The notes beneath the pieces were generated by a model. That model was not told the origin of the DNA, made no database searches, and saw only the letters and a program-made list of their open reading frames with translations. A stretch of 59,620 nt of DNA, taken from positions 1 to 59,620 of IMG/VR virus record IMGVR_UViG_3300009507_000020; one strand, 5' to 3'. Numbering within the stretch: position 1 is the stretch's first letter; each line of letters begins with the position of its first letter. This DNA comes from a virus (taxonomy: Duplodnaviria; Caudoviricetes). Below, one piece after another: positions 1 to 59,620 of this stretch. Both the position numbers and the translations under genes were made by a program.

Positions 1-2
1 CA

Positions 3-248
3 TCTGACGAAAGTCCCCCCACAACCTTGTTGAAACAACACATGAACTTCAAGTATTTTGTGAAGGGGTTGCGTGAGTCCGAACGTTTGCCGAGTGTCAA
101 AAGAGAAAAATTGTTCCTTGATATGGTTGAGACGATACATCCTCGTGATGCAGAATTGATCGTTACTATGATAAACAAGAAACCGCCTATGAAAGGCATC
201 ACTAAAAAACTGGTACAGGAGGCATTTCCAGAACTTATTCATGAATAG
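3..248 (+). CDS. 5'-truncated conserved T4-like phage hypothetical protein
   Basis: Frame is open from the window start (SDESPPTTLLKQH...KREKLFLDMVETIHPRDAELI...GITKKLVQEAFP); resembles a family found upstream of phoH in marine T4-like phages. Confidence 0.7.
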   Translation, partial: SDESPPTTLLKQHMNFKYFVKGLRESERLPSVKREKLFLDMVETIHPRDAELIVTMINKKPPMKGITKKLVQEAFPELIHE

Positions 249-279
249 ACCCCCCACTAATTAAGCTGAAGGAGAGAGT

Positions 280-453
280 ATGGTTGGAAACTCAAATCAA
301 CTAGAAAGACTTAGGAAAGACTCGCGAGAGTTGGGACATTACATTCATAAACTAAACAAAAAGGGGAAAGCAGACATTGCGTACAAAGTCGCTAAACGTC
401 AAACGTTTTTAGAGACTGCAATTCAACACGCTGAATCTCGACTAAGGGGGTGA
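280..453 (+). CDS. small basic hypothetical protein (57 aa), not in ORF track
   Basis: AAGGAGAGAG SD, ATG at 280, MVGNSNQLERLRKDSRELGHYIHKL...SRLRG*. Confidence 0.7.
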   Translation: MVGNSNQLERLRKDSRELGHYIHKLNKKGKADIAYKVAKRQTFLETAIQHAESRLRG

Positions 454-465
454 TCCGTATCTAAC

Positions 466-493
466 ACGGGCCTCTTTATTGGAGGCCCGTTTT
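466..493 (+). terminator. rho-independent terminator
   Basis: 9-bp stem ACGGGCCTC (466-474) / GAGGCCCGT (482-490) followed by a T run, just after the stop at 453. Confidence 0.7.
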
Positions 494-513
494 ACGTACT
501 GGACAACGATATT

Positions 514-753
514 ATGCCAACATACGATATGAAACACATCAAAACTGGAGAAGTCACTGAAATGATTATCTCCATATCAAAAATGACCGAGATGGTCGAG
601 TCCGGAGAATGGACTAATCAAATCAATTCCGCACCGCAAATGGTTACTGGAGTAGGATCTGTACTCAGTAAGACCAGTAGTGACTGGAAGGACAAACTCA
701 AACAAATCAAATCGAACCAAAGCAGGTACGTCAAGAACACTATCCATGACTAA
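514..753 (+). CDS. FmdB-like small protein (Cys-less) typical of phoH neighbourhoods
   Basis: MPTYDMK...TGE N-terminus and WKDKLKQIK C-terminal motif. Confidence 0.6.
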   Translation: MPTYDMKHIKTGEVTEMIISISKMTEMVESGEWTNQINSAPQMVTGVGSVLSKTSSDWKDKLKQIKSNQSRYVKNTIHD

Positions 754-913
754 GTTTTGGAAAATCTGGAAGCATGCTTTAGGATCGTTTGATGAAGAAG
801 ATGGGTACGACCCAACCAACGAAAACCTAATATCATACATAAGGACATTCATTGTATTGTCTAATCTTCTGTGTGCGTATCTAATAATGTATAATATCAT
901 TCGAGGATGGTAA
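746..913 (+). CDS. small membrane protein, paralog 1
   Basis: ATG 746 overlaps the previous gene end; WKIWKHALG...IRT followed by a hydrophobic helix. Confidence 0.65.
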   Translation: MTKFWKIWKHALGSFDEEDGYDPTNENLISYIRTFIVLSNLLCAYLIMYNIIRGW

Positions 914-1095
914 TGGGAAAAAAAATGTGGAGGATCTGGGCCAAGTCTCTTGGAGAGAAGGTCGGATCTACCGATAAACAGGCAGATAGTGTCGCAGTAA
1001 TACGAACAGTTTGGTGGTTGACTCATATGGCAACATGTTGGTTTATCATTCTTAACGCAATCGCAAACCACGGATGGGGACTCATCGGACTTTGA
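913..1095 (+). CDS. small membrane protein, paralog 2
   Basis: TAATG stop/start overlap; WRIWAKSLG...IRT followed by a hydrophobic helix. Confidence 0.65.
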   Translation: MGKKMWRIWAKSLGEKVGSTDKQADSVAVIRTVWWLTHMATCWFIILNAIANHGWGLIGL

Positions 1096-1784
1096 AAAAA
1101 CAACATTCTGAATCCATGAACATACGCATGGAACAACTACGTACCATTGAACCAGTAACACAAAGACAACAAGAGGCATTCGAAGCATACAAGTCGGGTA
1201 ATAATCTTGCGTTGGTAGGTACTGCGGGTACGGGTAAGACATTTCTTGCAATGTATTTTGCATTGGTTGAGATCCTTGATAAGGGTACTCCATATGAAAC
1301 GTTACATATAATTCGATCAGCAGTACCCACCAGAGAGGTGGGGTTTTTGCCAGGCACAATTGAAGAGAAACTACAGGCATTCACAGGCCCTTATCGTGCA
1401 GTCACGGCAGATCTTTTTGAGGATGATCGCGCATATGAGAAGTTAGTTCATAATAAATACATAGAGTTCGAATCAACTTCGTACATAAGGGGCATAACAT
1501 TTGACGACACGATTGTGTTAGTTGATGAGATGCAAAACTTAAACTTTCATGAACTAGATTCTGTGATTACACGTATAGGGAACAACTGCAAAGTTATCTT
1601 TTGTGGTGATGGCAGACAGTCAGACTTCAAGACAGATAGAGACAAGAAGGGTATCAGTACGTTCCTAGAGATATTGGAACAGATGAAACACTTTGAAACA
1701 ATCAACTTCTGTTGGGAGGATATAGTTCGTAGTGGTCTAGTGAGAGACTATATAATGACTAAGGAACACATGGGAATCGCATGA
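1074..1784 (+). CDS. phoH: PhoH-family ATPase
   Basis: Walker A GTAGTGKT, GFLPG, YIRGITF, VDEMQN, GDGRQSD, DIVRSGLV; true start may be TTG 1092 or ATG 1116. Confidence 0.95.
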   Translation: MGTHRTLKKQHSESMNIRMEQLRTIEPVTQRQQEAFEAYKSGNNLALVGTAGTGKTFLAMYFALVEILDKGTPYETLHIIRSAVPTREVGFLPGTIEEKLQAFTGPYRAVTADLFEDDRAYEKLVHNKYIEFESTSYIRGITFDDTIVLVDEMQNLNFHELDSVITRIGNNCKVIFCGDGRQSDFKTDRDKKGISTFLEILEQMKHFETINFCWEDIVRSGLVRDYIMTKEHMGIA

Positions 1785-1805
1785 ACCAATTAAAGGAGAA
1801 ATGTA

Positions 1806-2048
1806 ATGTCCGATATATTTGATTTCGGATTTACTGCGGTAACAGAAGACGAACTAGAAGTCGTCACCACCGAACGTGAGTTAGGATCCGATACACAAGA
1901 ACGTTTGGATAAGTTGTTCAATGCAGTGACACCACTGTTAAACAACCTCAAAAAGAATCCGGAGAAAGAATACATTCTCTGGCCAAACAGACTCGCAAAA
2001 GTAGAAGAGTTTGAAGACATGTTACAATCAATTTACCAAGGAGATTAA
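1806..2048 (+). CDS. conserved phage hypothetical protein
   Basis: AAGGAG SD; FDFGFTAV...LNNLKKNPEKEYILWPNR motif. Confidence 0.75.
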   Translation: MSDIFDFGFTAVTEDELEVVTTERELGSDTQERLDKLFNAVTPLLNNLKKNPEKEYILWPNRLAKVEEFEDMLQSIYQGD

Positions 2049-2049
2049 A

Positions 2050-2496
2050 GTGAATAGGCAAGAAGTGTTTGAAACCCTAAAAGTTGACGAAGGAGTAGAA
2101 TATGTCATCTATAACGACCATCTCGGCTATCCAACCTTTGGTGTCGGGCATCTCGTCCTCGAATCAGATCCCGAACATGGACAACCCACAGGAACCCCAG
2201 TCAGTGAAGAAAGAGTCGCAGAGTGTTTCGATAACGACCTCGATACAGCGATCAACGAATGTCATGCTCTATACGGACAGGGCGAGTTTGATTCACTACC
2301 AGACAGAGTACAGGGTGTACTTGTTAATATGATGTTCAATATGGGACGCACCCGTCTCAGTAAGTTCAAGAACTTCAACTCTGCGATTGCTGAAGGGGAT
2401 TGGGTTCGTGCAGGTGTGGAAGGTAGGGACAGTTTATGGCACCGTCAGGTCACTAACAGAGCTGAACGGTTAATGGTAGTTTTAGAAGAGAGTTGA
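2050..2496 (+). CDS. T4-type lysozyme (GH24)
   Basis: LKVDEG...IYNDHLGYPTFGVGHL (E-x8-D-x5-T triad), NMMFNMG, SLWHRQVTNRA; GTG start at 2050 after GGAG. Confidence 0.92.
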   Translation: MNRQEVFETLKVDEGVEYVIYNDHLGYPTFGVGHLVLESDPEHGQPTGTPVSEERVAECFDNDLDTAINECHALYGQGEFDSLPDRVQGVLVNMMFNMGRTRLSKFKNFNSAIAEGDWVRAGVEGRDSLWHRQVTNRAERLMVVLEES

Positions 2497-2505
2497 GTTT
2501 TCACC

Positions 2506-2655
2506 ATGGCGAAGTACAGCCGTTTTGATCCTAGAAACAAAAAGAAAGATCGTCACAAGAACCAATACCAAAACTTAAACGTTGCGGTAAAACACGAAAA
2601 ACCAAAACGTGTGGATAAAGAGAATTGGGATGATGGAACTGCAAGAGTGAAATAG
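2506..2655 (+). CDS. small basic hypothetical protein (49 aa), not in ORF track
   Basis: MAKYSRFDPRNKKKDRHK...; fills the gap between lysozyme and the next gene. Confidence 0.6.
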   Translation: MAKYSRFDPRNKKKDRHKNQYQNLNVAVKHEKPKRVDKENWDDGTARVK

Positions 2656-2656
2656 T

Positions 2657-3505
2657 ATGAACGAAGTGCCTCGTGAACCTATCTCGGGTCAACCTATAAG
2701 AGTTAATGATGATTACGAGATAGACTGGCGCGGTACAATTGGTGTCGGTGACATATTGTATGGTCTGAATGCAGCACATTCGTTGTCTAAGATGTACGAC
2801 CATCCAATTAAGATGAATGTTTTCTGGGAGCATGATGAGGACTATGTCTACCATTATGAAGACCCAGAAACCATCATCGAACGTTCTAACATTCTTGAAG
2901 GGATGTACCACAACGCACACAACGTTACTGTTAACCATATCTTCAACTCAACAGACATGGAGATAAGGAAACTGAGGTGGCGGGGTTTCGGTCACCAAAG
3001 AAATCAACAAAAGGTACTCACCTTTCATCACTGGTTATTCCGTAAAGAGTTATTCCAACGTTCTCAAAACAAAGTAGTGTTCTGGAGACCTACCTTCAAT
3101 CGAGAGATACCTTCTGGTGGTAAGAAATGGAAGATGAGTTTCTCGGTGAAAGAGTGGGAAAGAATTATCATGTTTCTTGAACTCAAAGGATATGAACTCG
3201 TTGAGTTGTCCTATCGTACACCCGTACGTGAGGCAATATACCATATAAGTACTTCTAAGTTCTGCATCTTCTATGATGGGATGTGGCAGTATATTGCACG
3301 TAACTTTTGTAAACCTGTTATCTCATTAGGTGATAGCGGTATCGCAAAGGTACATTCACCACAGGGTGTTCACTTTAGTAAACCACATGACCCCAAAGAC
3401 TGCTTCTGGGATTACCTATATAGATTACCCCAGAACGAGAAACATCTAGAGGGTCGTGCAAGACGTTATAAGAAACAACTAATGGATAAAATAGATGACT
3501 TTTAA
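2657..3505 (+). CDS. putative GT-B glycosyltransferase (GT9-like)
   Basis: GVGDIL near the N-terminus, W..II, FYDGMWQYIA resembling the GT9 DSG..H.A segment; lies in a glycan cluster. Confidence 0.5.
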   Translation: MNEVPREPISGQPIRVNDDYEIDWRGTIGVGDILYGLNAAHSLSKMYDHPIKMNVFWEHDEDYVYHYEDPETIIERSNILEGMYHNAHNVTVNHIFNSTDMEIRKLRWRGFGHQRNQQKVLTFHHWLFRKELFQRSQNKVVFWRPTFNREIPSGGKKWKMSFSVKEWERIIMFLELKGYELVELSYRTPVREAIYHISTSKFCIFYDGMWQYIARNFCKPVISLGDSGIAKVHSPQGVHFSKPHDPKDCFWDYLYRLPQNEKHLEGRARRYKKQLMDKIDDF

Positions 3506-4475
3506 AATCGATCGGGCAGTTATAGAAGTGAATGGTGGTTGTAACTACTCCTGTTCTATGTGTCCTCAAGACGTACGTACAGGCGGACGACATAAAGGTT
3601 TTCTCAAGAAGATGTCGCTCCAAGAGTTCGAGGACAATGTAGCAGACTGTGCACAGTATGGTCTACGTGTTGTCAATCTCGATGGTTCAGGTGAAGCAAC
3701 ACTCAATCGTAATCTACCCGAGTATATCAAGATTGTCAAAAAGTATGGTGCGAAGGCGTTTATCTTCTCGAATGGTTATCGTATGGAAGGGAAGTTCATG
3801 CGGGACTGCGTAGATGCGGGGTTAGACTTCTATCGATTCTCTTGGATTGGATATGATGTTGACGCATATGACAAGTGGATGTATAACCGTATCGCGGGTA
3901 ACTTTGATAACACATGGGCCAAAGTGAAAGCAATGCGGGATTATGTCAAAGAGACTAACTCAGATTGTGTTGTGTCTACCTATCATCTAATCACAGACAA
4001 CGACAACATAGACTTTGAGTTAGAACACTACAAACGCATAGTCGAAGAACTCGATGTCAAAACAGAAATCTGGAAGATGCACAACTGGTCAGGTGTCACT
4101 GACATCTCTGATACTGGTGTGCGTAAAGGATCGGTGAAAACTTGCGGAAGACCTTTTAGTCCCGATGTCGTTATTCGTGCGGGTGGTATTGACAATAAGA
4201 AAGGTGCTGTACATCCGTGTTGTCAAGTCCTTGGAAGAGATGAAGAAGCAGTCCTAGGACACACCGAAGACACCGACATCAAATCCATCTTCTATGGAGA
4301 GGCATATTCTAAACTACGGGATCAACACACTTCTGGCGATTATCCAGATTTTTGTAAGTCATGTGATTTTCTCATAGACGATCCAGAAGTTTTGGTCTAC
4401 ACAAATCACGAGAGAGATCTCATGAAGATGCATGGTACTGAGTTTAATCTTCGTGACTATCAAAATGAAACCTGA
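3495..4475 (+). CDS. radical SAM protein with SPASM/twitch domain
   Basis: CNYSCSMC; GSGEATL; C-terminal C...PCC...CKSC. Confidence 0.9.
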   Translation: MTFKIDRAVIEVNGGCNYSCSMCPQDVRTGGRHKGFLKKMSLQEFEDNVADCAQYGLRVVNLDGSGEATLNRNLPEYIKIVKKYGAKAFIFSNGYRMEGKFMRDCVDAGLDFYRFSWIGYDVDAYDKWMYNRIAGNFDNTWAKVKAMRDYVKETNSDCVVSTYHLITDNDNIDFELEHYKRIVEELDVKTEIWKMHNWSGVTDISDTGVRKGSVKTCGRPFSPDVVIRAGGIDNKKGAVHPCCQVLGRDEEAVLGHTEDTDIKSIFYGEAYSKLRDQHTSGDYPDFCKSCDFLIDDPEVLVYTNHERDLMKMHGTEFNLRDYQNET

Positions 4476-5019
4476 TGTCTGGATGATCCAGATGTCCTCA
4501 TCTCCCCAATCGATGTACTATCGGGGTAGAGTTGAGGAGTCTTGGGATGGGTATAATGTCAAGTATTTCGAGGCGATTACACCTGAAACAATGGACGAAA
4601 AAGGATACTTGACCTTCGGAAAGAAACGTGATACAATAGAGTTCACACCGACAGAGAAAGCAGTCTGGTATAGTCATGTAGAACTGTGGGCAAAGGCAAG
4701 AAAGAAACCAATATTAATCTTAGAACATGATGCACTATTGGTAAAACCTATACCTGAACGTATATGGCAACAAAACGATATGGTTTGTTTAGGTCATACG
4801 GGTAAAGCTAAACGTCATCTGCCGGGTCTTGCATACTATCTAACACCAGAAATTGCAACAAAAATGGTGAATGATGTGAAGGGTATAAGTAACATCACAT
4901 GGAACTCGGACGGTACTATACACGGGTACTGTGGTAAGAACGGTGTATTTGAAACAGACCATGTCTATCAAGTACAGAATAGATCCATTGGCACAACTAT
5001 AGAGCATATGAAAAAGTGA
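4465..5019 (+). CDS. GT25-family glycosyltransferase
   Basis: FEAITP, SHVELW, LILEHDA, AYYLTP; start placed at ATG 4465. Confidence 0.75.
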   Translation: MKPDVWMIQMSSSPQSMYYRGRVEESWDGYNVKYFEAITPETMDEKGYLTFGKKRDTIEFTPTEKAVWYSHVELWAKARKKPILILEHDALLVKPIPERIWQQNDMVCLGHTGKAKRHLPGLAYYLTPEIATKMVNDVKGISNITWNSDGTIHGYCGKNGVFETDHVYQVQNRSIGTTIEHMKK

Positions 5020-5807
5020 AGAGACTAGTATATCAAGTTTGTCTAGGCAAAGCGAAGAACTCGAAATTGTACAAACATTGTATAAACAGTGTTGCAGAGT
5101 ACTGTAAGAAATACGGGTTTACTCATATGGTTCAAACTACACCCATAGTAAACATTCGTCCAGATCCCTTTCAGAGTAACAGATCCGAAGACTCGTGGAA
5201 AAAACACGGTGGGTTCTTGCCCATCTACGAGAAAGAAAACGCGTTTAGTTTTATGAATGAGTTTGATCAGATCGCGATCATTGATGCAGACATTTTTATT
5301 CGCGATTACACACCTAACATCTTTGATGACTTTGGTACAGACCATGCGTTCGGTGCAGTATGTGAACGCGGCATGAACATATCACAAAGATATGTCGATA
5401 AAATCAAGAATTATAGTCATATGCAATACTCTACATTGCAGTGTAACAACATAGACTTTAAACCAAATGAACGTGGGTTCGAGTTTTTCAACATGGGTAT
5501 GATCCTGATCAACTCATCTCTGTTTCGTCCCTACCTAAATAACCAAACACCGGCTGAGTTCATCCAACGATATGAGTTTATGGACTTTGTTAATGGTAAA
5601 GGGCCATGGAAGTGGTCTACAGACCAGACATTACTTAATTATTTCTTGAAGAAATATAAGGTTCCTACTAAACATATGAACCAAAAGTGGAACGGGTTAT
5701 TTACCGCGAATGAAGACATCTCGACATGTCATTTTGTACATTTCTTTTTAAAAGATTTGTTACCGAATAAAGGAGAAGATGTCGATAAACTTATGGAACT
5801 GATATGA
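5016..5807 (+). CDS. GT8-like glycosyltransferase
   Basis: DAD (DxD), FFNMGMILI, DQTLLNY, WN, FVHF. Confidence 0.8.
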   Translation: MKRLVYQVCLGKAKNSKLYKHCINSVAEYCKKYGFTHMVQTTPIVNIRPDPFQSNRSEDSWKKHGGFLPIYEKENAFSFMNEFDQIAIIDADIFIRDYTPNIFDDFGTDHAFGAVCERGMNISQRYVDKIKNYSHMQYSTLQCNNIDFKPNERGFEFFNMGMILINSSLFRPYLNNQTPAEFIQRYEFMDFVNGKGPWKWSTDQTLLNYFLKKYKVPTKHMNQKWNGLFTANEDISTCHFVHFFLKDLLPNKGEDVDKLMELI

Positions 5808-6916
5808 GTCAGAGTTACGAAGAGAAGACACAGAAGTACGCCACGTGGGGAGACAAGTATCTCCAACATACGGATGTGCTCTATTCTATCCAATACGAAG
5901 ATACGTTCAAACCGATCAACGTACAACTATGTTTGTGTGAAATGTGTGACAGTGATTGTCCGTTCTGTTCGGTGGCTGCACGACCATTAAAGAGTTACAT
6001 ACCATTCGAAAAGATCGAAAAGTTATTTGAAGACTTCTCTAAGTTAGGTGCAAAGGCAATTGAGATTACCGGTGGTGGTAATCCTATGTTGTACCGTGAC
6101 AAGGTATCAAAGAAAAACATCAACGACGTAGTCCTACTTGCATCTAAGTATGGATTTGACGTAGGTATCATTACCAACACCGAGAAACTAGAACGTCACC
6201 TCAGACCAGAAGTTTATCCCCATCTCAAGTGGATCCGTGTTAGTCTAATCAAATTAGATGAGAAGTGTCAACCCGAAGATTACGACTTTGGTTCGTTTCC
6301 AAAAGATAAGATCGGTCTATCCTATATCATATATGATGGTACTGGTGGTATACCAGATGAGTTGTCGCGTACGAACAAACCATATGCGGGTACAACCGTA
6401 GAGTCAATCAAAAAGATCGCAAAGTTAATTGAACTAAATCCAGAGATCAAGTTCTGTCGTCTTGCGGGTAATGCTCTGATTGATGGTGCACAGGTAGAGG
6501 TACAGAACCAGTGGAAAGAGGTTGTGAAACAGATTGACGTTGACAACAAGTTCTTTATCAAGGATATCTGGGATAACGCAACACCATATGATAATGGTTG
6601 TTATGTGGGTCTCACACGTCCTTACATTGCGCCACACCCTGAAGGAGGAGACTATCAGGTGTATGTGTGCACAAGTCACGTACTAGAGAAACGTACATAT
6701 GACCTAGATTTTTCTCTTGGATCTATTGACAATGTGTTAGAAATATGGAATACTTGTAATATACAATATGCAAAAACAGGTGTCCCATACAACATAAGAG
6801 GCGCAGGTGATGGTGGTTGGAAGGAAGCATGTCCCAACTGTTTTTATTTTAACAACAACAAACTTCTTCATACCGTTGCACAACAAATGAGTGAAGATGA
6901 TAGGAACTTTGCATGA
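5804..6916 (+). CDS. radical SAM protein
   Basis: CDSDCPFC, ITGGGNP, C-terminal auxiliary Cys (C...VC...CPNC). Confidence 0.9.
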   Translation: MSQSYEEKTQKYATWGDKYLQHTDVLYSIQYEDTFKPINVQLCLCEMCDSDCPFCSVAARPLKSYIPFEKIEKLFEDFSKLGAKAIEITGGGNPMLYRDKVSKKNINDVVLLASKYGFDVGIITNTEKLERHLRPEVYPHLKWIRVSLIKLDEKCQPEDYDFGSFPKDKIGLSYIIYDGTGGIPDELSRTNKPYAGTTVESIKKIAKLIELNPEIKFCRLAGNALIDGAQVEVQNQWKEVVKQIDVDNKFFIKDIWDNATPYDNGCYVGLTRPYIAPHPEGGDYQVYVCTSHVLEKRTYDLDFSLGSIDNVLEIWNTCNIQYAKTGVPYNIRGAGDGGWKEACPNCFYFNNNKLLHTVAQQMSEDDRNFA

Positions 6917-7512
6917 TGAATGATTCAGATTTTGGTGAAGCATATTACAGTACAGTGAACTACATTGATTTCCTTCAACGAGGAGATCGTTACAAAAGAC
7001 TCGCAGCAGACATCAATGATCTGTTGAAGAAGATTGGACTCAACAAAGGCCCTGTATTGGACTTTGGTTGTGCAGTCGGTTTCGTGATCGAAGCAATGGA
7101 AAACGAAGGTTACGAAGATGTAAGTGGTGTTGATATCAGTGAATGGGCGTTAAGTCAGTGCAGGGAAAAGGGACTGGACGTAAGCAACTCTATCGACCCC
7201 GATAAAGAATATGGTCTTACCTTTGCATTAGATGTATTGGAACATATGAACATGGATCAGGTCTTAGACTTACTCAATACTTTAGAGACCGAAACCATAG
7301 TGTTCCGAATGCCTATCTGTGCAGAAGAGGGAGAAGATTATGTTTTGGAGTGTTCTAGAAAAGACCCCACTCATCGAATCAGAATGACACGAGATGAATG
7401 GGAAGAAGTGTTTAACCAAGCTGGATATTACTGTGTCGACCTCAATCTACCTACAATCTATTGTAGTGAGGGAGTTTATTCCGGTTTAGCAATAAGGAGT
7501 TATTACCTATAA
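6913..7512 (+). CDS. class I SAM-dependent methyltransferase
   Basis: VLDFGCAVG, GVDISEW, DVLEH, DPTH. Confidence 0.9.
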   Translation: MMNDSDFGEAYYSTVNYIDFLQRGDRYKRLAADINDLLKKIGLNKGPVLDFGCAVGFVIEAMENEGYEDVSGVDISEWALSQCREKGLDVSNSIDPDKEYGLTFALDVLEHMNMDQVLDLLNTLETETIVFRMPICAEEGEDYVLECSRKDPTHRIRMTRDEWEEVFNQAGYYCVDLNLPTIYCSEGVYSGLAIRSYYL

Positions 7513-7853
7513 TGAACTATTACTTAGTACGTGTTGGTGAAGGGCATTGTATATACTGCAACGGGGCACAAGAATCGATAGAAAACTATCTTCTTGCGGG
7601 ATCAGAAGACTCGATTGAAGTGGTTGATCTTGAAAATCTAACTCTTGAAAAACAACAAGATCTGATGATGATTGCGGAATCTCAAGACCCCGGCTATATT
7701 GGTCAACATGAGATCGCGCCGGGCAACGAACATGCCCGTGCAAAGATATCTAATATGCGGTTGACACCACAGTTGTTTACTCATGATGACGATGGTGCGA
7801 ACTGGGTATATGTTGGCGGCGATGTAGAGATTCGCGAAGCTTGCGGGATATAA
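7512..7853 (+). CDS. glutaredoxin-like protein with internal insertion
   Basis: CIYC near the N-terminus, TPQLF (cis-Pro motif), YVGG. Confidence 0.55.
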   Translation: MNYYLVRVGEGHCIYCNGAQESIENYLLAGSEDSIEVVDLENLTLEKQQDLMMIAESQDPGYIGQHEIAPGNEHARAKISNMRLTPQLFTHDDDGANWVYVGGDVEIREACGI

Positions 7854-7895
7854 TGCATCTATATAACAGTGACGTGATGATTATAGATTACACTT

Positions 7896-9251
7896 ATGAA
7901 TACAAAACTAATCCTTTTCGATCTAGACGGGGTGTTAATTGACGCAAAAGACATTCACTACAGAGCGTTAAACTGTGCGCTCGGTGAAGACTATGCGATC
8001 ACCCCCGAAGAACATCGAAACATATATGATGGCAGAAAGACCTTAGAGAAGTTAGAATTACTAACCGAACTAAAGGGTTTACCTTCCGAGTTACACGAAG
8101 ATATATTCCGAAATAAACAGGAAATTACAGTAAAAGAACTGGGCAGTGTACCTGTAAACCACTCTGCAATAGAACTTATGCAAGAACTTGTTGAACTAGG
8201 ATACACGATCGGTGTGTGTTCTAACTCAATAAAACCAACTGTATACTCTGCGTTAGAGAAGACAGGTTTGTTAGAATACTGCAAAATTGTCCTGTCAAAC
8301 AATCACGTTAAAAACTCCAAACCACACCCCGAAATGTATTGGACAGCAATGTCCATGTACGGATTTCTGCCCGAAGAGACTGTTATTATCGAAGACTCCC
8401 CGCCTGGATTGTTGGCGGCAAAGAGATCTGGTGCATCTTGCATACGTGTTGCAAACCCTACCGAAGTGACCAAAGAAAACATACTACCTAAACTACAGAG
8501 ATTGGCGAACCCTATGAATAACAAATGGAAAGATGAAAAACTCAACGTTTTAATACCTATGGCGGGTGCAGGTTCTCGCTTTAAGCAAGCAGGGTACACT
8601 TTTCCTAAACCCCTGATCGATGTCAATGGTAAACCCATGATACAGGTAGTGGTAGAGAACTTAGGACTGGACGCAAACTTTATCTTTGTTGTACAGAGAG
8701 AACATCGTGAACGTTTTCATCTCGAAAACATGTTGCCATTGATCGCTCCAAACTGTATAATAGTAGAAGTAGATGAGATGACACAAGGTGCCGCATGTAC
8801 TGCCTTACTCGCTAAGGATTACATAGACAATGATTCCCCTTTGTTCTTTGCAAACAGTGACCAATGGGTCGACTGGAATCCTACACAGTTCATGTATGAG
8901 ATGCAAGAGACTGGTGCAGATGGTGGTATAGTAACATTCAAAGCAACACACCCCAAGTGGTCGTTTGCGAAGATAGATGAAAATAACTTTGTGACTGAGG
9001 TTGCAGAGAAGAACCCTATCAGTGACAATGCCACGGTGGGATACTACTACTGGAAACACGGATCTGATTTTGTAAAGTATGCAGAACAGATGATCGAAAA
9101 GGACATAAGAGTCAATGGTGAGTTCTATGTGTGTCCTGTGTTCAATGAAGCAATCGCAGACTGTAAAGAGATACGCACTCACACCGCAAATGGTATGTGG
9201 GGTCTGGGTACACCAGAAGATCTTGAATACTTCCTGAAGGGAAAGATATGA
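7896..9251 (+). CDS. HAD phosphatase / sugar-nucleotidyltransferase fusion
   Basis: N-terminal FDLDGVL, KPHP, IEDS; C-terminal IPMAGAGSRF...PKPLI, EKNPIS, GLGTPEDL. Confidence 0.9.
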   Translation: MNTKLILFDLDGVLIDAKDIHYRALNCALGEDYAITPEEHRNIYDGRKTLEKLELLTELKGLPSELHEDIFRNKQEITVKELGSVPVNHSAIELMQELVELGYTIGVCSNSIKPTVYSALEKTGLLEYCKIVLSNNHVKNSKPHPEMYWTAMSMYGFLPEETVIIEDSPPGLLAAKRSGASCIRVANPTEVTKENILPKLQRLANPMNNKWKDEKLNVLIPMAGAGSRFKQAGYTFPKPLIDVNGKPMIQVVVENLGLDANFIFVVQREHRERFHLENMLPLIAPNCIIVEVDEMTQGAACTALLAKDYIDNDSPLFFANSDQWVDWNPTQFMYEMQETGADGGIVTFKATHPKWSFAKIDENNFVTEVAEKNPISDNATVGYYYWKHGSDFVKYAEQMIEKDIRVNGEFYVCPVFNEAIADCKEIRTHTANGMWGLGTPEDLEYFLKGKI

Positions 9252-9931
9252 GAAATATAATACTACAACACTGGACTGGCCCAATGGGTGAGTTAGAGAA
9301 GAAGTCACAGAAGTCTATCAAAGCATATGCAGAGTTCTGTGGTGCAGACTATGAGTTGGTCACCGGTGATGTCTTTCGTAGTGGACTGAGTGCGCCTTGT
9401 CAGAAGATGTGTATGTTGTCACCTAAGTGGGATGACTATGATATTGTGGTCATGATGGACATTGACATGTTCACACGTAAAGGTTTGACCAAGAACATCT
9501 TTACAGATGATACTGGTGTTGGTAGACACTTTGGCATTCAACCATCGTTGCGTAAGAAGTTATGCAATCGTTTCCCTCTGTTAGGGGATGAACGATATCC
9601 ATACTGGGGTGGTTCAATCTATCGACTGGAGAAAGATATCAGAATCAAACTCCGTGAACAGATACACGAACATGAGATTAAACAGTTTCATAACAACTAC
9701 GAAGATGAGGGTATCATGCATCGTCTCGCAGTACGTGCAGATCTAAAGGAAGATCCTTCACTGTACCTAGATGATGACAAGTGGAACAGATCCTCGTTTG
9801 AGGAAAACGTAGATGAAGGATATATAATCCATATTCGCCGTAAAATGAAGAACACGCCGGGGAGACCATCCCCTAAACAGGATAAGATACTTAACTACAG
9901 AAAGTTAGTACAAAAAGGAATAATTGAATGA
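9248..9931 (+). CDS. GT-A fold glycosyltransferase
   Basis: YA...GADY, MMDIDMF, DEGIMH, WN, IIH; paralogous pattern to 5016 and 10856. Confidence 0.65.
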   Translation: MRNIILQHWTGPMGELEKKSQKSIKAYAEFCGADYELVTGDVFRSGLSAPCQKMCMLSPKWDDYDIVVMMDIDMFTRKGLTKNIFTDDTGVGRHFGIQPSLRKKLCNRFPLLGDERYPYWGGSIYRLEKDIRIKLREQIHEHEIKQFHNNYEDEGIMHRLAVRADLKEDPSLYLDDDKWNRSSFEENVDEGYIIHIRRKMKNTPGRPSPKQDKILNYRKLVQKGIIE

Positions 9932-10863
9932 AGATTGTGATCACCGGCATCGCCGGTTTCATCGGAATGCATACTGCACTTAGGTTGAATGAACTAGGTC
10001 ATGAAGTAATGGGTTTCGATAACCTTAATAACTACTACGAACCTCTTCTGAAAAAAGAGCGTGTGGCATGTCTACAGGAAGAAGGTATTGAGTTCAGTTT
10101 TCTGGATCTTCGCGATCGACTTCGATTGATGGATTATATCAGTACTACCAAACCTGACATGGTGATACACCTTGCTGCGATGGCAGGTGTACGTTACTCT
10201 ATGGATCATGCAGATCAATACATCGATGTCAACTGTCTTGGAACCCTAAACCTTATCACTGCATGTGAGGCAAATGACATACAGAACGTCATCTATGCGT
10301 CTACGTCTTGTGTTATGCACGGTAACGAACTGCCTTGGGGAGAACCTGAATATCTATATCCTCAGATCAACCCCTATGGTTATACCAAGGCAATCACCGA
10401 GTCACAGTTCCACATCTCTAAGATACCCAATGCGGTTGGTCTACGATTCTTCACGGTATATGGCCCTTGGGGTCGTCCTGATATGGCACTGTTTGACTTC
10501 ACTAAGAACATTCTTGCAGGTAAACCCATTACTCTATTCAACAACGGTGATATGCAACGAGACTTCACATATGTTGATGATATCGTACAGGGTATAGGAT
10601 GTGTGGTCGACAATATGACACCCCGCGACATGTATTCTATCGGTCGTGGAGAGGTGGTAGAGTTGCAACGGTTTGTGGATGCAATTCAAGATACTTTGGG
10701 TAAGAAGGCAATCATTGAATATGGCCCTAAACACCCCGCAGATGCCAAGACGACTGCGTCAGACACAACTAAATTACAGAGTATTGGGTATAAACCTGAG
10801 ACCTCGATCGAAGAAGGAGTAACTAACTTTGTCCAATGGTACCGGAGACATTACGGTGAGTAA
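9928..10863 (+). CDS. NAD-dependent epimerase, UDP-glucuronate 4-epimerase-like
   Basis: GIAGFIG, HLAAMAGVRYS, YGYTK, LRFFTVYGPWGRPDMA, RDFTYVDDI. Confidence 0.93.
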   Translation: MKIVITGIAGFIGMHTALRLNELGHEVMGFDNLNNYYEPLLKKERVACLQEEGIEFSFLDLRDRLRLMDYISTTKPDMVIHLAAMAGVRYSMDHADQYIDVNCLGTLNLITACEANDIQNVIYASTSCVMHGNELPWGEPEYLYPQINPYGYTKAITESQFHISKIPNAVGLRFFTVYGPWGRPDMALFDFTKNILAGKPITLFNNGDMQRDFTYVDDIVQGIGCVVDNMTPRDMYSIGRGEVVELQRFVDAIQDTLGKKAIIEYGPKHPADAKTTASDTTKLQSIGYKPETSIEEGVTNFVQWYRRHYGE

Positions 10864-11704
10864 AAATCTAATCTATCAATACTGGGACGGGAACGTCCGA
10901 CCATCTGCACAATACGGTTCGGACTGCATGAAGGCATATGCAGAGAGGATTGGTGCAGATTACATATTCGATCTAAACGCGAACTTTGGCAAGAAGTTTG
11001 GACTAGGTAGAGTGACACCATACTACGGGTGTTTCAAACCAGTCTTCGATGATGCGTTTCTTGAGTATGATAATGTAATGTTTGCGGATACAGATATCTT
11101 CCCTTTGGATAACTGTAATGAAAACATTTTCGAAACGTTTACTGGTGAACTCGCGATGGCGACAGAACCACTCCAGACCAAATATCGATGGGATCCCAAA
11201 CTAAAGAAACAGTGCAACAAGGTTACTGAGTTGACATGGTCACGTCTTGTTACCGAGAAGTATGGTTGTCAGGTGCCTATGGATATGGATGGTCGACCCA
11301 AGGTATACAACTCTGGTGTCGTGTTATACTCCAACGCAGGGTTGCGTAAGTGTCGTGAACAGTTTGAACCCTTCCTACCGTACGTTGAGATGGTTGAGGG
11401 AGATCCTTCCTGTCGTGGTAAGGTGTATGGTACAGACCAAGGATATCTACACGCAATGGCGTGTTCTATGGACATCGACTTTGTAGAACTGGATAACGAA
11501 TGGAACAGATATATAACATGGTGTCCATATGACAATGGTAATTCGTTTGTACGTACCGCAGTTGATCCTCGAACAAGAGATACTAAGATGGTACATATAC
11601 AGATGCGTGGTGCAGACAATCAGTCAAATGCATGGCATCACACGATTGCAAACAAACCCAAGTCTGACTGGCCTACAATGAATAATGGAACATCGATAGT
11701 ATGA
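10856..11704 (+). CDS. GT8-like glycosyltransferase
   Basis: DTDIF, YNSGVVLY, DQGYLH, EWN, VHIQ; GTG start at 10856. Confidence 0.75.
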   Translation: MSKNLIYQYWDGNVRPSAQYGSDCMKAYAERIGADYIFDLNANFGKKFGLGRVTPYYGCFKPVFDDAFLEYDNVMFADTDIFPLDNCNENIFETFTGELAMATEPLQTKYRWDPKLKKQCNKVTELTWSRLVTEKYGCQVPMDMDGRPKVYNSGVVLYSNAGLRKCREQFEPFLPYVEMVEGDPSCRGKVYGTDQGYLHAMACSMDIDFVELDNEWNRYITWCPYDNGNSFVRTAVDPRTRDTKMVHIQMRGADNQSNAWHHTIANKPKSDWPTMNNGTSIV

Positions 11705-12219
11705 TTAAAATATATTGTACGGGTCTCTCTCGGACAGGTACTACTACGTTCTCTGACTTTCTGAAACGTTATGGAAAGAACGTTATACATTACCCAACAT
11801 ACGATCAACTAATGTTGGGCGTTGGTGACGGTGCTTCAGATATTCCAGTGATACCACTCTATAAGTATCTACACAAGTTGAGACCCGAATCTAAGTTTGT
11901 GCATTTAACTAGAGAGAACTGGATTGATGCTGTAGAACCTTATTTTCTACGTAAGAGAGATAGGAAGTATGCGAGTCCTGTTCTTGAGTTGCGTACAGAT
12001 GTTTATGGTGCACCACAGTGGGATCGTAACAAGTACCATGATGCGTACAAACGACACAATGATGATGTTCGAGAACACTTCAAAGACTCTAAGAACTTTC
12101 TAGAGATGAGTATTACCAGTGGCGACACCCCCGACAAGTTGGTAGATTTCTTAGGACTTCCTCAGAAAGGTTATCAATTCGGTAAGTCAAATGCGAGAGA
12201 AAACACATGGCAAAAGTAA
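11701..12219 (+). CDS. sulfotransferase-family protein
   Basis: GLSRTGTTT PAPS-binding loop, KFVHLTR, L..FLG. Confidence 0.8.
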   Translation: MIKIYCTGLSRTGTTTFSDFLKRYGKNVIHYPTYDQLMLGVGDGASDIPVIPLYKYLHKLRPESKFVHLTRENWIDAVEPYFLRKRDRKYASPVLELRTDVYGAPQWDRNKYHDAYKRHNDDVREHFKDSKNFLEMSITSGDTPDKLVDFLGLPQKGYQFGKSNARENTWQK

Positions 12220-12914
12220 AATCATTCGTCATCGTTCTGACTGACAATAAAGAGTCGACAGATGCGGCATCCAAATTAATAATGTCTAGTCGTTTGGTAA
12301 AGAATGAGTTTAATATCGAAACGTTTGATGCGATCACTCCAGAACGTGTTGACAACGAAATGATTCTAGAAGACATAACATGGAACTACCCGTGGGATGA
12401 ATCAAAATTGTGTCTGAGGTCTGGTCTATACAAACACCCCTATAAGACCGAAGAACCCAAGAAACGTATTGCATGTTTCTTGTCTCATTACAAACTTTGG
12501 AAACTTTGTGTAGACACCGACACACCTATTATCATTCTCGAAGATGATGCAATCTTCACGGAGAAGGTAAATCTAAAGTTGTTGGATGAGTCAAGATTCC
12601 AGTGTATATCCCTTAATGATCCCCGAGGTGCAACTCGACGCAGTTCAATGTATCATTCAATCCTACAGAATCAACAAGGTTATGTCCTACCCGTACCTTC
12701 TATTGATCAAGACACGGTACCGCAGGGATTGCCCGGCCACTCTGCGTACTACATCGAACCCTCTCTTGCACGTAGAATGTTGGAGTTAGTTCGAGAGTTT
12801 GGCGCATGGCCAAATGATGCGATCATGTGTCGTCAACTTCTTCCGAGTCGTCTTGGATGTATTCGGGACTACTGTACACGGGTTCAGGGAACCGTTTCAA
12901 CTACGACAACATGA
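12207..12914 (+). CDS. GT25-family glycosyltransferase
   Basis: FDAITP, ACFLSHYKLW, IILEDDA, AYYIEP. Confidence 0.85.
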   Translation: MAKVKSFVIVLTDNKESTDAASKLIMSSRLVKNEFNIETFDAITPERVDNEMILEDITWNYPWDESKLCLRSGLYKHPYKTEEPKKRIACFLSHYKLWKLCVDTDTPIIILEDDAIFTEKVNLKLLDESRFQCISLNDPRGATRRSSMYHSILQNQQGYVLPVPSIDQDTVPQGLPGHSAYYIEPSLARRMLELVREFGAWPNDAIMCRQLLPSRLGCIRDYCTRVQGTVSTTTT

Positions 12915-13660
12915 AGACTGCGATCATCATCGGTGGACAACTACGGTTGGATGACGATGTACTTACACTCTCGATTGATCTACTCAAGGATGCGTTTCCT
13001 ACCGCAGATCTTTACCTTGCCATATGGAAAGAAGACTGGGGTACCAGAAGAGAGTTGATCGAAAGTTGGGGCACCACGGTAGAGGTGATCGAAGAGTATG
13101 ACATCAATTACCATCCATATGATGACAACCCCGCGATGCGTAATACTTGGAACTGGCAGAAGAAACTAAAGTTCGATAACACCGAACGTCATATTCATCA
13201 GACCAAACAGATCCTCAATCACAACCTCATGATGAAAAAATATGGGAAAAACTACGACGTGATAGTACGCGCCAGATACGATTCCATTATTTCTCCTACA
13301 GAATCATTTGAATATTATGCAAAGTTGTGTTATAATAAACGCAGTGTTATGTCTTTCATGAACTTCGGTACCACTAAAGGTAAACGAAAGATGTTTAACA
13401 ACTATAGAGACCATGATAATAGTCGTCATACCTATATGGTTTATGACGGTGGTATCATTATACACCATGCAGACGTATGGGATTCACCGTTAGTGGAGAG
13501 ACTACATAATGATAAGGAGTTACTTGCAGCAGAGTTCGGATGGTATCAAGTTCTGTTAGAAAACAAGAAGGTTAAGTATCGGTGTTATGATGGTTCCTCT
13601 ACTATTACACGATGTGTAAGCAATCGTGATTTGAGAATTATTAAAGAGATGATGTTATGA
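12911..13660 (+). CDS. putative glycan-modifying protein
   Basis: AIIIGGQLR...YDVIVRARYD motif pair seen in viral and bacterial glycan loci; start placed at ATG 12911. Confidence 0.55.
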   Translation: MKTAIIIGGQLRLDDDVLTLSIDLLKDAFPTADLYLAIWKEDWGTRRELIESWGTTVEVIEEYDINYHPYDDNPAMRNTWNWQKKLKFDNTERHIHQTKQILNHNLMMKKYGKNYDVIVRARYDSIISPTESFEYYAKLCYNKRSVMSFMNFGTTKGKRKMFNNYRDHDNSRHTYMVYDGGIIIHHADVWDSPLVERLHNDKELLAAEFGWYQVLLENKKVKYRCYDGSSTITRCVSNRDLRIIKEMML

Positions 13661-14310
13661 AGTCGTATGTGATTACAGTCATGAATATACCGGAGTCGGT
13701 AGAAGCTGCGAAACGATGTATTGCGTCTATGCCAGAATACAATGTTGAAATGTACGCAGGTGTTACTCCCGAAGATGATCCTATGCAGATCGCAAAGAAA
13801 GAAAATATGTCTCTGGGGTGGTTCTCACACATGGACAAGGAAGAGTTTATCTCTAGACGTGACCGATGTGTCTCTGCGTTTCTGTCTCACTACTCTCTCT
13901 GGAAACACTGTATTGCCAAAAACGAAGAGATTCAGATATTCGAACATGACGCAGTTCGTGTCGGTAACTTACCCGAGTTCATCAATTACCAAGGTTGCAT
14001 CTCTTTGGGTCAACCTAGTTATGGGAAGTACAAAACTCCTACGACACTAGGTACAAACCCGTTGACAAGTAAGAAGTACTTTCCAGGCGCACATGCATAT
14101 CGTATCAACCCCAAGGGTGCAAAGGCACTCGTTGACCACGCAAAGACTCACGCATCACCTACTGACGTGTTCTTGACAACCGCATGGTTCCCTTGGTTGG
14201 AAGAATACTATCCATGGCCTGTCGCTGCCCAAGACAGTTTCAGTACCATCCAAAATGAGGGTGGATGTTCTGCGAAACATGGTTACAATAAGGACTATAA
14301 ATTATTATGA
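13657..14310 (+). CDS. GT25-family glycosyltransferase
   Basis: FLSHYSLW, IFEHDA, GAHAYRINPKGA. Confidence 0.82.
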   Translation: MKSYVITVMNIPESVEAAKRCIASMPEYNVEMYAGVTPEDDPMQIAKKENMSLGWFSHMDKEEFISRRDRCVSAFLSHYSLWKHCIAKNEEIQIFEHDAVRVGNLPEFINYQGCISLGQPSYGKYKTPTTLGTNPLTSKKYFPGAHAYRINPKGAKALVDHAKTHASPTDVFLTTAWFPWLEEYYPWPVAAQDSFSTIQNEGGCSAKHGYNKDYKLL

Positions 14311-14978
14311 TTACAGTATGTTGTGTGTTGTGGGGAGACAAGTTCTCCGAAGAGTATGTACATAAACTTAAACGTGCGGTAGAGAGGAACACCACTCGAC
14401 CACATAAGTTTGTGTGTTTGTCTGACCGTAAAATTGATGGAGTTGAGACTAATATCCTAGATCCCGGCATGACAGGGTGGTGGAACAAGATTCAACTATT
14501 TGATGGTAAGATCGGTGGTCGTATTGTCTACCTAGATCTTGACACAATCATCACGTCATCGATAGACTGGTTGATGGACTATAATGGTACCTTTATGGGT
14601 ATTGAAGATCTTGGTGTGGCAAACGCACATCAACAACACCTCAAGGGTGTTATGCAGTCTGGTGTAATGGCATGGAGATCTGGTGCGATGGATTGGTTAC
14701 GTGCAGAGTTCTTCTTTACCGGTGATGATGTTCTCAAAAGATTTCGGGGCGATGGGGAATGGTTAAACTCCGTTATAAAGAAACGTGACCTACTTCAACA
14801 CTTGTATCCTAACAAAGTAAAGTCATATAAGTACGAGGTATACCCTGACAAATTAGATGACACATCGATCATTTGTTTCCACGGTAGACCTAGTGTGATA
14901 CAGGCACAGAACGAATCGGTTACGACACCGATGCAAACATATGAACCGCAAAGTTGGATTGAGGAATATTGGAAATGA
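14307..14978 (+). CDS. GT-A fold glycosyltransferase
   Basis: CVLWGDKF..EYV, GWWNKIQLF, YLDLD, CFHGRP. Confidence 0.78.
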   Translation: MITVCCVLWGDKFSEEYVHKLKRAVERNTTRPHKFVCLSDRKIDGVETNILDPGMTGWWNKIQLFDGKIGGRIVYLDLDTIITSSIDWLMDYNGTFMGIEDLGVANAHQQHLKGVMQSGVMAWRSGAMDWLRAEFFFTGDDVLKRFRGDGEWLNSVIKKRDLLQHLYPNKVKSYKYEVYPDKLDDTSIICFHGRPSVIQAQNESVTTPMQTYEPQSWIEEYWK

Positions 14979-15634
14979 AAGTTTGTCATGTAATAGGTAA
15001 CGGTGATAAAGCACAATACTTCAAGGAAAAACCTCGACATGGAATGAAGATTCTGTGTAACATGCCCCCCTTTGAAATGGATCCTTCAGAGGTCTATGCA
15101 ACTTGTATGGTTGACTTTAAGATGATGCAGGCACTCACCAAGGGTGAACTTGCACTAGACCAATATGAATGGGTATTGGGTACTAGACCTAGAATCTGGA
15201 TGTACGAGAGAAGTACGTTCTACCTCAAGTATGCACATCGTGTAAAAGAGTTCTACACTGAAGTACCGAAGTATGCAGGTAATGCAACCAACTTCAACTG
15301 TGGACACATGGCAGTCCACTACGCAGCGAAACGTCACAAAGCAGATCAGATCCACATGTACGGATTCGATACAATATTAGACTTTAACATGCGTAGTTAT
15401 ACCGATCTAATATTACAAAGTGATCGCAGTGACAACAACAACTACCGTTTGTTGGGTAATTGGAGACCCGTGTGGATGAATCTGTTTAAAGAGTTCCCCA
15501 ACACTGAGTTTGTTCTGCACCACAATCACGATCACTTGAAGATACCTAAACCTGACAATGTTCGTGTAGAGGTATACAAGGGTAAGATGAGTAAACTACA
15601 GGAACGAGCTGATCCTTCGGACATGTCAAAATGA
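14975..15634 (+). CDS. sialyltransferase-like / DUF115-like protein
   Basis: VIGNG, CN, NCGHMAV, IHMYGFD motif order. Confidence 0.5.
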   Translation: MKVCHVIGNGDKAQYFKEKPRHGMKILCNMPPFEMDPSEVYATCMVDFKMMQALTKGELALDQYEWVLGTRPRIWMYERSTFYLKYAHRVKEFYTEVPKYAGNATNFNCGHMAVHYAAKRHKADQIHMYGFDTILDFNMRSYTDLILQSDRSDNNNYRLLGNWRPVWMNLFKEFPNTEFVLHHNHDHLKIPKPDNVRVEVYKGKMSKLQERADPSDMSK

Positions 15635-16314
15635 TCTTTAACACAGAAGGTTATGCTTTTCCTGATTACCAAAAGACGACCGCGAGATTGTGGAAGAACC
15701 TCTACTTCCCCGGCCCAGCAGAACGTAACCAGTGGGAGACGATACTTAAACTCACTAATAAACGTGGACTTGTTCTGGACTTTGGTGGTCACGTTGGTGG
15801 TTCTGCTCTCAAGTTCGCAAGTCAATTCAAAAGGGTTGTCTCGTTTGAACCAGTCCCCGCATTGTTTGAGTGTCTAGAAGAGAACACAAAGGACAATGAT
15901 CAAATAGAGATTCACAATGTAGGTATTAGTGACATTGAAGGCACTGCGACCATTTGGGTTAATAAGGTGAATCCTGGCAGTAACGTAATCGAGAACCACC
16001 AGACCAAGACACTGATCGAATCTAGATGGAAAAATCCTAGTAGAAAAGAACAGTTTGATGAGACTCAACAAATCATTATCAATACGAAAACTATTGATTC
16101 GTATGAGTTTGAGGACGTTTCCTTCATCAAGATGGATACAGAAGGGTACATCATGCAACCTCTGTATGGTATGACTGATACGTTAAAACGTTGTAAACCC
16201 CTACTACAGATCGAACGATCTTCGCAAGGCGATAGAAATGAACAGACAAAATATCTACAGGGTCTGGGGTATAGACACAAGACTACCATAGACCAAGACG
16301 ATTTCTTCTTATAA
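15631..16314 (+). CDS. FkbM-family methyltransferase
   Basis: LDFGGHVG, SFEP, FIKMDTEG, P.LQIE. Confidence 0.88.
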   Translation: MIFNTEGYAFPDYQKTTARLWKNLYFPGPAERNQWETILKLTNKRGLVLDFGGHVGGSALKFASQFKRVVSFEPVPALFECLEENTKDNDQIEIHNVGISDIEGTATIWVNKVNPGSNVIENHQTKTLIESRWKNPSRKEQFDETQQIIINTKTIDSYEFEDVSFIKMDTEGYIMQPLYGMTDTLKRCKPLLQIERSSQGDRNEQTKYLQGLGYRHKTTIDQDDFFL

Positions 16315-16356
16315 TTTTTAGTTATATGTTTATGCAAAATCAGTCTAAAAACACCC

Positions 16357-16385
16357 TTGACAATGTCTCCCTAACCCTGTATAAT
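16357..16385 (+). promoter_or_regulatory. sigma70 consensus early promoter
   Basis: TTGACA (16357) - 17 nt - TATAAT (16380). Confidence 0.85.
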
Positions 16386-16396
16386 GGCCACTTACT

Positions 16397-17131
16397 ATGA
16401 AAAGAGAACCAAGAATGTTTGAACACGTTGATGTAGATCTGGGGTACAAAGACCTCGACACTACTATGAGTGAGGACGGTAGACGTTACGTCCTACCACA
16501 GGGTGGTAACTACCCATCGATTACTACTGTGTTGTCTATACTCTCTGAGAAGGGTATCGCAATGTGGCGTAAACGTGTGGGTGATGAGGAGGCAGATAAG
16601 ATCTCCTTCCGTGCATCTCAACGTGGTACTGTCGTCCACGAGTTGATCGAGAAATACATCGACAACGATCCTAAATACACCAAGGGTTACATGCCCAATA
16701 TCCATGCAGACTTTCTCAAAGTTAAGGATATACTAGATACTCGTATCGGTAAAGTCTACTTACAAGAAGCACCTCTGTACTCTGATCATCTCAAAGTCGC
16801 AGGTCGTGTGGATTGTGTTGCAGAGTTCGATGGCAAACTTTCTATCATCGACTTCAAGACTTCACGTAAGACTAAACAGAAGGCGCACATCAAACAGTAT
16901 TTTCAACAAGAGACTGCATATGCAATCATGTGGGAAGAACGTACTGGTATGCCGATTACTCAGTTAGTTACCATCATTGCCGTTGATGAAGGAGACGCAC
17001 AAGTCTTTGTCGAACACCGTGATGATTGGTATCCTAAACTCCAAGAGACAATAGATAGTTACTATGAACGAGAAGATAAAAGAAGTGCACGACGAAGTAG
17101 AGAAGATGCCGTTCTCCCTCTCACTCTTTAA
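16397..17131 (+). CDS. PD-(D/E)XK exonuclease (RecB/Cas4-like phage family)
   Basis: YPSITTVL, RGT..H, AGRVDC...IIDFKTS, Q..AYA. Confidence 0.88.
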   Translation: MKREPRMFEHVDVDLGYKDLDTTMSEDGRRYVLPQGGNYPSITTVLSILSEKGIAMWRKRVGDEEADKISFRASQRGTVVHELIEKYIDNDPKYTKGYMPNIHADFLKVKDILDTRIGKVYLQEAPLYSDHLKVAGRVDCVAEFDGKLSIIDFKTSRKTKQKAHIKQYFQQETAYAIMWEERTGMPITQLVTIIAVDEGDAQVFVEHRDDWYPKLQETIDSYYEREDKRSARRSREDAVLPLTL

Positions 17132-17576
17132 AGGTGAGTTGACCGACACACAATCTATTGCATACATGGTGAACCAATGGTTTATTTTCCAAGCGATGGA
17201 ACACAACATCTTCCGAAAGTTACCTCACCCGTCTCTGCCACGATGTGATAAAATCTCGGACTGTGTTATTGCTCTTGGTGGGAAAATCGATGGAGACTTG
17301 ATGTGTCGTGCGACCGCAAGATATATCAACTACATTGTGGGAGTGGAGGATGATAAGGACAAGTGGTACTCACATGTCTATCTAAACTACATGGCAATGT
17401 TGATGGGTGGTCAAATCATATCTGAGAGGAACCCTGATATGGAGTTGATGTGGAACTTCTCAGATACTACCAATGCAATAAAATCTATACGTAAACTAAA
17501 GATCGACTGGGATCAGGTTTACAACGGGTTTCTATATCATAGAGATATGTTGAAGGAACTGGAGGAGGTAGAATGA
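17064..17576 (+). CDS. hemO: heme oxygenase (phage HemO/Ho1-like)
   Basis: Proximal His in VHDEVEK.PF; HVYLNYMAMLMGGQII distal-helix motif; next to a bilin reductase. Confidence 0.8.
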   Translation: MNEKIKEVHDEVEKMPFSLSLFKGELTDTQSIAYMVNQWFIFQAMEHNIFRKLPHPSLPRCDKISDCVIALGGKIDGDLMCRATARYINYIVGVEDDKDKWYSHVYLNYMAMLMGGQIISERNPDMELMWNFSDTTNAIKSIRKLKIDWDQVYNGFLYHRDMLKELEEVE

Positions 17577-17677
17577 TTGAACACTTTGGTCTTTTAGTAG
17601 GCATCCTTTCTGTCATGATGTGCCCAATGATCTTTGGTGCCATCACTTTTTATGTTAGTTTAAAAAACTCGGGGTAG
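17573..17677 (+). CDS. 34-aa hydrophobic peptide
   Basis: ATGA overlap with the heme oxygenase stop, GGAGG SD, MIEHFGLLVGILSVMMCPMIFGAITFYVSLKNSG*. Confidence 0.55.
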   Translation: MIEHFGLLVGILSVMMCPMIFGAITFYVSLKNSG

Positions 17678-17678
17678 G

Positions 17679-18335
17679 ATGATGTGGAATAATTTTATAA
17701 GTCTCAAGGATGAATTGATTCGCAATTTCATTTACTATTGTGACAGTCCGAACACAGACCATCGAGAAGAGTATGGTCACTACAACTGGTTTTTCTCTAG
17801 TCGTGTACTAGATATGGGTCACGTCAGTGTTGTAGATAAGAGAGATTCTCATGGGATGTGGATGATGCACGTCAATGCATACTCCAAGTCACAGACTCCG
17901 ATGCCTATCTACGGGTTCGATGTGGTTTGTTCTAAGAAGAAAGTCACAGGATGTTTCCATGATCTGTCTCCTACGGGATTTAATGACATGAAAATGGAAC
18001 GTAAAGAAGTGGCGAGGACAAGACCACTTCCGGACTGGGCAAAAGAGATCTTTTCTGAGAATATGATTGCTGCAGGTAACATCAAAGATACCAATGAGTG
18101 TCTGGAGTTGTGTGCCCTTGGTTCAGAGAACCTCGAACGTTGGTTTGATAAGGCAACTCAGATCCCTTCCCACGCGGTCATGGACGACGCAGAGATGTAC
18201 GAGTTCTGTAATGCACGAGAGAAGTACTGTTTCAACCAGTTGCAAAACCCCCACAGTTTCAATGTCATGTTGAACCTAGGTTTCCCCGAAGACTACCTAA
18301 AAGACTTCAAAACAAACAAACAGTTCCCCTATTAA
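17679..18335 (+). CDS. pcyX: ferredoxin-dependent bilin reductase, PcyX-like
   Basis: WMMHV, PIYGFDVV, GCFHDLSP, RPLPDWAKEIFS, YC..QLQNPH. Confidence 0.82.
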   Translation: MMWNNFISLKDELIRNFIYYCDSPNTDHREEYGHYNWFFSSRVLDMGHVSVVDKRDSHGMWMMHVNAYSKSQTPMPIYGFDVVCSKKKVTGCFHDLSPTGFNDMKMERKEVARTRPLPDWAKEIFSENMIAAGNIKDTNECLELCALGSENLERWFDKATQIPSHAVMDDAEMYEFCNAREKYCFNQLQNPHSFNVMLNLGFPEDYLKDFKTNKQFPY

Positions 18336-18505
18336 TGGTTAAAGTAACTTACAAACATTGGAAGACTGACATGGTTTTAGAGATAGAAGGGACTATGCCA
18401 GATCACCTCAACAAAAACACTTCCGACAGAATTGTCGTCCTAACCGAGGATGGTATATACGAAGATGTTATAAGAAGTACCATCATTGAGATCAAAACAG
18501 TCTAA
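18335..18505 (+). CDS. small hypothetical protein (56 aa), not in ORF track
   Basis: TAATG coupling; MVKVTYKHWKT...SDRIVV...YEDVIRSTI. Confidence 0.6.
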   Translation: MVKVTYKHWKTDMVLEIEGTMPDHLNKNTSDRIVVLTEDGIYEDVIRSTIIEIKTV

Positions 18506-18590
18506 AAATATCTAAAAATACCTAAAAAAAGTGTTGCTTTTGTTCTCAAAACATGAGATAATTACTATGTAATTTGATGATGAGAGAGAG
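18500..18590 (+). promoter_or_regulatory. repeated early promoter module, copy 1
   Basis: Phased A-tracts, TTGCTT (18534) - 17 nt - GATAAT (18557), GATGAGAGA leader; 36 bp identical to copy 2. Confidence 0.75.
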
Positions 18591-18595
18591 AATAT

Positions 18596-18904
18596 ATGAC
18601 TGCTACTGCAACTTCCAAACCAATAATCTGCGCTTCTGACAGCGAACTAATGTCCACCTTACCGTATGATATCAGTTACTACACCAATTCGTTTATCGAA
18701 TATGTTCTGTCGTTCTACGGTCACGGTGGTATCTATGACTACGGATACATGTACGACGAGGTAAAACTCGCGACCGAAATCCGTATTGCACGTTCACAAA
18801 TGAAAGGTGCAACCCCCTATGAAGGTGACTCCATCGATCGCGAGTATGTTCGTGACATCGTTGCCGAGTTGCGTGAGTCTCAGTTAATTAAAGGAGAAAT
18901 CTAA
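18596..18904 (+). CDS. hypothetical protein
   Basis: ORF directly after the promoter module; GDSIDREYVRD motif. Confidence 0.7.
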   Translation: MTATATSKPIICASDSELMSTLPYDISYYTNSFIEYVLSFYGHGGIYDYGYMYDEVKLATEIRIARSQMKGATPYEGDSIDREYVRDIVAELRESQLIKGEI

Positions 18905-19242
18905 TGAATACTGTATCAGTTATCCACACCGCGTTTGAAGATTCGCCCCGAGTTGTTGCCTTTGTTGAAGTTGGTAATCGCAAGGGTGATGAAGCCCTTG
19001 AGTATGCATACCATCGTACTCAGAACCTTGGTGGTTCTTGGAGTCGTAATGACTTTGAACCTAATCCGGATTATTCCGAAGATGTGACCGTCATGGCAGA
19101 ACTACCAGTCCATGAAGGTGTAACGTACGGTCTCCGGTCTACCTCGATGGGTGACCAGATGCTTTTAGGTAATGTAAAATATAAAGTCGCGATGTGCGGT
19201 TTTGAAGTAGATCATGTTTATGGAAAGGAGAATGCAGCTTGA
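18904..19242 (+). CDS. hypothetical protein
   Basis: AAGGAG SD, TAATG coupling; LRSTSMGD motif. Confidence 0.7.
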   Translation: MNTVSVIHTAFEDSPRVVAFVEVGNRKGDEALEYAYHRTQNLGGSWSRNDFEPNPDYSEDVTVMAELPVHEGVTYGLRSTSMGDQMLLGNVKYKVAMCGFEVDHVYGKENAA

Positions 19243-19427
19243 GTTTTTTCAAACTTCCGGTCTGGTGCTGGAATGAGTATAAGATTGAGTACCGCTACTA
19301 TGGTAAGCGGGTAATAAAGTCCCACGTGTTTCTGGATGCCGAAGGCGAACGTCGACGCGTTGGTGATACGGTGACTATTGAGGTCAACCGTGAAAAAAGA
19401 ATTGGAATTGTAATGGAGGTAGTATGA
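19239..19427 (+). CDS. hypothetical protein
   Basis: AAGGAG upstream of the TTG start; coupled on both sides. Confidence 0.55.
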   Translation: MSFFKLPVWCWNEYKIEYRYYGKRVIKSHVFLDAEGERRRVGDTVTIEVNREKRIGIVMEVV

Positions 19428-19666
19428 GAACAACAGGAACCCCTTGGTATGCCCGAGGTGAAATGGGCGAGTGGTGTTTAGATCAACTCGAAGATCTGTC
19501 CAACGACGCGTCTATAGAGAACCAAGAACGTATAGTTGGTAAACTTTGTGAACGCATAGATTATGTAGATGCGGTAGAAGAAGTCTCGAATTACGTAGAA
19601 GAGGAGGAGGGGATGGCACTTATTACTCCAGACCCTTTCGCTCCTGTTCAATTGTCTTTGTTTTAG
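19424..19666 (+). CDS. acidic hypothetical protein
   Basis: GGAGG SD, ATGA overlap. Confidence 0.6.
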   Translation: MRTTGTPWYARGEMGEWCLDQLEDLSNDASIENQERIVGKLCERIDYVDAVEEVSNYVEEEEGMALITPDPFAPVQLSLF

Positions 19667-19676
19667 GAGGTGTTAG

Positions 19677-20042
19677 GTGATTAAGTTTTTAAGTTTTGTG
19701 GTGGATTCGTGGCGTTCAGTCATGGACGTTCGTTTCAACCCTTTAAGGTTCATTAACGAACCGGTCTTACAGTCGTACCTCATGGTGGTGTTGTTTGTCA
19801 TGTGGAGTGCTTTCTTTGGTCTGATTGCAATCTATTACCTAGGTTGGTTAGGTTACAGCATTCCGGTAAGTATCGTAGTACACATGTTAATCATTGTACC
19901 TACTGTAATCACCAATGGGGTGTTCTTGGATGCAGAAAGAACTAACGCTGCATGGTTGTCAGACTTCAAACGTCGCGAGTCTTTGATGTCTTACATGCGT
20001 GGTAAACCAGTTGTCCAGTGGGATATTGATAAAGAGGCGTAA
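19677..20042 (+). CDS. two-helix membrane protein
   Basis: AGGAGG SD; W.SVMD.RFNPLR motif and two hydrophobic segments. Confidence 0.7.
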   Translation: MIKFLSFVVDSWRSVMDVRFNPLRFINEPVLQSYLMVVLFVMWSAFFGLIAIYYLGWLGYSIPVSIVVHMLIIVPTVITNGVFLDAERTNAAWLSDFKRRESLMSYMRGKPVVQWDIDKEA

Positions 20043-20044
20043 CT

Positions 20045-20581
20045 ATGTATAGAACTCTCCTCGCTTGTATAACTTTAGTGACGATTGTCATGTATGCTAA
20101 TGCAAGTACGTTTGATGATGGTCTTGTGATGGACAACTCTTTGGAATATCGATCAAAAGATCTGCATTGTTTAGCGATGAATGTTTATCATGAATCAAGG
20201 TCAGAAAACCTAGCGGGCAAATATGCAGTTGCCGATGTAGTTATGAATCGGGTACGGGACGACAGATATCCAAGTGATGTCTGTTCAGTCGTATATCAGG
20301 CAGAGACTAAACCCTCTTGGAAAGATCCGGACGTTCTTATACCCAAAAGAAATCGTTGTCAGTTCAGTTGGTATTGTGATGGCAAGAACGATGACGCAAC
20401 CGATACAGATGCATGGGAAGAATCTGTGTATATTGCTTATAGAATGTTACACGTAGGTAAGTTCCGTGGTATCACAGAGGGTGCCACCCATTATCACACG
20501 ACCTATGTCAATCCATATTGGGCTCCATCCCTACAACAAGTAGGGACTATCGGATCCCATATCTTCTACCGTCAAGACTAA
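20045..20581 (+). CDS. SleB-like cell wall hydrolase (Hydrolase_2)
   Basis: N-terminal hydrophobic signal; CLAMNVYHESR, VADVVMNRV, CQFSWYCDG, GATHYH, IGSHIFY. Confidence 0.9.
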   Translation: MYRTLLACITLVTIVMYANASTFDDGLVMDNSLEYRSKDLHCLAMNVYHESRSENLAGKYAVADVVMNRVRDDRYPSDVCSVVYQAETKPSWKDPDVLIPKRNRCQFSWYCDGKNDDATDTDAWEESVYIAYRMLHVGKFRGITEGATHYHTTYVNPYWAPSLQQVGTIGSHIFYRQD

Positions 20582-20615
20582 TATTCATAAAAAGAATGTT
20601 CATTATAACAAAACG

Positions 20616-20680
20616 GTCTAAGAAAAGTGTTGCTTTTGTTCTCAAAACATGAGATAATAGTACCCTATTGAGATGAGAGA
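20616..20680 (+). promoter_or_regulatory. repeated early promoter module, copy 2
   Basis: GTCTAA-8nt-TTGCTT (20630) - 17 nt - GATAAT (20653), then AGTACCCTATTGAGATGAGAGA. Confidence 0.78.
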
Positions 20681-20687
20681 TTAAGTT

Positions 20688-21035
20688 ATGAAAACACGAT
20701 TTGATAAAGAACAGTTTGTTTGGGACGGTATGTACTTGATGTACCGTGGTCGTCACAGTAAGTCTGTGAACATGGAGGTCGCAAGACCTGATTGTCACCC
20801 ATCTTGGCATGGTAAACCCCAACCACTTTTCATTGCGCGATTTAAGTACGGGTCTAAACCTTGGAAGTCGTGGGTTAACTTCCTAGTAAAGAAAGTCGCT
20901 GTCGAAGATTATATCGAGTTGGTTGAAGAAACTTCACCAATGCAAGCGATGGAATATTTGGGTTGGAAACCAAGAAAGAAACGTCAACCCCCACGCAGTC
21001 TGCGTAATGGTTTTGGTATTGAGAGGATAGTCTAA
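20688..21035 (+). CDS. hypothetical protein
   Basis: ORF after the promoter module; F.WDGMYLMY...FIARFKYG. Confidence 0.7.
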   Translation: MKTRFDKEQFVWDGMYLMYRGRHSKSVNMEVARPDCHPSWHGKPQPLFIARFKYGSKPWKSWVNFLVKKVAVEDYIELVEETSPMQAMEYLGWKPRKKRQPPRSLRNGFGIERIV

Positions 21036-21036
21036 T

Positions 21037-21522
21037 ATGAAATATGTAGTTCACACACAGTTCCGCGAAAACTATGGTGCCCATGATTGGGACGGTACGG
21101 GCGAGTGCCCGCAGTACTGGAAGTCCAAGGGTGGTAACACCTACGTCGTCGAGGTGAACCTCGAACAGGCGCAAACCGAGTCGTTCTACGAGTCAGTGGC
21201 TCGTTGTATCCGCCATAGTTCTGATTATGCTGAGGAGTATATCATTGGCGAGAGTCTCGTGGATGAGTGTGACTTCAAGGTGTCGGACTTCTGTGAACAC
21301 TGGGAATCTCCGGTGTACATGGATTTTGTCGAGGACGATAAGTTCTCGTGTGTTCAGTCCACCGTCATCGAGTACTCGGCCACTTGTAAGGGTCGTATAT
21401 GCACGTGGGAGCAGTCCTTGGGTGTCCAGTCTGAGATGACTACGGTCATCGAGAAGATGGATGGCACGGTTCTTCCGTATCGTGAGTTCGTCGCGGAGTT
21501 GGAGGCGGCTAAGGCGGCGTGA
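21037..21522 (+). CDS. hypothetical protein
   Basis: TQFRENYGAHDWDG.GECPQYWK.KGG motif. Confidence 0.75.
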   Translation: MKYVVHTQFRENYGAHDWDGTGECPQYWKSKGGNTYVVEVNLEQAQTESFYESVARCIRHSSDYAEEYIIGESLVDECDFKVSDFCEHWESPVYMDFVEDDKFSCVQSTVIEYSATCKGRICTWEQSLGVQSEMTTVIEKMDGTVLPYREFVAELEAAKAA

Positions 21523-21550
21523 CCGATTCTTTGAAATTAGTCAGTTTTAG

Positions 21551-21606
21551 TTGTTGACTTTGTTATCAAAACAATGTTATAATAGTACCCTATTGAGATG
21601 AGAGAG
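21551..21606 (+). promoter_or_regulatory. repeated early promoter module, copy 3
   Basis: TTGACT (21554) - 18 nt - TATAAT (21578); 27 bp ATAATAGTACCCTATTGAGATGAGAGA identical to copy 2. Confidence 0.78.
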
Positions 21607-21612
21607 TTAATT

Positions 21613-21831
21613 ATGAATAAAGAGTTACCAACCCCGTTACCCATGTCCTACATCAAGTCCGCCTACATGCGGTGGAACTATGGGAATGAGATTTCCCAAG
21701 AGTGGTGTTCCACTCTTTCCAACTTCGTTTATAACCTGCGTAAGTACTATCAGCACGACCAGTGTGTCGTTCTCTACGCAGACGTTTCAGAGTTCTGGAA
21801 CAACCCTAACCTTGAGTTTCACCTTCGATAG
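21613..21831 (+). CDS. hypothetical protein
   Basis: ATG 21613 is positioned like the starts that follow promoter copies 1 and 2. Confidence 0.6.
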   Translation: MNKELPTPLPMSYIKSAYMRWNYGNEISQEWCSTLSNFVYNLRKYYQHDQCVVLYADVSEFWNNPNLEFHLR

Positions 21832-21840
21832 GAATACCTT

Positions 21841-22074
21841 ATGTTCAATAAAAACATGATCTTTAAGCGCAACGAGACTGACCAAACTTTCACTTACTTC
21901 TACAACCGTACTCGTGATGTCTTCACGACACGTCTAGAGTTTCTCCAGATGGAGGGTGACACTGACATGATCATCTGCGACAACACTTTGTCTGCCCAAG
22001 ATGTCGATGTCCTTTTCAACTCGATCTACGGTGATGAACAGTATGCTTACCATCCGGATCTGAATGTCGCATGA
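21841..22074 (+). CDS. hypothetical protein
   Basis: AGGA SD; tight packing. Confidence 0.6.
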   Translation: MFNKNMIFKRNETDQTFTYFYNRTRDVFTTRLEFLQMEGDTDMIICDNTLSAQDVDVLFNSIYGDEQYAYHPDLNVA

Positions 22075-22250
22075 TAAAGTTTAACGCTGGCGACTTTGTC
22101 TATGGCCCTTCCCCGCTTGGTTTTGAGTACCGAGCGGTGTATCAGGTTATCGAACAAACCAACCCTGATCGGGTTCTCTGTCGTTCTTTTATTCACAAGA
22201 TCGAGTATGTTTATCCCGTCGCGGATTTGGAGTTCATTCATGAAGGATAA
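22071..22250 (+). CDS. small hypothetical protein (59 aa), not in ORF track
   Basis: ATGA overlap; MIKFNAGDFVYG...YPVADLEFIHEG*. Confidence 0.6.
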   Translation: MIKFNAGDFVYGPSPLGFEYRAVYQVIEQTNPDRVLCRSFIHKIEYVYPVADLEFIHEG

Positions 22251-22725
22251 GTTTACCAAGTTTTTTATGGAGATTGCTCACTCCACTGCAAAACTGAGCA
22301 CTGCAAATAAAGCACAAGTGGGTGCGGTCATTGTCAAAGATGATCGCATCATAAGTATTGGGTACAATGGTATGCCTTCTGGGTGGTCTAATGAATGTGA
22401 GGAGTGGGTTGCTAATGATGGCGTTACCTTCAAAGTCCATGAAGAAGACAAAGACATCTACGGTCACTATAAATCTAAACCAGAAGTGCTTCATGCGGAA
22501 GCTAATGCAATCACCAAACTTGCGAAGTCAACCGAGTCGGGTGAAGGTGCAACCATGTTTACGACACACTTGCCGTGTATTGAGTGTGCCAAATTGTTAT
22601 ATCAATCAGGAATAGAGACGGTTTACTATGATATTGAATACAATGCAAGTAGGGGAAAAGGTAAAGACTTTCTTCAGAAAAGCGGAGTTCAACTTAAAAA
22701 ACTGGGGGATGATAATGTCCAGTAA
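22240..22725 (+). CDS. cd: dCMP deaminase
   Basis: VGAVIV, GYNGMPSG, HAEANAI, PCIEC; start placed at ATG 22240. Confidence 0.93.
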   Translation: MKDKFTKFFMEIAHSTAKLSTANKAQVGAVIVKDDRIISIGYNGMPSGWSNECEEWVANDGVTFKVHEEDKDIYGHYKSKPEVLHAEANAITKLAKSTESGEGATMFTTHLPCIECAKLLYQSGIETVYYDIEYNASRGKGKDFLQKSGVQLKKLGDDNVQ

Positions 22726-22864
22726 AAAGTTTTTTGTATATGGTGTGGTATATCCTATTGCCTTTTTGTGGGATTTGGTGTACTATATCATAACTGGGAT
22801 CTACAATGTTGCGACATGGGTAGATGAAAACGGTGGTGAATATTTGGAGTCTAAACTCAAGTGA
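22715..22864 (+). CDS. small membrane protein
   Basis: MSSKKFFVYGVVYPIAFLWDLVYYII; overlaps both neighbours. Confidence 0.55.
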   Translation: MSSKKFFVYGVVYPIAFLWDLVYYIITGIYNVATWVDENGGEYLESKLK

Positions 22865-23451
22865 ACATCTTTTATCTAGATCCGGATCCAATCCGATGTG
22901 CTGAACAACACTGCGACAAACACGTCGTAAAAATGATCGTCGAGTACGCTCAGTTGATGTCTACAGCACATCGTATTATCGACGGTACCGAGTGGGAAGG
23001 TCGTACTACCAAGGGTCATCGTATCCGTCGGTTCTTTCACCCCGACCCTGACATGCAAGAGAGTCTGTACAAGGCGTGTCACCTCAATCATCCCTCAGCA
23101 AGATGGGTACGTCAGTCTGCGGCAAACTATGGGTGGTTGTATGAGATGTGGGTTGCATTGTGCCACGAGTATACTCACCGGTATGGTCGTAAACATCTGA
23201 CCCAACTTAAACTGGAGTACACGTTGTTGATTCCACCACTGGCAATCAATGCGGAGAAACGGTTCACCCAACCTACTCCTGCAATGGCGCAGTTCCCTCA
23301 CTGTATCGTCGAAGGTGATTCACTTGCCTCGTATAGACAGTTTTACTGGGAAGATAAATACGCATTCGCAAAGTGGACAAATCGTCCTAAACCTGAATGG
23401 TGGATTAAGTATGAATGGGAAAGGAGACAAACAGAGACCATCCTCGGTTGA
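22861..23451 (+). CDS. pyrimidine-dimer DNA glycosylase / endonuclease V-like protein
   Basis: MNIFYLD.DP...HCDKHVVKMI.EYAQ, H.NHPS..W, EY..RYG..H, YR.FY. Confidence 0.75.
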   Translation: MNIFYLDPDPIRCAEQHCDKHVVKMIVEYAQLMSTAHRIIDGTEWEGRTTKGHRIRRFFHPDPDMQESLYKACHLNHPSARWVRQSAANYGWLYEMWVALCHEYTHRYGRKHLTQLKLEYTLLIPPLAINAEKRFTQPTPAMAQFPHCIVEGDSLASYRQFYWEDKYAFAKWTNRPKPEWWIKYEWERRQTETILG

Positions 23452-23602
23452 TGATCAGCAAGTTGCTGACAACTGGGATAGGATCTTTGGTAAGAAAGAC
23501 TTTTGGACGCATGATTGTCCGATGGATAGGACATCGATATCCATTGCCAAAGGTCAACATTGTAATTGGTGCGGTATAAATGAGAATGGAGAACTAGATT
23601 AA
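23411..23602 (+). CDS. small protein with H/C zinc-finger-like motif
   Basis: GKGDKQRP...NWDRIF...HDC...CNWCG. Confidence 0.6.
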   Translation: MNGKGDKQRPSSVDDQQVADNWDRIFGKKDFWTHDCPMDRTSISIAKGQHCNWCGINENGELD

Positions 23603-24327
23603 TGTCTACACTGAAGATTACCGGTTTTAATACCAAAGCAAGAAAGAAGAAAAAACCACTTCCGCGTCGTCAAATCAAGACGTTGATACCAGTCCCAAAA
23701 TGGGACACCCTAAAGAAGGCGAAGACCGAAGAAGAACAGATCGCTGCCTTCAAAGATTGTGAGGCGTTTGTTCACGGTGAAGTATCCGAGAAGGAATGGT
23801 TGCATTCTATGAAGAAGTGGATCCGTGATCACTCTGGATTCGGTGTAGATATTCGTGCGTTACCAGACATATACATAGTATCTGTTGCTAAACAAGGATG
23901 GAAAGCAATACGTCTGGGGTTTATGCCAGATTCATACGTTGAGTCTTTGCGTAGGATTCTAATTCCTATGTATGATCGTGCGGAACAAACCCGTGCAAAC
24001 ATGCATCGTGAACCACCAATCCACCCTAGTCTTCAAGATCTAGACGATGATCACAAACTGCATCCGGATAAAGTTAAAGTATGGATTGCTGCATGGAAAG
24101 ATGGGAAGTATACTGACGCTGTGTCTAAAATGTATATTTCTAACATGCAATCTTATCTTCGGACTGGATGTTGGCAAGATGACTGTTACGGATTAAACCG
24201 TGACAAAAGAATTACCCCAATATGTGTCGCCCTTGCTTATGATAAGGATGGCTTTGCCAAACGAACTGTAGGAGTATATTACCCTGATTTATGCAGAGTA
24301 TGGAAAGGTGAAGGGATTGATGACTGA
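23602..24327 (+). CDS. hypothetical protein upstream of gp33
   Basis: 241-aa ORF coupled to both neighbours; YISNMQSYLRTG.W motif. Confidence 0.7.
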   Translation: MSTLKITGFNTKARKKKKPLPRRQIKTLIPVPKWDTLKKAKTEEEQIAAFKDCEAFVHGEVSEKEWLHSMKKWIRDHSGFGVDIRALPDIYIVSVAKQGWKAIRLGFMPDSYVESLRRILIPMYDRAEQTRANMHREPPIHPSLQDLDDDHKLHPDKVKVWIAAWKDGKYTDAVSKMYISNMQSYLRTGCWQDDCYGLNRDKRITPICVALAYDKDGFAKRTVGVYYPDLCRVWKGEGIDD

Positions 24328-24574
24328 GGTCGTCGAACCCGAATTAAAAGATGTGGTAATGACCAAGAAACGTTTTCAAACCATGATCGAAGAAGTGGTT
24401 ATAAGACTGGATATGAATTACCTTGACTCAATAATTTACCTATGTGAGAAATACACAATCGAACCTGAAGACTGCAAGAAGTATATCAGTCCGGTCATCA
24501 AGGGTAAACTGGAGGCAGATGCAAAACGTCTCCGGTACATCCAACAGGACGATTCGGTATTACCCATAGACTGA
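24320..24574 (+). CDS. gp33: late transcription coactivator
   Basis: F...IEE.V....MNYLDSII.LCE...IEPE....IS..IK.KLE.DA; located upstream of gp32. Confidence 0.85.
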   Translation: MTEVVEPELKDVVMTKKRFQTMIEEVVIRLDMNYLDSIIYLCEKYTIEPEDCKKYISPVIKGKLEADAKRLRYIQQDDSVLPID

Positions 24575-24586
24575 CGAGAAAAAAAC

Positions 24587-25660
24587 ATGTATACGTTTAC
24601 TAGTGAGAGTGTTAGCGCGGGACATCCAGACAAAGTCGCAGATGCGATATCGGATGCCGTTGCAAACCATCTTATTAATTATAATGAGAACAACCGTGCA
24701 GCAATCGAGACTATGGTCACCACCAATTTGGTAGTGTTATCGGGTGAGTACAAAAGTGATAAGTTCAACGAAGATCAGATCGCACAGATTGTTAGGGATA
24801 CTGTTAAAGAGATCGGTTACGAACAGGATGGTTTTCATTGGAAAAACTTAGAGATCATCAACAGGCTGCACGGTCAGTCACCGGACATCGCACTAGGTAC
24901 CGATAATTTTGGTGCGGGTGATCAGGGTCTTATGTTTGGTTATGCAACTAAAGAAACACCGGACTATATGCCTCTCGCAATCAATCTCAGTCACGATATT
25001 TTGATTGGTGTCCTGAAGTACCTGCCATATGGCCCTGATGCGAAGGCGCAGGTGTCTGTGGATTATGATTCCGTTGGTAGACCCATACGTGTCAACAAGG
25101 TTGTCTGTAGTGTTCAACATAGAGAAGATCAGGACATCGATGAAACACGGGGTGTTGTTCGGGGAGTCATGGAACGAATCTTATCGTTCTGGGCAGATGA
25201 AGACACAGAGTACCTGATCAATCCTACCGGTAAGTTTGTCATTGGTGGGCCTGATGGTGATGCGGGTGTTACCGGTCGTAAGATCATTGTTGACACCTAT
25301 GGTGGATATTGTCCTCACGGTGGTGGTGCATTCTCAGGTAAAGATCCTACTAAGGTAGATAGGTCAGGTGCATACATGGCACGTTACCTTGCAAAAAACA
25401 TTGTACATTCCAAAGACGTGGATAACTGTACAGTACAACTGAGTTATGCGATTGGTGTTAAAGAACCAACCAGTCTATACGTATATGCAGACGGAAAGAT
25501 CCGAGAAGATTTGGTAGACTTGATAAAAGACCATGTAGATTTAACACCGCGTGGAATAATTGATAGGTTTAATTTGTTTAAAATAGATCTTACTCAAGCA
25601 ACCAACTATGGTCATTTCGGTAAGGACTTCTTGCCTTGGGAGAAACTTGACCTCTTCTAA
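24587..25660 (+). CDS. metK: S-adenosylmethionine synthetase
   Basis: FTSESV..GHPDK, GAGDQGLMFGYA, GRKIIVDTYGG...HGGGAFSGKDPTKVDRS. Confidence 0.97.
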   Translation: MYTFTSESVSAGHPDKVADAISDAVANHLINYNENNRAAIETMVTTNLVVLSGEYKSDKFNEDQIAQIVRDTVKEIGYEQDGFHWKNLEIINRLHGQSPDIALGTDNFGAGDQGLMFGYATKETPDYMPLAINLSHDILIGVLKYLPYGPDAKAQVSVDYDSVGRPIRVNKVVCSVQHREDQDIDETRGVVRGVMERILSFWADEDTEYLINPTGKFVIGGPDGDAGVTGRKIIVDTYGGYCPHGGGAFSGKDPTKVDRSGAYMARYLAKNIVHSKDVDNCTVQLSYAIGVKEPTSLYVYADGKIREDLVDLIKDHVDLTPRGIIDRFNLFKIDLTQATNYGHFGKDFLPWEKLDLF

Positions 25661-26012
25661 GAACGCACTGTTACCTTATGGTACTAGTTCAAATATGCCC
25701 GCGATTGAGTTACCGGACAATGATTTGTTCTTATCTCAACGCGGGTCTCTCGCACGTAATTACTTTGAAAACAAAATAGATCTATTGAATGCAGAATATA
25801 GAAAATTGGTAGAGCTTGCCAATTTGAACGAATTAGTGTATACTGCATCCTATAACTTCACACCTCGGGTAGGAGTGGAGTACCATCTTTACCGTATTGA
25901 CGGTAAGGTGATTCTAAGTTTGATTGAACCTGAACGTTGGGATCAAGAGTTCTTAGGGTCATATGTATTCACTGCTGATTCTGTCTGGCAACCACTTGCC
26001 AAACCGGATTAG
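25608..26012 (+). CDS. DUF2452-like protein
   Basis: LLPYGT...PAI, YNFTPRVG.EYHLY, LSLIEP.RW; start uncertain. Confidence 0.6.
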   Translation: MVISVRTSCLGRNLTSSKNALLPYGTSSNMPAIELPDNDLFLSQRGSLARNYFENKIDLLNAEYRKLVELANLNELVYTASYNFTPRVGVEYHLYRIDGKVILSLIEPERWDQEFLGSYVFTADSVWQPLAKPD

Positions 26013-26024
26013 TTTTGATACTAT
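25996..26024 (+). promoter_or_regulatory. sigma70-like promoter for gp32
   Basis: TTGCCA - 17 nt - TACTAT. Confidence 0.55.
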
Positions 26025-26095
26025 ATACATTGTCACGTATACTGTGACGACAAATAAACTAGAAACTATACATTGTTCATACAAGGAAAAAACAT

Positions 26096-26977
26096 ATGTC
26101 ATTTGCAAACCTTAAACGTAACCGCAACAACATCTCTGATTTAGTTGCCGCTGCCACCCCCGAAACCAAAGACAAGAAATCTTATATTGACGAACGTCAG
26201 TGGAAACCTACTGTTGATAAAGCAGGTAATGGTTATGCTGTAGTTCGCTTCCTGCCTGGCAAGGATGGAGACGTTCCATTCGTACGATATTGGGATCATG
26301 GTTTTAAAGGGCCAACTGGTCAGTGGTACATCGAACGATCTTTGACTTCTATTGGTCAACAAGATCCTGTATCAGAAATGAACAGCGAGTTATGGGCGAC
26401 AGAGTCTGACGACAACCGTGCGATCGTTCGCGAACGTAAACGTCGTCTACACTATGTTTCCAACATCATAGTCGAGTCTGATCCATCTAACCCTGAGAAT
26501 GAAGGTAAAGTATTCCTTTTTACTTTTGGTAAGAAGATCTTTGATAAGGTCATGGACATGATGCAACCACAATTCCAAGATGAAGAACCGGTTAATCCGT
26601 TCGACTTCTGGGAAGGTGCATCGTTCAAGTTGAAGATTCGTAACGTCGAGGGATATCGTAACTACGATAAGTCTGAGTTCGCATCACCCACCGCATTGTC
26701 AGAAGATGACGAAGTGTTGGAAGGTGTCTACAATAAGTTGCACGATCTAAACGAGTTTACTGATCCTGCTTCTTACAAGACTTATGATGAGTTGAAGTCT
26801 CGTCTTCAGATGGTTCTTGGTGAGGCGCCAAGGGCGATACCAACCACTCAGCAGGTAGCACTGGATGAAAGCCTTGAGCCAGCGCCAATGAAATCGAGTA
26901 GTGCTCCAACGCCTGAGGTATCTGAAGGCGACGAAGACACGATGTCATTCTTTGCCAAACTCGCGAACGAAGACTAG
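26096..26977 (+). CDS. gp32: single-stranded DNA binding protein
   Basis: DKAGNGYAVVRFLP, HGFKGPTGQWYIE.SL, FGKKIFDK, NPFDFWEGA.FKLKIR, NYDKSEF, acidic tail. Confidence 0.97.
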   Translation: MSFANLKRNRNNISDLVAAATPETKDKKSYIDERQWKPTVDKAGNGYAVVRFLPGKDGDVPFVRYWDHGFKGPTGQWYIERSLTSIGQQDPVSEMNSELWATESDDNRAIVRERKRRLHYVSNIIVESDPSNPENEGKVFLFTFGKKIFDKVMDMMQPQFQDEEPVNPFDFWEGASFKLKIRNVEGYRNYDKSEFASPTALSEDDEVLEGVYNKLHDLNEFTDPASYKTYDELKSRLQMVLGEAPRAIPTTQQVALDESLEPAPMKSSSAPTPEVSEGDEDTMSFFAKLANED

Positions 26978-28455
26978 GACGCATATGCACTCGCACGTGT
27001 CCCATTGTTCAGAGTCGGAGATCGCATTGATCTTTGGCTCTGGACACTTTGATTGACGTTTGATTCACTTGTGGAGTTCACAGAGTTATCCTGTATTATT
27101 ACTGGTGCGCCCTGTGAACTTCCCACATTGGTAACACTCTCTGTATTGATCGCATTCGTGATCTGATTCTCTTCATTAATTGCCTGTAACGACTCCGCAT
27201 TAAACCTTTGACGCAACACCTCAATGTTTTCAGAAGATAATGCATCCCCACCTATTACCTCAGTACCTTCTACAGTCGACACATTGTTTGTCGTTGTATC
27301 ATTAGATGTTATAGAAGAAGAACCCTCTGGTGCATCTATTCCCGCCGCGGCATACCATTCATCAGGAATTGGATTTAGGTTAATCGAACCCCCACCGAAA
27401 GTCTTACCAAACACTTCCACTGAAGGCACCTCAAACTCCAAGAAGTCTGGAGGTATCATTTTTGGGAGAAATGACTTAGTGACACTTGCAACTTGTTGCC
27501 CCGCATCTGATATCTCTAAACCATCGACGCCAAAGAAACCAGAGATCAAACTAACCACATCTCCGATAAGGTCTATAATATAATCAAAGACGCCTGCAAA
27601 GGTAAAGGAGTCTAAGAAGTTTTCTACTTTTTCGAGTCCAACTAAACCCGCAAACCAACTAATAATGTCTTTGGGTATGTCTAAGAAGATTGCGAAGAAG
27701 TCTACCACTGCCTTAAAGATCCCCCGAGTGAGTGCGCCAAGACCGGCAAGGAATCCACCAGATGACTTTGCAAACTCCTCAGTGATGTTTGTGAACAACT
27801 CATAGATTGCTACAAGGGGTGCCGCAAATCGACCTAGTAATTTGCCAACGGACTTCAGACCTCTGACTAGAGGATTGTTTGCTAATGACTTACCAAACTC
27901 CTTTGCCTTATCAAGAAAGGGTTTGAAAGGTTCCACGAACTTAGCGACATCATCTGCGATGTCTAGTCTGAAGAAACCTTTTACCATATCAAATGTCTTT
28001 TTAAAAAAGTTACCTAATGACTTGAACTTATCACCGATGAAGGTGAACATACTTCTTATGGGATTAAAGATGTTTCGGTTGATCAATTTTTCTGTCTGTA
28101 AAGCAAACCCTTTAACAAAATTAGCAGCGAACCCAACCAGACCCGCACCAATAGTCAGTATCGGTACATCACCAAAGAAGGAAGGCAACTCTTCTTTTTC
28201 TGGTTTCTTTACAGGTGATTCTTCATCCTGTACTGGTGGTTTGAGACCATTTTCCTCTCGACGTGCTTCTGCCGCAAGGCCGTACTCTTTACGCACAAGA
28301 CCAAGGAAATCTTCAAACTGTTCGTTGAGTAGTTCGAGTCCAGCGAAACTGTCACCTTCCATCTCGATCAGAATGTTGGTCTTATCAACCAACATCCCCA
28401 ACGTTTCGTTGGTTTCCATGTTTGCCAGTACTACGTCATCCAGTGTTATTGCCAT
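26974..28455 (-). CDS. putative tape-measure / baseplate hub (gp29-position) protein
   Basis: Follows gp26-gp51; amphipathic Phe/Gly-rich helical middle, Ser/Thr/Asn-rich tail. Confidence 0.55.
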   Translation of the reverse strand: MAITLDDVVLANMETNETLGMLVDKTNILIEMEGDSFAGLELLNEQFEDFLGLVRKEYGLAAEARREENGLKPPVQDEESPVKKPEKEELPSFFGDVPILTIGAGLVGFAANFVKGFALQTEKLINRNIFNPIRSMFTFIGDKFKSLGNFFKKTFDMVKGFFRLDIADDVAKFVEPFKPFLDKAKEFGKSLANNPLVRGLKSVGKLLGRFAAPLVAIYELFTNITEEFAKSSGGFLAGLGALTRGIFKAVVDFFAIFLDIPKDIISWFAGLVGLEKVENFLDSFTFAGVFDYIIDLIGDVVSLISGFFGVDGLEISDAGQQVASVTKSFLPKMIPPDFLEFEVPSVEVFGKTFGGGSINLNPIPDEWYAAAGIDAPEGSSSITSNDTTTNNVSTVEGTEVIGGDALSSENIEVLRQRFNAESLQAINEENQITNAINTESVTNVGSSQGAPVIIQDNSVNSTSESNVNQSVQSQRSMRSPTLNNGTRASAYAS

Positions 28456-28636
28456 GTTTTGCCTTCTCTTTAGCTTCTTTTTCTTCTTCCAGTGCTTGAA
28501 GTAGGAGAATGGTATGAACCTCTTTCTCCCACGGTATCATCATATCTAGTTCTGTCAATGTGTAATTATGATGCCTCTGCAACAAAAAGTTTACTTTAAA
28601 ATAATTGGAAAGCTCTTCATGCGCGAGGCATATCAA
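28436..28636 (-). CDS. gp51: baseplate hub assembly protein
   Basis: NYFKVNFLL...HNYTLTELDMMIPWEKEV. Confidence 0.8.
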   Translation of the reverse strand: MICLAHEELSNYFKVNFLLQRHHNYTLTELDMMIPWEKEVHTILLLQALEEEKEAKEKAKHGNNTG

Positions 28637-29322
28637 AAAAAACTTTGGAGTCCTTTTATTTCAATGTCAGAGGCAGTAGTACATTTCTGACATATTAACT
28701 CTAGATTGTACTTCACTGCTGGTGCATCTTCAAAAAACTTCGTGATCAATTGGAACTGATCTTTGGTCATGGACTCTAGGAATGCCATCACACTCTCGAT
28801 CGGTTCGTCTTGAACATCTATCTTTTCGTCTCCACTGATCACTTCCTTGATACTTGATGCAATCAATGAGAAACCTACATCTTCTTCTCCGCCGGTCTGT
28901 GGTACATCCTGATAACTAGGATACTTCATCACCACAGTCACAGTATCTGATATCTTAATTACTGGGTTTGCAGTCGTCTCAGTGACCTCAATTTCATTCA
29001 AAGGTATCGTCACCTTTTGTTGACTCTCACAATGGGGACACTTGACTAGTATTTCACTTGTCTCCCCTGTCGACTTCGATCTCAACTGGATAAAGATATA
29101 CTCCAGATCAAACGTTGTCAGATTGCGTACGTCAATTCCCTCAACACATGCAGCGATCGTATCATGCACCGCATTCATAATCTGTTTGGGATCCTCTGAC
29201 GATGATGCCATGAGAAGGATCTTCTCTTCTTTCACAAGGTACGGTCTGTATCTCAATTCCTGTCCGGTCGAAGGGACGGTCAAACTGTACTTGGGTGTTT
29301 CGTTTAACTTAGGTAGTGCCAT
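28633..29322 (-). CDS. gp26: baseplate hub subunit
   Basis: MALPKL..P.Y....PSTG...YRPYLVKEEKILL, FDLEYIF..LRSKS.GE, two CxxC, GLQSFF. Confidence 0.9.
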   Translation of the reverse strand: MALPKLNETPKYSLTVPSTGQELRYRPYLVKEEKILLMASSSEDPKQIMNAVHDTIAACVEGIDVRNLTTFDLEYIFIQLRSKSTGETSEILVKCPHCESQQKVTIPLNEIEVTETTANPVIKISDTVTVVMKYPSYQDVPQTGGEEDVGFSLIASSIKEVISGDEKIDVQDEPIESVMAFLESMTKDQFQLITKFFEDAPAVKYNLELICQKCTTASDIEIKGLQSFF

Positions 29323-29337
29323 TATAAAGCTCCAATA

Positions 29338-30099
29338 TTAAAATAATAAATCTGATATCTTCTTTCCAAGTTTATCAAATGTGTCGTTAACTACTTTTCC
29401 TGCCTTCTGTGCCGCGTCTGAAGTGACGTTGACATTAGTATCAATACTACTCGATCGATTACCGTTTACTGCCTCACCTGTCCAATACCTGTATGCGAAC
29501 TCTACGGTGATTTCACTTGTAACACCCTTCCGGTCATCACTGAGTTGTTCCTGAGTGAATGAAATAGGATATGCATCCTTGAGTACCCACCGGTAAACCT
29601 CACGTCCAGATTGGCGTATATCCACGTCTAGACCCACGTTAACGTTGATTGGGCCAAGACCCACACTCTTGTTAGAGTTGATACCCGCGAAAGCGATACC
29701 ACGATCCAACTGTGAGATCTTGATGTCTCTCATGTACATCTTAGGGTATGCGACCGAGAGATGTCCTTCTACAGTATCATCATATCTAGACACAATTGTT
29801 TGTTGCCAGTCTTCGATATACTGTCGTGTCAACTGATCATTGAGTACACGAAAGGTCATAGAGACCGCACCGTTTGAATATCCATAGGGTACTTTAGTCT
29901 GATCCACTCCGATGTTTCTTTCTACTGTCAGTATGTTTCGTGAGGGTAACGTTATGTTGCGAACAAAATACTCGATGGACTGTTTCTGCTCACCGTTCAG
30001 GTTACGAGCAGGTAACTGAATATAATATAGACTAGGATTTGCGTATCCTTTACCAGCGGTGATTTTAGACTTCAAATCATCTACGTTAGGGATTCTCAT
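29338..30099 (-). CDS. tail-tube-fold baseplate protein (gp54-like)
   Basis: LPSR, I.QLD, L.DAYP, VEFAYR; lies between gp2 and gp26. Confidence 0.65.
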   Translation of the reverse strand: MRIPNVDDLKSKITAGKGYANPSLYYIQLPARNLNGEQKQSIEYFVRNITLPSRNILTVERNIGVDQTKVPYGYSNGAVSMTFRVLNDQLTRQYIEDWQQTIVSRYDDTVEGHLSVAYPKMYMRDIKISQLDRGIAFAGINSNKSVGLGPINVNVGLDVDIRQSGREVYRWVLKDAYPISFTQEQLSDDRKGVTSEITVEFAYRYWTGEAVNGNRSSSIDTNVNVTSDAAQKAGKVVNDTFDKLGKKISDLLF

Positions 30100-30680
30100 T
30101 AGATCATTTTCCTTGCGTCTGCGTATGCTTGACTTCTACCACCTTTCTGCCATTGCGCGGCAGGTAAGAACGTTGCAATTTCCCATTCGGGTGGTGGAAT
30201 GTATGCGAGTTTACCTTCTACCTGTTTAGTAAGGTAATGTTTGTAACATGGTTTGAAGTACTTCATACTGGAAGTAGACTTCAGGTATTGGTATGACATA
30301 TCAAACTTAGTCGACTCATCATACCTACTGTTGTTTGTAATACCCACGAGTTCATCTAGGAACTTAGCACGTAACGGTATGGGTAGATAGTGTAGGTTTA
30401 ACCCATAGAACCCGCCAGGCGCAGGGCCAACCGCGATTATCAAGGGGAACGAATCATAGTAGGGTAGAGTTGCACGGTGTTTAGGATCATAGAAAAACAT
30501 GTACATTGATCCTGCCGCACTCTTTGCACGTTGTTCTACTGGGTCTTCTCGCATTAAACCGCGCCTATTTACACCCATATTCTGCACTTTCTTGCGGAAC
30601 CACGCACGAGACTCTCGCGTACGAGGTGTTATCCCCGCTCGGAACGCTTCAAGTTCTACTGTCTTAAATAGATTACTGAT
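30099..30680 (-). CDS. gp2: DNA end protector protein
   Basis: MYMFFYDPKH..TLPYYD.FPL, GLNLHYLP, KPCYKHYL, EWEIATFLP; the frame extends to 30680, where the codon is ATC. Confidence 0.88.
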   Translation of the reverse strand: MSNLFKTVELEAFRAGITPRTRESRAWFRKKVQNMGVNRRGLMREDPVEQRAKSAAGSMYMFFYDPKHRATLPYYDSFPLIIAVGPAPGGFYGLNLHYLPIPLRAKFLDELVGITNNSRYDESTKFDMSYQYLKSTSSMKYFKPCYKHYLTKQVEGKLAYIPPPEWEIATFLPAAQWQKGGRSQAYADARKMI

Positions 30681-30828
30681 GTTTCTTCTCCCACTCTTCC
30701 ATCATGTCTGACGCTTTAGTTGTCCAGAGGTTAGGTAACAACCCATGAACAATCAACACGAACGCAACCGTCCATGCAAACTTCAGATGGTGAAAGTATG
30801 ATTCCTTGATTTCCGTTAAGTGATTCAT
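30673..30828 (-). CDS. small membrane protein (DUF6356-like, 51 aa), not in ORF track
   Basis: MNHLTEIKESYFHHLKFAW...LIVHGLLP...AS; between gp4 and gp2. Confidence 0.65.
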   Translation of the reverse strand: MNHLTEIKESYFHHLKFAWTVAFVLIVHGLLPNLWTTKASDMMEEWEKKHQ

Positions 30829-30832
30829 AGAT

Positions 30833-31318
30833 CTATTTAGTCTTTTTCTTGAAGGGTTTTAATGGTTTCAAAGGTTTTGTTGACTTAGGTAATATACCCA
30901 TCTTACTGAGAGTCTTCTCTGTCCATATCTCAAAAGACCACCCTCTGTCTGCCGCATATTCTTTTGCCGCTTCCCACTTATTGATGTTCTTGACGTAGGT
31001 GTATCCTTCGGTGATATATCGTTTAGTACGTTTTTGTCCTGTAGGAGGACGTGTCTGTGCATCTGGTTTGACTTCCACCAATACAGTCTTACCCGTATTG
31101 TAGACGATCTTGAGATCCATAAAATATCGGTGATACTTTCTGTCTACCTCATATAGGTATGGAATCACGACTTCTTCACTTGACCACGACTTTATATCTT
31201 TGTTTTCATCACACCAGCGGAAACACTGTCTTTCCCACAGACTACGATAAATAATAGTTGTAGGATCACCCTCATACTTCTTAGTATTTTTTGGTCTAAA
31301 CTTTCCTTTATACGCCAT
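30833..31318 (-). CDS. gp4: head completion nuclease
   Basis: MAYKGKF.PKN..KY.GD...I.YRSLWE, WSSEE..IPY, HRYF.D, EVKP, N..KW.AA. Confidence 0.95.
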   Translation of the reverse strand: MAYKGKFRPKNTKKYEGDPTTIIYRSLWERQCFRWCDENKDIKSWSSEEVVIPYLYEVDRKYHRYFMDLKIVYNTGKTVLVEVKPDAQTRPPTGQKRTKRYITEGYTYVKNINKWEAAKEYAADRGWSFEIWTEKTLSKMGILPKSTKPLKPLKPFKKKTK

Positions 31319-31326
31319 ATTTTTCC

Positions 31327-31363
31327 TATAAATAGACAGACAAATGTTATAAAACTTATTTAG
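31327..31363. promoter_or_regulatory. divergent T4 late promoters
   Basis: TATAAATA on + (31327-31334) before gp48; CTAAATA variant on - (~31356-31362) before gp4. Confidence 0.75.
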
Positions 31364-31375
31364 GGTATACTAAAC

Positions 31376-32506
31376 ATGGAACAAGATTCACGGAATCTCA
31401 ATCTACAAAGAGACGAAGAAATCGTCTTAGCATCACACAGTTCGCCGGATGAACAGGTTGCTGAAGATCCTTCACGAGAGGTTAGAGATCAATCACGTGA
31501 TTTTAGATACCCACTCAACGGGGGTTTAGATACTGCGCCGGGTCGGATTACTTTTACCGCATTTAAGATCGAACCTTTCTTTGATCTGAGTGGTGAAGTA
31601 AAGACAAATGCTCGAAAGAAACATATGGATGCCGCAAAAAAGAAGGTTGCTGAGATTAAGTCTCAAGCACAGAAAAAGTTATCTGATGCAAAATCATCCT
31701 ACAAGGAAAAAGATGTGGAAGATGCGGGTACCATCTCAACTATGTTAAAATCCTACGAGAATGTCACTGAAGGAACCTCGATGGGTTCGGTGATGTTTCC
31801 TCTTTCACGTGGACTGAAGTATAGTGACGGTGTAACATACAATGTTGTAGATGTTGGTATACTGGGTGCCACAGGGGATCTAGGCAGTGCATCGTCCGAT
31901 GACGGAAGGTTGACTGGTGCCGCGAAGTCTCTCGCTATCAATGCAATGGGCAAGGCATTACCCACCGCGACATCTGCTTTAGTTGGTGCGGGATTGGGAA
32001 AACTTGGGGGTGGTGCAAGTGCAGGTGCATTACTTGGTGGTGTTGCAGGTGGTAACGCATCTGCCGCGACGGGTGCAATCGCACAGGCGGCAACACGAGT
32101 TGCGACCGCACCTAATGAGAGAACATTATTCGAACGAGTTAAGATGCGTAGTTTTGGATTTGGGTTCACGATGATTGCACGAGATGCAGATGAGTCACGA
32201 GAGATCAAGAATATCTTAAAGTTCTTCCGTTCAGAAGTATATCCTGAAGCGATTACAATCGTAGATGGTGGTGCACCATTCGCATATGAGTTCCCTAATG
32301 TGTTTCAGATAGATATTAAAAACCGTGATGGTTCTAATCCCGGCTTCAATATTCAAAGGTGTTACCTAGAGAATGTGGACACTACATTCAACGGTACTTC
32401 GAGTGGTATGTACAATGGTAATGAGTTTGTTGAGGTTCAAGTGATGTTGCAGTTCCGAGAGATCTCTGCAATGCATAAAGGCAAAGTCTCTAAAGGAGGA
32501 TTCTAA
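31376..32506 (+). CDS. gp48: baseplate tail-tube cap
   Basis: RYP, PN..TLF..V.MRSF.F.F.M, I..FFR...YP, C.L..V, L.F.E; precedes gp53. Confidence 0.75.
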   Translation: MEQDSRNLNLQRDEEIVLASHSSPDEQVAEDPSREVRDQSRDFRYPLNGGLDTAPGRITFTAFKIEPFFDLSGEVKTNARKKHMDAAKKKVAEIKSQAQKKLSDAKSSYKEKDVEDAGTISTMLKSYENVTEGTSMGSVMFPLSRGLKYSDGVTYNVVDVGILGATGDLGSASSDDGRLTGAAKSLAINAMGKALPTATSALVGAGLGKLGGGASAGALLGGVAGGNASAATGAIAQAATRVATAPNERTLFERVKMRSFGFGFTMIARDADESREIKNILKFFRSEVYPEAITIVDGGAPFAYEFPNVFQIDIKNRDGSNPGFNIQRCYLENVDTTFNGTSSGMYNGNEFVEVQVMLQFREISAMHKGKVSKGGF

Positions 32507-33258
32507 TGTCTAGTTATTTTGAGAATGTTCCTAAGATTGCATATCTGTTTGGCGACGAAAACGATCCAGTTCAGTTTCAAAACATTTCAAACTATTCTGA
32601 TCTGATTGACACCTACAGTGATGATGCAAACGCGTACATTGAGTTAGAGATCCGTGATGGAGAAAGACCCGACACACTGTCTCATCGTCTTTATGGTAAG
32701 AGTGACTACGATTGGACGTTCTATCTTATGAACGAAAGGTTACGAGAGACTGGATGGCCGATGTCGCAGTCACAAATCATGTCTAGTGCAAAGAATGATT
32801 TCTTCAAATACTACACGTGTAAAATCTCCTTATCGACTGCGGATAGTGCTTCATTGTTTTCTGATTTGTATCAGACAGGAACTGACATACTAGTTGGCAC
32901 TAAGAGAGGTAAGGTCATACGTAAGAATCTAGATCTAGGAGAGATTGTTGTCTCCGCAGATTCCGATCCCACCGGTTCAGTCACGTTGTCGTATCTGAGA
33001 CCAGACAGTTCTGATCCTCTTCAGTTGGGTACAAGTTTGACCAACACAGTCTATGAGTACGAAGGTACACATCATTATGAAAACGATTCCGCAGAACTGA
33101 AAGATAGATTCTTTGATAATCTGGACGGAGTAGTACCGGTCACCAATCTCACATGGTTGGTCAATGAAAACGATGAATCAAAGAGGATTAAAATAATCAA
33201 GTCGAATCTAGTGGGACAGTTGTCTGGTGAGTTGAAGAGACTCTTGGCCAACGACTAA
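32506..33258 (+). CDS. gp53: baseplate wedge subunit
   Basis: YF...P...Y, I.DGERPD.LS..LYG...Y.W, N..KR.IKII. Confidence 0.85.
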   Translation: MSSYFENVPKIAYLFGDENDPVQFQNISNYSDLIDTYSDDANAYIELEIRDGERPDTLSHRLYGKSDYDWTFYLMNERLRETGWPMSQSQIMSSAKNDFFKYYTCKISLSTADSASLFSDLYQTGTDILVGTKRGKVIRKNLDLGEIVVSADSDPTGSVTLSYLRPDSSDPLQLGTSLTNTVYEYEGTHHYENDSAELKDRFFDNLDGVVPVTNLTWLVNENDESKRIKIIKSNLVGQLSGELKRLLAND

Positions 33259-34613
33259 TGAATAAATCTCGATTCACTATCATAAATGCGGATGTCATTC
33301 TCTCTTCTGGTGCAGAGAATACGGTCATTGATGTGCGTTCAAATATCGTTGAACTCAGTTTCTTTGAGAGTTTACACAAAGAGTTTGTGGATGCTCGTAT
33401 CGTTATGTTGGATGACTTTGGTTTCCGATCGGAGTTGTCTACGACTGGTACAGAAAGAATCAATATAGTCGTTGCAGATGGTAACGACCCACAGTCATCT
33501 CAGATCAATAAGACCTTCTTCTTCTCCAAGATCAATGATGTACAAAAGACAAACGAACGTGCAGAGATACTATCGATTGATTTGGTGGAGGAACATGTCT
33601 ACGTCAATGCGATGAAATGTATCAGTAGATCCTACGAAGGAACATTAGAAGATGCGATCATTGATATCTCTTCACGCGATCTAGGTAAAGATGTTATCAA
33701 AACAAGTAAGTTCGAGGGTAGTGCACAGGGACAGAGAAAGTTTGTTATCCCATATATGAGTCCCCTAGAGTCTATCCAGTGGTTAAAGAACCGCATGACG
33801 ACACGCACAGGATCACCTGTTTACATCTCTGCGGATCTCTACAATAACGAACTTGCGTTTATGTCTCTGGATGAGTTGTTGCGTACTGACGTGATCAACG
33901 AGAGTCTACCACTACGGTACACCGACGCGATGTCTAGCGCAGAGGGAGAACAAGAGTTCAAGAAGATCTATTACCAGATCAACCACTTCGAGGAGACTAA
34001 CGCAGAGGATGCACTTGCGTTGTATGAAGAAGGTGCGATTGGTTCGTTATACTCTACTTTGGACGCACACACAGGTCAGAGATTTGATACACACATATCT
34101 GTACGAGAAATTATACAAGACTTCTATACCAACGAGTTGATTAGTGAGTCCACGAGTCAGAACATCTACGACCCATCTTTGGTTATCCAAGGTAAACCTT
34201 CAGATGAATATGATGCGATTGCAATACACCAAGTCACATCATCGAACACATTCAATCAGTTCAAAAGTTACCATGATGAGTCACAACTTATTGATGGTAC
34301 TACTCTATATGAGTCTAGACTAAAAGTCAAGAACAAAGTTATACGACAGATACTTAAAAAGAATATGATCGACATTGAAATGGACGGTGCCCTATTCATT
34401 GAAGGTAAGGTATCGCCAGGGGCAAGACTACGAGTTATATTTCTAAATCCCAACAGTGCTTCTGATACAAAAGATCCTACCAATAGTATTGATTCAAAAA
34501 GATCCGGAGACTATCTGTTGATGAATACCGCACATAACATGTTAGATGAGTCACACACAGTCAGTGCAAGAATGGTCAAACTGGGTGACATACCGAGTAA
34601 CTTTGCCCTATGA
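33258..34613 (+). CDS. baseplate hub protein (gp27-like position)
   Basis: Between gp53 and gp5; FFESL, G.ERI, IP.MSP...I.WL, SGDYL....H. Confidence 0.6.
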   Translation: MNKSRFTIINADVILSSGAENTVIDVRSNIVELSFFESLHKEFVDARIVMLDDFGFRSELSTTGTERINIVVADGNDPQSSQINKTFFFSKINDVQKTNERAEILSIDLVEEHVYVNAMKCISRSYEGTLEDAIIDISSRDLGKDVIKTSKFEGSAQGQRKFVIPYMSPLESIQWLKNRMTTRTGSPVYISADLYNNELAFMSLDELLRTDVINESLPLRYTDAMSSAEGEQEFKKIYYQINHFEETNAEDALALYEEGAIGSLYSTLDAHTGQRFDTHISVREIIQDFYTNELISESTSQNIYDPSLVIQGKPSDEYDAIAIHQVTSSNTFNQFKSYHDESQLIDGTTLYESRLKVKNKVIRQILKKNMIDIEMDGALFIEGKVSPGARLRVIFLNPNSASDTKDPTNSIDSKRSGDYLLMNTAHNMLDESHTVSARMVKLGDIPSNFAL

Positions 34614-35461
34614 ATATACTAAGACCCATACAACAAGAGTTCTACGGAGATGACCATCGATGGTTCTTCGGCACAGTTATCAATGCACATCCACCCAGTG
34701 GACTAGAAGGTCGTGTAAAGGTAAGGATCAACGGTGTGCACAATCCAAGTACAGGTGAGATACCCGAAAAGGATCTACCTTGGGCGCAGGTTCTTATCCC
34801 TACTACCGAAGGTGGTGTATCGGGTTATGGTCGTATACCACAACTTCTTGCAGGGTCTTTTGTCTTTGGTTGTTTCCTTGATGGTAAGTCTTCGCAGATA
34901 CCGTTGATCATAGGTTCTCTTCCTAGACTAGAGTTTCCTACCAACGTTCAGTTAGGTAAGACTGGAGTAACAGAGACTAATACACGTCTACAGAACTCTG
35001 TCCAAGAACCCCTCGCACTAGATGATGTTGCAGAGGTGTCGATTCAGTTACGAAGACAGCAGTCCATGAAGTTTTTCCTTGACAATGGATATAATCTAAT
35101 TCACTCTGCTGCCATTACTGGTGCACTACAGGGTGTGTCTAGGTTCCTTACCTTCCACCAGAACGAAGATCCCCGAATAGGCATAGTTTCTTGGGAACGT
35201 TCTGATAGGATTGGTAGTCGTTTTAACGGACTTCTCGCATTCTCACAACAGTTTCAACCCACCTCTGACTGGAGATTATTCTCTATTCAGTTATCGTATG
35301 TGTTGTTTGAGTTGAGGAATAGATATAGTTCTGTCAACCGTAAACTATTAAATACCACAGACATTGAGACCGCGAGCGAAATCGTGAATAAGAATTATGT
35401 TATCACAACAAACAACACAGAGATACTTGCACAGACTGCATACGATGAGGTGTTTGAATGA
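34610..35461 (+). CDS. gp5: gp5 N-terminal OB-fold fused to a degenerate tail-lysozyme-like domain
   Basis: WFFG.V, GRVKVRI.G.H, LPWA, VFGCFLDG...Q.P.IIGS; C-terminal AAITGAL...GIVSW...QLSYV..EL. Confidence 0.8.
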   Translation: MNILRPIQQEFYGDDHRWFFGTVINAHPPSGLEGRVKVRINGVHNPSTGEIPEKDLPWAQVLIPTTEGGVSGYGRIPQLLAGSFVFGCFLDGKSSQIPLIIGSLPRLEFPTNVQLGKTGVTETNTRLQNSVQEPLALDDVAEVSIQLRRQQSMKFFLDNGYNLIHSAAITGALQGVSRFLTFHQNEDPRIGIVSWERSDRIGSRFNGLLAFSQQFQPTSDWRLFSIQLSYVLFELRNRYSSVNRKLLNTTDIETASEIVNKNYVITTNNTEILAQTAYDEVFE

Positions 35462-37356
35462 CAGATAAACAAAAACTAAAGGATCTGGTTAACAAGAGTT
35501 CCAAGTCCTTTGATAAAACTACACTGACCAAGGCTGCACAAACTGCGGCAGATGCACAGGTCAATGCAAAAGTATCTCAAGCAGGTGCGTTTGTCAATGA
35601 GGTAAATGGTGGCGTAAAATCAATTACTGCAAAGGTTGACAAGTTTCAGAACACCGCAGAACAACTCAAGGGTGTTACTACTGAGGGTTTATTAGATGCA
35701 GGTTCTGCGAGTATTGAGAACCTCAAGACCGATGCGGTCAATGCGGTTGCAAGTAAGATCTCTGGTGCATTTGCCGCAAAGGTTGAGATATCCTTTATCC
35801 TAGACTCAGATGGCATTGCGATACCTGACACGTCCTCTCTGGACGTTACAGGGGGTGTTTCGGGTACAGTTGCAGCAATCCTACAGGCAATCACAGGACT
35901 GGGTAAAGGTTTACCTGACCCTAGTGATCTTGCGGGTGAGTTGACCAAGAAGGTAATGGATGCGACACCCGCTGGTTTATTGGATGCAGGTACAGACCTC
36001 ACTGGTAAAATTGGTGCATTCACCTCTACGACAATCAATTCACTTGCGACAGATGCGGTGACTAGTGTGACAGATGAGTTAACCACTTTGGTCGGTAGTG
36101 TAACAGACCATAACCTATCGGTAACTCTACCTAGTTCGATGGACAATGACTCAGCCTCGCCCACGTTTGGTGAGTTCACTACCGCGACATTCACTTCGAG
36201 TCGACCTACCGGTGACAGTGAGTTTTCGTCTGCAATCAAGAACGTCAAGACAGATCCACTTTCTTCTTTATCAAATGTAATCACTTCCGCACAAGAGATC
36301 AAACAGAACCTTACTGGAGGTGCAAACGATTTCAAAACATTATCTGGAAGTGTAACTTCGTCTGGTGCTGAAATCATTTCGTCCGCACAGAATCAACAAT
36401 CCTTGCGTAATAGGTATCAAGCACAGGTAGATCAGAAGAATAGTTTAGTGCAATCAAGACTTGCCAATGGTGGAGAAACTGGTATAATAAGCTCACTGTC
36501 TATAGATACTCTAACTGATATAAACAAACGTCTAAAGGCATTTGCTCCTAGGTTACCAAGAAACGAATACTCACGTGTGATCAAACTGTCTCAGGGCAAT
36601 TCTCAGGATGTGTCTCTATGCATTGATCTACTCAATCAGTCAACTGGTAAGGATGCTGCGACGATTCGAACCTTCCTGAAAACCATCGACACTACTATTA
36701 CTAATGCCACACGTGGCGAGGTAAGTACCCAAGTCTTTGATCAACCATATATCATTGGTTCCTTTGAAAAAGAATGGGAGAATGGTTCTAACGATCCTGT
36801 GTTTCCCTATGTATCTTCTACTGAAGAGTTACAAGCAGAACTACGCAATGTCCGCAGGGAAATAACTGAAGTGGTCTGTCATTGGACAGAGACACCCACA
36901 AACAAGAACATTGGTAGTGAAGAGATCAACAACCTTCACGTAGATCAGGGGTTGAATGGTATCGGTTATCACTATATGATCCGCAGAGACGGATCTATCC
37001 AGAGAGGAAGACCCGTTAACATTGAAGGTGAACACGCAATTAATCACAATCAACGTAGTATTGCGGTCTGTTTTGTGGGTGGTATCAACGTACCAAGTGA
37101 GACAATCAACCTCACACAATACATATCTTCATCTTCATTAACACGCAGTCAATTTAACTCATTCGACCACTTCTGTCGTGCATTCTATAATGTATGGCCA
37201 GGCGGTCAGATCGTAGGTCACTCTGATATCGACACGTTGACTAATGATCCTGGCTTTGATGTTCGTGCATATGTTAAGGCAAACTTCGACAAAGACTCCA
37301 AGTTCGAAACACCGATAACTAGGGGGTCATTCACAGTGGATGAGATTAACTCATGA
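35458..37356 (+). CDS. virion protein with C-terminal N-acetylmuramoyl-L-alanine amidase
   Basis: VVCHWT, IGYHYMIRRDGSIQRGRP, GEHA, FVGG, VGHSD, DPGFDV. Confidence 0.85.
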   Translation: MTDKQKLKDLVNKSSKSFDKTTLTKAAQTAADAQVNAKVSQAGAFVNEVNGGVKSITAKVDKFQNTAEQLKGVTTEGLLDAGSASIENLKTDAVNAVASKISGAFAAKVEISFILDSDGIAIPDTSSLDVTGGVSGTVAAILQAITGLGKGLPDPSDLAGELTKKVMDATPAGLLDAGTDLTGKIGAFTSTTINSLATDAVTSVTDELTTLVGSVTDHNLSVTLPSSMDNDSASPTFGEFTTATFTSSRPTGDSEFSSAIKNVKTDPLSSLSNVITSAQEIKQNLTGGANDFKTLSGSVTSSGAEIISSAQNQQSLRNRYQAQVDQKNSLVQSRLANGGETGIISSLSIDTLTDINKRLKAFAPRLPRNEYSRVIKLSQGNSQDVSLCIDLLNQSTGKDAATIRTFLKTIDTTITNATRGEVSTQVFDQPYIIGSFEKEWENGSNDPVFPYVSSTEELQAELRNVRREITEVVCHWTETPTNKNIGSEEINNLHVDQGLNGIGYHYMIRRDGSIQRGRPVNIEGEHAINHNQRSIAVCFVGGINVPSETINLTQYISSSSLTRSQFNSFDHFCRAFYNVWPGGQIVGHSDIDTLTNDPGFDVRAYVKANFDKDSKFETPITRGSFTVDEINS

Positions 37357-38810
37357 CAAACTTTTCTGATGAGTATAAGACCCGAGTAGACAAACAGGGT
37401 ATTGCGAAAGAGGTCACAGAAGGTATTCCCAAAGATGGGTTTTCCGATCCTAGTGGTGAATATCCTAAACGGGATTACTTCTACGACAACAGTATCAACA
37501 AAGCTGCAACTGGTGAAAAGGTTAACAACCTATCATTGGGTGGAGGAGACTTTGGGGTTGACTTAGATCTACCGGATCAAGAACCCTCTGTCTTTCCTTA
37601 CAATCAAGTATCTGAAACTCCTAGTGGACACTCCTTTGAGATGGACGACACGCCTGGCGGAGAACGTATATTAGTAAAACATCGTACTGGCGCAGGTATA
37701 GAATTACGTGCAGATGGTAGTGTTGTTATTTCTACTCGCAAACAACGTATTGAGGTTGTGGGTGGGGATTCGAAAACCATAGTGGAGGGAGAAGGTGATC
37801 TCGTATATAAAGGAAATGTTGATTTACGGGTGGACGGAGATTTTAATGTTTCTGTTGGCGGTGATTATAATGTTGATGTGGCTGGAGATCAAGTACTTAA
37901 CGTCAAAGGACGACGAACCACCACAGTAAATCGAGATGATAACACAACCATCAAAGGAAATAAAGGCGAACAGGTTGTAGGAATGAACACGTCTACTACT
38001 CTGGGTGATCGTTACATAATCACTAAGGGTAACCTGAATATGTTCACCGAAGCATCCACTGAATTGTTGACTGGACAGGATCTGATTACCACTGCGGTGA
38101 ATGAGTGGGTTGCTGCTGCATCTACCGCAAACATAACTGGTCGTACAGTATCAATGATCGGTCACAAGGGCACATTTGGTGGCCCTATGATGGATTACTA
38201 CGGTAAGACATATGGTGGTATGCCCGGCGGTCTGACTAATCTGTCTACCTTCTATGGTTCGCTGGTAGGACGTGCAACCGAAGCATTCCATTCTGACTAT
38301 GCAATTAAAGCAACCTACGCAGACTTTGCGAAAGGTGCCAAGAATGCGGTCAAGGCAGCGAAGGAAGCACCATGTGTTGTATTGCCGGGAATACCAAAAC
38401 CTGGCATCATGCCTTACGTTCCTCTTCCACCTACTGCACCTCTACCCAACCCCGCGATTGTAGAACTACAGTTATCTACAAGTCGTTATGGTATTCGGGG
38501 TGTAAGTGTTGATGACAAGTTGGAAGAGAAGATACTCAAGTCTGATGACTATTCTGAGTTGTTTAGTCACGATCCTACCATATCAGAGATACGATCCAAG
38601 TTACGTGATCCGTCTCATCTCAACAACGGTAAGTTCACCAGTTTCCTTGTAGGTGAGGGTAAACTGAACAGTGAGTTCAAGGTAAATATACCCACGAACA
38701 TAGGTCGATCTGCAAACAAGAAGGGTACGATAAGATTCGGACAAGAGTTGATTGGTAACAATCCATCCGACAACCGAAGTAAGAGATTTAAGGTGAATGA
38801 GAACACATGA
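37353..38810 (+). CDS. gp5 C-terminal (beta-helix spike) part
   Basis: DPSGEYP, FPYNQV.ETPSGH..E.DDTPGGERI...HRTG, V.G repeats. Confidence 0.82.
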   Translation: MTNFSDEYKTRVDKQGIAKEVTEGIPKDGFSDPSGEYPKRDYFYDNSINKAATGEKVNNLSLGGGDFGVDLDLPDQEPSVFPYNQVSETPSGHSFEMDDTPGGERILVKHRTGAGIELRADGSVVISTRKQRIEVVGGDSKTIVEGEGDLVYKGNVDLRVDGDFNVSVGGDYNVDVAGDQVLNVKGRRTTTVNRDDNTTIKGNKGEQVVGMNTSTTLGDRYIITKGNLNMFTEASTELLTGQDLITTAVNEWVAAASTANITGRTVSMIGHKGTFGGPMMDYYGKTYGGMPGGLTNLSTFYGSLVGRATEAFHSDYAIKATYADFAKGAKNAVKAAKEAPCVVLPGIPKPGIMPYVPLPPTAPLPNPAIVELQLSTSRYGIRGVSVDDKLEEKILKSDDYSELFSHDPTISEIRSKLRDPSHLNNGKFTSFLVGEGKLNSEFKVNIPTNIGRSANKKGTIRFGQELIGNNPSDNRSKRFKVNENT

Positions 38811-39430
38811 AAATATTAGTTGATCCCAAATACAACCCCGCAGGGAAGTCGATCACGTCCTCTACTAAAATAGGGCCGGGTATCACATGCGCTAAGTTTC
38901 TTGGTGCACTAGGATCTCGTACACAATTTGATAGACTTTATAACGACTCGTTCAGTGGCCCCATAGACCGTGCACAAGTTGCACGTAATCTTGTCCTTCA
39001 TGCAAATGCAATGATAATGATCTTTGCTAATGAAGAGTTTTCCCAACATAGATTGATTGTATCGGACGGTGTATACGAACCATATCAGGACTTTACCGCA
39101 AGTGGATACAAGGGTGAATACCCAAGTGGTTTCAACAAACTGCGACAAAATGGACAAGGTATCGGTTACCAGTTAATTGATAAGAACGGTAAGAGTGATC
39201 CACGCAAAAGTTATGATCTCGCAGTGTTTTGGAAAGATTATCTTGATTATGATGAGATAGAACTTGCGTATGATACCTTTGATCCTAATGGAGATTTGGT
39301 CACAACTATACTAGTTTCTATGCCTAAGGTGGGCGAGGATTTCGATGTTTCTTTCGGTTATGATATAAACACCACATTCAACGGTACTTTACAAACTCAG
39401 TCCGAGTTGTTAGAGATACTACCTGAATAA
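38807..39430 (+). CDS. baseplate-region hypothetical protein
   Basis: 207-aa ORF coupled to gp5C, before gp25. Confidence 0.65.
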   Translation: MKILVDPKYNPAGKSITSSTKIGPGITCAKFLGALGSRTQFDRLYNDSFSGPIDRAQVARNLVLHANAMIMIFANEEFSQHRLIVSDGVYEPYQDFTASGYKGEYPSGFNKLRQNGQGIGYQLIDKNGKSDPRKSYDLAVFWKDYLDYDEIELAYDTFDPNGDLVTTILVSMPKVGEDFDVSFGYDINTTFNGTLQTQSELLEILPE

Positions 39431-39433
39431 TAG

Positions 39434-39441
39434 TATAAATA
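39434..39441 (+). promoter_or_regulatory. T4 late promoter
   Basis: TATAAATA before gp25. Confidence 0.8.
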
Positions 39442-39464
39442 AAAGAAAAAGGTTTCACTGAGAC

Positions 39465-40130
39465 ATGGCAAAGATATTTTCACCAGACGACAAAGACCCT
39501 AATAAGAGTCCTAGAGTCACCCGAGAACGTACGTTTTCCGATGTTGATTTGACATTGGATGCTCGGATTGCACCTACATATGCGTCTGGTGATGGAGATG
39601 TTTTACGAAAAACGGATGCTGCCGCAGTAAAACAATCACTCAAAAATCTGTTGTTGACCAATCGATTCGAGAAACCTTTTAGACCCGCATATGGTGGTGA
39701 CCTAGGTGGTCTACTGTTCGAAATGATGGACGAAACCACTGCGGATAAAATGATTCAACAGATTCGTTCCGCAGTAAAACGGTTTGAACCACGTGCGATC
39801 ATTACCAATTTAAAGATAGTTGCAACACCAAATTATAATGAGATATCGGTAGTTATCGAGTTTAGAGTAGTTAACTCACAGGTATCAGATACATTACGTA
39901 TCAAGATTGCAGACGGTGGCGGTGCATTACCTGTTGTTCTGCCAGTCACCACAACACCAGCACCAGATGAGATCTTATTATCTGAAGCTGGTTCGCGTAT
40001 GCTTACGTTTGATGGGTTGTTATTAAGAACAGACGAACTTGGTATCATTCCTGGCGCAATCTTGACTGTACCAGATGAAGTACAGTTGTTGACACAAGGT
40101 GAAATCGTATTAATAGTTGAACAAGTATAA
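39465..40130 (+). CDS. gp25: baseplate wedge subunit with C-terminal extension
   Basis: AVKQSLKNLLLTN.FEKPF.P.YG, LLFE, I...EPR. Confidence 0.9.
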   Translation: MAKIFSPDDKDPNKSPRVTRERTFSDVDLTLDARIAPTYASGDGDVLRKTDAAAVKQSLKNLLLTNRFEKPFRPAYGGDLGGLLFEMMDETTADKMIQQIRSAVKRFEPRAIITNLKIVATPNYNEISVVIEFRVVNSQVSDTLRIKIADGGGALPVVLPVTTTPAPDEILLSEAGSRMLTFDGLLLRTDELGIIPGAILTVPDEVQLLTQGEIVLIVEQV

Positions 40131-40139
40131 GAGGGTACT

Positions 40140-40331
40140 ATGCGAAGAAGACAATCTCGAAGATCGGACTATATTGAAATGCGGATGGAACAGTTAGCCG
40201 TAGAACGAGACAATCCGAATAACAACGAAATAGACTCTGCATGGTATCAAAGGATAATCCAAGAATTGGACTGGGCACAACAAGCAATGAATAAAACAAC
40301 TCAACGCAATTGTTTTATGGAGACAAATTAA
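40140..40331 (+). CDS. small hypothetical protein
   Basis: GAGG SD; WY.RIIQEL.W motif. Confidence 0.55.
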   Translation: MRRRQSRRSDYIEMRMEQLAVERDNPNNNEIDSAWYQRIIQELDWAQQAMNKTTQRNCFMETN

Positions 40332-42128
40332 ATGGCAACAACAATCAAGTCAACAGAGTTAGACTTCGACGGAATTAAGAATAATCTCAAGTTATTCCTC
40401 GCACAAAAGGAAGAGTTTGCTGATTACAATTTCGAAGCTTCTGGTGTCTCAAACTTACTGGACGTTCTTGCATACAACACGCATTACAATGCACTGCTTG
40501 CAAACTTTGCATTGAACGAGTCCTTCATATCCACTGCACAGTTGAGATCTTCTTTGGTCGGTCTTGCGAGTTCACTTGGGTACGCGGTATCTTCTCGCAA
40601 CGCATCCTTTGCGGTTCTGAGAATGTATCTGGACTATTCGTCTGACGTATCTCGCCCCGCGTCTATCTCTATGCCTAAAGGTTTTCAGTTCACCACTACC
40701 GTAGACAACAAGTCGTTTACATTTAAGACACGTGACGTGTTGACCGGAACCGATGATGGAAATGGTCTATACTACTTTCAAGTCAATGCAAACACCAATG
40801 TTGCAATATACGAAGGAACTGAAAGAACTAAGAACTTTATTGCTGGCCCCGTTGCAGAGAATGACTCGTACGTTATACCTGAGTCACGATTAGACCTTGA
40901 CACTGTAGAGGTTAGGGTGTATAATGACACTTCGACTTCTTCATATGACGTATATACTAACCTAAACACAACTACTAATATTAGTTCAATATCTAAGATC
41001 TTCGTGATCAAGGAGACTCCTAATGGTTCGTATGAAATTACTTTTTCTAACGGTACTACCTTGGGTCTTTCTCCTCAGTCTGGGAATAGAATCGAGGTCG
41101 TCTATGACATCACCGCAGGGCCAGAGGCAAATGGTGCAAGAACATTCACACCAGACAGTGGCATCAATGGGAAAGAAGTCCAGATTACCACAACAACCAT
41201 CTCATCTGGTGGATCACTAAAAGAAGACTTGGAGTCCATTCGTAAGAATGCACCCTATCAGTATGCTGCACAGAATCGTGCAGTGACCGCAGAAGATTAC
41301 TCTTCGTTGATACTACGTGAATATGGTAACATCGTAACAGACGTTAAAACATGGGGTGGAGAAGACAACGTACCCCCTCAATATGGTACAGTATTTACGT
41401 CACTAGTATTCTCATCTGAAGATGCGACTCTAAAACAGACAACTAAGGATGGTATTCGTTCTCTTTTGAAGGATCTCGCAGTGGTCACTTTTAGTCTTGA
41501 GTTTGTAGACCCTATTGAGACATTCATTGAGGTACAGACCTTCTTCCAGTACAATCAGAACTTGACTGCATTAAATCAATCCTCGGTTCAGAACAACGTC
41601 AAGACAACTATGCAGACTCATTTTGATGCGAACCTTGGTGACTTTGACCAGTCATTCCGTCGTTCTAATCTACTGACAGAGATCGACGACACAGATCCAT
41701 CCGTGTTATCTTCTCGTGCAGAGATAAAGATGCAAAACAGATTTAAACCTGTTACCGGTCAAACCAACTACAAAGTGTACTATCCTACGTCGATTGCTGC
41801 ACCGGATGACACTCAACACATAGTTATCTCAAAGAACTTCAGATATCAAGGTGAGACATGTTACTTACGTAATCGTCTGAGTTCTAATGTACTTGAGTTG
41901 TTCAGTTACACGGCAGGTAAACTCGCGTTGGACAATGTGGGCACATATGATGCTGCGACTGGAATATTGAACCTAGAGAACTTTATTATCTCTTTAACAA
42001 GTGGGGATCATGTTAAAATTGTTGCAACTCCCGCTAATCAAGCTACAATAACGCCACTGCGAAATAACATTCTAAGATATGATGCTGCATCATCATTTGC
42101 GAATGCTATCTTGACAGATTCATTATAA
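40332..42128 (+). CDS. gp6: baseplate wedge subunit
   Basis: LDFD.IK.NL, DYNFEAS...LLDVLAYNTHYN, QNRAVTAEDY, WGGEDN.PP.YG. Confidence 0.95.
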   Translation: MATTIKSTELDFDGIKNNLKLFLAQKEEFADYNFEASGVSNLLDVLAYNTHYNALLANFALNESFISTAQLRSSLVGLASSLGYAVSSRNASFAVLRMYLDYSSDVSRPASISMPKGFQFTTTVDNKSFTFKTRDVLTGTDDGNGLYYFQVNANTNVAIYEGTERTKNFIAGPVAENDSYVIPESRLDLDTVEVRVYNDTSTSSYDVYTNLNTTTNISSISKIFVIKETPNGSYEITFSNGTTLGLSPQSGNRIEVVYDITAGPEANGARTFTPDSGINGKEVQITTTTISSGGSLKEDLESIRKNAPYQYAAQNRAVTAEDYSSLILREYGNIVTDVKTWGGEDNVPPQYGTVFTSLVFSSEDATLKQTTKDGIRSLLKDLAVVTFSLEFVDPIETFIEVQTFFQYNQNLTALNQSSVQNNVKTTMQTHFDANLGDFDQSFRRSNLLTEIDDTDPSVLSSRAEIKMQNRFKPVTGQTNYKVYYPTSIAAPDDTQHIVISKNFRYQGETCYLRNRLSSNVLELFSYTAGKLALDNVGTYDAATGILNLENFIISLTSGDHVKIVATPANQATITPLRNNILRYDAASSFANAILTDSL

Positions 42129-42131
42129 ATA
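42124..42131 (+). promoter_or_regulatory. T4 late promoter
   Basis: TATAAATA overlapping the gp6 stop, before gp8. Confidence 0.75.
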
Positions 42132-42159
42132 GATAAACAAACAATAGAGTGTAAGTTAC

Positions 42160-43521
42160 ATGACGACCAGTTCAATAACATCCGACGGCAGAAAGGTAAT
42201 GATCAACCAGTTCAAAAATAGTTTGGACGGTGACAGTGATCGATATTACATTGGTTTATCCAGTAGTGATTCTTCGTCTGCGGGATTACATGATCAAATG
42301 ATGACAAGAAATGAAATGCATTTTGTCAAATCAATTTCTGCAAACAGTTTTGTTGTGGAAACAAACGACTGGATTTCGGGTACTTCTTACAATCAGTACG
42401 ATAATAACGACACAAATCGTTCTAACTTCTATGTTGCCAATAGTAATAGTGAAGTTTTTATGGTCATAGAACAAGGAAAGAATAGTGCAGGTGTTGCGAC
42501 TGGATCAACGGTAGAACCTACTGTCGAAATTGCAACTGCATATAACGGAATACAGAATACATTCCCTACCGGTGACGGGTATCTTTGGAGATATTTGTAC
42601 AGGATGTCTGGTGGTGCTGTAAACAATTTTAAAACATCTGAGTTCATGCCTGTCTCTGTTATTAAGGGTACGGCTAGTATTGCAGAAACTATCGAACAGA
42701 AATCTCTACAGACTAACGCCATCAAAGGAGAACTTCTTGGTGTTGCAATCGTAGACGGTGGGTCAGGTTATCAATTTGTTCCACGGGTAGATATTGAAGG
42801 TAATGGTACCGGTGCAGCATTCTCCGCAACCATTGATGACGGTAAGGTTGTTAAAATTGAATTAGATTCGGACAAGTTCAGCAATCTGCTCCACGGTAGT
42901 GGTTATGACTATGCGAAGATTGTTCCATCCGACTTTACAAGATCGGGCAGTGCAGTATTCAGACCAATCATTGCACCACAAGGTGGTATCAATAAAGATC
43001 CGGTGTCGTCTCTGTGTGCAGGTAAGATCATGTTACAGAACACTATTCAGAACGATGAGGGTTCTACTTTACCTCTCGCAGACCCCGCAAATGATTTTAA
43101 ACAGGTCGTTCTGTTAAGTAATATAACGCAACTGGATTCAACTGCAAAGTACACTAGCAACGTAGGAACTGCGATGCACTCATTCACAGTTAGTTCTGGC
43201 AGCGACATTTTTGATGCAGATGAGATCTTCGTTAGTTCGAGCGGAGCAGGTGCTAAGGGTAAGACTTTTTGGCACGACAACTCAAACAACAGACTGTATT
43301 TTATACAGAATGACTCTACGGGGTTTGGAGAGTTCGAAATTAACACAACAATCACTACAGTGAATACTTCAAAAACAAAGTTCATTGATGCAATTGTTGA
43401 ACCAGATTTCGACAGATATTCGGGTGATTTAATGTACATAAATAACCTCAACAACGCTATACTACGATCAGGCACACAAACCGAAGATTTCCGAATCGTA
43501 ATTGATTTGGGAACAAAGTAA
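42160..43521 (+). CDS. gp8: baseplate wedge subunit
   Basis: W.SGT.Y..YD, FYV.N, DGYLWRYLY, FMPV, YSGD.MY.NN...R...QTED. Confidence 0.85.
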   Translation: MTTSSITSDGRKVMINQFKNSLDGDSDRYYIGLSSSDSSSAGLHDQMMTRNEMHFVKSISANSFVVETNDWISGTSYNQYDNNDTNRSNFYVANSNSEVFMVIEQGKNSAGVATGSTVEPTVEIATAYNGIQNTFPTGDGYLWRYLYRMSGGAVNNFKTSEFMPVSVIKGTASIAETIEQKSLQTNAIKGELLGVAIVDGGSGYQFVPRVDIEGNGTGAAFSATIDDGKVVKIELDSDKFSNLLHGSGYDYAKIVPSDFTRSGSAVFRPIIAPQGGINKDPVSSLCAGKIMLQNTIQNDEGSTLPLADPANDFKQVVLLSNITQLDSTAKYTSNVGTAMHSFTVSSGSDIFDADEIFVSSSGAGAKGKTFWHDNSNNRLYFIQNDSTGFGEFEINTTITTVNTSKTKFIDAIVEPDFDRYSGDLMYINNLNNAILRSGTQTEDFRIVIDLGTK

Positions 43522-43531
43522 AGGGACAAAA

Positions 43532-46500
43532 ATGGCAACTACATTTACATCTGCGACGTTAAGTGGTTCTTATGATGACGATCTCGATCAAGATAAGGGA
43601 TTTCATCAAATACTATTTAACAGTGGTAGGGCACTTCAAGCACGAGAGTTAACTCAACTTCAAAGTCTGATCTATCAAGAGATGGGTCGTTTTGGACGTA
43701 ACATCTTTAAAGAAGGTGCAGCGGTTAGTTCTGGTGGAATGGCAATCAACGCAGCTCACGAGTTTGTCAAGATCGCATCTACTAATGCAGGTTCTGCATT
43801 TGCAAACATTCCTGTCGGTACGGTTTTCAGAGATGACGTTACTGGTCTTGAAGCCAGAGTACTTGAAGTACAACCACGAAACACAGGTTTGGGTTTCACA
43901 TATGATACTTTATATGTCCAATACATCAATACTGATCAATCTGTTGTTGCCGGTCTACCTGATCGTTTCGGTGACAAAGTTACTCTGTTTGATCAGTCCG
44001 GTTCTGGTTACGAGTTAGTAACTGAGACTCCTAATGCATCTGGTCGTGGCGTACGGTTTGACGTTGCAACAGGTGACTTCTTTGTACTAGGTCGATTTGT
44101 AAAAGCAACTACACAAAACCTCATTATAAGTCCATACACCCAATCCTTTACTGGGGCGATTGGATTTAAGGTTGTTCAAGAAGTTATATCTGTATCAGAT
44201 GATGCGTCCTTGTATGATAACAATGGTGGTGCTGTTAATACTGCATCACCCGGCGCAGATCGATATAGAATAAGATTGATTCTATGTGATCATTCAACTA
44301 TCGCAAGCGACGAAACTTTCGTATTTCTTGCCAATGTCGAGAACTCAAAAATTGTTGAGGAAGTCGATGAGGGTGATGCATACAACAAGATTAACGAACT
44401 CATTGCACTACGTACCGAAGAAGAGTCGGGTGACTATATTGTCAACCCATACACGATTCACTTCGAAGATGAGGTTGCAGGTGATTCCTCTTTGGAATTG
44501 ATTGTATCGACCGGTAGTGCATATGTCAATGGTTATCGAGTAGATACTCCATCACCCGTTAAATTAAAAGTCCCACGTCCTCAGACTACAGACAACCGCA
44601 ACAACGACATTGTTCCTATTGAATACGGTAACTATTTTGTTGCAGATTCTGGTCGAGGTCTACCTAATCTGGATATGGCGACAGTCAATCTAAGCACGTC
44701 ACTGACAGATCCAAGTAGTAATACTATCGGTACTGCAAGAATACGTGCGGTAGAAAAAGGATCTACTCTTCCTAACAACGGAACGCACAAGATTTATGTC
44801 TTTGATATCAATGTCGACTCAGATAAAGACCTTACTGATATCAAGTCAATTGGTACTTCCACAACTAACTTATACAAGTTATCCACTGCGGTCAATGGTG
44901 CGGGAACAGACAGTGATGTGAAGTTGTTCAACACACAAGACAACTCCTTGTTGATGCCTTTGACTCAGAATAGACTCCAATCAATATCTGATATCGTTTT
45001 GAAAGTGCAACGACATGTTGGAAGTAAGACAGTTGCGTCAAGTAAGATTGACATCTCTTCTGTATTGGGTGCAGGCGAATCTTTTGTTGACACCAGTAAT
45101 TGGGTTGTTGCGTCTACTACTCGTGGTTTTATTCCACACACAGTCAATGCATCTAATGGTGAGATAACTCTCTCAGACGTTGCTGACGGTGTTGTTCTTG
45201 AAGTGTTGTACTATGTCCAGAAAACTGGTGCAGTACGTACCAAGACTGAATTGACTGGTATCACTGACACGTTGACCAAACAGACAGGATTTGACGTATA
45301 TAACGACGTTGCATACTGTTACTACGAGTTTGATCATGTTGATGTGACAGAACTAGACTCTGTGAGAGCAACTTTCTCTTCTGGTCTTGACATGTTCAAT
45401 AGTTTTATTTTGGACGATGGTCAGAGAGACAACTTCTATCAACGTGCACGTCTGATCCACAATGGGGAAGACAGTGCACCCAACAACTTGTATGTTAACT
45501 ATAAGAGATTGCGCCACAACAACGATGGTGACTTCTTTGCCGCGTCATCTTACAACACGATAAACTATAGGGATATACCTACTCACGTAAATCAGACTGG
45601 TAATGAAGTAAATCTATTTAATTACTTGGACTTCCGTTCTGATAATGACAATGGTACGTTTGCCAATATCAATTTCCTTCCTAAGAACGGTGACAATGTT
45701 ACCGCAGACATTAGTTACTACCTGCCCCGTGCAGATAAGTTATTGTTGACTCAAGAAGGTGAGTTGCAGTTGTTGATGGGTAACCAAGCAGCAGATCCAC
45801 AGTTCAAACCTACGCCAGAAAATGCGTTAGAGTTGTACAAGATAAAAATGAATCCTAATACGTTAAATGGTCAGGATCTATCTTTCGATCCAGTAGAACA
45901 TAGACATTATACTATGAAGGATATATCTAACCTTGAGGATAAGGTTGATGCATTATCAGAATCTACAGCTTTATCTATACTAGAGTTACGTAACCTTTTA
46001 AGTCCTTCTTTGGATAGTGCGGGAGAAGAAAGACTCGCGATTGGTAATCAATCAGACGATCAATCAGATCACGATACGTCAGACACTGAGAACGTAGATT
46101 ATTCTGCGTCACTAGATCCAGATGCCCAGATTATTTACCCTAAAGCGGCAGAAGAGAACATAAGACTTATGTTCAACAATTCATTGTCTACGGGTGTCAC
46201 TAAAATAGGTGACAACATATACTTGAACCATGATAGCGCAGAGTGGGCATTCCAGTCACTTGCATCTGATCATATTAAAGTCAACCCGTTTGGACATGTA
46301 CAGAATACCGGTACTCTCAAGATGTCACCGTCTTCTGACGAATGGAAAGATACTCAGACAAATGCAAACCGTGCAATTGAAGGTTCTGAAAACTTATCCA
46401 CCAATCAAGCGTTTTTATGGAACTCTTGGCAGTGGAACTGGCAGGGTCGTGTCGGTCTTATAACTCGATCGATTAAGTCCGCTGCAATTCGCAAACGATA

Positions 46501-48802
46501 CGCTGGTAGGACTGTCGATCTTGCACTCATTCCATTCATACGTTCACGTAAGGTCTTCTTCCACGCGAAGGGATTGAAACCCAATACTAGATTCACTCCA
46601 TTCTTTGATGGTATGAAAGTATCCGAGTGGTGTCGTGAAGAGTCGACGTTTGTTCGTTGGTCTGATCGTACCGATGGTTGGGGTAACCGTTATGGATGGA
46701 ACATTGCTGCTCACCCACAGGGATCTTCTGATTTAATCTCTGATGCAAACGGTGAGATCATTGGTTCCTACTTCATACCTTCTGTCCGTGCAGTTCGCGA
46801 AAAGGCAATTAAGAAGTGGGGTAAGAAAGCCGGTGCCAAGTACTTCACTCAACGTAGATTCCGTGCAGGTGTAAGAGAGTTCATGTTGCTAGACATTGAC
46901 AAACCCGATTGGGGTGAAGCAGGGTCTAAAGCATTCTGTTACTATGCAGCAATGGGTATCGCGATACACTCTTTGAATATTTGGAAGTATCTCCGTTATC
47001 CAGATTCCCCACATCCTTATTCATGGTTGAGTAAGAGGGCACAGACTCGCCTTACTAAAGAACAGAAGGAAAGACTGGACGCGGTATCTGCGGGTAATGT
47101 TTTGATAACAGAACCTAAAGTATCTGGTCGATTCGGTACCAATCAGATTCCATTAACTACAACAGAACTGCGTAACATTGACAACAAAAACACAATGTCT
47201 ACAGTTTTGTCAGACTACATTGGTGTGGATCTCAATCACCAAGCGTCTACTGAAGTTAATCCTATTGCACCACCTGAAAATCCATTGTCACAGACGTTTT
47301 ATGTCGACAACCCATATGGATTGGTATTGACCAAACTTCAGTTATACTTCCGTTCGAAAGATACGGGTAACCTTCCCGTGTCCATACACATACGTCCAGT
47401 AGAGAATGGTAAACCTTCTCAAAACATTATCGTGCCAGATTCTCATGTATTTAAGAATCCCGGCGATGTTGATGCGATTGGTACTACACCTATTCTCTCT
47501 ACTGTACAGTCTAGACCTACAACTTTTGAGTTTGATGAACCAATTCATCTACAACCTTGGAAGAGATATGCGATTGTAGTATCATCACAGTCAACTGAAT
47601 ATGAGTTGTTCAGTGCAACCGCAGGTAATCCTGTGTTAGGTTCTTCGGTCAAACGTGTAACTACACAACCAATTCCTGGCACTCTGTTCCTACCACAGAA
47701 CGGTACTAACTGGTTGGAGACTAAGAATCAAGACCTCATGTATCGTCTGTACCGTGCGAAGTTTAACCAAGGTGGTGGTTCTTTGATCTTGAACAACGAA
47801 GATCTTGCTCCTCGTGAGTTAGAGGACAATCCAATCTTAACTACTGCATTGTCTAATCGTGTATTTGTTAAACATATGTGTCACGGTCTGCGAGTAGGAG
47901 ATATTGCAAACCTAGACAGTGCGGAAGGATTCTTCGGTAACACTGCGGCAGACTTTAATGGTAACCACACAGTACAAGAAGTTGATGTACATGGTTATAC
48001 CATTGATGTTGACAGTGCAACGTTCTCTGGGTTCGGTGGTGGAGATAAGATTCGGTCTCAAGGTAACGTTGTCTTTACGACCGCAAATCTTATATTAGAG
48101 AATGCAATACCACGATCTACCTCAATTGATACATCCGCGAAGTTTACTTCTGGATCAAACATTAGTGGTGGAGAAACTCGATTCGTGCAAGATGCACAAT
48201 ATGCACGTATCACCCCTGAAGAAAATACTACTTTTGATTCTCCGAAAACAATCTATAATGCTGCATCCGAAACTTTAAACCTAGGTGCGGGTGTGAGATC
48301 TGCATACTTTAAGGTTGATTTCAAGTCTGGAGATGATTATGTTTCACCGATCATCGACCTACAGAGATCTTCTTTGGTTGCTGCGGGTTACTGTATAGAT
48401 GATCCTTCAATAACACCTCACCTATATCCAGTCTCAGAGACTGCACCTACTGGTGGTACTACTGCATCGAAGCACATTACTAAAGTAGTTGTGTTGCCGG
48501 AACCTGCTGTTGGTATTGATGCACGTGGCGATTGTTGGTTACCTGACAGTTCAGACGTAGACTTCTACTATAGAACTGCACAAGCGGACGAAGATATTAC
48601 TCTCCAACCTTGGATACTTCAAGAACCGAGAGAACCTCTTCCACGGAGAAATGACGGTAACTATAACCGTGCAGAGTATCTTGCGGGTGGTCAGAATGGT
48701 ACATTGAAACCATTCAATCAAGCGCAAACTAAATGGGTTATGAAAGCAGGTAGTATTGCCCCCGCAATTAAAAACCTTGCGATATCGTTTTTAGCGCATT
48801 AA
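43532..48802 (+). CDS. large virion structural protein (VrlC/DUF4815-like)
   Basis: YDDD......F..ILF..GRALQARELTQLQS, PGADRY, RT.EESGDY, AYV.GY, PFIRSR, PLSQTF; start placed at ATG 43532. Confidence 0.85.
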   Translation: MATTFTSATLSGSYDDDLDQDKGFHQILFNSGRALQARELTQLQSLIYQEMGRFGRNIFKEGAAVSSGGMAINAAHEFVKIASTNAGSAFANIPVGTVFRDDVTGLEARVLEVQPRNTGLGFTYDTLYVQYINTDQSVVAGLPDRFGDKVTLFDQSGSGYELVTETPNASGRGVRFDVATGDFFVLGRFVKATTQNLIISPYTQSFTGAIGFKVVQEVISVSDDASLYDNNGGAVNTASPGADRYRIRLILCDHSTIASDETFVFLANVENSKIVEEVDEGDAYNKINELIALRTEEESGDYIVNPYTIHFEDEVAGDSSLELIVSTGSAYVNGYRVDTPSPVKLKVPRPQTTDNRNNDIVPIEYGNYFVADSGRGLPNLDMATVNLSTSLTDPSSNTIGTARIRAVEKGSTLPNNGTHKIYVFDINVDSDKDLTDIKSIGTSTTNLYKLSTAVNGAGTDSDVKLFNTQDNSLLMPLTQNRLQSISDIVLKVQRHVGSKTVASSKIDISSVLGAGESFVDTSNWVVASTTRGFIPHTVNASNGEITLSDVADGVVLEVLYYVQKTGAVRTKTELTGITDTLTKQTGFDVYNDVAYCYYEFDHVDVTELDSVRATFSSGLDMFNSFILDDGQRDNFYQRARLIHNGEDSAPNNLYVNYKRLRHNNDGDFFAASSYNTINYRDIPTHVNQTGNEVNLFNYLDFRSDNDNGTFANINFLPKNGDNVTADISYYLPRADKLLLTQEGELQLLMGNQAADPQFKPTPENALELYKIKMNPNTLNGQDLSFDPVEHRHYTMKDISNLEDKVDALSESTALSILELRNLLSPSLDSAGEERLAIGNQSDDQSDHDTSDTENVDYSASLDPDAQIIYPKAAEENIRLMFNNSLSTGVTKIGDNIYLNHDSAEWAFQSLASDHIKVNPFGHVQNTGTLKMSPSSDEWKDTQTNANRAIEGSENLSTNQAFLWNSWQWNWQGRVGLITRSIKSAAIRKRYAGRTVDLALIPFIRSRKVFFHAKGLKPNTRFTPFFDGMKVSEWCREESTFVRWSDRTDGWGNRYGWNIAAHPQGSSDLISDANGEIIGSYFIPSVRAVREKAIKKWGKKAGAKYFTQRRFRAGVREFMLLDIDKPDWGEAGSKAFCYYAAMGIAIHSLNIWKYLRYPDSPHPYSWLSKRAQTRLTKEQKERLDAVSAGNVLITEPKVSGRFGTNQIPLTTTELRNIDNKNTMSTVLSDYIGVDLNHQASTEVNPIAPPENPLSQTFYVDNPYGLVLTKLQLYFRSKDTGNLPVSIHIRPVENGKPSQNIIVPDSHVFKNPGDVDAIGTTPILSTVQSRPTTFEFDEPIHLQPWKRYAIVVSSQSTEYELFSATAGNPVLGSSVKRVTTQPIPGTLFLPQNGTNWLETKNQDLMYRLYRAKFNQGGGSLILNNEDLAPRELEDNPILTTALSNRVFVKHMCHGLRVGDIANLDSAEGFFGNTAADFNGNHTVQEVDVHGYTIDVDSATFSGFGGGDKIRSQGNVVFTTANLILENAIPRSTSIDTSAKFTSGSNISGGETRFVQDAQYARITPEENTTFDSPKTIYNAASETLNLGAGVRSAYFKVDFKSGDDYVSPIIDLQRSSLVAAGYCIDDPSITPHLYPVSETAPTGGTTASKHITKVVVLPEPAVGIDARGDCWLPDSSDVDFYYRTAQADEDITLQPWILQEPREPLPRRNDGNYNRAEYLAGGQNGTLKPFNQAQTKWVMKAGSIAPAIKNLAISFLAH

Positions 48803-48805
48803 TCC

Positions 48806-49045
48806 GTGGGTATAGATAATTATGTGCCTGTGGAAGGTTACCCACACTTAGTTCGAGATACCGAATCCAACACGATTATTAACACCAATCGTGCTGGTAT
48901 TCGGTCAGCTAAACAAAAACAAAAGATCCGCCGAGAAAAGGAACTACAAGAGATGACACAAAGAAATCGTCTTGATAATCTAGAAAAAGATATATCAGAA
49001 ATCAAGCGTTCTTTGGAATTGTTAATTTCTAATATGCATAAATAG
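48806..49045 (+). CDS. small coiled-coil protein following the VrlC-like gene
   Basis: VEG.P.LVRD..S..IIN...LEKDISEIK..L. Confidence 0.7.
   Translation: MGIDNYVPVEGYPHLVRDTESNTIINTNRAGIRSAKQKQKIRREKELQEMTQRNRLDNLEKDISEIKRSLELLISNMHK
49037..49044 (+). promoter_or_regulatory. T4 late promoter variant for the giant ORF
   Basis: CATAAATA ~40 nt upstream of ATG 49085. Confidence 0.55.
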
Positions 49046-49084
49046 TATTATTAAAACTAGAGTTGCAGTGGGAATTACAATTTA

Positions 49085-52000
49085 ATGTCATACAGACCCC
49101 TAAAAAGTTTATCTGGTGGTGAACTTCAAGAGTTTACTCTTGCAGATGAAGACTCAATCGCCTATCAGGCGGGACTTCACCTTGCGGGTATGGATTCTTC
49201 TGACACGTCTGCATTGTCTAGATACGATCAAGGTAGTGAGTTAGTAGGTACATTCAATAACACCTTCTTTGATGAAACATCCAACGACGACCCTCTGGTT
49301 CTTTCTACAGAGTTTCAGGTTGTATCGACTTCCAATGTCACTAACGGTGTGCATACTATCACTTCTTCGGGTGGTGGTTTACCTCAAACCGTTTATATTG
49401 GTGACACATTAGAACTCAACATTGTACTGAACGCAACTGAAGTCAATGGTGGCGGGTTCGAAACTATTTCTGTTAACGCGACCACTGCGGGTAGCGCAAC
49501 ATTCACCGAGACTATTAATGGAACTCCTGCCCCAACTGTTATTGCGGGTGATGGTTCTATTACATGGCAAGACTTTGTAGATCCCACACTTAGTGGTGAG
49601 TATCGAGGAATCTATCGTTACACGTTGACTTCGACTGGGTCTATCAACATCTCTGTGCAATCAAACACGGTTGACCAAAACAACTCAACTAATGCGGCAG
49701 ATCTAGCGGTAACACTACCCACTATTGAAGTACAAGAGACACGTCCGCCTAGTAGTGTGGAAACTGAAACAGATTTGTTCCAGAGTCCTGCTGCGGATCT
49801 TCCTACTGGTGTTTTAAAAAGAAACCCAATATACTGGCAGACTCAACCACAGGGTCTAAAAGAAATGTCCGACGCAGAGTTGGATATTCTTTGTACTAAG
49901 TTTGCCCGTAAGATTGTAAACAACGAACTTCCTGGCACCTTCCGTCTATCAGATGGTTCGCCTGGATCTGGTTATTTTAAGTTTATTGAAAACATGTTCA
50001 CCGATACGAGAGGTGACGGTACCAATAACTATTATCATATATGGATGAAGGGTTCAAGTACCCCTATTCCCGCTGATCGAAAACCGATGTCCATCTTCCG
50101 TTATAACGGTGTCTTTGCTGGTTTGAAACAAATGTCAGACCCCGAGATACAGTATACCTTTGGTGAACGTGTAAAACAGTTGATCATGACTACTGGTATT
50201 GGTCAGTATCAACTAAGGTCATCATCTCAGGGTACACCAACTTCGCTTGGTACATGGGCAGCACGTGGCACGGCACTTGACACTAGAAGAACATTCATTG
50301 ATGATCCCGGCTATACTGGTCAGGCACCATTTGATACAAATTATACTGGTTCTTACACCCCAGATTACAATACCACTTTCGTTGGTAACTACGAACAGAA
50401 CTATTCATCTGAGTTCGTCGGTAATTACATAGGTTCGTTTATCTCTTTATACACTGGTGACTATGCAGAAGGTTATACCGGTGCGTATGAGAGCGATTTT
50501 GCAAAGAATTACTCCGGTAACTTTGAAAAGACATACGTCGACAATGTCTATTCGGGTAACTTTACACTAGGTTATACTGGTGATTATACGGGTGCAGATG
50601 TAACAGAACAGTTTTCCAACGTATATACTGGTACAGATGTAAGTGAAAACTACTCTTCAATCTATGTTGAAGAAGAATATACAGGTAACTACGGGTCTGA
50701 CTATACAGGTGAATATGAAGGTGATTTTAGTTCTACCTTTCTTGCAAACTATGCAGACCAAGAATACATCTCCGACTACGAAGCCATCTTTACTGGTGAC
50801 TACCAGTCAATATACACCTCACAGTATACTGGAGAGTACGAAGCACTTCTATACGAAACTTCATACAGTGAAGATTTTGTTACAAACTATTTGACTGATT
50901 TCGTTAGAGATTACACCGGTAACTATACTGGTGATTACGAAAGAACAGATGTCACAACCTTTACAGGTGAGTATGCAGGTGACACTCAAGAAACTTACAC
51001 AGGTGATTACACTGGTACGATCGTTGAGTTGTATACCGGTGAATACGTACGTCAGATCTCAGAGACTTACACCGGTGAGTATGGACGTGTTGACGAAGAG
51101 TTGTACACTGGTGATTACGAAGGTGATATCACAGAGACTTATACCGGAGACTATACCCGTGAAACGCCTGTGGTTTATACTGGCGATTACGAACGTGCAG
51201 ATCCTGAAGTCTACACTGGTAACTATAACTCTGCGATAGAAGAACAGTACACCGGAGATTACGAGAGAACTCAAGAAGACAGTTACACTGGATTGTATTC
51301 AGGTGATATACAAGAAGACTACACCGGAGATTACGAGAGAGAAGACGATGAGATCTATGAAGGTCAATACGTTCGTGAGATCCCAGAGAACTACACCGGT
51401 GAATATACTTCAGAAATCATCGAGATTTATAGTGGCAATTACGAGAGAACCCAAGTAGACACTTACACGGGTGATTACGAACGTGCAGATCCTGACACAT
51501 TTACAGGCGAATATGGTCGTATAGACGAGACTAGTTACACCGGTGATTATGAGAGAGCTGACTCAACTTTATTTGCTGGTGCATATGAGGGTGATGTTCT
51601 AGAACCCTACACTGGTGAATACGGTGGTACTATTTTAGAAACATACTCCGGTGATTATACTGGTGAAGTGCCTGAAGAATATATTGGATCTTATATTGGA
51701 TTGAATCAACGCACTTTCTCGGGTAACTATACCGGTATTCCTACAGAACAATACACTGGTATCTATTCTGGTGGTGTTTCTGAAACATATAGTTCTCTAT
51801 ACACTGGTGAGGCACTCGAAGACTACTCTGGAGATTACACAGGTGAGGCACTCGAAGACTACACTGGAGATTATACTGGTGAGATTGCAGAAGACTACAC
51901 CGGTGAGTATGAGTCTCAAATTGCAGAAGACTACACCGGTGATTATGAAGGTATTATTGATGAAACCTATACCGGCAACTATACTGGTGAGATCTCAGAA

Positions 52001-55000
52001 AATTATACTGCACAATATACTGGTGAAATAGAAGAACCGTACATCGGTGAATATACTGGTGCGATCGCAGAAAACTATACTGGCCCTTACGAAGGTATCA
52101 TCATTGAACCTTATACCGGTGAATATACCGGTGAAGTTGCAGAGGGTTACACTGGCGATTATGGTGGTGAAGCACTAGAGACTTACACTGGAGATTATAC
52201 TCGTGTTACTCTTGTCGACTACTCGGGTAACTACGAACGTACAGACGTTGAGAACTATGCCGGTAATTACGAAAGAACCCAAGTAGACACATACACCGGC
52301 GAATATGGTCGTACCACCGAAACCACATATACTGGGGACTACGAAAGAAACCAAGTAGACGTATACACTGGTAACTATGAACGTGTACAAACAGACGGAT
52401 TTACGGGTGACTACGAACGTGTGCAGGTAGACGTATACACAGGTAACTATGTGCGAGATGACGGCACTACGTTCTCTGGTGATTACACAGGTGCGCCTGG
52501 CGAGAATTACTCCGGTGATTATACTGGTGCTCCCGCAGAACCTTACTCAGGTGACTATGAAAGAGCAGATCCAACTAATTTTACTGGTGATTACGGTGGC
52601 GATGTAGTTGAAAACTATACTGGTTCCTATACACGTACTCAAGCAGATTCTTACTCTGGCAATTATACAGGTGCTCCCGCAGAAACTTATACTGGTGACT
52701 ATGAACGTGATCAGACCGATCCATACACCGGTAACTATACAGGTTCAATAGAAGAAGGGTATACCGGAAACTATGATCGGACTGAAATAGAACCATACAC
52801 CGGTGATTACATAGGTGAAGTTTTACAGACCTACACTGGTAACTATAACGTGGGTTATGTGGGTACCTACGTAGGTAACTACACGGGTGTTGCAATAGAA
52901 GAATATACTGGTGATTATACTGGTGCACCCGTAGAGAACTATCAGGGTCAATATGCTGGTACTACGCTAGAAACCTATACTGGTAACTATACTGGCGTTC
53001 CTACCGAACCTTACACTGGTGGATATGCTGGTGATATTATTGAAACTTACACTGGTGATTATACAGGTGCTCCTGCTACTCCTTTCACAGGAAACTATAC
53101 TGGTGCGCCTGGTGAGAACTACTCTGGCGATTATACCGGTATTCCTGTTGAACCTTATACTGGTGGGTATCAAGGTGTTGTTGGTGAGAACTACACAGGT
53201 AACTATACCGGATCCCCCGCAGAGAATTACACTGGTAACTACACTGGTGCTCCCGCAGAGAACTACACTGGTGAATATACAGGTGCGGTTGCAGAAACAT
53301 ACACCGGTGATTATGAAGGTGGTGCGTTAGAAACCTACACCGGTAACTATCAACGTATTCAAGTAGAAACGTATAGTGGTAACTACACACGTATTCAAGC
53401 AGACACTTACACTGGTAACTACACACGTGTTCAAACTGATGCCTACACTGGTAACTACACTCGTGATGCAAGTGAAACATACACTGGTAACTATGCAGGT
53501 GCAGTACAAGAGACTTATACCGGTAATTATGAAGGCGGTGCAGCAGAAACTTATACCGGTGACTACACTGGTGGTGCAGCAGAACCATATTCGGGAAATT
53601 ATACCGGTGTACCCACAGAGAGTTATACTGGCCCTTATACTGGACAGGTAACAGAAAACTACACCGGAAATTATGAAGGTCAGGTCACTGAAAGTTACAG
53701 TGGTGATTATGCGGGTGCAGTACAAGAGACCTATACTGGTGGTTATGAACGTTCTCAAGTAACACCATTTACGGGTAACTATGTAGGCGAAGTACAAGAA
53801 ACGTACACGGGTTCTTACACACGTACAACTAACGAAGCATATACTGGAGATTTCGCTCGAGATGAGTTAGAAGAATATGTTTCTTCCTACACTCGTGTTG
53901 GGGGTGCATCATACATCCAAGCCGGTGGATCATATATTGGGAACATTACAGGGAGTCAGCTCTCAATAAGACACCACGGTGGTTCATCTTGGCATGTAAT
54001 GAAGTCAGGTTCGAGTACGATCACCTATTCTGCATTATATACTGGGACAGTAATACAAAGAATAACCTCTGGTGGCACTGTCGTCACAGAAGTTTCGACC
54101 ACTAGTGGCCCAGTCAATGGAACCTTTACTGCCAACCAAGGCGACAAGATTGTTTCAAATGGGCCAGATTATCCTATTCATATATTCGTTCAGAATTACG
54201 GTCAAGCAGTTGTACCCGAATCATTAGCGGGCGAAGACTTTCAGGGTTATATGAATAGATATGAACCCGGCACTCTCCACTTCTATTCTAAACATGAAGC
54301 TCGTGTAAAGATCTTCAATCCTGGCAATGCGAATGGTCGTGGATACGATGACCAATCCAACCTATTAATGGAGTTTGAGAAGTGGCACTCACTTGGTGCA
54401 GGAGCTCTGCCAGGTTTTGCTCAGAACGGTGACGGTAACAGTCGTATCATTGATGACTCTCCGAAAGGTCAGGATATTGTCTGGGATGTATCTAACCAAG
54501 ACGCAGACTCAAACGCAGACGGTGGTTGGAACGCTTCTCAAGTATCGATTGATTCAACTAAAAAGTATCGTTTTTCTACATGGGTAAGACGTAAAGTGAA
54601 GGGTAATGGTCACTTTTACTTGGGTACCCGTGCATTCAATAGTGGTGGTACTGTCCTTGCCATGCCACGAAGAGTGGCTGGATCTACAACTACAAACCCG
54701 TACTTTGAAGTCAACGGCAACTACAACGAATGGGGTGGGTCTTCAACTGAGTGGTTCCTTGTTGTTGGTCACGTATGGCCCGAAGGATCTGGCACCGGTG
54801 CGGTAGATACTGAATCTGGTATCTACAACACGTCTGGTACAAAAGTTGATACCATTGAACAAGATTACTTATGGCCAACAGGAACAGTAAAAACTTACCA
54901 CCGTGCTTTCTTGTACTACTCGACGGACACCACTACTAATCAACAGTTCTGGGAACCTCGTCTTGACGACACTACTAATCCTAGTTGTCCCTCTGTAGCG

Positions 55001-58000
55001 GACATGATTAGTTATGGTACTTGGGATAGTGTAGTTGAATTGCCTGGCGGTACTAACACTGTTACTTCACACACAATGAGTAGTACGACCGGATTCTTTA
55101 ACTTTCACTCAAACAGACCTATTATTGCTACTTCTGAAGGTACGGGTAGTATTGATTTATCGATGGTACCACCTACTTCTAATGTTGGTGAAAGGATTTA
55201 TCATCGTCGTGCGTACACTGCTGGTAGTAGATCAAATACTGCTGCGAGTGGAATAGACAACGGTAATCAGGTTTCGTTTCACGACTCTTCTCGTATGTCA
55301 CACACTGAGATTGGTGATGGGGCTGGTGGTAATAACTGTTGGGGTTTACCAGAAAGATTTATGTCTAACACATACTCATGGGGTCAAGCACTTCGTGATT
55401 ATGTGATTGTAATGCCATCTACTGGTTATGTTAGGATTTCAAGTTGGAATGGTTCTGCTTGGACAGAACACGTGACACACTTCAGTTCTGGTTCTGCGGA
55501 CAGTCCTACTTATATATTGCGTACTGGTAACAACGGATTCAACACAACCGGTAGCACTGTCGCAGGTAACACCACTAACTTTAACTCGAATACTTTGTGG
55601 AAGTTTGAAGGTACAACCAATTTCTATCTTGCTGTCAACGATCAGAGTGACGACGAAGAAACCTTATTGGGTTGGCAGTCTTCTCTTGAAGACGCTGTTT
55701 ACACTACAAATCAATTCACCGGTAACTATACGCGTGATGCACAAGAGACATACAGCGGTGACTATGCAGGTGGAGTTCAAGAAACCTATACCGGTAACTA
55801 TACCCGTGTTCAAACAAACACATTTGCTGGCAACTATACCGGAGCCCCCGCAGAACCTTACACAGGCACTTATGAAGGTGTGATTACCGAACCTTATACC
55901 GGTAGTTATGCTGGTGCAGTACAAGAAGGTTATACTGGCCCATATACTGGTGCGCCTGGCGAGAACTATGTAGGTTCTTATACAGGTGTAATTGCAGAAA
56001 ACTACGTCGGTGGTTATGATCGTGCTGCACAACAAGGATATACCGGTACATACCAAGGCGCAGTCCAAGAGACTTACACCGGTAACTATGCACGTGTTCA
56101 ACTACAATCATACACAGGTAACTATACTGGCGCGCCTGCTGAAAACTACGTAGGATCATACGCACGTGATCAAGTAACACCATACACAGGTAACTATACT
56201 GGTGCTCCCGCAGAGAACTATGTAGGTAACTATACTGGTGCGCCTGCTGAGAACTATGCAGGTAACTATGCACGTACTCAAGTGACACCATTTACCGGTG
56301 ATTATGCAGGTGATGTACAAGAAACTTATTCAGGTAACTACCAACGTGATCAAACCAATGTTTATTCTGGTGACTATGCGGGTAATCCAGGCGAGAACTA
56401 TGTCGGTTCTTACGGTGGTTCAGTCCAAGAAACCTACACTGGTACATATCAAGGTGCGGTTCAAGAGACATACAGCGGTAACTATGCCGGTGGAGTTCAA
56501 GAAACCTATACCGGTAACTACCAACGTGATCAAACCAATGTTTACACGGGTAACTATGCACGTACTCAAGTGACACCATTTACCGGTGACTATGCACGTG
56601 ATCAACTACAACCATATACTGGTTCTTACGGTGGTGCAGTTCAAGAGACCTATACAGGTAACTACACTGGTGCTCCCGCTGAGAACTATGTGGGATCATA
56701 TTCACGTTCTGCACAAGAAACCTATACCGGTAACTACGCTGGTGCACCCGTAGAAAACTATGTTGGTTCCTATACTCGTGTTCAAGGAACAACATATACC
56801 GGTAACTACACTGGTGCACCCGCAGAAAACTATGTAGGTAGTTATGTCCGTGATGCACAACAAGGATATACTGGTACCTATCAGGGTGTTTCGGGTGAAG
56901 CATACACCGGAGATTATGGTGGTACTGCGTCAGAACTCTTCACCGGATCTTACGTAGGTAGTTATGTTGCTGTCGGAAATAGCACCCCCGCAGGTGGTTT
57001 TGTGGGTGCTGGCGGATATGAAAGTGGAGGTAGTGGTGGTACTAACTATCAAGGCACTTATGCTGGTCTCACTTCAGGTGTTTTTGAAGGGGATCTGCCC
57101 GGTGGGCCAGGCGAACCAGAGATTTACTTGGGGACAAGTAATGTAAACTATACCGGTAGTTATATTGGTGGAGAAACTGGCACAAACACTTACGTTGGCC
57201 CCGCTGTAACATACACCGGAAACTTCGTCGGTGCTGCACAACCCTATAATGCGGCTAATTATGTGAGCAACGATGGGCCACAGTATACAGCTTTTCAACA
57301 CGAGTGGAAGGTGTCGACAGCGGGTGGGTCTAACAACATCTTTATCTATTGGCCAAATGGTCTTTGGGGTACTACAACTGGTACTTTCTCGACTACATCC
57401 ACAACGATTAATGGACAAAGCTTCACTCGTGGTAGTTTTGTGGGTTTCGCTAGTGGTTTTGTTTCTTATTATTTGACCGCGACCAATGTATCGTTTGGTG
57501 CTACTTACGTTGGTGGTGGTGGTACTTACGTCGACAATTTCGTTTCAGGTACCGAGACAACTTACAACAGTGGTGGTGCAACCTACGTAGGTAACTATCA
57601 AGGTGCCTATCAAGGCACTTATGCTGGTGGTTACCAACGTATTCAAGCAACACCTTTCATCGGTGACTACGTACGTGATTCACAACAAGGATATACAGGA
57701 ACGTATCAAGGTGCGGTTCAAGAAACCTATACCGGTAACTATGCAAGAGACCAAGCTGCTGCGTACACGGGTAACTATCAAGGTGATGTACAAGAAACTT
57801 ATGCAGGTAACTATGGACGTACACAACTAGAGAATTATGTCGGTTCTTACGGTGGTGCAGTCCAAGAGACTTATACCGGTAACTATGCACGTGCTCAAGC
57901 AGAAAACTATGTAGGTAGTTACTCTCGTTCTGCACAACAGGCATACACCGGTAACTACGTTGGTGTTCCTCTTGAAACATACTCTGGTGACTATGCAGGT

Positions 58001-59620
58001 AATCCTGGCGAGAACTATACAGGTAACTACACTGGTGCTCCCGCAGAGAACTATGTAGGATCATATGCACGTACACAACTACAACCATACGTAGGGTCAT
58101 ATGTCCGTGATGCACAACAATCTTATACCGGTAGTTACGCTCGTTCTGCACAAGAAACATACACCGGTAATTATGCACGTGTTCAAATACAACCATATAC
58201 AGGTAACTACACAGGTGCACCCGCAGAAAACTATGTTGGTTCCTATTCACGTACACAAATTGATACCTATGCAGGCAACTATGCAGGTGCTCCCGCAGAG
58301 AACTATGCTGGTAACTATACACGTATTGCAGCAGAGACCTATACCGGTAACTATACACGTGATCAAGTCGATACGTACGGCGGTAACTATGCCGGTGGAG
58401 TACAAGAAACATACACGGGTAACTATGCACGTGATCAGGTAGACACTTACACTGGCGATTATGCGGGTTCTCCTGCCGAGAACTATGTAGGTAGTTATGT
58501 CCGTGATGCACAACAAGGATATACTGGATCTTATGTGGGTGTTATTAGTGAAACATACACCGGAAACTATGACCGCGCTGCACAAGAGACTTATACCGGT
58601 AACTACACACGTACTCAAGAAGAGGGTTACACTGGTAGTTACGACCGTACTGAGAATCAATCCTACACGGGTAATTATGTACGTGCTTCACAAGAGACAT
58701 ACGCTGGTAACTATACACGGGAACAAGTAGAATCCTACACGGGTGACTACACAGGTGCACCCGCAGAAAACTATGTTGGTTCATATGCACGTACTCAAGT
58801 AACACCTTATACTGGTACCTATCAGGGAGTTGTTGCAGAAAACTTCACCGGAGACTATACTGGTGCGGTGGACGAAACGTATGTTGGTAACTATGCAGGT
58901 ACTGTTTCTGTTCAGTTTGCTGGTCAGTACGAAGGCGCGGTTCAAGAAAGTTATACAGGATCGTACGAACGTGATGACGCGGCTGCTTACGGTGGTAACT
59001 ATGTAGGTGTCGTTTCAGAGAGTTACACTGGTAGTTATGCCCGTACACAGATTCAAACCTATACTGGTAACTACACACGTATTCAAGCAGAGAATTATGC
59101 GGGTAACTACGAACGAACCCAAGAACAGGGGTTCACTGGTGACTACGAGAGAACTCAGGTTGAAAACTATGTTGGTAACTACCAGAGAACTCAAGCAGAG
59201 AATTATGTAGGTAACTATGTACGTATTCAAGCAGAGAATTATGTAGGTAGTTATTCACGCACCCAAGCAGAGAATTATGTTGGTAACTACACTGCGGACG
59301 CACTAGAAACGTACACTGGTGATTATACTGGTTCTCCTGCCGAGAACTATACTGGTGAATATACTGGTGCACCCGTAGAAAACTACTCAGGGAACTATAC
59401 TGGTGCGCCTGGCGAGAACTATACGGGTAACTATACTCGTGTTGACGGAACTCAGTTTACTGGTAACTATACTCGTATTCAATCAGAGGGTTATACTGGC
59501 AACTATGAACGTGATCAAACCGATGTCTATACCGGTAACTATACTCGTGATCAAGTAGATACCTTTACCGGTAGTTATACACGTGACTCCGGAGAAACAT
59601 TCACTGGTGACTACGCGAGA
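49085..59620 (+). CDS. giant Tyr/Thr/Gly repeat virion fibre-like protein, 3'-truncated (at least 3512 aa), not in ORF track
   Basis: Hand-translated frame from ATG 49085 (MSYRPLKSLSGGELQEF...) has no stop up to the last codon (...ETFTGDYAR). Confidence 0.93.
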   Translation, partial: MSYRPLKSLSGGELQEFTLADEDSIAYQAGLHLAGMDSSDTSALSRYDQGSELVGTFNNTFFDETSNDDPLVLSTEFQVVSTSNVTNGVHTITSSGGGLPQTVYIGDTLELNIVLNATEVNGGGFETISVNATTAGSATFTETINGTPAPTVIAGDGSITWQDFVDPTLSGEYRGIYRYTLTSTGSINISVQSNTVDQNNSTNAADLAVTLPTIEVQETRPPSSVETETDLFQSPAADLPTGVLKRNPIYWQTQPQGLKEMSDAELDILCTKFARKIVNNELPGTFRLSDGSPGSGYFKFIENMFTDTRGDGTNNYYHIWMKGSSTPIPADRKPMSIFRYNGVFAGLKQMSDPEIQYTFGERVKQLIMTTGIGQYQLRSSSQGTPTSLGTWAARGTALDTRRTFIDDPGYTGQAPFDTNYTGSYTPDYNTTFVGNYEQNYSSEFVGNYIGSFISLYTGDYAEGYTGAYESDFAKNYSGNFEKTYVDNVYSGNFTLGYTGDYTGADVTEQFSNVYTGTDVSENYSSIYVEEEYTGNYGSDYTGEYEGDFSSTFLANYADQEYISDYEAIFTGDYQSIYTSQYTGEYEALLYETSYSEDFVTNYLTDFVRDYTGNYTGDYERTDVTTFTGEYAGDTQETYTGDYTGTIVELYTGEYVRQISETYTGEYGRVDEELYTGDYEGDITETYTGDYTRETPVVYTGDYERADPEVYTGNYNSAIEEQYTGDYERTQEDSYTGLYSGDIQEDYTGDYEREDDEIYEGQYVREIPENYTGEYTSEIIEIYSGNYERTQVDTYTGDYERADPDTFTGEYGRIDETSYTGDYERADSTLFAGAYEGDVLEPYTGEYGGTILETYSGDYTGEVPEEYIGSYIGLNQRTFSGNYTGIPTEQYTGIYSGGVSETYSSLYTGEALEDYSGDYTGEALEDYTGDYTGEIAEDYTGEYESQIAEDYTGDYEGIIDETYTGNYTGEISENYTAQYTGEIEEPYIGEYTGAIAENYTGPYEGIIIEPYTGEYTGEVAEGYTGDYGGEALETYTGDYTRVTLVDYSGNYERTDVENYAGNYERTQVDTYTGEYGRTTETTYTGDYERNQVDVYTGNYERVQTDGFTGDYERVQVDVYTGNYVRDDGTTFSGDYTGAPGENYSGDYTGAPAEPYSGDYERADPTNFTGDYGGDVVENYTGSYTRTQADSYSGNYTGAPAETYTGDYERDQTDPYTGNYTGSIEEGYTGNYDRTEIEPYTGDYIGEVLQTYTGNYNVGYVGTYVGNYTGVAIEEYTGDYTGAPVENYQGQYAGTTLETYTGNYTGVPTEPYTGGYAGDIIETYTGDYTGAPATPFTGNYTGAPGENYSGDYTGIPVEPYTGGYQGVVGENYTGNYTGSPAENYTGNYTGAPAENYTGEYTGAVAETYTGDYEGGALETYTGNYQRIQVETYSGNYTRIQADTYTGNYTRVQTDAYTGNYTRDASETYTGNYAGAVQETYTGNYEGGAAETYTGDYTGGAAEPYSGNYTGVPTESYTGPYTGQVTENYTGNYEGQVTESYSGDYAGAVQETYTGGYERSQVTPFTGNYVGEVQETYTGSYTRTTNEAYTGDFARDELEEYVSSYTRVGGASYIQAGGSYIGNITGSQLSIRHHGGSSWHVMKSGSSTITYSALYTGTVIQRITSGGTVVTEVSTTSGPVNGTFTANQGDKIVSNGPDYPIHIFVQNYGQAVVPESLAGEDFQGYMNRYEPGTLHFYSKHEARVKIFNPGNANGRGYDDQSNLLMEFEKWHSLGAGALPGFAQNGDGNSRIIDDSPKGQDIVWDVSNQDADSNADGGWNASQVSIDSTKKYRFSTWVRRKVKGNGHFYLGTRAFNSGGTVLAMPRRVAGSTTTNPYFEVNGNYNEWGGSSTEWFLVVGHVWPEGSGTGAVDTESGIYNTSGTKVDTIEQDYLWPTGTVKTYHRAFLYYSTDTTTNQQFWEPRLDDTTNPSCPSVADMISYGTWDSVVELPGGTNTVTSHTMSSTTGFFNFHSNRPIIATSEGTGSIDLSMVPPTSNVGERIYHRRAYTAGSRSNTAASGIDNGNQVSFHDSSRMSHTEIGDGAGGNNCWGLPERFMSNTYSWGQALRDYVIVMPSTGYVRISSWNGSAWTEHVTHFSSGSADSPTYILRTGNNGFNTTGSTVAGNTTNFNSNTLWKFEGTTNFYLAVNDQSDDEETLLGWQSSLEDAVYTTNQFTGNYTRDAQETYSGDYAGGVQETYTGNYTRVQTNTFAGNYTGAPAEPYTGTYEGVITEPYTGSYAGAVQEGYTGPYTGAPGENYVGSYTGVIAENYVGGYDRAAQQGYTGTYQGAVQETYTGNYARVQLQSYTGNYTGAPAENYVGSYARDQVTPYTGNYTGAPAENYVGNYTGAPAENYAGNYARTQVTPFTGDYAGDVQETYSGNYQRDQTNVYSGDYAGNPGENYVGSYGGSVQETYTGTYQGAVQETYSGNYAGGVQETYTGNYQRDQTNVYTGNYARTQVTPFTGDYARDQLQPYTGSYGGAVQETYTGNYTGAPAENYVGSYSRSAQETYTGNYAGAPVENYVGSYTRVQGTTYTGNYTGAPAENYVGSYVRDAQQGYTGTYQGVSGEAYTGDYGGTASELFTGSYVGSYVAVGNSTPAGGFVGAGGYESGGSGGTNYQGTYAGLTSGVFEGDLPGGPGEPEIYLGTSNVNYTGSYIGGETGTNTYVGPAVTYTGNFVGAAQPYNAANYVSNDGPQYTAFQHEWKVSTAGGSNNIFIYWPNGLWGTTTGTFSTTSTTINGQSFTRGSFVGFASGFVSYYLTATNVSFGATYVGGGGTYVDNFVSGTETTYNSGGATYVGNYQGAYQGTYAGGYQRIQATPFIGDYVRDSQQGYTGTYQGAVQETYTGNYARDQAAAYTGNYQGDVQETYAGNYGRTQLENYVGSYGGAVQETYTGNYARAQAENYVGSYSRSAQQAYTGNYVGVPLETYSGDYAGNPGENYTGNYTGAPAENYVGSYARTQLQPYVGSYVRDAQQSYTGSYARSAQETYTGNYARVQIQPYTGNYTGAPAENYVGSYSRTQIDTYAGNYAGAPAENYAGNYTRIAAETYTGNYTRDQVDTYGGNYAGGVQETYTGNYARDQVDTYTGDYAGSPAENYVGSYVRDAQQGYTGSYVGVISETYTGNYDRAAQETYTGNYTRTQEEGYTGSYDRTENQSYTGNYVRASQETYAGNYTREQVESYTGDYTGAPAENYVGSYARTQVTPYTGTYQGVVAENFTGDYTGAVDETYVGNYAGTVSVQFAGQYEGAVQESYTGSYERDDAAAYGGNYVGVVSESYTGSYARTQIQTYTGNYTRIQAENYAGNYERTQEQGFTGDYERTQVENYVGNYQRTQAENYVGNYVRIQAENYVGSYSRTQAENYVGNYTADALETYTGDYTGSPAENYTGEYTGAPVENYSGNYTGAPGENYTGNYTRVDGTQFTGNYTRIQSEGYTGNYERDQTDVYTGNYTRDQVDTFTGSYTRDSGETFTGDYAR
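50924..53911 (+). repeat. coding repeat block A: 83 units of 36 bp / 12 aa
   Basis: Strict 36-nt register from YTGDYERTDVTT to YVSSYTRVGGAS. Confidence 0.93.
55715..56938 (+). repeat. coding repeat block B: 34 units of 36 bp / 12 aa
   Basis: FTGNYTRDAQET ... YTGDYGGTASEL. Confidence 0.93.
57620..59620 (+). repeat. coding repeat block C: 56 units (last one partial) of 36 bp / 12 aa
   Basis: YAGGYQRIQATP ... FTGDYAR, running off the window. Confidence 0.93.

What the first reader, a model, noticed from the sequence alone, without database searches (positions are those of the whole stretch)
50924..53119. Prediction of unseen sequence: 61 unpaired units of block A dictate the repeat order beyond the window
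Seen: A1-A61 have no partner inside the window. Inference: if the hairpin is real, the ORF continues after C56 with R x7, one irregular unit (facing A54, YTGNYNVGYVGT), RGRGRGRGRR, G x8, R x17, then GGGGRGGRGRGGRGGRRG (Ser at A9, A14 and A28 treated as G-class). The 12-mer array should end near window coordinate 61,830, making two arms of 117 units (~1400 residues each). At ~3.3 A per extended residue the upper bound is a fibre of roughly 0.45 micrometre.
Basis: inference. Interest (0 to 1): 0.88.

Follow-up and report, generated by a model that had tools for sequence, protein, structure and literature searches.

The report
Self-complementary repeat code in giant phage fibre
A giant tail-fibre-like protein of a marine T4-like phage carries two kinds of 12-residue repeat whose order in its back half is the reversed complement of the order in its front half, which implies that the chain pairs with itself antiparallel and lets unseen sequence be predicted almost exactly.

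Summary
Inside the window, the reversed complement of the class string of arrays A+B equals array C in 54 of 54 comparable units.

The contig ends at the window's end, so the proposed direct check cannot be run. The closest complete homologue (88% identical, same A-class string) shows the predicted 61-unit string at 60 of 61. Two others show 59 of 61, where the extra miss is a compensatory flip (A20 Gly to Arg, facing unit Arg to Gly). A divergent fragment matches 24 of 24.

Metagenome contigs of the window's own lineage run past the window's end, co-linear with the homologue. A distant relative in phage C48C1, with different tetrad repeats, has its own Arg-faces-Gly mirror (83 R-G, 3 R-R pairs).

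Best reading: a baseplate-linked fibre whose chain folds back on itself, with an Arg/small code that sets the register. No structure supports this yet. I found no description of such a code in print.

The parts
49085..59620 (+). Giant ORF, 3512 aa in the window, 3'-open. About 4480 aa expected by homology.
   Evidence: Complete homologues are 4476-4484 aa.
49085..50314 (+). N-terminal globular domain (aa 1-410), shared with all relatives. Inferred attachment end.
   Evidence: 55% identical in P0004/P0005. Phage C48C1 matches query residues 248-582 at 36.7%. No Pfam or PHROG hit.
50297..50923 (+). Base region with an aromatic residue every 4th position (tetrad repeats). In homologues it faces a like region after the C arm.
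   Evidence: spacings almost all 4 on both sides, measured in P0008
50924..53119 (+). The finding: units A1-A61, whose partners lie beyond the contig end.
53120..53911 (+). Units A62-A83, facing C57(partial)-C36.
53912..55714 (+). About 600-aa globular module inserted exactly at a unit boundary of arm 1. The facing units C35|C36 are adjacent, so it is a lateral bulge. It contains a carbohydrate-binding-module-like jelly roll (modelled stretch 54293-55075).
   Evidence: AF2 pLDDT 81. Foldseek top matches are CBM4/16/22, E from 3e-5. 1225 relatives.
55715..56938 (+). Units B1-B34, facing C35-C2.
56939..57583 (+). Irregular unit B35 plus the turn domain of about 200 aa (inferred distal tip).
   Evidence: No Pfam or PHROG hit.
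57584..59620 (+). Return arm: C1 (irregular), C2-C56 and the first 7 residues of C57. The contig breaks here.
43502..48802 (+). Upstream 1766-aa protein with DUF4815 (context).
   Evidence: Pfam E 1.7e-47; phrog_358 E 5.7e-292
40332..43521 (+). T4-type baseplate wedge genes: gp6-like, and a wedge subunit matching phrog_438 (context).

Best explanation
The ORF encodes a giant fibre protein (about 4480 aa) of an uncultured marine T4-like myophage, sitting directly after the baseplate wedge genes.

Its shaft is built from tetrads ([YF]-x-G-x), grouped into 12-residue units of two classes. The small class is YTG[DN]YTG[AVE][VPI]xE[NT]. The Arg class is YTG[ND]Y[ET]R[TD][QD]x[EDQ]x.

Arm 1 is A1-A83, then a laterally bulged carbohydrate-binding module, then B1-B34. 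It runs out to a turn domain of about 200 aa. Arm 2 (C2-C118) runs back antiparallel, so each unit lies against one unit of the other arm, and the C terminus returns to the N-terminal domain.

At every rung an Arg at position 7 lies against a Gly/Ser/Ala at position 7 of the facing unit: a large residue into a hole, and never Arg against Arg. Because the order of the classes is aperiodic, only one register satisfies all rungs. The code therefore works as a register-setting barcode for a very long, otherwise monotonous fold-back.

Shown: the mirror-complement rule, its predictive power, compensatory changes, residue-level coupling, and the gene context.

Inferred: physical contact, fold-back within one chain (rather than between chains), beta-ribbon geometry, trimeric state, tip and attachment roles, and length.
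For: 1. In the window, 54 of 54 comparable units are complementary at one offset and 33-68% at the 79 others.

2. In the complete homologue P0003, 109 of 110 G/R-comparable pairs are complementary, and all 6 pairs with Ser/Ala at position 7 have Ser/Ala facing Arg. The pairing runs seamlessly across the 600-aa insert.

3. The blind prediction holds: 60 of 61, 59 of 61, 59 of 61 and 24 of 24.

4. Compensatory changes. A20 is Gly with the facing unit Arg in P0008 (the A-less fragment P0006 also has Arg at that place). A20 is Arg with the facing unit Gly in P0003/P0009. P0008 has 4-aa deletions in both facing units B35 and C1.

5. Residue-level coupling between facing units exceeds a local-partner null on the anti-diagonal: G6-R6 z about 9.6, G10-R4 z 7.5-9.7, G2-R10 z about 7.4, G4-R10 z 6.6-8.1. 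The parallel diagonal apart from 6-6 is low, z -0.9 to 2.2. Glu6 never faces Glu6 (0 of 36 pairs with Glu at position 6 of the Arg unit). Gln10 faces Ser4 in 15 of 20. Pro9 faces Asn4 in 27 of 33.

6. Independent instance. The C48C1 protein, with different repeats, has a mirror at i+j=2664 with 83 R-G, 3 R-R and 13 G-G pairs, z -8.7. Its arms are about aa 890-1292 and 1372-1774 around an 80-aa turn, and aromatic faces aromatic.

7. In P0004/P0005 (55% identical N domain), pairing the two short arrays from their outer ends by analogy puts all 7 of 7 Arg units against Gly/Ser, with no Arg-Arg pair (pairing read by eye).

8. There is no DNA palindrome.

9. Context: gp6-like, wedge and DUF4815 genes lie upstream. 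The homologue in C48C1 lies among annotated tail-fibre genes. In pelagimyophages the genes after VrlC are tail fibres (PMC7029224, passages read).

10. Window-lineage contigs continue co-linearly past the contig end.
Against: There is no structural support. AF2 of B23-turn-C14 gave mean pLDDT 39: arms about 57 and all beta, turn domain about 22, on a 4-row alignment.

The rule is 'Arg faces small', not strict complementarity. C1/B35 is Gly-Gly. P0004 has two Ser-Ser pairs. C48C1 has 13 G-G and 3 R-R pairs.

Only one class flip and one paired deletion were seen among four close sequences, two of which are near-duplicates.

The coupling statistics use units related by duplication and may be inflated.

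Sequence alone cannot tell an intramolecular hairpin from antiparallel pairing between chains.

The phase within a unit (position 7 directly opposite position 7) is inferred, not shown. A residue-level scan cannot fix it in this family, because Arg7 could also face the constant Gly3.

No virion or proteome evidence shows that the protein is a fibre.

The window lineage's own remaining sequence was seen only as partial difference tables, with two stretches uncovered.
Confidence: 0.7

Rival explanations
1. The same antiparallel Arg/small pairing occurs, but between different chains. Arm 1 of one chain lies against arm 2 of another (a domain-swapped antiparallel dimer, or exchange within a higher oligomer), giving a rod twice as long with N and C ends at both extremities.
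For: A mirror-complement code is equally satisfied by an antiparallel homo-oligomer, and every sequence test made here is blind to this difference.
Against: The arms meet at a compact turn domain, and paired 4-aa deletions sit right beside it. In C48C1 the two arms are adjacent in sequence around an 80-aa turn. A baseplate-attached fibre with attachment domains at both ends is hard to reconcile with the conserved N-terminal domain and the gene context. This last point is inference.
Confidence: 0.2
2. The arms pair as described, but each 12-residue unit is a compact rung (solenoid-like stacking of about 4.8 A per unit). The shaft is then about 55-60 nm, not hundreds of nm.
For: 12-residue coils exist in some beta-helical proteins (recalled, not tested here). 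The length claim of the finding is only an upper bound.
Against: The low-confidence AF2 model has long strands of 6-11 residues through the arms rather than one short strand per unit (weak). A tetrad period with alternating aromatic/Gly fits a flat strand face (inference).
Confidence: 0.25
3. The mirror order is a by-product of the gene's duplication history or of nucleic-acid constraints, with no contact between the arms.
For: Repeat arrays evolve by duplication, and facing regions share a local 'flavour' of residues.
Against: No inverted DNA repeat exists, and the reverse strand would not encode these units. Tandem duplication cannot create a reversed complement 1400 residues away. The compensatory flip and paired deletions, coupling above a local null, and an independent mirror in a protein with different repeats all argue against it.
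Confidence: 0.03

Closest known systems
Bacteriophage T4 long-tail-fibre tip, gp37 needle domain (structure of Bartual et al. [quoted passage not shown]
   Same: A fibre of a T4-type phage in which each chain runs out to a distal domain and back, so that antiparallel strands form the shaft and the distal domain is the tip.
   Different: The gp37 needle is about 150 A long (PMC3004832, passage read) and is held by His-coordinated iron (PMC6957217, passage read). Here there are 117 units per arm, no HxH motif in the units, no Pfam match for the three globular parts scanned, and a binary Arg/small code that gp37 is not known to have.
Hypothetical protein WJE88074.1 of Phage C48C1 (OQ984149.1, Kyanoviridae), 3347 aa
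   Same: It matches query residues 248-582 of the N-terminal part at 36.7%. By eye, the central module and the C-terminal ...ETYTLYVRV motif look shared. It lies in the tail-fibre module and has its own Arg-faces-Gly antiparallel mirror.
   Different: Its repeats are tetrads and hexamers ([FY]xGN against STRT), not 12-mers. Its hairpin covers only about 400 aa per arm, and several extra small globular domains follow. Its turn domain is not significantly similar. It is annotated only as hypothetical.
Repeat-built trimeric phage and virus fibre shafts, e.g. the T4 gp5 triple beta-helix with octapeptide repeats (PMC3004832, passage read); the adenovirus triple beta-spiral (recalled)
   Same: Short sequence repeats with conserved Gly and hydrophobic positions build a long beta-structured shaft.
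   Different: Those shafts are parallel, three-fold intertwined and need no mirror order. Period and motif differ (8 or 15 residues against 4/12).
Register- and partner-specifying complementarity in coiled coils and collagen heterotrimers (recalled general knowledge, not tested here)
   Same: Complementary residues at facing positions select one partner and one register among many near-equivalent ones.
   Different: Those codes act over tens of residues, mostly through charge pairs in helices. Here a two-letter unit code spans about 1400 residues per arm of a beta-type repeat.

Membership tests
Tail fibre / host-recognition gene of marine T4-like myophages | Gene lies in the structural operon directly after the baseplate wedge genes and the large DUF4815 gene. 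(That DUF4815 is the VrlC family is recalled.) | tested here: met
   gp6-like (Pfam E 1e-20), wedge subunit phrog_438 (E 3.1e-59) and DUF4815 (E 1.7e-47) lie immediately upstream. PMC7029224 (passages read): genes downstream of VrlC are the tail fibres in most genomes.
Tail fibre / host-recognition gene of marine T4-like myophages | Homologue lies in an annotated tail-fibre module of a complete phage genome. | tested here: met
   In C48C1 the homologue lies between 'tail assembly chaperone' and 'L-shaped tail fiber protein assembly', after 'baseplate wedge tail fiber protein connector'. The labels are the depositor's.
Tail fibre / host-recognition gene of marine T4-like myophages | Protein is present in the virion as a fibre. 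| not testable with these tools
   No proteome or micrograph is available. The phage is uncultured.
T4 gp37-type receptor-binding tip | Sequence membership (gp37 families in Pfam/PHROGs). | tested here: not met
   The N, central and turn domains have 0 Pfam and 0 PHROG families.
T4 gp37-type receptor-binding tip | HxH iron-binding repeats along the needle. | tested here: not met
   The unit consensus has no His.
T4 gp37-type receptor-binding tip | Chain runs out and back, forming antiparallel strands. | tested here: inconclusive
   It is implied strongly by the mirror-complement code, but no structure exists. AF2 confidence is low.
Carbohydrate-binding module (jelly-roll CBM4/16/22-like) for the central subdomain | Beta-sandwich fold similar to solved CBMs. 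| tested here: met
   AF2 pLDDT 81, pTM 0.82. Foldseek PDB: CBM4-2 1k42, E 3.8e-5, TM 0.44/0.64. CBM16 and CBM22 follow, and phage tail fibre/tailspike chains appear lower in the list. This is fold level only, at 9-15% identity.
Carbohydrate-binding module (jelly-roll CBM4/16/22-like) for the central subdomain | Sugar-binding residues and activity. | not tested
   No ligand-site comparison was made.

The most novel reading that the evidence does not exclude
A protein counterpart of a nucleic-acid hairpin. A two-letter code (Arg against small at position 7 of each 12-residue unit, and at tetrad level in relatives) is written as a reversed complement along two arms of about 1400 residues each. 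It uniquely sets the register of a fold-back beta-ribbon fibre that could approach 0.4-0.5 micrometre. The code evolves by 'pair flips' and paired indels, as RNA stems do, and it defines a previously unrecognised fibre architecture shared by a family of giant proteins in marine T4-like phages.
Probability: 0.5. Interest if true: 0.92.

Novelty: new variant of a known kind. Interest (0 to 1): 0.85.

Why it matters
If the arms do pair, this is a natural protein whose long-range fold can be read, and unseen sequence predicted, from a binary complementarity rule.

- It gives a testable design principle for setting register in very long repeat proteins, and a covariation handle for proteins like that used for RNA.
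- It explains a class of giant 'hypothetical' genes in abundant marine myophages. The window's stretch is held by 20 runs from 9 studies.
- These genes routinely break short-read assemblies: the window, L005, L006 and L007 all end inside this gene.
- It suggests these phages carry unusually long adhesion fibres with a sugar-binding knob. That would bear on how they find scarce hosts in seawater.

Tried and rejected
- **Direct extension.** The held genome is only the window. An exact search of viral contigs with the window's last 42 nt found 0 matches.
- **Complex prediction**, A63-A83 against C36-C56: no verdict, score 0.00 under the mark. This is neither support nor counter-evidence.
- **AF2 of B23-turn-C14**: pLDDT 39, unusable for topology.
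- **Laid contigs**: no cover at L008 16493-16633 or at about 17894-18281. Only 40 of 237 difference rows were shown, so the window lineage's 61 classes could not be read off fully.
- **Residue-level local scoring of Arg-Gly anti-diagonals**: not discriminating in the 12-mer family, because Arg7 can always face the constant Gly3 at another phase. Dropped.
- **Global coupling against a full shuffle**: confounded by regional composition, so it was replaced by the local-partner null. Two huge z values there (G3-R2, G11-R5) come from singletons and were ignored.
- **Turn-domain homology between the window and C48C1:** BLASTP best E 0.003, over repeat-like residues only. Not claimed.
- **ESM Atlas, N domain:** best score 0.79, below any useful level.
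- **PDB profile search with A5**: it matched only the second, lectin-like domain of the 440-aa relatives, which is not in the window's stretch.
- **Literature searches**: no description of this protein family or of a mirror-complement repeat code was found. 'C48C1' gave only an unrelated paper. The bioRxiv tail-fibre atlas (10.1101/2024.10.28.620165) has 0 occurrences of fold back, antiparallel or hairpin.
- **tRNAs:** none in the window.
- **Paper supplements:** not consulted. Supplementary tables of PMC7029224 might list such genes.
Full report
**What is at the coordinates.** The window's last 10.5 kb is one open reading frame, 49085..59620 on the + strand. It is 3512 aa and has no stop before the window ends. 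Read in 12-residue steps from nt 50924, residues 614-1345 form exactly 61 units of the form [YF]-x-G-x-[YF]-x-(G or R)-x-x-x-x-x. Ser stands at position 7 in A9, A14 and A28, and there is one irregular unit, A54 = YTGNYNVGYVGT.

The protein is laid out as follows:
- an N-terminal domain (aa 1-410);
- a stretch with an aromatic residue every fourth position (aa about 405-613);
- array A (83 units);
- a 600-aa globular module;
- array B (34 units plus one irregular unit);
- a domain of about 200 aa;
- array C (one irregular unit, 55 regular units and a 7-residue stub).

**The rule behind the prediction is real.** I wrote each unit as G or R by its position 7. I then took the reversed complement of A+B and compared it with C. 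It agrees in 54 of 54 comparable units at one offset. At the other 79 offsets, agreement is 33-68%. The pairing crosses the 600-aa module without a slip: B1 faces C35 and A83 faces C36. The mirror is not a DNA palindrome, because only four short, poor inverted matches exist.

**Why the suggested check cannot be run, and what replaced it.** The genome held for this window is the window itself, one contig with no terminal repeat. I therefore looked for relatives.
- The turn domain found an IMG/VR contig with a complete 4484-aa homologue, P0003.
- The central module found two metagenome contigs with complete homologues, P0008 (4476 aa) and P0009 (4484 aa).
- The C-terminal part found three 5'-cut fragments.

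Identity to the window protein is 88.2% for P0008 (3089 of 3504), 83.9% for P0003 and 83.3% for P0009. P0003 and P0009 are 96.6% alike and count as one lineage. The fragment L005 is only 75% identical in DNA to L008, so it is a third lineage.

**The prediction tested.** In P0003, pairing C units with the reversed A+B units gives 109 complementary pairs of 110 G/R-comparable pairs. The one miss is the pair of irregular units next to the turn. All 6 further pairs with Ser or Ala at position 7 have Ser or Ala facing Arg.

- P0008, whose A+B class string is the window's own: 60 of 61.
- P0003 and P0009: 59 of 61.
- The last 24 units of the fragment P0006: 24 of 24.

100,000 shuffles of the observed string reached at most 47 of 61 (mean 30). 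The string placed anywhere else in the arrays reached at most 42.

The constant miss is the 7th predicted Arg unit. In reality two irregular units (FTGDYEASYAG., then a Y-rich unit) face A55 and A54. The unit count is as predicted, 117 regular units per arm. After the partner of A1 the array continues as tetrad-type repeats, and the protein runs about 234 aa further, to ...IETYTLYVRVD. By homology the window's gene would therefore stop near nt 62,540, while the regular G/R units end near 61,830 as predicted.

**The window's own lineage.** The window's stretch 53900-59620 is held (71% or more of sampled words) by 20 runs from 9 studies of marine and estuary metagenomes. I laid the contigs of four runs from four studies on L008:15100-18900. 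They are co-linear with L008, with 0 gaps in the long pieces. Identity is about 95-97% over 15100-16492 and 16634-17379, and about 88% over 17386-17890 and 18282-18900.

These contigs belong to the window's lineage. In the 625 nt that overlap the window, the window differs from L008 at 31 places. All 15 of the 15 listed 'other letters' there are the window's letters, and one contig carries 27 differences over 15100-15705, the same number as the window. Two contigs bridge the window's end (L008 nt 15724) and run on to 16205, which is 13 units. None of the 25 listed differences between 15725 and 16492 falls in a position-7 codon. However, 197 rows were not shown and two stretches had no cover, so this is partial support only.

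**Compensatory change.**
- A20 is Gly-class in the window and P0008, and the facing unit in P0008 is Arg-class. The fragment P0006, whose A arm is not held, also has Arg at that place.
- In P0003/P0009, A20 is Arg-class (YTGDYTRQTPVT) and the facing unit is Gly-class (YTGDYEGGALET).
- In P0008 the Arg unit on the other arm reads FTGDYTRETPVP, so the pair looks flipped rather than lost.
- P0008 also has 4-residue deletions in both B35 and C1, which face each other.

**Residue-level signal.** The two classes have distinct consensus sequences, and Glu11 is nearly invariant only in the small class (105 of 109). I measured coupling between facing G and R units against a null in which the partner is replaced by another Arg unit within 5 units. 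Coupling is high on the anti-diagonal: 6-6 z about 9.6, 10-4 z 7.5-9.7, 2-10 z about 7.4, 4-10 z 6.6-8.1, and also 4-8, 8-4 and 10-2. It is low on the parallel diagonal apart from 6-6.

Concretely, Glu at position 6 never faces Glu (0 of 36). 'GxxQET' units face 'Y.GSY' Arg units in 15 of 20. 'GAPAEN' units face 'YTGNY' Arg units in 27 of 33. In the base regions both arms carry an aromatic residue every 4 residues. The aromatic-on-aromatic phase (21 coincidences at i+j=4857, 22 at 4853) is the same phase at which position 7 faces position 7.

**An independent instance.** The only relative in the deposited phage collection is a 3347-aa hypothetical protein of Phage C48C1 (Kyanoviridae), which lies in its tail-fibre module. 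Its repeats are different: [FY]xGN tetrads and STRT tetrads. A residue-level mirror scan finds i+j=2664 with 83 Arg-Gly, 3 Arg-Arg and 13 Gly-Gly pairs (z -8.7). Of the 83, 64 lie at i=850-1300. The arms are aa 890-1292 and 1372-1774 around an 80-aa turn, and aromatic residues face aromatic residues between the Arg-Gly pairs.

Two further complete relatives, P0004 and P0005 (2654 and 2503 aa, 55% identical N domain), have short 12-mer arrays at both ends. Paired from their outer ends, all 7 of 7 Arg units face Gly or Ser. There are two Ser-Ser pairs and no Arg-Arg pair (pairing read by eye and by analogy).

**What the protein is.** Upstream lie T4-type baseplate genes: tube cap, hub/lysozyme, gp6-like, a wedge subunit and a 1766-aa DUF4815 protein. 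The gp6-like protein is closest to C48C1 (39.9%), pelagimyophages, Methylophilales phages and cyanomyophages. A paper on pelagimyophages states that the genes after VrlC are the tail fibres and open the host-recognition cluster (PMC7029224, passages read). That DUF4815 equals VrlC is recalled.

The central module contains a widespread 220-aa subdomain: 1225 relatives at E<=0.001 among 1.84 billion representatives. It folds with confidence (pLDDT 81), and its nearest solved folds are carbohydrate-binding modules CBM4, CBM16 and CBM22. Phage tail-fibre and tailspike chains appear further down the list. The N-terminal, central and turn domains have no Pfam or PHROG family.

**How it most likely works.** The chain leaves the N-terminal (baseplate) domain as arm 1 and carries a sugar-binding knob as a side bulge about 35 units before the tip. 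It turns in the 200-aa distal domain and returns as arm 2, so the C terminus ends beside the N-terminal domain.

On one face of each strand, large and small residues alternate: Tyr1, Gly3, Tyr5, Gly/Arg7, position 9, Glu11. In the antiparallel pair, large residues lie against small ones. Position 7 is the only rung that varies, and it is always Arg against small. Because the class order is aperiodic, every out-of-register pairing would put many Arg against Arg or small against small (33-68% agreement at wrong offsets). The code therefore fixes one register.

The steps from 'code' to 'contact', the intrachain topology, the beta-ribbon geometry, a trimeric state and the length are all inferences. 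At about 3.3 A per residue the shaft would be about 0.46 micrometre. If the units stack compactly it would be about 56 nm.

**Comparison with what is known.** The nearest known architecture is the T4 gp37 tip, a six-stranded antiparallel needle made by three chains (PMC9659904, passage read). It is about 150 A long (PMC3004832, passage read) and stabilised by His-bound iron (PMC6957217, passage read). The present protein shares the out-and-back logic. It fails sequence membership, lacks HxH, is roughly thirty times longer per arm, and has a unit code with no counterpart that I know of. Six literature searches found no description of this family or of such a code. Supplements were not consulted.

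**What failed.** AF2 of the turn with 12-14 units on each side had pLDDT 39. Complex prediction gave no verdict.

**Verdict.** Two small corrections apply. The underlying phenomenon, a reversed-complement repeat code in a giant phage fibre protein, is real, unusual and not described in the papers searched.

Noticed in passing
L001:14701-24744 (Phage C48C1, OQ984149.1): The 3347-aa 'hypothetical protein' has its own Arg-faces-Gly antiparallel mirror (arms aa 890-1292 and 1372-1774). After the central module it has four or so small globular domains, each flanked by short repeat arrays. These could be further small fold-backs or side branches.
   Followed up: partly
window 54293-55075: The central subdomain folds as a CBM-like jelly roll. 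It belongs to a very large family (1225 representatives), many of them 440-aa proteins that add a lectin-like (LamG-type) second domain ending ...YNRxLSxxEVxQNF.
   Followed up: partly
window 59620; L005, L006, L007 5' ends: Four of the eight contigs holding this gene family break inside this gene (the window, L005, L006, L007). The gene is therefore systematically truncated in short-read assemblies and probably under-counted.
   Followed up: no
C termini of P0002-P0009: All relatives, including those with quite different repeats, end with the same motif ...(I/T)ETYTLYVR(V/I)(D/A). Its role (assembly, chaperone binding or docking to the N domain) is unknown.
   Followed up: no
L008:12635-14191 against window 56507-58087 (alignment A2, columns 147-150 and 362-365): P0008 lacks 4 residues in B35 and 4 residues in C1, the two irregular units that face each other beside the turn domain.
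   Followed up: yes
L008 17853-17863, in laid contigs: Window-lineage contigs show a 1-nt insertion and a 1-nt deletion 4-9 nt apart relative to L008. They sit at slightly different places in two pairs of runs: either a short locally shifted frame or an alignment effect.
   Followed up: no
window 35458-37356: A 632-aa protein with a C-terminal amidase/endolysin-like domain (phrog_822, E 3.9e-35) sits inside the baseplate gene block, next to the hub/lysozyme gene.
   Followed up: no
window 53900-59620: This stretch is held nearly complete by 20 public runs from 9 studies of marine and estuary metagenomes dated 2014-2025, so the phage lineage is widespread.
   Followed up: partly

What the first reader, a model, noticed from the sequence alone, without database searches (positions are those of the whole stretch)
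53120..59620. A protein that is its own reverse complement: Gly/Arg binary code in 12-aa repeats mirrors across a central apex (56 of 56 pairs)
Seen: each unit Y-T-G-x-Y-x-[G|R]-x5 has G or R at position 7. Block B (55715-56938) reads RGRGGGGGRGRGRGGRGRGGGGRRRGGRGRGRGG. The first 34 units of block C (from 57620) read RRGRGRGRRGGGRRRRGRGRRGRGRGRRRRRGRG, which is B reversed with G and R swapped (34/34). Units C35-C56 (GGGRGRRRRRRRAGGGRRRRRR) are likewise the reversed swap of A62-A83 (GGGGGGRRRRGGGGGGGRGRRR), 22/22 with one Ala standing in for Gly. The pattern is aperiodic; chance for independent 50:50 units is about 2^-56, somewhat higher allowing for runs. It is not a DNA inverted repeat. Inference: the chain folds back at 56939-57619 into a very long antiparallel hairpin in which each Arg packs against a Gly on the opposite arm, and the aperiodic order fixes a unique register, like base pairing. 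I know of no described protein family with such a code, but could not search.
Basis: partly seen in the sequence, partly recalled or inferred. Interest (0 to 1): 0.98.

Follow-up and report, generated by a model that had tools for sequence, protein, structure and literature searches.

The report
Phage fibre with mirrored Arg/Gly code
A giant tail-fibre-like protein of an uncultured marine T4-like phage is built of 12-residue units whose Gly-or-Arg choice in the first half is the exact reversed opposite of that in the second half, and the two halves evolve together, which points to a chain folded back on itself with a pairing rule reminiscent of base pairing.

Summary
A machine recount gives 34 of 34 and 21 of 22 strict Gly:Arg mirror pairs. 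The last pair is Ala:Arg. 200,000 run-preserving permutations reached at most 50 of 56. There is no DNA inverted repeat.

The window's gene is cut by the contig end, so I fetched three full-length homologues (4476-4484 aa). Each has 83+34 units before the apex and exactly 117 after it. 108-109 of 117 pairs are strict G:R, and none is G:G or R:R. A blind prediction from the window's unseen-partner units hit 53 of 57 letters.

The arms co-evolve:
- one G:R to R:G co-switch;
- one pair overwritten on both arms by copies of another pair;
- unit divergence correlated between mirror partners (r 0.62-0.75, against 0.37 or less at shifted pairings).

The protein belongs to a large unannotated phage family with a shared N-domain, Tyr/Gly/Arg arms and a C-terminal YTLYVR strand. 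In part of that family an Arg:Gly antiparallel register starts exactly at the two conserved ends.

Best reading: a fold-back antiparallel fibre with Arg-into-Gly complementarity. No structure could be obtained, so hairpin versus antiparallel oligomer stays open.

The parts
49085..59620 (+). Giant fibre-like ORF, 3512 codons, with its 3' end cut by the contig end. Full-length homologues have 4476-4484 aa.
49085..50335 (+). N-terminal globular domain shared by the whole family. It ends in the conserved Y-Q-L-R-S-S ... G-T-W stretch.
   Evidence: BLASTP of the P0116 N-domain hits the window protein at residues 260-411, E 1.5e-22. C48C1 matches at 44% identity. No Pfam family matches.
50336..50923 (+). 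N-side flank of irregular aromatic-x-x-x tetrads without Arg. Its mirror counterpart is the tetrad zone after C117 in the homologues.
50924..53911 (+). Block A, 83 units of 12 aa. A62-A83 pair with C35-C56 in the window, and A1-A61 pair with C57-C117 in the homologues. The irregular unit A54 mirrors the irregular units C63/C64.
53912..55714 (+). 601-aa globular insert in one arm only (a side knob). The opposite arm runs on without a break from C34 to C35. Its central part is related to the only non-repeat domain between the arms of small family members (seen by eye in the sequences of P0010 and P0055) and to Vibrio phage virion proteins.
   Evidence: no Pfam or PDB match
55715..56938 (+). Block B, 34 units. 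It is the mirror complement of C1-C34 at 34 of 34 positions.
56939..57619 (+). Apex domain of 227 aa (219-227 aa in homologues), rich in Gly and Tyr with a conserved core. It is the turning point of the mirror.
57620..59620 (+). Block C: units C1-C55 and the first 7 codons of C56. Homologues continue to C117, then a tetrad flank and the C-terminal ...E-T-Y-T-L-Y-V-R strand.

Best explanation
The ORF encodes a very long fibre of an uncultured marine T4-like myovirus. It is placed after the baseplate wedge genes. In its homologues it is followed by a gene like those for tail-fibre assembly proteins and by a tail fibre gene.

The chain runs out through blocks A and B, turns at the apex domain and runs back through block C. 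Unit k of the outward arm therefore lies antiparallel beside unit 118-k of the return arm. The C-terminal YTLYVR strand comes back to the end of the N-terminal domain.

Each unit is most likely an extended beta segment. Its odd positions (Tyr1, Gly3, Tyr5, Gly/Arg7) face the partner and its even positions face out. At position 7 a large Arg on one arm fills the space left by Gly (rarely Ser or Ala) on the other. It probably also reaches the Glu11 that is nearly invariant only in Gly-type units. Two Arg would clash and two Gly would leave a hole, so every change on one arm must be matched on the other.

The order of letters then makes the correct register by far the best one. The fibre may well be an oligomer of such hairpins, as phage fibres usually are.

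Shown here:
- the mirror complementarity;
- the equal unit numbers;
- the compensated changes;
- the partner-specific co-divergence;
- the anti-diagonal couplings.

Inferred:
- physical contact;
- pairing within one chain;
- the beta geometry;
- the salt bridge;
- the role in fixing the register.
For: Recount in the window: 55 strict G:R pairs and 1 A:R pair of 56, against a permutation maximum of 50.

Full-length homologues L002, L003 and L004:
- A has 83 units, B 34 and C 117.
- 109, 108 and 109 of 117 pairs are strict G:R.
- 6, 7 and 6 pairs are Arg facing Ser or Ala.
- 2 pairs are irregular, and they are mirrored irregular units.
- There are 0 G:G and 0 R:R pairs.

Blind prediction of C57-117 from the window's A1-61: 53 of 57 letters in each homologue. 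The single opposite letter in L002/L004 (C98) is compensated by their own A20.

Paired conversions:
- L003 A37 matches A71 at 34/36 nt and C81 matches C47 at 35/36 nt. The same comparisons give 21/36 and 23/36 in L002.
- L002/L004 A20 matches A7 at 33/36 nt, and C98 matches A67 at 31/36 nt.

Co-divergence of mirror partners:
- L002 vs L003: r 0.667 at the true pairing against 0.01-0.36 at shifts of 1-6 units, with 0 of 20,000 permutations as high.
- Window vs L002, L003 and L004 over the 55 visible pairs: r 0.75, 0.62 and 0.74 against 0.37 or less.

Conservation: position 7 changed in 3 of 234 units between L002 and L003, while positions 6, 8, 10 and 12 changed in 56-76. Positions 1, 3 and 5 are almost invariant.

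Unit types: Glu11 is present in 103 of 110 Gly-type units but 43 of 115 Arg-type units. Position 9 is V/P/I in Gly-type units and Q/D in Arg-type units.

Couplings between paired units, against a local-permutation null: mean z is 3.9 for i+j=12 and 3.0 for i+j=14, and at most 1.9 for every other sum. 7 of the top 14 couplings fall in those two classes, against 19 of 120 in the background (p 0.0014).

Sub-code in the window: 20 of the 22 Gly-type units with Pro9 face Arg-type units with Asn4, and none faces Ser4.

Family evidence:
- In 10 of 53 proteins the best Arg:Gly anti-diagonal lies exactly one residue from the sum of the conserved N-domain Trp and the C-terminal motif Leu. It lies within 2 residues of that register in 12 of 53, against 1 of 159 block-shuffled controls.
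- P0088 has an ungapped 167-residue antiparallel register with 26 R:G, 0 R:R and 0 G:G.
- The giant proteins' 7-to-7 register coincides with the second commonest register class, shift -6.

Context: baseplate genes lie upstream. A tail-fibre-assembly-like gene and a tail fibre gene lie downstream in L002.
Against: No structure supports it. The one AlphaFold2 model obtained (B23-34 + apex + C1-12, 4-sequence alignment) has mean pLDDT 38.6 and cannot be read.

The window itself lacks C57-C117, so more than half of the mirror is seen only in relatives.

Across the wider family two crude tests are weak or negative.
- Gapped hairpin scores exceed parallel scores in 45 of 70 proteins, with 3 equal and 22 lower.
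- The best ungapped anti-diagonal beats the best parallel diagonal in only 17 of 91 and 18 of 88 proteins. The parallel control is inflated by the 4-residue periodicity, and the known positive L002 scores only 207 against 146.

The register claim is softened by long like-letter runs: up to 15 Arg-type units in a row on C and up to 16 Gly/Ser-type units in a row on A/B. A wrong register also reaches 68%, with a run of 17 complementary pairs.

The three homologues form only two lineages plus the window, so the independent compensated events are few.

A fully extended two-arm fibre would be about 0.45 micrometre long, which is unusual for a phage fibre (inference from about 0.33 nm per beta residue, recalled).

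Nothing distinguishes a hairpin from antiparallel pairing between two chains.
Confidence: 0.7

Rival explanations
1. The same complementarity is formed between chains. Two or more copies lie antiparallel, head to tail, so that the A/B arm of one chain pairs with the C arm of another.
For: Every sequence result here is equally satisfied by pairing between identical chains. Phage fibres are usually oligomers (general knowledge).
Against: The mirror centre sits exactly at a compact apex domain, and in P0088 at a stretch of only 42 residues between the arms. The register runs from the conserved end of the N-domain to the conserved C-terminal strand. This closes a hairpin naturally and would put attachment domains at both ends of an antiparallel dimer. 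The only non-repeat domain of small members lies between the arms, where a distal receptor-binding tip is expected (seen by eye). None of this is proof.
Confidence: 0.12
2. The chain does fold back, but the units fold locally. Each 12-mer is one rung of a compact beta-solenoid, and two such rods pack side by side antiparallel, with position 7 at the interface. The fibre would then be about 56 nm long rather than about 0.45 micrometre.
For: Twelve-residue beta-helix coils exist (beetle antifreeze protein, recalled). The 12-mer is three tetrads, which would fit a three-sided coil. The length would be more ordinary. The unit-level mirror rule is satisfied.
Against: Couplings between paired units spread along an anti-diagonal across positions 2-12 rather than clustering at one interface position. 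Small family members whose arm lengths are not multiples of 12 keep an exact residue-by-residue i+j register over 167 residues. The conserved-odd, variable-even pattern fits a strand with one buried face.
Confidence: 0.1
3. The pattern is a by-product of DNA or RNA. It could come from an inverted duplication whose reverse complement happens to read as the other unit type, or from a nucleic-acid hairpin, since Gly GGT and Arg CGT differ by G versus C at the first base.
For: GGT (76) and CGT (61) are the commonest codons at position 7, and they differ by complementary bases.
Against: There is no long inverted repeat: the longest is 32 nt at 75% complementarity. 12 of the 80 Arg codons are AGA. 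Ser and Ala stand in for Gly opposite Arg. One complementary base per 36 nt cannot form a helix. The compensated changes are whole-unit replacements by different sequences on the two arms.
Confidence: 0.01
4. Chance, or an assembly artefact in a repetitive gene.
For: Repeats are prone to misassembly, and the window's contig ends inside the array.
Against: The permutation maximum is 50 against 56 observed. Four independent contigs from different collections carry the same architecture and the same code with 13-22% different residues. Near-identical DNA is held by 20 runs from 9 studies.
Confidence: 0.01

Closest known systems
Distal tip ('needle') of the phage T4 long tail fibre protein gp37
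   Same: It is a phage fibre in which the chain goes out to the tip and comes back. Domain D10 is made of residues 811-881 plus 1010-1026, and a strand Gly (G921) packs on an aromatic residue (F970) of another subunit (passages of PMC6957217 read). It is a beta-rich thin rod with the receptor-binding end at the turn.
   Different: There is no sequence relation (no PDB, Pfam or PHROG match). gp37 folds back over a few dozen residues and is held by iron bound to His-x-His. Here about 1400 residues per arm are paired, His is not among the common residues at any unit position, and pairing follows a two-letter complementary code that co-evolves.
Intramolecular antiparallel coiled-coil arms of SMC and Rad50 proteins (recalled, not tested)
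   Same: The topology is the same. The N- and C-terminal ends meet in one head, two long arms from one chain pair antiparallel, and a distinct domain sits at the turning point. Arm lengths must stay matched.
   Different: Those arms are alpha-helical heptads. Here the units are Tyr/Gly/Pro-rich 12-mers built of tetrads, predicted as strands (low-confidence model), with no heptad pattern.
Heterospecific coiled coils, whose partner choice and register are set by complementary charges and buried polar residues (recalled)
   Same: A repetitive scaffold carries a variable position whose complementary occupancy decides what pairs with what, and in which register.
   Different: The fold is different, the alphabet is different (size complementarity of Arg and Gly plus a likely Arg-Glu contact), and the scale is 117 successive pairs in one chain.
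Cross-strand aromatic-glycine and large-small pairs in antiparallel beta-sheets and steric zippers (recalled)
   Same: This is the likely physical basis. In ten family members the pairs facing each other are enriched for G:R (3.9x), Y:Y (3.8x), N:T (2.7x) and F:S (2.2x). Large residues sit opposite small ones.
   Different: Known cases are local pairs. Here the rule is applied digitally along hundreds of residues and is maintained by compensatory change.
A nucleic-acid hairpin
   Same: This is a formal analogy only. The second half is the reversed complement of the first, substitutions are compensated, and there is a loop and a bulge (the 601-aa insert).
   Different: It is a protein. The DNA has no such symmetry.

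Membership tests
Unannotated phage fibre family defined here (N-domain + Tyr/Gly/Arg arms + C-terminal YTLYVR strand) | Homologous N-terminal domain ending in Y-Q-L-R-S-S ... G-x-W | tested here: met
   The P0116 N-domain matches the window protein with E 1.5e-22, 34% over 169 aa. 97 of 156 fetched proteins share the domain.
Unannotated phage fibre family defined here (N-domain + Tyr/Gly/Arg arms + C-terminal YTLYVR strand) | Two arms of aromatic-x-(Gly/Arg)-x tetrads or 12-mers built from them | tested here: met
   HMMER search with B + apex + C1-34: 209 cluster representatives with E up to 0.001, 81 with E up to 1e-10.
Unannotated phage fibre family defined here (N-domain + Tyr/Gly/Arg arms + C-terminal YTLYVR strand) | C-terminal ...E-T-Y-T-L-Y-V-R-x-x end | tested here: inconclusive
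   The window's ORF is cut before its end. The motif is present in L002, L003 and L004 and in most complete family members.
T4-type long or short tail fibre proteins (gp34, gp36, gp37, gp12 families) | Sequence membership in the Pfam or PHROG families of these proteins, or similarity to their solved structures | tested here: not met
   0 Pfam families at E up to 0.1, 0 PHROGs and 0 PDB chains at E up to 1.
T4-type long or short tail fibre proteins (gp34, gp36, gp37, gp12 families) | His-x-His metal sites along the fold-back needle (gp37) | tested here: not met
   His is not among the six commonest residues at any of the 12 unit positions.
Phage tail fibre in the broad functional sense | Gene in the tail or baseplate module next to fibre and fibre-assembly genes | tested here: met
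   Baseplate hub and wedge genes lie upstream. In L002 a 116-aa match to an L-shaped tail fibre assembly PHROG and a tail fibre protein lie downstream. C48C1 has the same order.
Phage tail fibre in the broad functional sense | Presence in the virion and binding to a host receptor | not testable with these tools
   No cultured phage carries the gene. Only 1 of 50,697 GenBank phage records has a family member.
RHS/YD-repeat proteins | Match to the YD/RHS repeat models | tested here: not met
   No Pfam match.
Beta-solenoid with 12-residue coils | Each repeat forms one coil stacked in parallel on the next | not testable with these tools
   The only model obtained is unreliable.
SMC/Rad50-like antiparallel coiled coil | Alpha-helical heptad repeats in both arms | tested here: not met
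   The unit profile is Tyr/Gly/Pro-rich with period 4 and 12. No helix is predicted in the arms (low confidence).

The most novel reading that the evidence does not exclude
A protein counterpart of base pairing. A single chain of about 4500 residues folds into a beta hairpin up to about half a micrometre long. Its two arms recognise each other unit by unit through a digital Arg/Gly code, with a finer sub-code at flanking positions. The code is copied and repaired by paired gene conversions on both arms. The principle is used, with tetrads instead of 12-mers, by a whole unannotated family of marine phage fibres. It would give these phages an unusually long reach for hosts in dilute sea water. 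It would also give protein designers a natural, programmable register code for beta fibres.
Probability: 0.45. Interest if true: 0.95.

Novelty: categorically new. Interest (0 to 1): 0.9.

Why it matters
Long repetitive fibres face a register problem, because identical repeats can pair out of step. Here nature appears to solve it with a two-letter complementary code written into the repeats and kept intact by compensatory evolution. That behaviour is known for RNA helices and, in a looser form, for coiled coils. I found no report of it for beta-structured proteins in the searches I could run.

The finding defines a large phage protein family that has no Pfam, PHROG or PDB relative. It makes sharp, cheap predictions: which unit touches which, what happens if one arm is scrambled, and how long the fibre is.

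If it holds, it offers a ready-made design rule for self-registering beta fibres. It may also explain how uncultured marine myoviruses build extremely long host-capture fibres.

Tried and rejected
DNA-level causes: the inverted-repeat scan was negative and codon usage argues against them.

Structure prediction:
- AlphaFold2 of B23-34 + apex + C1-12 gave pLDDT 38.6 and pTM 0.26. It was not interpreted and not sent to fold search.
- Complex prediction of B23-34 against C1-12 did not complete. There is no verdict of any kind.

Closed or empty look-ups:
- The Atlas does not hold the window's insert domain. For P0116 it returned only viral hypothetical proteins.

Family-wide tests:
- Gapped hairpin against parallel alignment with an R:G scoring matrix. 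My first version halved the hairpin scores wrongly. The corrected version gave 45 higher, 3 equal and 22 lower of 70, Wilcoxon p 0.005.
- The positive control shows the method has little power: L002 scores 207 against 146.
- Ungapped maximum scans were negative: anti-diagonal better in 17 of 91 and 18 of 88 proteins. I give these as results against a universal rule.
- In one search my N-motif pattern matched nothing. I replaced it.
- The register W+L+1 used was read from the same proteins, so one search is not independent of it.

More giant homologues. None of the following gave a new one beyond L002-L004:
- the apex as a single protein in the viral collection: 1 locus;
- the insert alignment there: the same contig;
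- protein searches by N-domain, which found 2 proteins of 2503 and 2654 aa;
- protein searches by apex among shorter proteins, which found no apex-bearing fragment.

P0003/P0004: the outer 11 unit pairs give 6 strict G:R, 1 R:S, 2 S:S, 0 R:R and 0 G:G. The permutation p is 0.002 for strict pairs but 0.08 for Arg:small.

Extending the window:
- The last 57 nt have no exact match in the viral collection.
- Contigs of 4 runs laid on L003:12900-15934 cover the C98 site at about 96% identity. No difference is listed at its Arg codon, but 148 difference rows were not shown. So the prediction that the window's own C98 is Arg remains untested.

Other steps that led nowhere:
- The flanking tetrad zones pair in phase, but the register cannot be told apart from shifts of 4.
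- Supplements of papers were not opened.

Papers: PMC6957217 was read in passages. All others were seen only as search listings.
Full report
ANATOMY

The window is a 59.6-kb contig, and no more of the genome is held. It carries T4-type tail and baseplate genes: tube cap, hub with lysozyme, and wedge subunits. These are followed by an ORF from 49085 that is still open at the contig end after 3512 codons.

Its gp6-like wedge protein is 40% identical to that of the metagenomic phage C48C1. It is only 32-34% identical to those of Pelagibacter, Methylophilales and cyanobacterial myophages. The host is therefore unknown.

The ORF consists of:
- a 415-aa N-terminal domain;
- about 200 aa of irregular aromatic-x-x-x tetrads;
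- block A, 83 units of 12 aa;
- a 601-aa globular insert;
- block B, 34 units;
- a 227-aa apex;
- block C, of which 55 units and part of the 56th are present.

Position 7 of each unit is Gly or Arg, with 3 Ser, 1 Val and 1 Ala among 173 units.
- Reversing B and swapping the letters gives C1-34 at 34 of 34 positions.
- Doing the same to A62-83 gives C35-56 at 21 of 22 positions. The exception is Ala opposite Arg.
- No other offset exceeds 75%.
- 200,000 permutations that keep run lengths reach at most 50 of 56, with mean 30.5 and sd 4.0.

The DNA has no long inverted repeat. Twelve of the 80 Arg codons are AGA rather than CGN, so the symmetry is a property of the protein.

OUT-OF-SAMPLE TEST

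The mirror rule predicts what the missing part of the protein should look like. Searching with the apex found one viral-collection contig (L002) and two metagenome contigs (L003, L004). Each has a complete ORF of 4484, 4476 and 4484 aa. In the stretch aligned around the apex they differ from the window at 17-22% of residues.

In all three, A has 83 units, B has 34 and C has exactly 117. Pairing unit k of A+B with unit 118-k of C gives:
- 109, 108 and 109 strict Gly:Arg pairs of 117;
- 6, 7 and 6 pairs of Arg with Ser or Ala;
- two irregular pairs, in which an irregular unit on one arm (A54/A55) faces irregular units on the other (C63/C64);
- no Gly:Gly and no Arg:Arg pair.

The letters predicted for C57-117 from the window's own A1-61 are found at 53 of 57 positions in each homologue. 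In L003 the four misses are Ala or Ser. In L002 and L004 one miss is the opposite letter (C98), and there the partner A20 has switched too.

THE ARMS CO-EVOLVE

1. A20:C98 is Gly:Arg in L003, and the window also has Gly at A20. It is Arg:Gly in L002 and L004. At the DNA level L002's A20 is a 33/36-nt copy of A7, and its C98 is 31/36 like A67.

2. In L003 the pair A37:C81 has been replaced on both arms by copies of another mirror pair. A37 is 34/36 nt identical to A71, and C81 is 35/36 identical to C47. The same comparisons give 21/36 and 23/36 in L002. That donor pair is the one that uses Ala instead of Gly.

3. The number of substitutions per unit between L002 and L003 correlates between mirror partners with r 0.667. 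The value is 0.01-0.36 when the partner is shifted by 1 to 6 units, and none of 20,000 permutations reached 0.667. 9 of the 15 pair positions at which at least one unit has five or more changes have five or more changes in both partners.

4. The same holds for the window's own 55 visible pairs. Against L002, L003 and L004, r is 0.75, 0.62 and 0.74, compared with 0.37 or less at shifts. L002 and L004 are near-identical, so there are effectively three lineages.

RESIDUE-LEVEL SIGNALS

Between L002 and L003, positions 1, 3, 5 and 7 changed in 14, 0, 1 and 3 of 234 units. Positions 6, 8, 10 and 12 changed in 56-76. This alternation fits a strand with one buried face.

The two unit types differ in profile:
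- Gly-type units read Y-T-G-[DN]-Y-x-G-x-[VPI]-x-E-x, with Glu11 in 103 of 110.
- Arg-type units read Y-T-G-x-Y-x-R-x-[QD]-x-x-x, with Glu11 in 43 of 115.

I measured mutual information between positions of paired units, against a null that permutes partners only among six neighbours. It is concentrated on an anti-diagonal:
- mean z is 3.9 for i+j=12 and 3.0 for i+j=14, and at most 1.9 elsewhere;
- 7 of the 14 strongest couplings fall in these classes, against 19 of 120 expected (p 0.0014).

In the window, 20 of the 22 Gly-type units with Pro9 face Arg-type units with Asn4 and none faces Ser4. Position 10 Ala goes with Asn4 (19 pairs) and Gln with Ser4 (16 pairs). Part of this may be linked to neighbour rules within an arm, so I treat it as support, not proof, of a 7-to-7 antiparallel register.

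A LARGE UNANNOTATED FAMILY

The protein has no Pfam, PHROG or PDB relative. HMMER with B + apex + C1-34 against 1.84 billion cluster representatives found 209 proteins with E up to 0.001.

Of the 156 proteins fetched, 97 share the N-domain, including the window's. Most complete ones end in ...E-T-Y-T-L-Y-V-R. They range from 257 to about 4500 aa. Only one of 50,697 GenBank phage records has a member: C48C1, with a 3347-aa protein.

In small members the arms are tetrads of two kinds, aromatic-x-Gly-[ND] and x-Thr-Arg-x. P0088 shows an ungapped antiparallel register over 167 residues (239-405 against 448-614) with 26 Arg:Gly, no Arg:Arg and no Gly:Gly.

I used the invariant Trp at the end of the N-domain and the Leu of the C-terminal motif as anchors.
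- The best Arg:Gly anti-diagonal lies at exactly W+L+1 in 10 of 53 proteins of 494-1290 aa. It lies within 2 residues of that register in 12 of 53, against 1 of 159 block-shuffled controls.
- Over the outer 120 residues of all 56 anchored proteins, that register is the best of 49 in 16 proteins (7 uniquely), and a register 6 residues away is best in 9.
- Summed counts at the main register are 284 R:G, 33 R:R and 73 G:G. In-phase shifts of 4 to 16 residues give 175-225, 66-120 and 65-126.
- The giant proteins' 7-to-7 register is exactly the minus-6 class.

So in a good part of the family the two arms are matched to the residue from the two conserved ends. Those ends would then form the clasp of the hairpin.

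In ten exact-register proteins the facing pairs are enriched for G:R 3.9x, Y:Y 3.8x, N:T 2.7x, F:R 2.5x, D:T 2.4x and F:S 2.2x. These proteins were chosen by their R:G score, so only the non-R:G pairs are unbiased.

Against a universal rule, cruder tests without anchors are weak or negative, and their power is low.

MECHANISM

Most likely (0.7) the chain folds back at the apex, and the two arms run antiparallel as extended strands.
- The Tyr/Gly face is buried.
- Arg7 of one unit lies over Gly7 of its partner and probably reaches the partner's Glu11.
- The 601-aa insert is a bulge on one arm, because C34 and C35 are contiguous.
- The C-terminal strand returns to the N-domain.

The correct register gives 115 of 117 complementary pairs. 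All other registers with 40 or more overlapping units average 51%, with a maximum of 68%. The code would therefore disfavour slippage, although long like-letter runs make it locally tolerant.

If the arms are fully extended, they would span about 0.45 micrometre (1404 residues at about 0.33 nm; inference). If each unit were a 0.48-nm rung, the span would be about 56 nm.

The genes around it make it a baseplate-attached fibre. Near-identical DNA occurs in marine and estuary metagenomes of 9 studies.

RIVALS
- Pairing between chains rather than within one (0.12).
- Fold-back of two locally folded solenoid rods (0.10).
- DNA-level causes (0.01).
- Chance or misassembly (0.01).

COMPARISON WITH WHAT IS KNOWN

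The nearest known thing is the fold-back needle of T4 gp37, where the chain returns from the tip and a strand Gly packs on an aromatic residue (PMC6957217, passages). It is unrelated in sequence, short, and metal-stapled.

SMC/Rad50 arms share the topology but are coiled coils (recalled). Heterospecific coiled coils share the idea of a pairing code (recalled).

I found no report of a reversed-complement code in a beta-repeat protein in six full-text searches. Subscription journals and supplements were not covered.

LIMITS
- No usable structure prediction could be obtained.
- The window's own C57-C117 is unseen.
- Independent lineages of the giant form are few.

Noticed in passing
window 53912-55714; P0010, P0055, P0005: The central part of the 601-aa insert (the stretch around W-D-V-S-N-Q-D ... 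G-G-W-N) recurs, seen by eye in the fetched sequences, as the only non-repeat domain between the arms of small family members (P0010, P0055). It matches Vibrio phage 'virion structural proteins' at 30-36% identity. The fragment P0005 has a 12-mer block between two partial copies of the insert, so some relatives carry two or more such knobs.
   Followed up: partly
window 43502-48802 (+): The 1766-aa protein directly upstream of the giant ORF matches PHROG 358 (unknown function, E 6e-292). In C48C1 the neighbourhood holds large genes annotated 'baseplate wedge tail fiber protein connector' and 'hypothetical protein'. It may be the attachment site of the giant fibre.
   Followed up: no
L002 15600-20679: Downstream of the full-length homologue lie three small ORFs without PHROG match, a 116-aa match to 'L-shaped tail fiber protein assembly' (E 1e-14), a 280-aa unknown, and a tail fibre protein. 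C48C1 has the same order. The assembly-like protein is a candidate helper for folding the giant fibre.
   Followed up: partly
window 57657-58511 (-) and other minus-strand ORFs of 95-284 aa inside the repeats: Long open frames lie on the opposite strand within the repeat blocks. They are probably a side effect of the narrow codon repertoire of the repeats rather than genes.
   Followed up: no
window 56900-59620: Near-identical DNA (82-99% of sampled words) is held by 20 public runs from 9 studies of marine, plankton, seawater and estuary metagenomes, 2014-2025. Two rows may be the source sample. The phage is therefore widespread although uncultured.
   Followed up: partly
window 35458-37356 (+): A 632-aa protein in the tail module has a C-terminal amidase/endolysin-like part (PHROG 822, E 4e-35), next to the hub-lysozyme-like gene.
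   Followed up: no
whole window: There are no tRNA genes and no Rfam family at gathering score.
   Followed up: yes
P0003, P0004 (2503 and 2654 aa): In this more distant lineage Ser at position 7 faces Ser twice (S:S) in the outer arrays. In the giant proteins Ser always faces Arg. The alphabet may have a third, self-pairing letter.
   Followed up: partly
P0012 (661 aa), hit: An unrelated protein with about 25 exact 12-residue repeats containing G-G-Y-T-R scored E 2e-31 against the query. This warns that some of the 209 HMMER hits are repeat look-alikes and not family members.
   Followed up: no

Follow-up and report, generated by a model that had tools for sequence, protein, structure and literature searches.

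The product of the giant open reading frame at the end of the window (the whole 59,620-nt stretch of viral DNA analysed here) is very probably a fold-back fibre from which an adhesin cassette of the sugar-binding type bulges out on one side. Its arrays of 12-residue units are mirror-complementary, in that the unit types of array C, taken in reverse order, complement those of array B and, beyond it, those of array A, and the 601-residue insert that separates A from B leaves the register of this complementarity unchanged.

Genome context and domain organization

The ORF (positions 49085 to 59620, plus strand, as are all features described below; 3512 aa) is open at the contig end and lies directly 3' of baseplate wedge and hub genes, and a giant, tail-fibre-like virion fibre of a marine T4-like myophage is the best explanation for its product. 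The first 420 residues (49085 to 50344) form a conserved domain, presumed to be the virion or baseplate attachment end, with blastp identities of 88% to P0007, 77% to P0008, 56% to P0003/4 and 37% to P0005, and with partial blastp matches in Phage C48C1 and P0006. Degenerate Tyr-rich repeats of 4, 8 and 12 residues follow at the base of the stem (aa 421 to 613; 50345 to 50923). The family of giant fold-back fibres defined here comprises P0001-P0008, L007 and L010. The window protein carries its N-terminal motif RPLK...LQEF...Y.AY but stops at the contig end before the C-terminal tail, ETYTLYVRV[AD]/RID, that is conserved in the complete homologues; an exact search of viral contigs for the window's terminal 60 nt gave 0 matches. 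The tail (ETYTLYVRV) is present in P0007 (L003), which is complete at 4484 aa and 86% identical to the window protein; P0008 (L002) is 62% identical. That the N-terminal motif and the tail are common to all complete members fits a chain whose two ends meet.

The repeat unit has the consensus YTGNY-x-[R/G]-xxxE-x (lag-12 identity 0.31 vs ~0.05 at other lags). Array A contains 83 units of 12 aa (aa 614 to 1609; 50924 to 53911), array B contains 35 (aa 2211 to 2630; 55715 to 56974) and would be the ascending strand of the distal stem, and array C, the putative descending strand, contains 56 units plus 7 residues (aa 2834 to 3512; 57584 to 59620) and is unbroken opposite the insert. Between B and C is a Gly/Tyr-rich turn or tip domain (aa 2631 to 2833; 56975 to 57583), which sits at the centre of the mirror symmetry and shares 78% identity with that of P0007 and 34% with that of P0008; a related motif is found at the centre of the L007 protein. 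Profile searches did not assign the arrays to an established class of peptide repeat (YD/RHS, phage fibre, collagen-like or others in Pfam). With an E cut-off of 0.1, Pfam gave 0 families for any of the three arrays and for the C-terminal 875 aa of P0007; array B had 0 matches among PDB chains at E up to 1; and PHROG gave 0 families for the insert, the tip region and the N-terminal 472 aa, the parts scanned against it.

Mirror complementarity of the repeat arrays

Each unit was classed by whether its residue 7 is Arg/Lys. In the mirror register B_i faces C_(36-i) and A_i then faces C_(119-i), such that B1-B35 face C35-C1 and A62-A83 face C57-C36. Arg stands opposite non-Arg in 55 of 56 whole-unit pairs, with no Arg/Arg pair (binomial P 1.5e-14), and the stricter opposition of Arg to Gly is seen in 55 of 57 mirror-register pairs, the exceptions being B35/C1 (Gly/Gly) and C48 (Ala opposite Arg). 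This register is the best among 230, the remainder averaging 0.53 and reaching at most 0.90, and none of 2000 unit shuffles attains the observed value (shuffle maximum 0.88). The paired residue numbers sum to 5465 for B/C and to 4864 for A/C; the two sums differ by 601, exactly the length of the insert, and the register shift across it is therefore zero units.

The preliminary description had placed a non-repeat insert between A83 and B1, looped out without a change of register and opposite a continuous arm. All of this holds, more strongly than first stated: the coordinates (53912 to 55714; aa 1610 to 2210) are exact, 55 of 56 pairs are opposite in type at a shift of zero, and C35 faces B1 while C36 faces A83. 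These two units were numbered C34 and C35 there, and the offset of one arises because a degenerate first unit at aa 2834 is counted here.

Bulk charge complementarity was considered as a pairing principle and ruled out. Net charge is -156 for array A, -24 for B and -40 for C, so that both arms are acidic and bulk charge is not what drives pairing.

Conservation of the register among homologues

The window gene being open-ended, the pairing of A1-A61 is read from P0007 (86-88% identical), in which the insert is placed as in the window protein and complementarity extends along the whole length (116/118 pairs, Arg/Arg 0, P 1e-30). The prediction made from the window, that the missing units C58-C118 lie opposite A61-A1, is borne out in this complete protein: A1-A83 are opposite aa 4239-3255 and are complementary in 83 of 84 pairs. 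The degenerate Tyr-rich stretch is in turn opposite aa 4251-4430 in an unchanged register, without the Arg/Gly code. P0008 is complementary in 119 of 122 pairs, again with no Arg/Arg, of which 36/37 are distal to its insert and 83/85 proximal, and its two registers are offset by exactly 600.

Comparison of P0007 with P0008 shows that the two arms have changed together. Among 110 aligned unit positions the type of the N-arm unit differs at 21, and its partner is switched in all 21. Blocks of 13 and 14 additional units on one arm have counterparts on the other, and in both proteins an irregular patch of 4-residue repeats in the N-arm is opposite an irregular patch in the C-arm. When paired units are compared residue by residue, covariation is strongest on the even face, at a+b=14 and a+b=12, which is what residues straight across from or diagonal to each other in an antiparallel sheet would show. 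Over 235 pairs the strongest signals are R4-G10 (z=26.6), R10-G4 (z=17.1) and R6-G8 (z=13.7), z values that are inflated, the units being related by duplication; in the window, Gln10 is the partner of Ser4 in 16 of 18 pairs and of Asn4 in 0 of 30.

A pair matrix trained on P0007 and P0008 and applied to P0003/P0004 selects the register 615 to 2412 as the best of 205, by a modest margin over other in-phase registers, which agrees with pairing but falls short of proof. For the 961-aa L010 paralogue the register at the GPKG turn is not the best; the best registers, with 16-17 Arg:Gly vs 1 Arg:Arg, are centred ~30 residues after that turn and are only suggestive as regards a fold-back. A generic residue-level antidiagonal scan (Arg:Gly, aromatic:aromatic) was dropped when it failed on P0007 as a positive control, the failure being due to the invariant Gly3, which pairs with Arg in wrong phases.

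The 601-residue insert and the units opposite it

The insert is the sole long non-repeat stretch between unit runs and lies in the ascending arm as a three-domain cassette. Domain 1 (~aa 1633 to 1734; 53981 to 54286) is a small predicted beta domain (AF2 strands, block pLDDT 56-90) with few homologues, such as P0010 (78% identity). Domain 2 (~aa 1757 to 1977; 54353 to 55015) draws most of the 1234 library matches to the insert, is 55% identical to its counterpart in C48C1, and is confidently predicted to be a beta-jellyroll like those of carbohydrate-binding modules (AF2 pLDDT mostly 85-98, and ~90 across model residues 160-380). Foldseek matches to the PDB span E 2.8e-6 to 1e-4, with the tandem CBM22 structure 4xup at E 2.8e-6 and the CBM4-2 entries 1k42 and 2y6j at TM (target) 0.58-0.62; the jellyroll is thus shared with CBM families 4/22/16 at a sequence identity of 10-14%. 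A Pfam scan of the insert found no CBM model and only a sub-threshold DUF2510 (15 bits vs a cut-off of 24), and it is from the fold that we infer glycan binding by domain 2. Domain 3 (~aa 1981 to 2209; 55025 to 55711) belongs to a separate domain family with its own homologues (P0072, P0094, P0099, P0107 and others, 39-42% identity); its AF2 pLDDT is below 50, and its best ESM Atlas score of 0.88 is under a usable level, the same search giving no match for the tip domain. Domains 2 and 3 adjoin Laminin_G_3 lectin domains in small (~440-aa) proteins. It is plausible that the insert is a functional module, and its termini, both modelled below pLDDT 50, should be adjacent if the flanking units pair as the register indicates.

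The position of the cassette varies among relatives. P0008 carries a 600-aa form (63% identity) on the opposite, descending arm, 37 pairs from the tip vs 35 in the window protein, the complementarity being kept at zero shift; P0003-P0006 have no insert; and C48C1 and a 1749-aa L010 relative, as judged by eye in translation, have just its middle domain between repeat arrays. The units around the insert have moved with it. Its upstream flanks A82-A83 (YTGDFARDELEE, YVSSYTRVGGAS; 53840 to 53911) are kept beside the insert in P0008. Units C35-C37 (YTGTYQGVVAEN, FTGDYTGAVDET, YVGNYAGTVSVQ; aa 3242 to 3277; 58808 to 58915) lie opposite B1, A83 and A82 and are likely a platform facing the bulge; in P0008 the homologous units FTGNYTGAINEE and YVGNYAGTIIID face the insert from the N-arm. 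The two insert-facing units are atypical, reading VSVQ or IIID without the usual Glu11, and are conserved with the insert and changed arm together with it, flanks and opposite units moving as a set despite a sequence separation of 1092-1644 residues. Relocation, absence, partial forms and the co-moving units together indicate a portable module that plugs in between units, which bears out the earlier suggestion that cargo can be inserted into the scaffold at such points; complementarity is preserved both in P0007, where the insert keeps its place (116/118 pairs), and in P0008, where it has changed arm (119/122).

A chiefly mechanical role for the insert, as a knee or hinge that splits a stiff stem in the manner of the T4 kneecap and carries no ligand-binding cargo, would account for its set position, 35 or 37 rungs below the tip in each of three proteins, and for the atypical units opposite, and a knee is present in the long fibres of T4 (PMC3004832). 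We consider it unlikely, however, in that domain 2 is widespread, has the fold of a carbohydrate-binding module and also occurs beside lectin-type domains in the ~440-aa proteins, and relatives without the cassette exist. Mechanical and binding roles of the insert can coexist.

Proposed architecture

The most likely arrangement is that the chain runs to the tip domain and then returns, such that its N-terminal half (A and B) and its C-terminal half (C and the missing continuation) would be antiparallel and each unit would pair with a partner, probably in a beta-ladder. The register would be set by residue 7 of the units, a two-state code in which Arg always faces Gly or, rarely, Ser or Ala. 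Second-layer contacts between positions 4 and 10 (Ser:Gln, Asn:Ala) and between positions 2 and 12 (Val:Thr, Thr:Asn) may reinforce it. The three-domain cassette would leave one strand as a loop between two neighbouring units, with no break in the strand facing it; with its flanks and the pair of specialised units across from it, it would make up a two-stranded module that could be used in either orientation. The likeliest function of such a module is to present a carbohydrate-binding (adhesin) head laterally on the fibre, at 35-37 rungs from the tip. Structure prediction gives low values for the arms: in an AF2 model of the tip hairpin with twelve rungs on each side, of mean pLDDT 40, the arms score 50-64 and form strands of 8-10 residues broken every 12. 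A bare two-stranded ribbon with ~1600 residues per strand would extend up to ~0.5 micrometre, which is hard to credit without oligomerisation or supercoiling, and the fibre may be a trimer.

The complementarity could instead reflect pairing between chains, as an antiparallel dimer or by a strand swap within a trimer, in which case the bulge would lie in an intermolecular duplex. Mirror complementarity in one sequence fits a hairpin and an antiparallel duplex alike, as in palindromic RNA, and interwoven trimers are usual among phage fibres, T4 gp34 and gp37 both being trimeric (PMC3004832, PMC6957217). A simple antiparallel dimer would nevertheless carry an attachment domain at each end and have its tip domain mid-way, whereas the tip domain is exactly at the symmetry centre and the N-terminal domain and conserved C-tail map to the same end; we therefore think pairing between chains improbable and an intramolecular hairpin the better description. 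A strand swap within a trimer of hairpins would keep the bulge reading intact.

That the mirror pattern is a by-product of repeat duplication or of a nucleic-acid palindrome, with no physical pairing of the arms, is extremely improbable: the units did clearly arise by repeated duplication, the type strings contain near-palindromic stretches and a parallel register gives 27/30 opposite, but the 21/21 compensatory switches, the matched blocks and the co-transfer of the insert with its opposite units need selection on contact between the arms, and a reverse-complement copy would lose the Y-x-G-x-Y frame. A DNA palindrome as the cause is ruled out, since the gene contains only 7 imperfect inverted-repeat pairs of 18-32 nt and none longer than 32 nt.

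Relationship to known systems

The pattern resembles an RNA stem-loop with a bulge in its mirror complementarity, compensatory double changes, matched insertions and the looping-out of one strand at zero shift, but this is an analogy only, the pairs being 12-residue peptide units with a predicted Arg/Gly contact and not bases. Among proteins, the SMC, Rad50 and MukB chains fold back at a distal hinge or hook, pair in long antiparallel fashion with their termini meeting at the base, and tolerate local interruptions; their arms follow heptad logic as alpha-helical coiled coils, and with their ATPase heads they act on DNA. The topology proposed for the giant fibre is alike, whereas its arms are 12-residue Tyr/Gly/Thr units, predicted to form beta strands, and its gene is in a virion gene cluster.

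In the T4 long tail fibre protein gp37, too, the chain reaches a receptor-binding tip and comes back (D10/D11, the needle): the proximal D10 combines residues 811-881, which precede the needle, with residues 1010-1026, which follow it, and seven iron atoms coordinated by His residues hold the needle together (PMC6957217). The excursion is ~130 residues in gp37 vs ~4000 in the giant fibre, and the two have no sequence or Pfam similarity. Neither an HxH motif nor a single His occurs in the 2095 arm residues of the window protein (P0007 has 1 His in 2832), unlike the iron-stapled His-x-His needle, and the return of the chain is seen in the giant fibre as sequence complementarity only (55/56, 116/118 and 119/122 pairs). 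A unit-by-unit Arg/Gly code and a bulged cassette are not reported for gp37 in that account (PMC6957217). The globular domains that interrupt the thin shaft of T4 gp34 as 'beads on a stick' (PMC3004832) are each traversed by all three parallel chains, whereas the giant fibre cassette breaks one of two putatively paired antiparallel strands.

A family member is also present in an isolated, fully sequenced phage, as the hypothetical protein WJE88074.1 of Phage C48C1 (OQ984149, Kyanoviridae). It is alike in its N-terminal domain (44%), insert domain 2 (55%) and ETYTLYVRVA tail, and differs in having a basic, Arg-rich repeat code with 4-residue sub-repeats, several small globular domains between the arrays, and domain 2 alone in place of the three-domain cassette. 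With this complete genome on record the claim is directly testable. The literature searched suggests that a single chain self-zipped by an Arg/Gly rule, with ligand-binding cassettes mounted on bulges, is a design that has not been described.

Significance

A bolder proposal, which we hold tentatively and as slightly short of an even prospect, is that this fibre is a protein counterpart of the nucleic-acid duplex, in which an encoded code zips the halves of a ~4500-residue chain into an antiparallel ladder of ~120 rungs, through an Arg knob and a Gly hole at position 7 together with Ser:Gln / Asn:Ala and Val:Thr / Thr:Asn. If so, evolution would edit the ladder as it does RNA stems, by compensatory pair flips, matched insertions and two-stranded modules used in either orientation. 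The fibre would then represent a fibrous protein architecture that is new, and nature would have supplied a programmable scaffold that shows domains at set distances; a register read from a two-letter code also makes it a candidate scaffold for protein engineering. Sequence alone provides a putative contact map over >1500 positions ahead of any solved structure. Phage fibres set host range, yet those encoded by the giant genes of marine T4-like phages lack annotation; pairing of the arms would explain how such genes grow, shrink and swap modules with the fold kept, and would predict where.

Organization of the probable giant fibre gene

The window is a single 59.6-kb contig of a T4-like myophage, with PHROG matches to a tail tube cap, a tail protein, a hub/lysozyme and two baseplate wedge subunits. 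The nearest relative of its gp6-like wedge protein is that of Phage C48C1 (40% identity), followed by those of Pelagibacter, Methylophilales and Synechococcus T4-like phages at 32-34%. The last gene (49085-59620) codes for a giant fibre protein, with 3512 open codons before it is cut by the contig end. The end at 59620 falls inside the third repeat array, with about 970 codons missing as judged from the complete homologue P0007, and probably arose because assembly stopped within the repeats. The gene for a 1766-aa protein (43502-48802) that matches DUF4815 (E 1.7e-47) and phrog_358 (E 5.7e-292) separates the giant gene from the baseplate wedge genes, and this neighbour also precedes the homologous giant gene in loci L003, L006, L007 and L009.

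The self-identity of the fibre protein is 0.31 at lags of 12, 24 and 36 residues; other lags give about 0.05, apart from lesser peaks at multiples of 4. When 12-residue units are delimited by anchoring on Y-x-G-x-Y, three in-register arrays result: A (aa 614-1609, nt 50924-53911; 83 units), B (aa 2211-2630; 35 units) and C (aa 2834-3512; 56 units plus 7 residues). A is separated from B by a 601-aa non-repeat insert, or cassette (aa 1610-2210, nt 53912-55714), which lies exactly where the preliminary description placed it, and B from C by a Gly/Tyr-rich tip segment of 203 aa (aa 2631-2833). Residue 7 defines the type of each unit, and is Arg in 79 units (typical form YTGNYARTQVTP) and Gly in 90 of the 95 non-Arg units (typical forms YTGNYTGAPAEN or ..GAVQET). 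Five residues, His, Cys, Lys, Trp and Met, do not occur in the arms at all. The arms have no Pfam match and array B has no match among PDB chains, and none of the three parts scanned against PHROG (the first 472 aa, the insert and the tip region) has a family there. Charge is graded along the fibre: array A, with a net charge of -156 over its 83 units, is most acidic toward the base, and closer to the tip the net charge of arrays B and C is about -0.7 per unit.

Mirror complementarity of the two arms

Read in reverse, array C is the complement of array B and then of array A. In the register that sets B_i against C_(36-i), 34 of 35 pairs are of opposite types, and when the register is carried on (A83 to C36, A82 to C37, up to where the contig stops) strict Arg versus Gly is seen in 55 of 57 pairs. 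When Arg is simply set against non-Arg, opposite types occur in 55 of 56 pairs, with no Arg/Arg pair at all (binomial P 1.5e-14). This register ranks first of 230 parallel and antiparallel registers, the others having a mean of 0.53, and its complementarity is matched by 0 of 2000 unit shuffles. The summed residue numbers of paired units are 5465 for B/C and 4864 for A/C, a difference of 601 that equals the insert length, and the units before and after the insert (A83 and B1) therefore face consecutive C units. This is what the preliminary description, in which the C units are numbered one lower, had proposed in likening the insert to a bulge in an RNA stem, looped out of one arm with the pairing register unshifted.

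A nucleic-acid palindrome as the source of the mirror pattern can be dismissed, the gene having only seven imperfect inverted repeats of 18-32 nt. The second-best of the 230 registers is a parallel one, with opposite types in 27 of 30 pairs between B6-35 and C1-30. The Arg/Gly strings of this distal stem (55775-56974 and 57584-58663; B6-B35 and C1-C30) are themselves near-palindromic, and there is therefore an approximate dyad about rung (unit pair) 15-16, which could reflect stem-stem packing or duplication history.

A search of viral contigs with the insert as query identified two loci, L003 and L002. The L003 protein, P0007, is complete (4484 aa), and its insert is 86% identical to that of the window. 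A prediction set beforehand, that the missing units C58-C118 complement A61-A1, is borne out in P0007, in which complementarity holds for 34 of 36 pairs of the distal stem and for 83 of 84 pairs between A1-A83 and aa 4239-3255. The total for P0007 is 116 complementary pairs of 118, with none Arg/Arg (P 1e-30), and the whole protein is therefore one mirror-complementary hairpin, with its N-terminal domain and conserved C-terminal tail mapping to the same end.

Relocation of the cassette

A different arrangement is seen in the L002 protein, P0008 (4598 aa, 3'-open), whose insert is 63% identical to that of the window. Its order is a 143-unit N-arm, the tip domain, 37 units, the cassette (aa 2978-3577) and a further 85 units or more. 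Distal to the cassette, the 37 units are complementary to the last 37 N-arm units in 36 of 37 pairs, the units after it to the next N-arm units in 83 of 85, and the register sums on its two sides differ by exactly 600. The cassette is thus carried by the descending strand, at a distance from the tip of 37 rungs versus 35 in the window protein, and does not shift the register.

On the insert-bearing strand, two units upstream and one unit downstream of the cassette are kept in both proteins: YTGDFARDELEE and YVSSYTRVGGAS before the insert and FTGNYTRDAQET after it in the window, and YVGDFARIEEEG and YISSYEREGGTA before and FTGSYERSAQEG after in P0008. The two facing units of the opposite strand are also conserved (FTGDYTGAVDET and YVGNYAGTVSVQ in the window, FTGNYTGAINEE and YVGNYAGTIIID in P0008), at sequence distances from the insert of 1644 residues in one protein and 1092 in the other. 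Judged from these sequences, a two-stranded module of cassette, flanks and facing units has changed its orientation in the stem.

Comparison of homologues for absence or relocation of the insert, the check put forward in the preliminary description, finds it absent from P0003-P0006, which have the N-terminal domain in common at 37-56% identity, and on the other arm in P0008 with complementarity kept (119 of 122 pairs overall, none Arg/Arg; P 3e-29). The C48C1 protein (WJE88074.1) has only domain 2 of the cassette, between arrays, as does a 1749-aa protein of locus L010 when its translation is inspected by eye.

Compensatory changes and covariation

N-arm units of P0007 and P0008 are of the same type at 89 of 110 aligned positions, and at the 21 positions that differ the type of the facing unit has always changed as well (21/21). 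The blocks of 13 and 14 additional units in P0008 are each matched by complementary units on the opposite arm. An N-arm patch in which the repeats are irregular and 4 residues long (YTGNYNKNYAG...; window 52832-52903, A54-A55) is opposite an irregular C-arm patch in both P0007 (aa 3591-3614) and P0008 (aa 3866-3889). These facing patches resemble a conserved symmetric 'internal loop' in a stem.

Across 235 Arg/Gly pairs, the mutual information of Arg-unit position a with Gly-unit position b is maximal, among even positions, at a+b=14 and a+b=12, with z-scores of 26.6 (R4-G10), 17.1 (R10-G4), 16.7 (R10-G2), 13.8 (R8-G4), 13.7 (R6-G8) and 18.3 (R6-G6). These scores overstate independence because the units are related by duplication, and the informative part is which positions covary and not the size of z. 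In the window alone, Ser4 is opposite Gln10 in 16 of 18 cases, Asn4 is opposite Ala10 in 19 of 30 and opposite Gln10 in 0 of 30, Val2 is opposite Thr12 in 14 of 15, and Gln10 is opposite Ser/Thr4 in 11 of 11. Covariation of this kind, symmetric about position 7 where Arg meets Gly, is the mark of an antiparallel sheet in which each residue contacts the neighbour straight across and a diagonal neighbour on one side.

Composition of the cassette

Against the full library the insert has 1234 matches at E up to 0.001, and these separate three parts. The first (insert aa 1-150) has few relatives, the second (aa 150-368) is very widespread and often N-terminal in proteins of about 440 aa, and the third (aa 372-600) has its own, different set of relatives. 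An AF2 model run on a 45-sequence alignment contains a small beta domain (pLDDT 56-90) and a confident jellyroll (around 90), with domain 3 and both termini lacking a usable model. In Foldseek searches of the PDB the confident part matches carbohydrate-binding modules, including tandem CBM22 (E 2.8e-6), CBM4-2 (target TM 0.58-0.62) and CBM16 (0.60). A Laminin_G_3 lectin-type domain follows in four of eight scanned relatives (one of domain 2, one of domains 2 and 3, two of domain 3), and two of the eight have no Pfam match. From this fold and company, our best guess is that the insert has a glycan-binding role.

Other family members

Complete family members (P0002-P0007, L007 and L010) share RPLK..G.LQEF..E.Y.AY at the start (window 49085-49220) and end in ETYTLYVRV[AD] or RID; the N- and C-termini may form one closing domain at the hairpin base. 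The complete 3237-aa protein at L007:2828-12571 is without any Arg code. Instead, each side of the tip has its own super-repeat: on the N-side one of 29 residues that contains a five-residue motif (type YVDDQY), on the C-side one of 28 residues that contains a four-residue motif (type FEGQY). Each motif has 34 copies on its own side, versus 5 and 8 on the wrong side. The arms of this protein match in number through a different code. The super-repeat lengths imply that one strand has an additional residue in each super-repeat, perhaps forming a regular beta-bulge.

We note two small tandem paralogues at L010 (6167-9061 and 9113-14359; about 961 and 1749 aa), both with the conserved termini and a basic C48C1-like code. 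In the C48C1 protein (L001:3460-13503) a stretch of about 75 residues, running from the close of the CBM-like domain into the first repeat units, occurs twice in direct succession (aa about 2047-2160), seemingly identical by eye; the doubling is due either to recent internal duplication or to faulty assembly. Between short arrays in the C-terminal half of this protein lie several globular domains of small size, which by eye span roughly 100-200 aa.

Proposed fibre architecture

In the probable architecture, the chain runs from an N-terminal attachment domain along one ladder strand to the tip domain and returns from the tip along a second, so that its conserved tail comes to lie next to the N-terminal domain. 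Wherever one strand has Arg7, the other would require Gly7, thereby fixing the register over about 120 rungs; at position 7 two Arg never face each other and two Gly almost never do. The cassette would exit and rejoin the ladder between two consecutive units, with the opposite strand spanning the gap through two atypical units. AF2 predicts both arms, at low confidence, as strands of 8-10 residues, interrupted for 3 residues in every 12. Other T4-type fibres lead us, by analogy, to expect a trimer of hairpins, not a lone ribbon.

Structurally, the nearest precedent for the fold-back arms is the needle of T4 gp37, for which PMC6957217 describes a D10 domain built from residues on either side of the needle. 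That needle is about 30 times shorter than the fold-back proposed here, and is stapled by iron-binding His, whereas such His are absent from the arms of the window protein. The openly available full texts searched do not describe the protein family, the 12-residue repeat or the Arg/Gly mirror code, and the only one of them containing the name 'C48C1' is unrelated. A phage fibre with fold-back topology is of an already known kind; there is a substantial chance that this architecture merits a category of its own.
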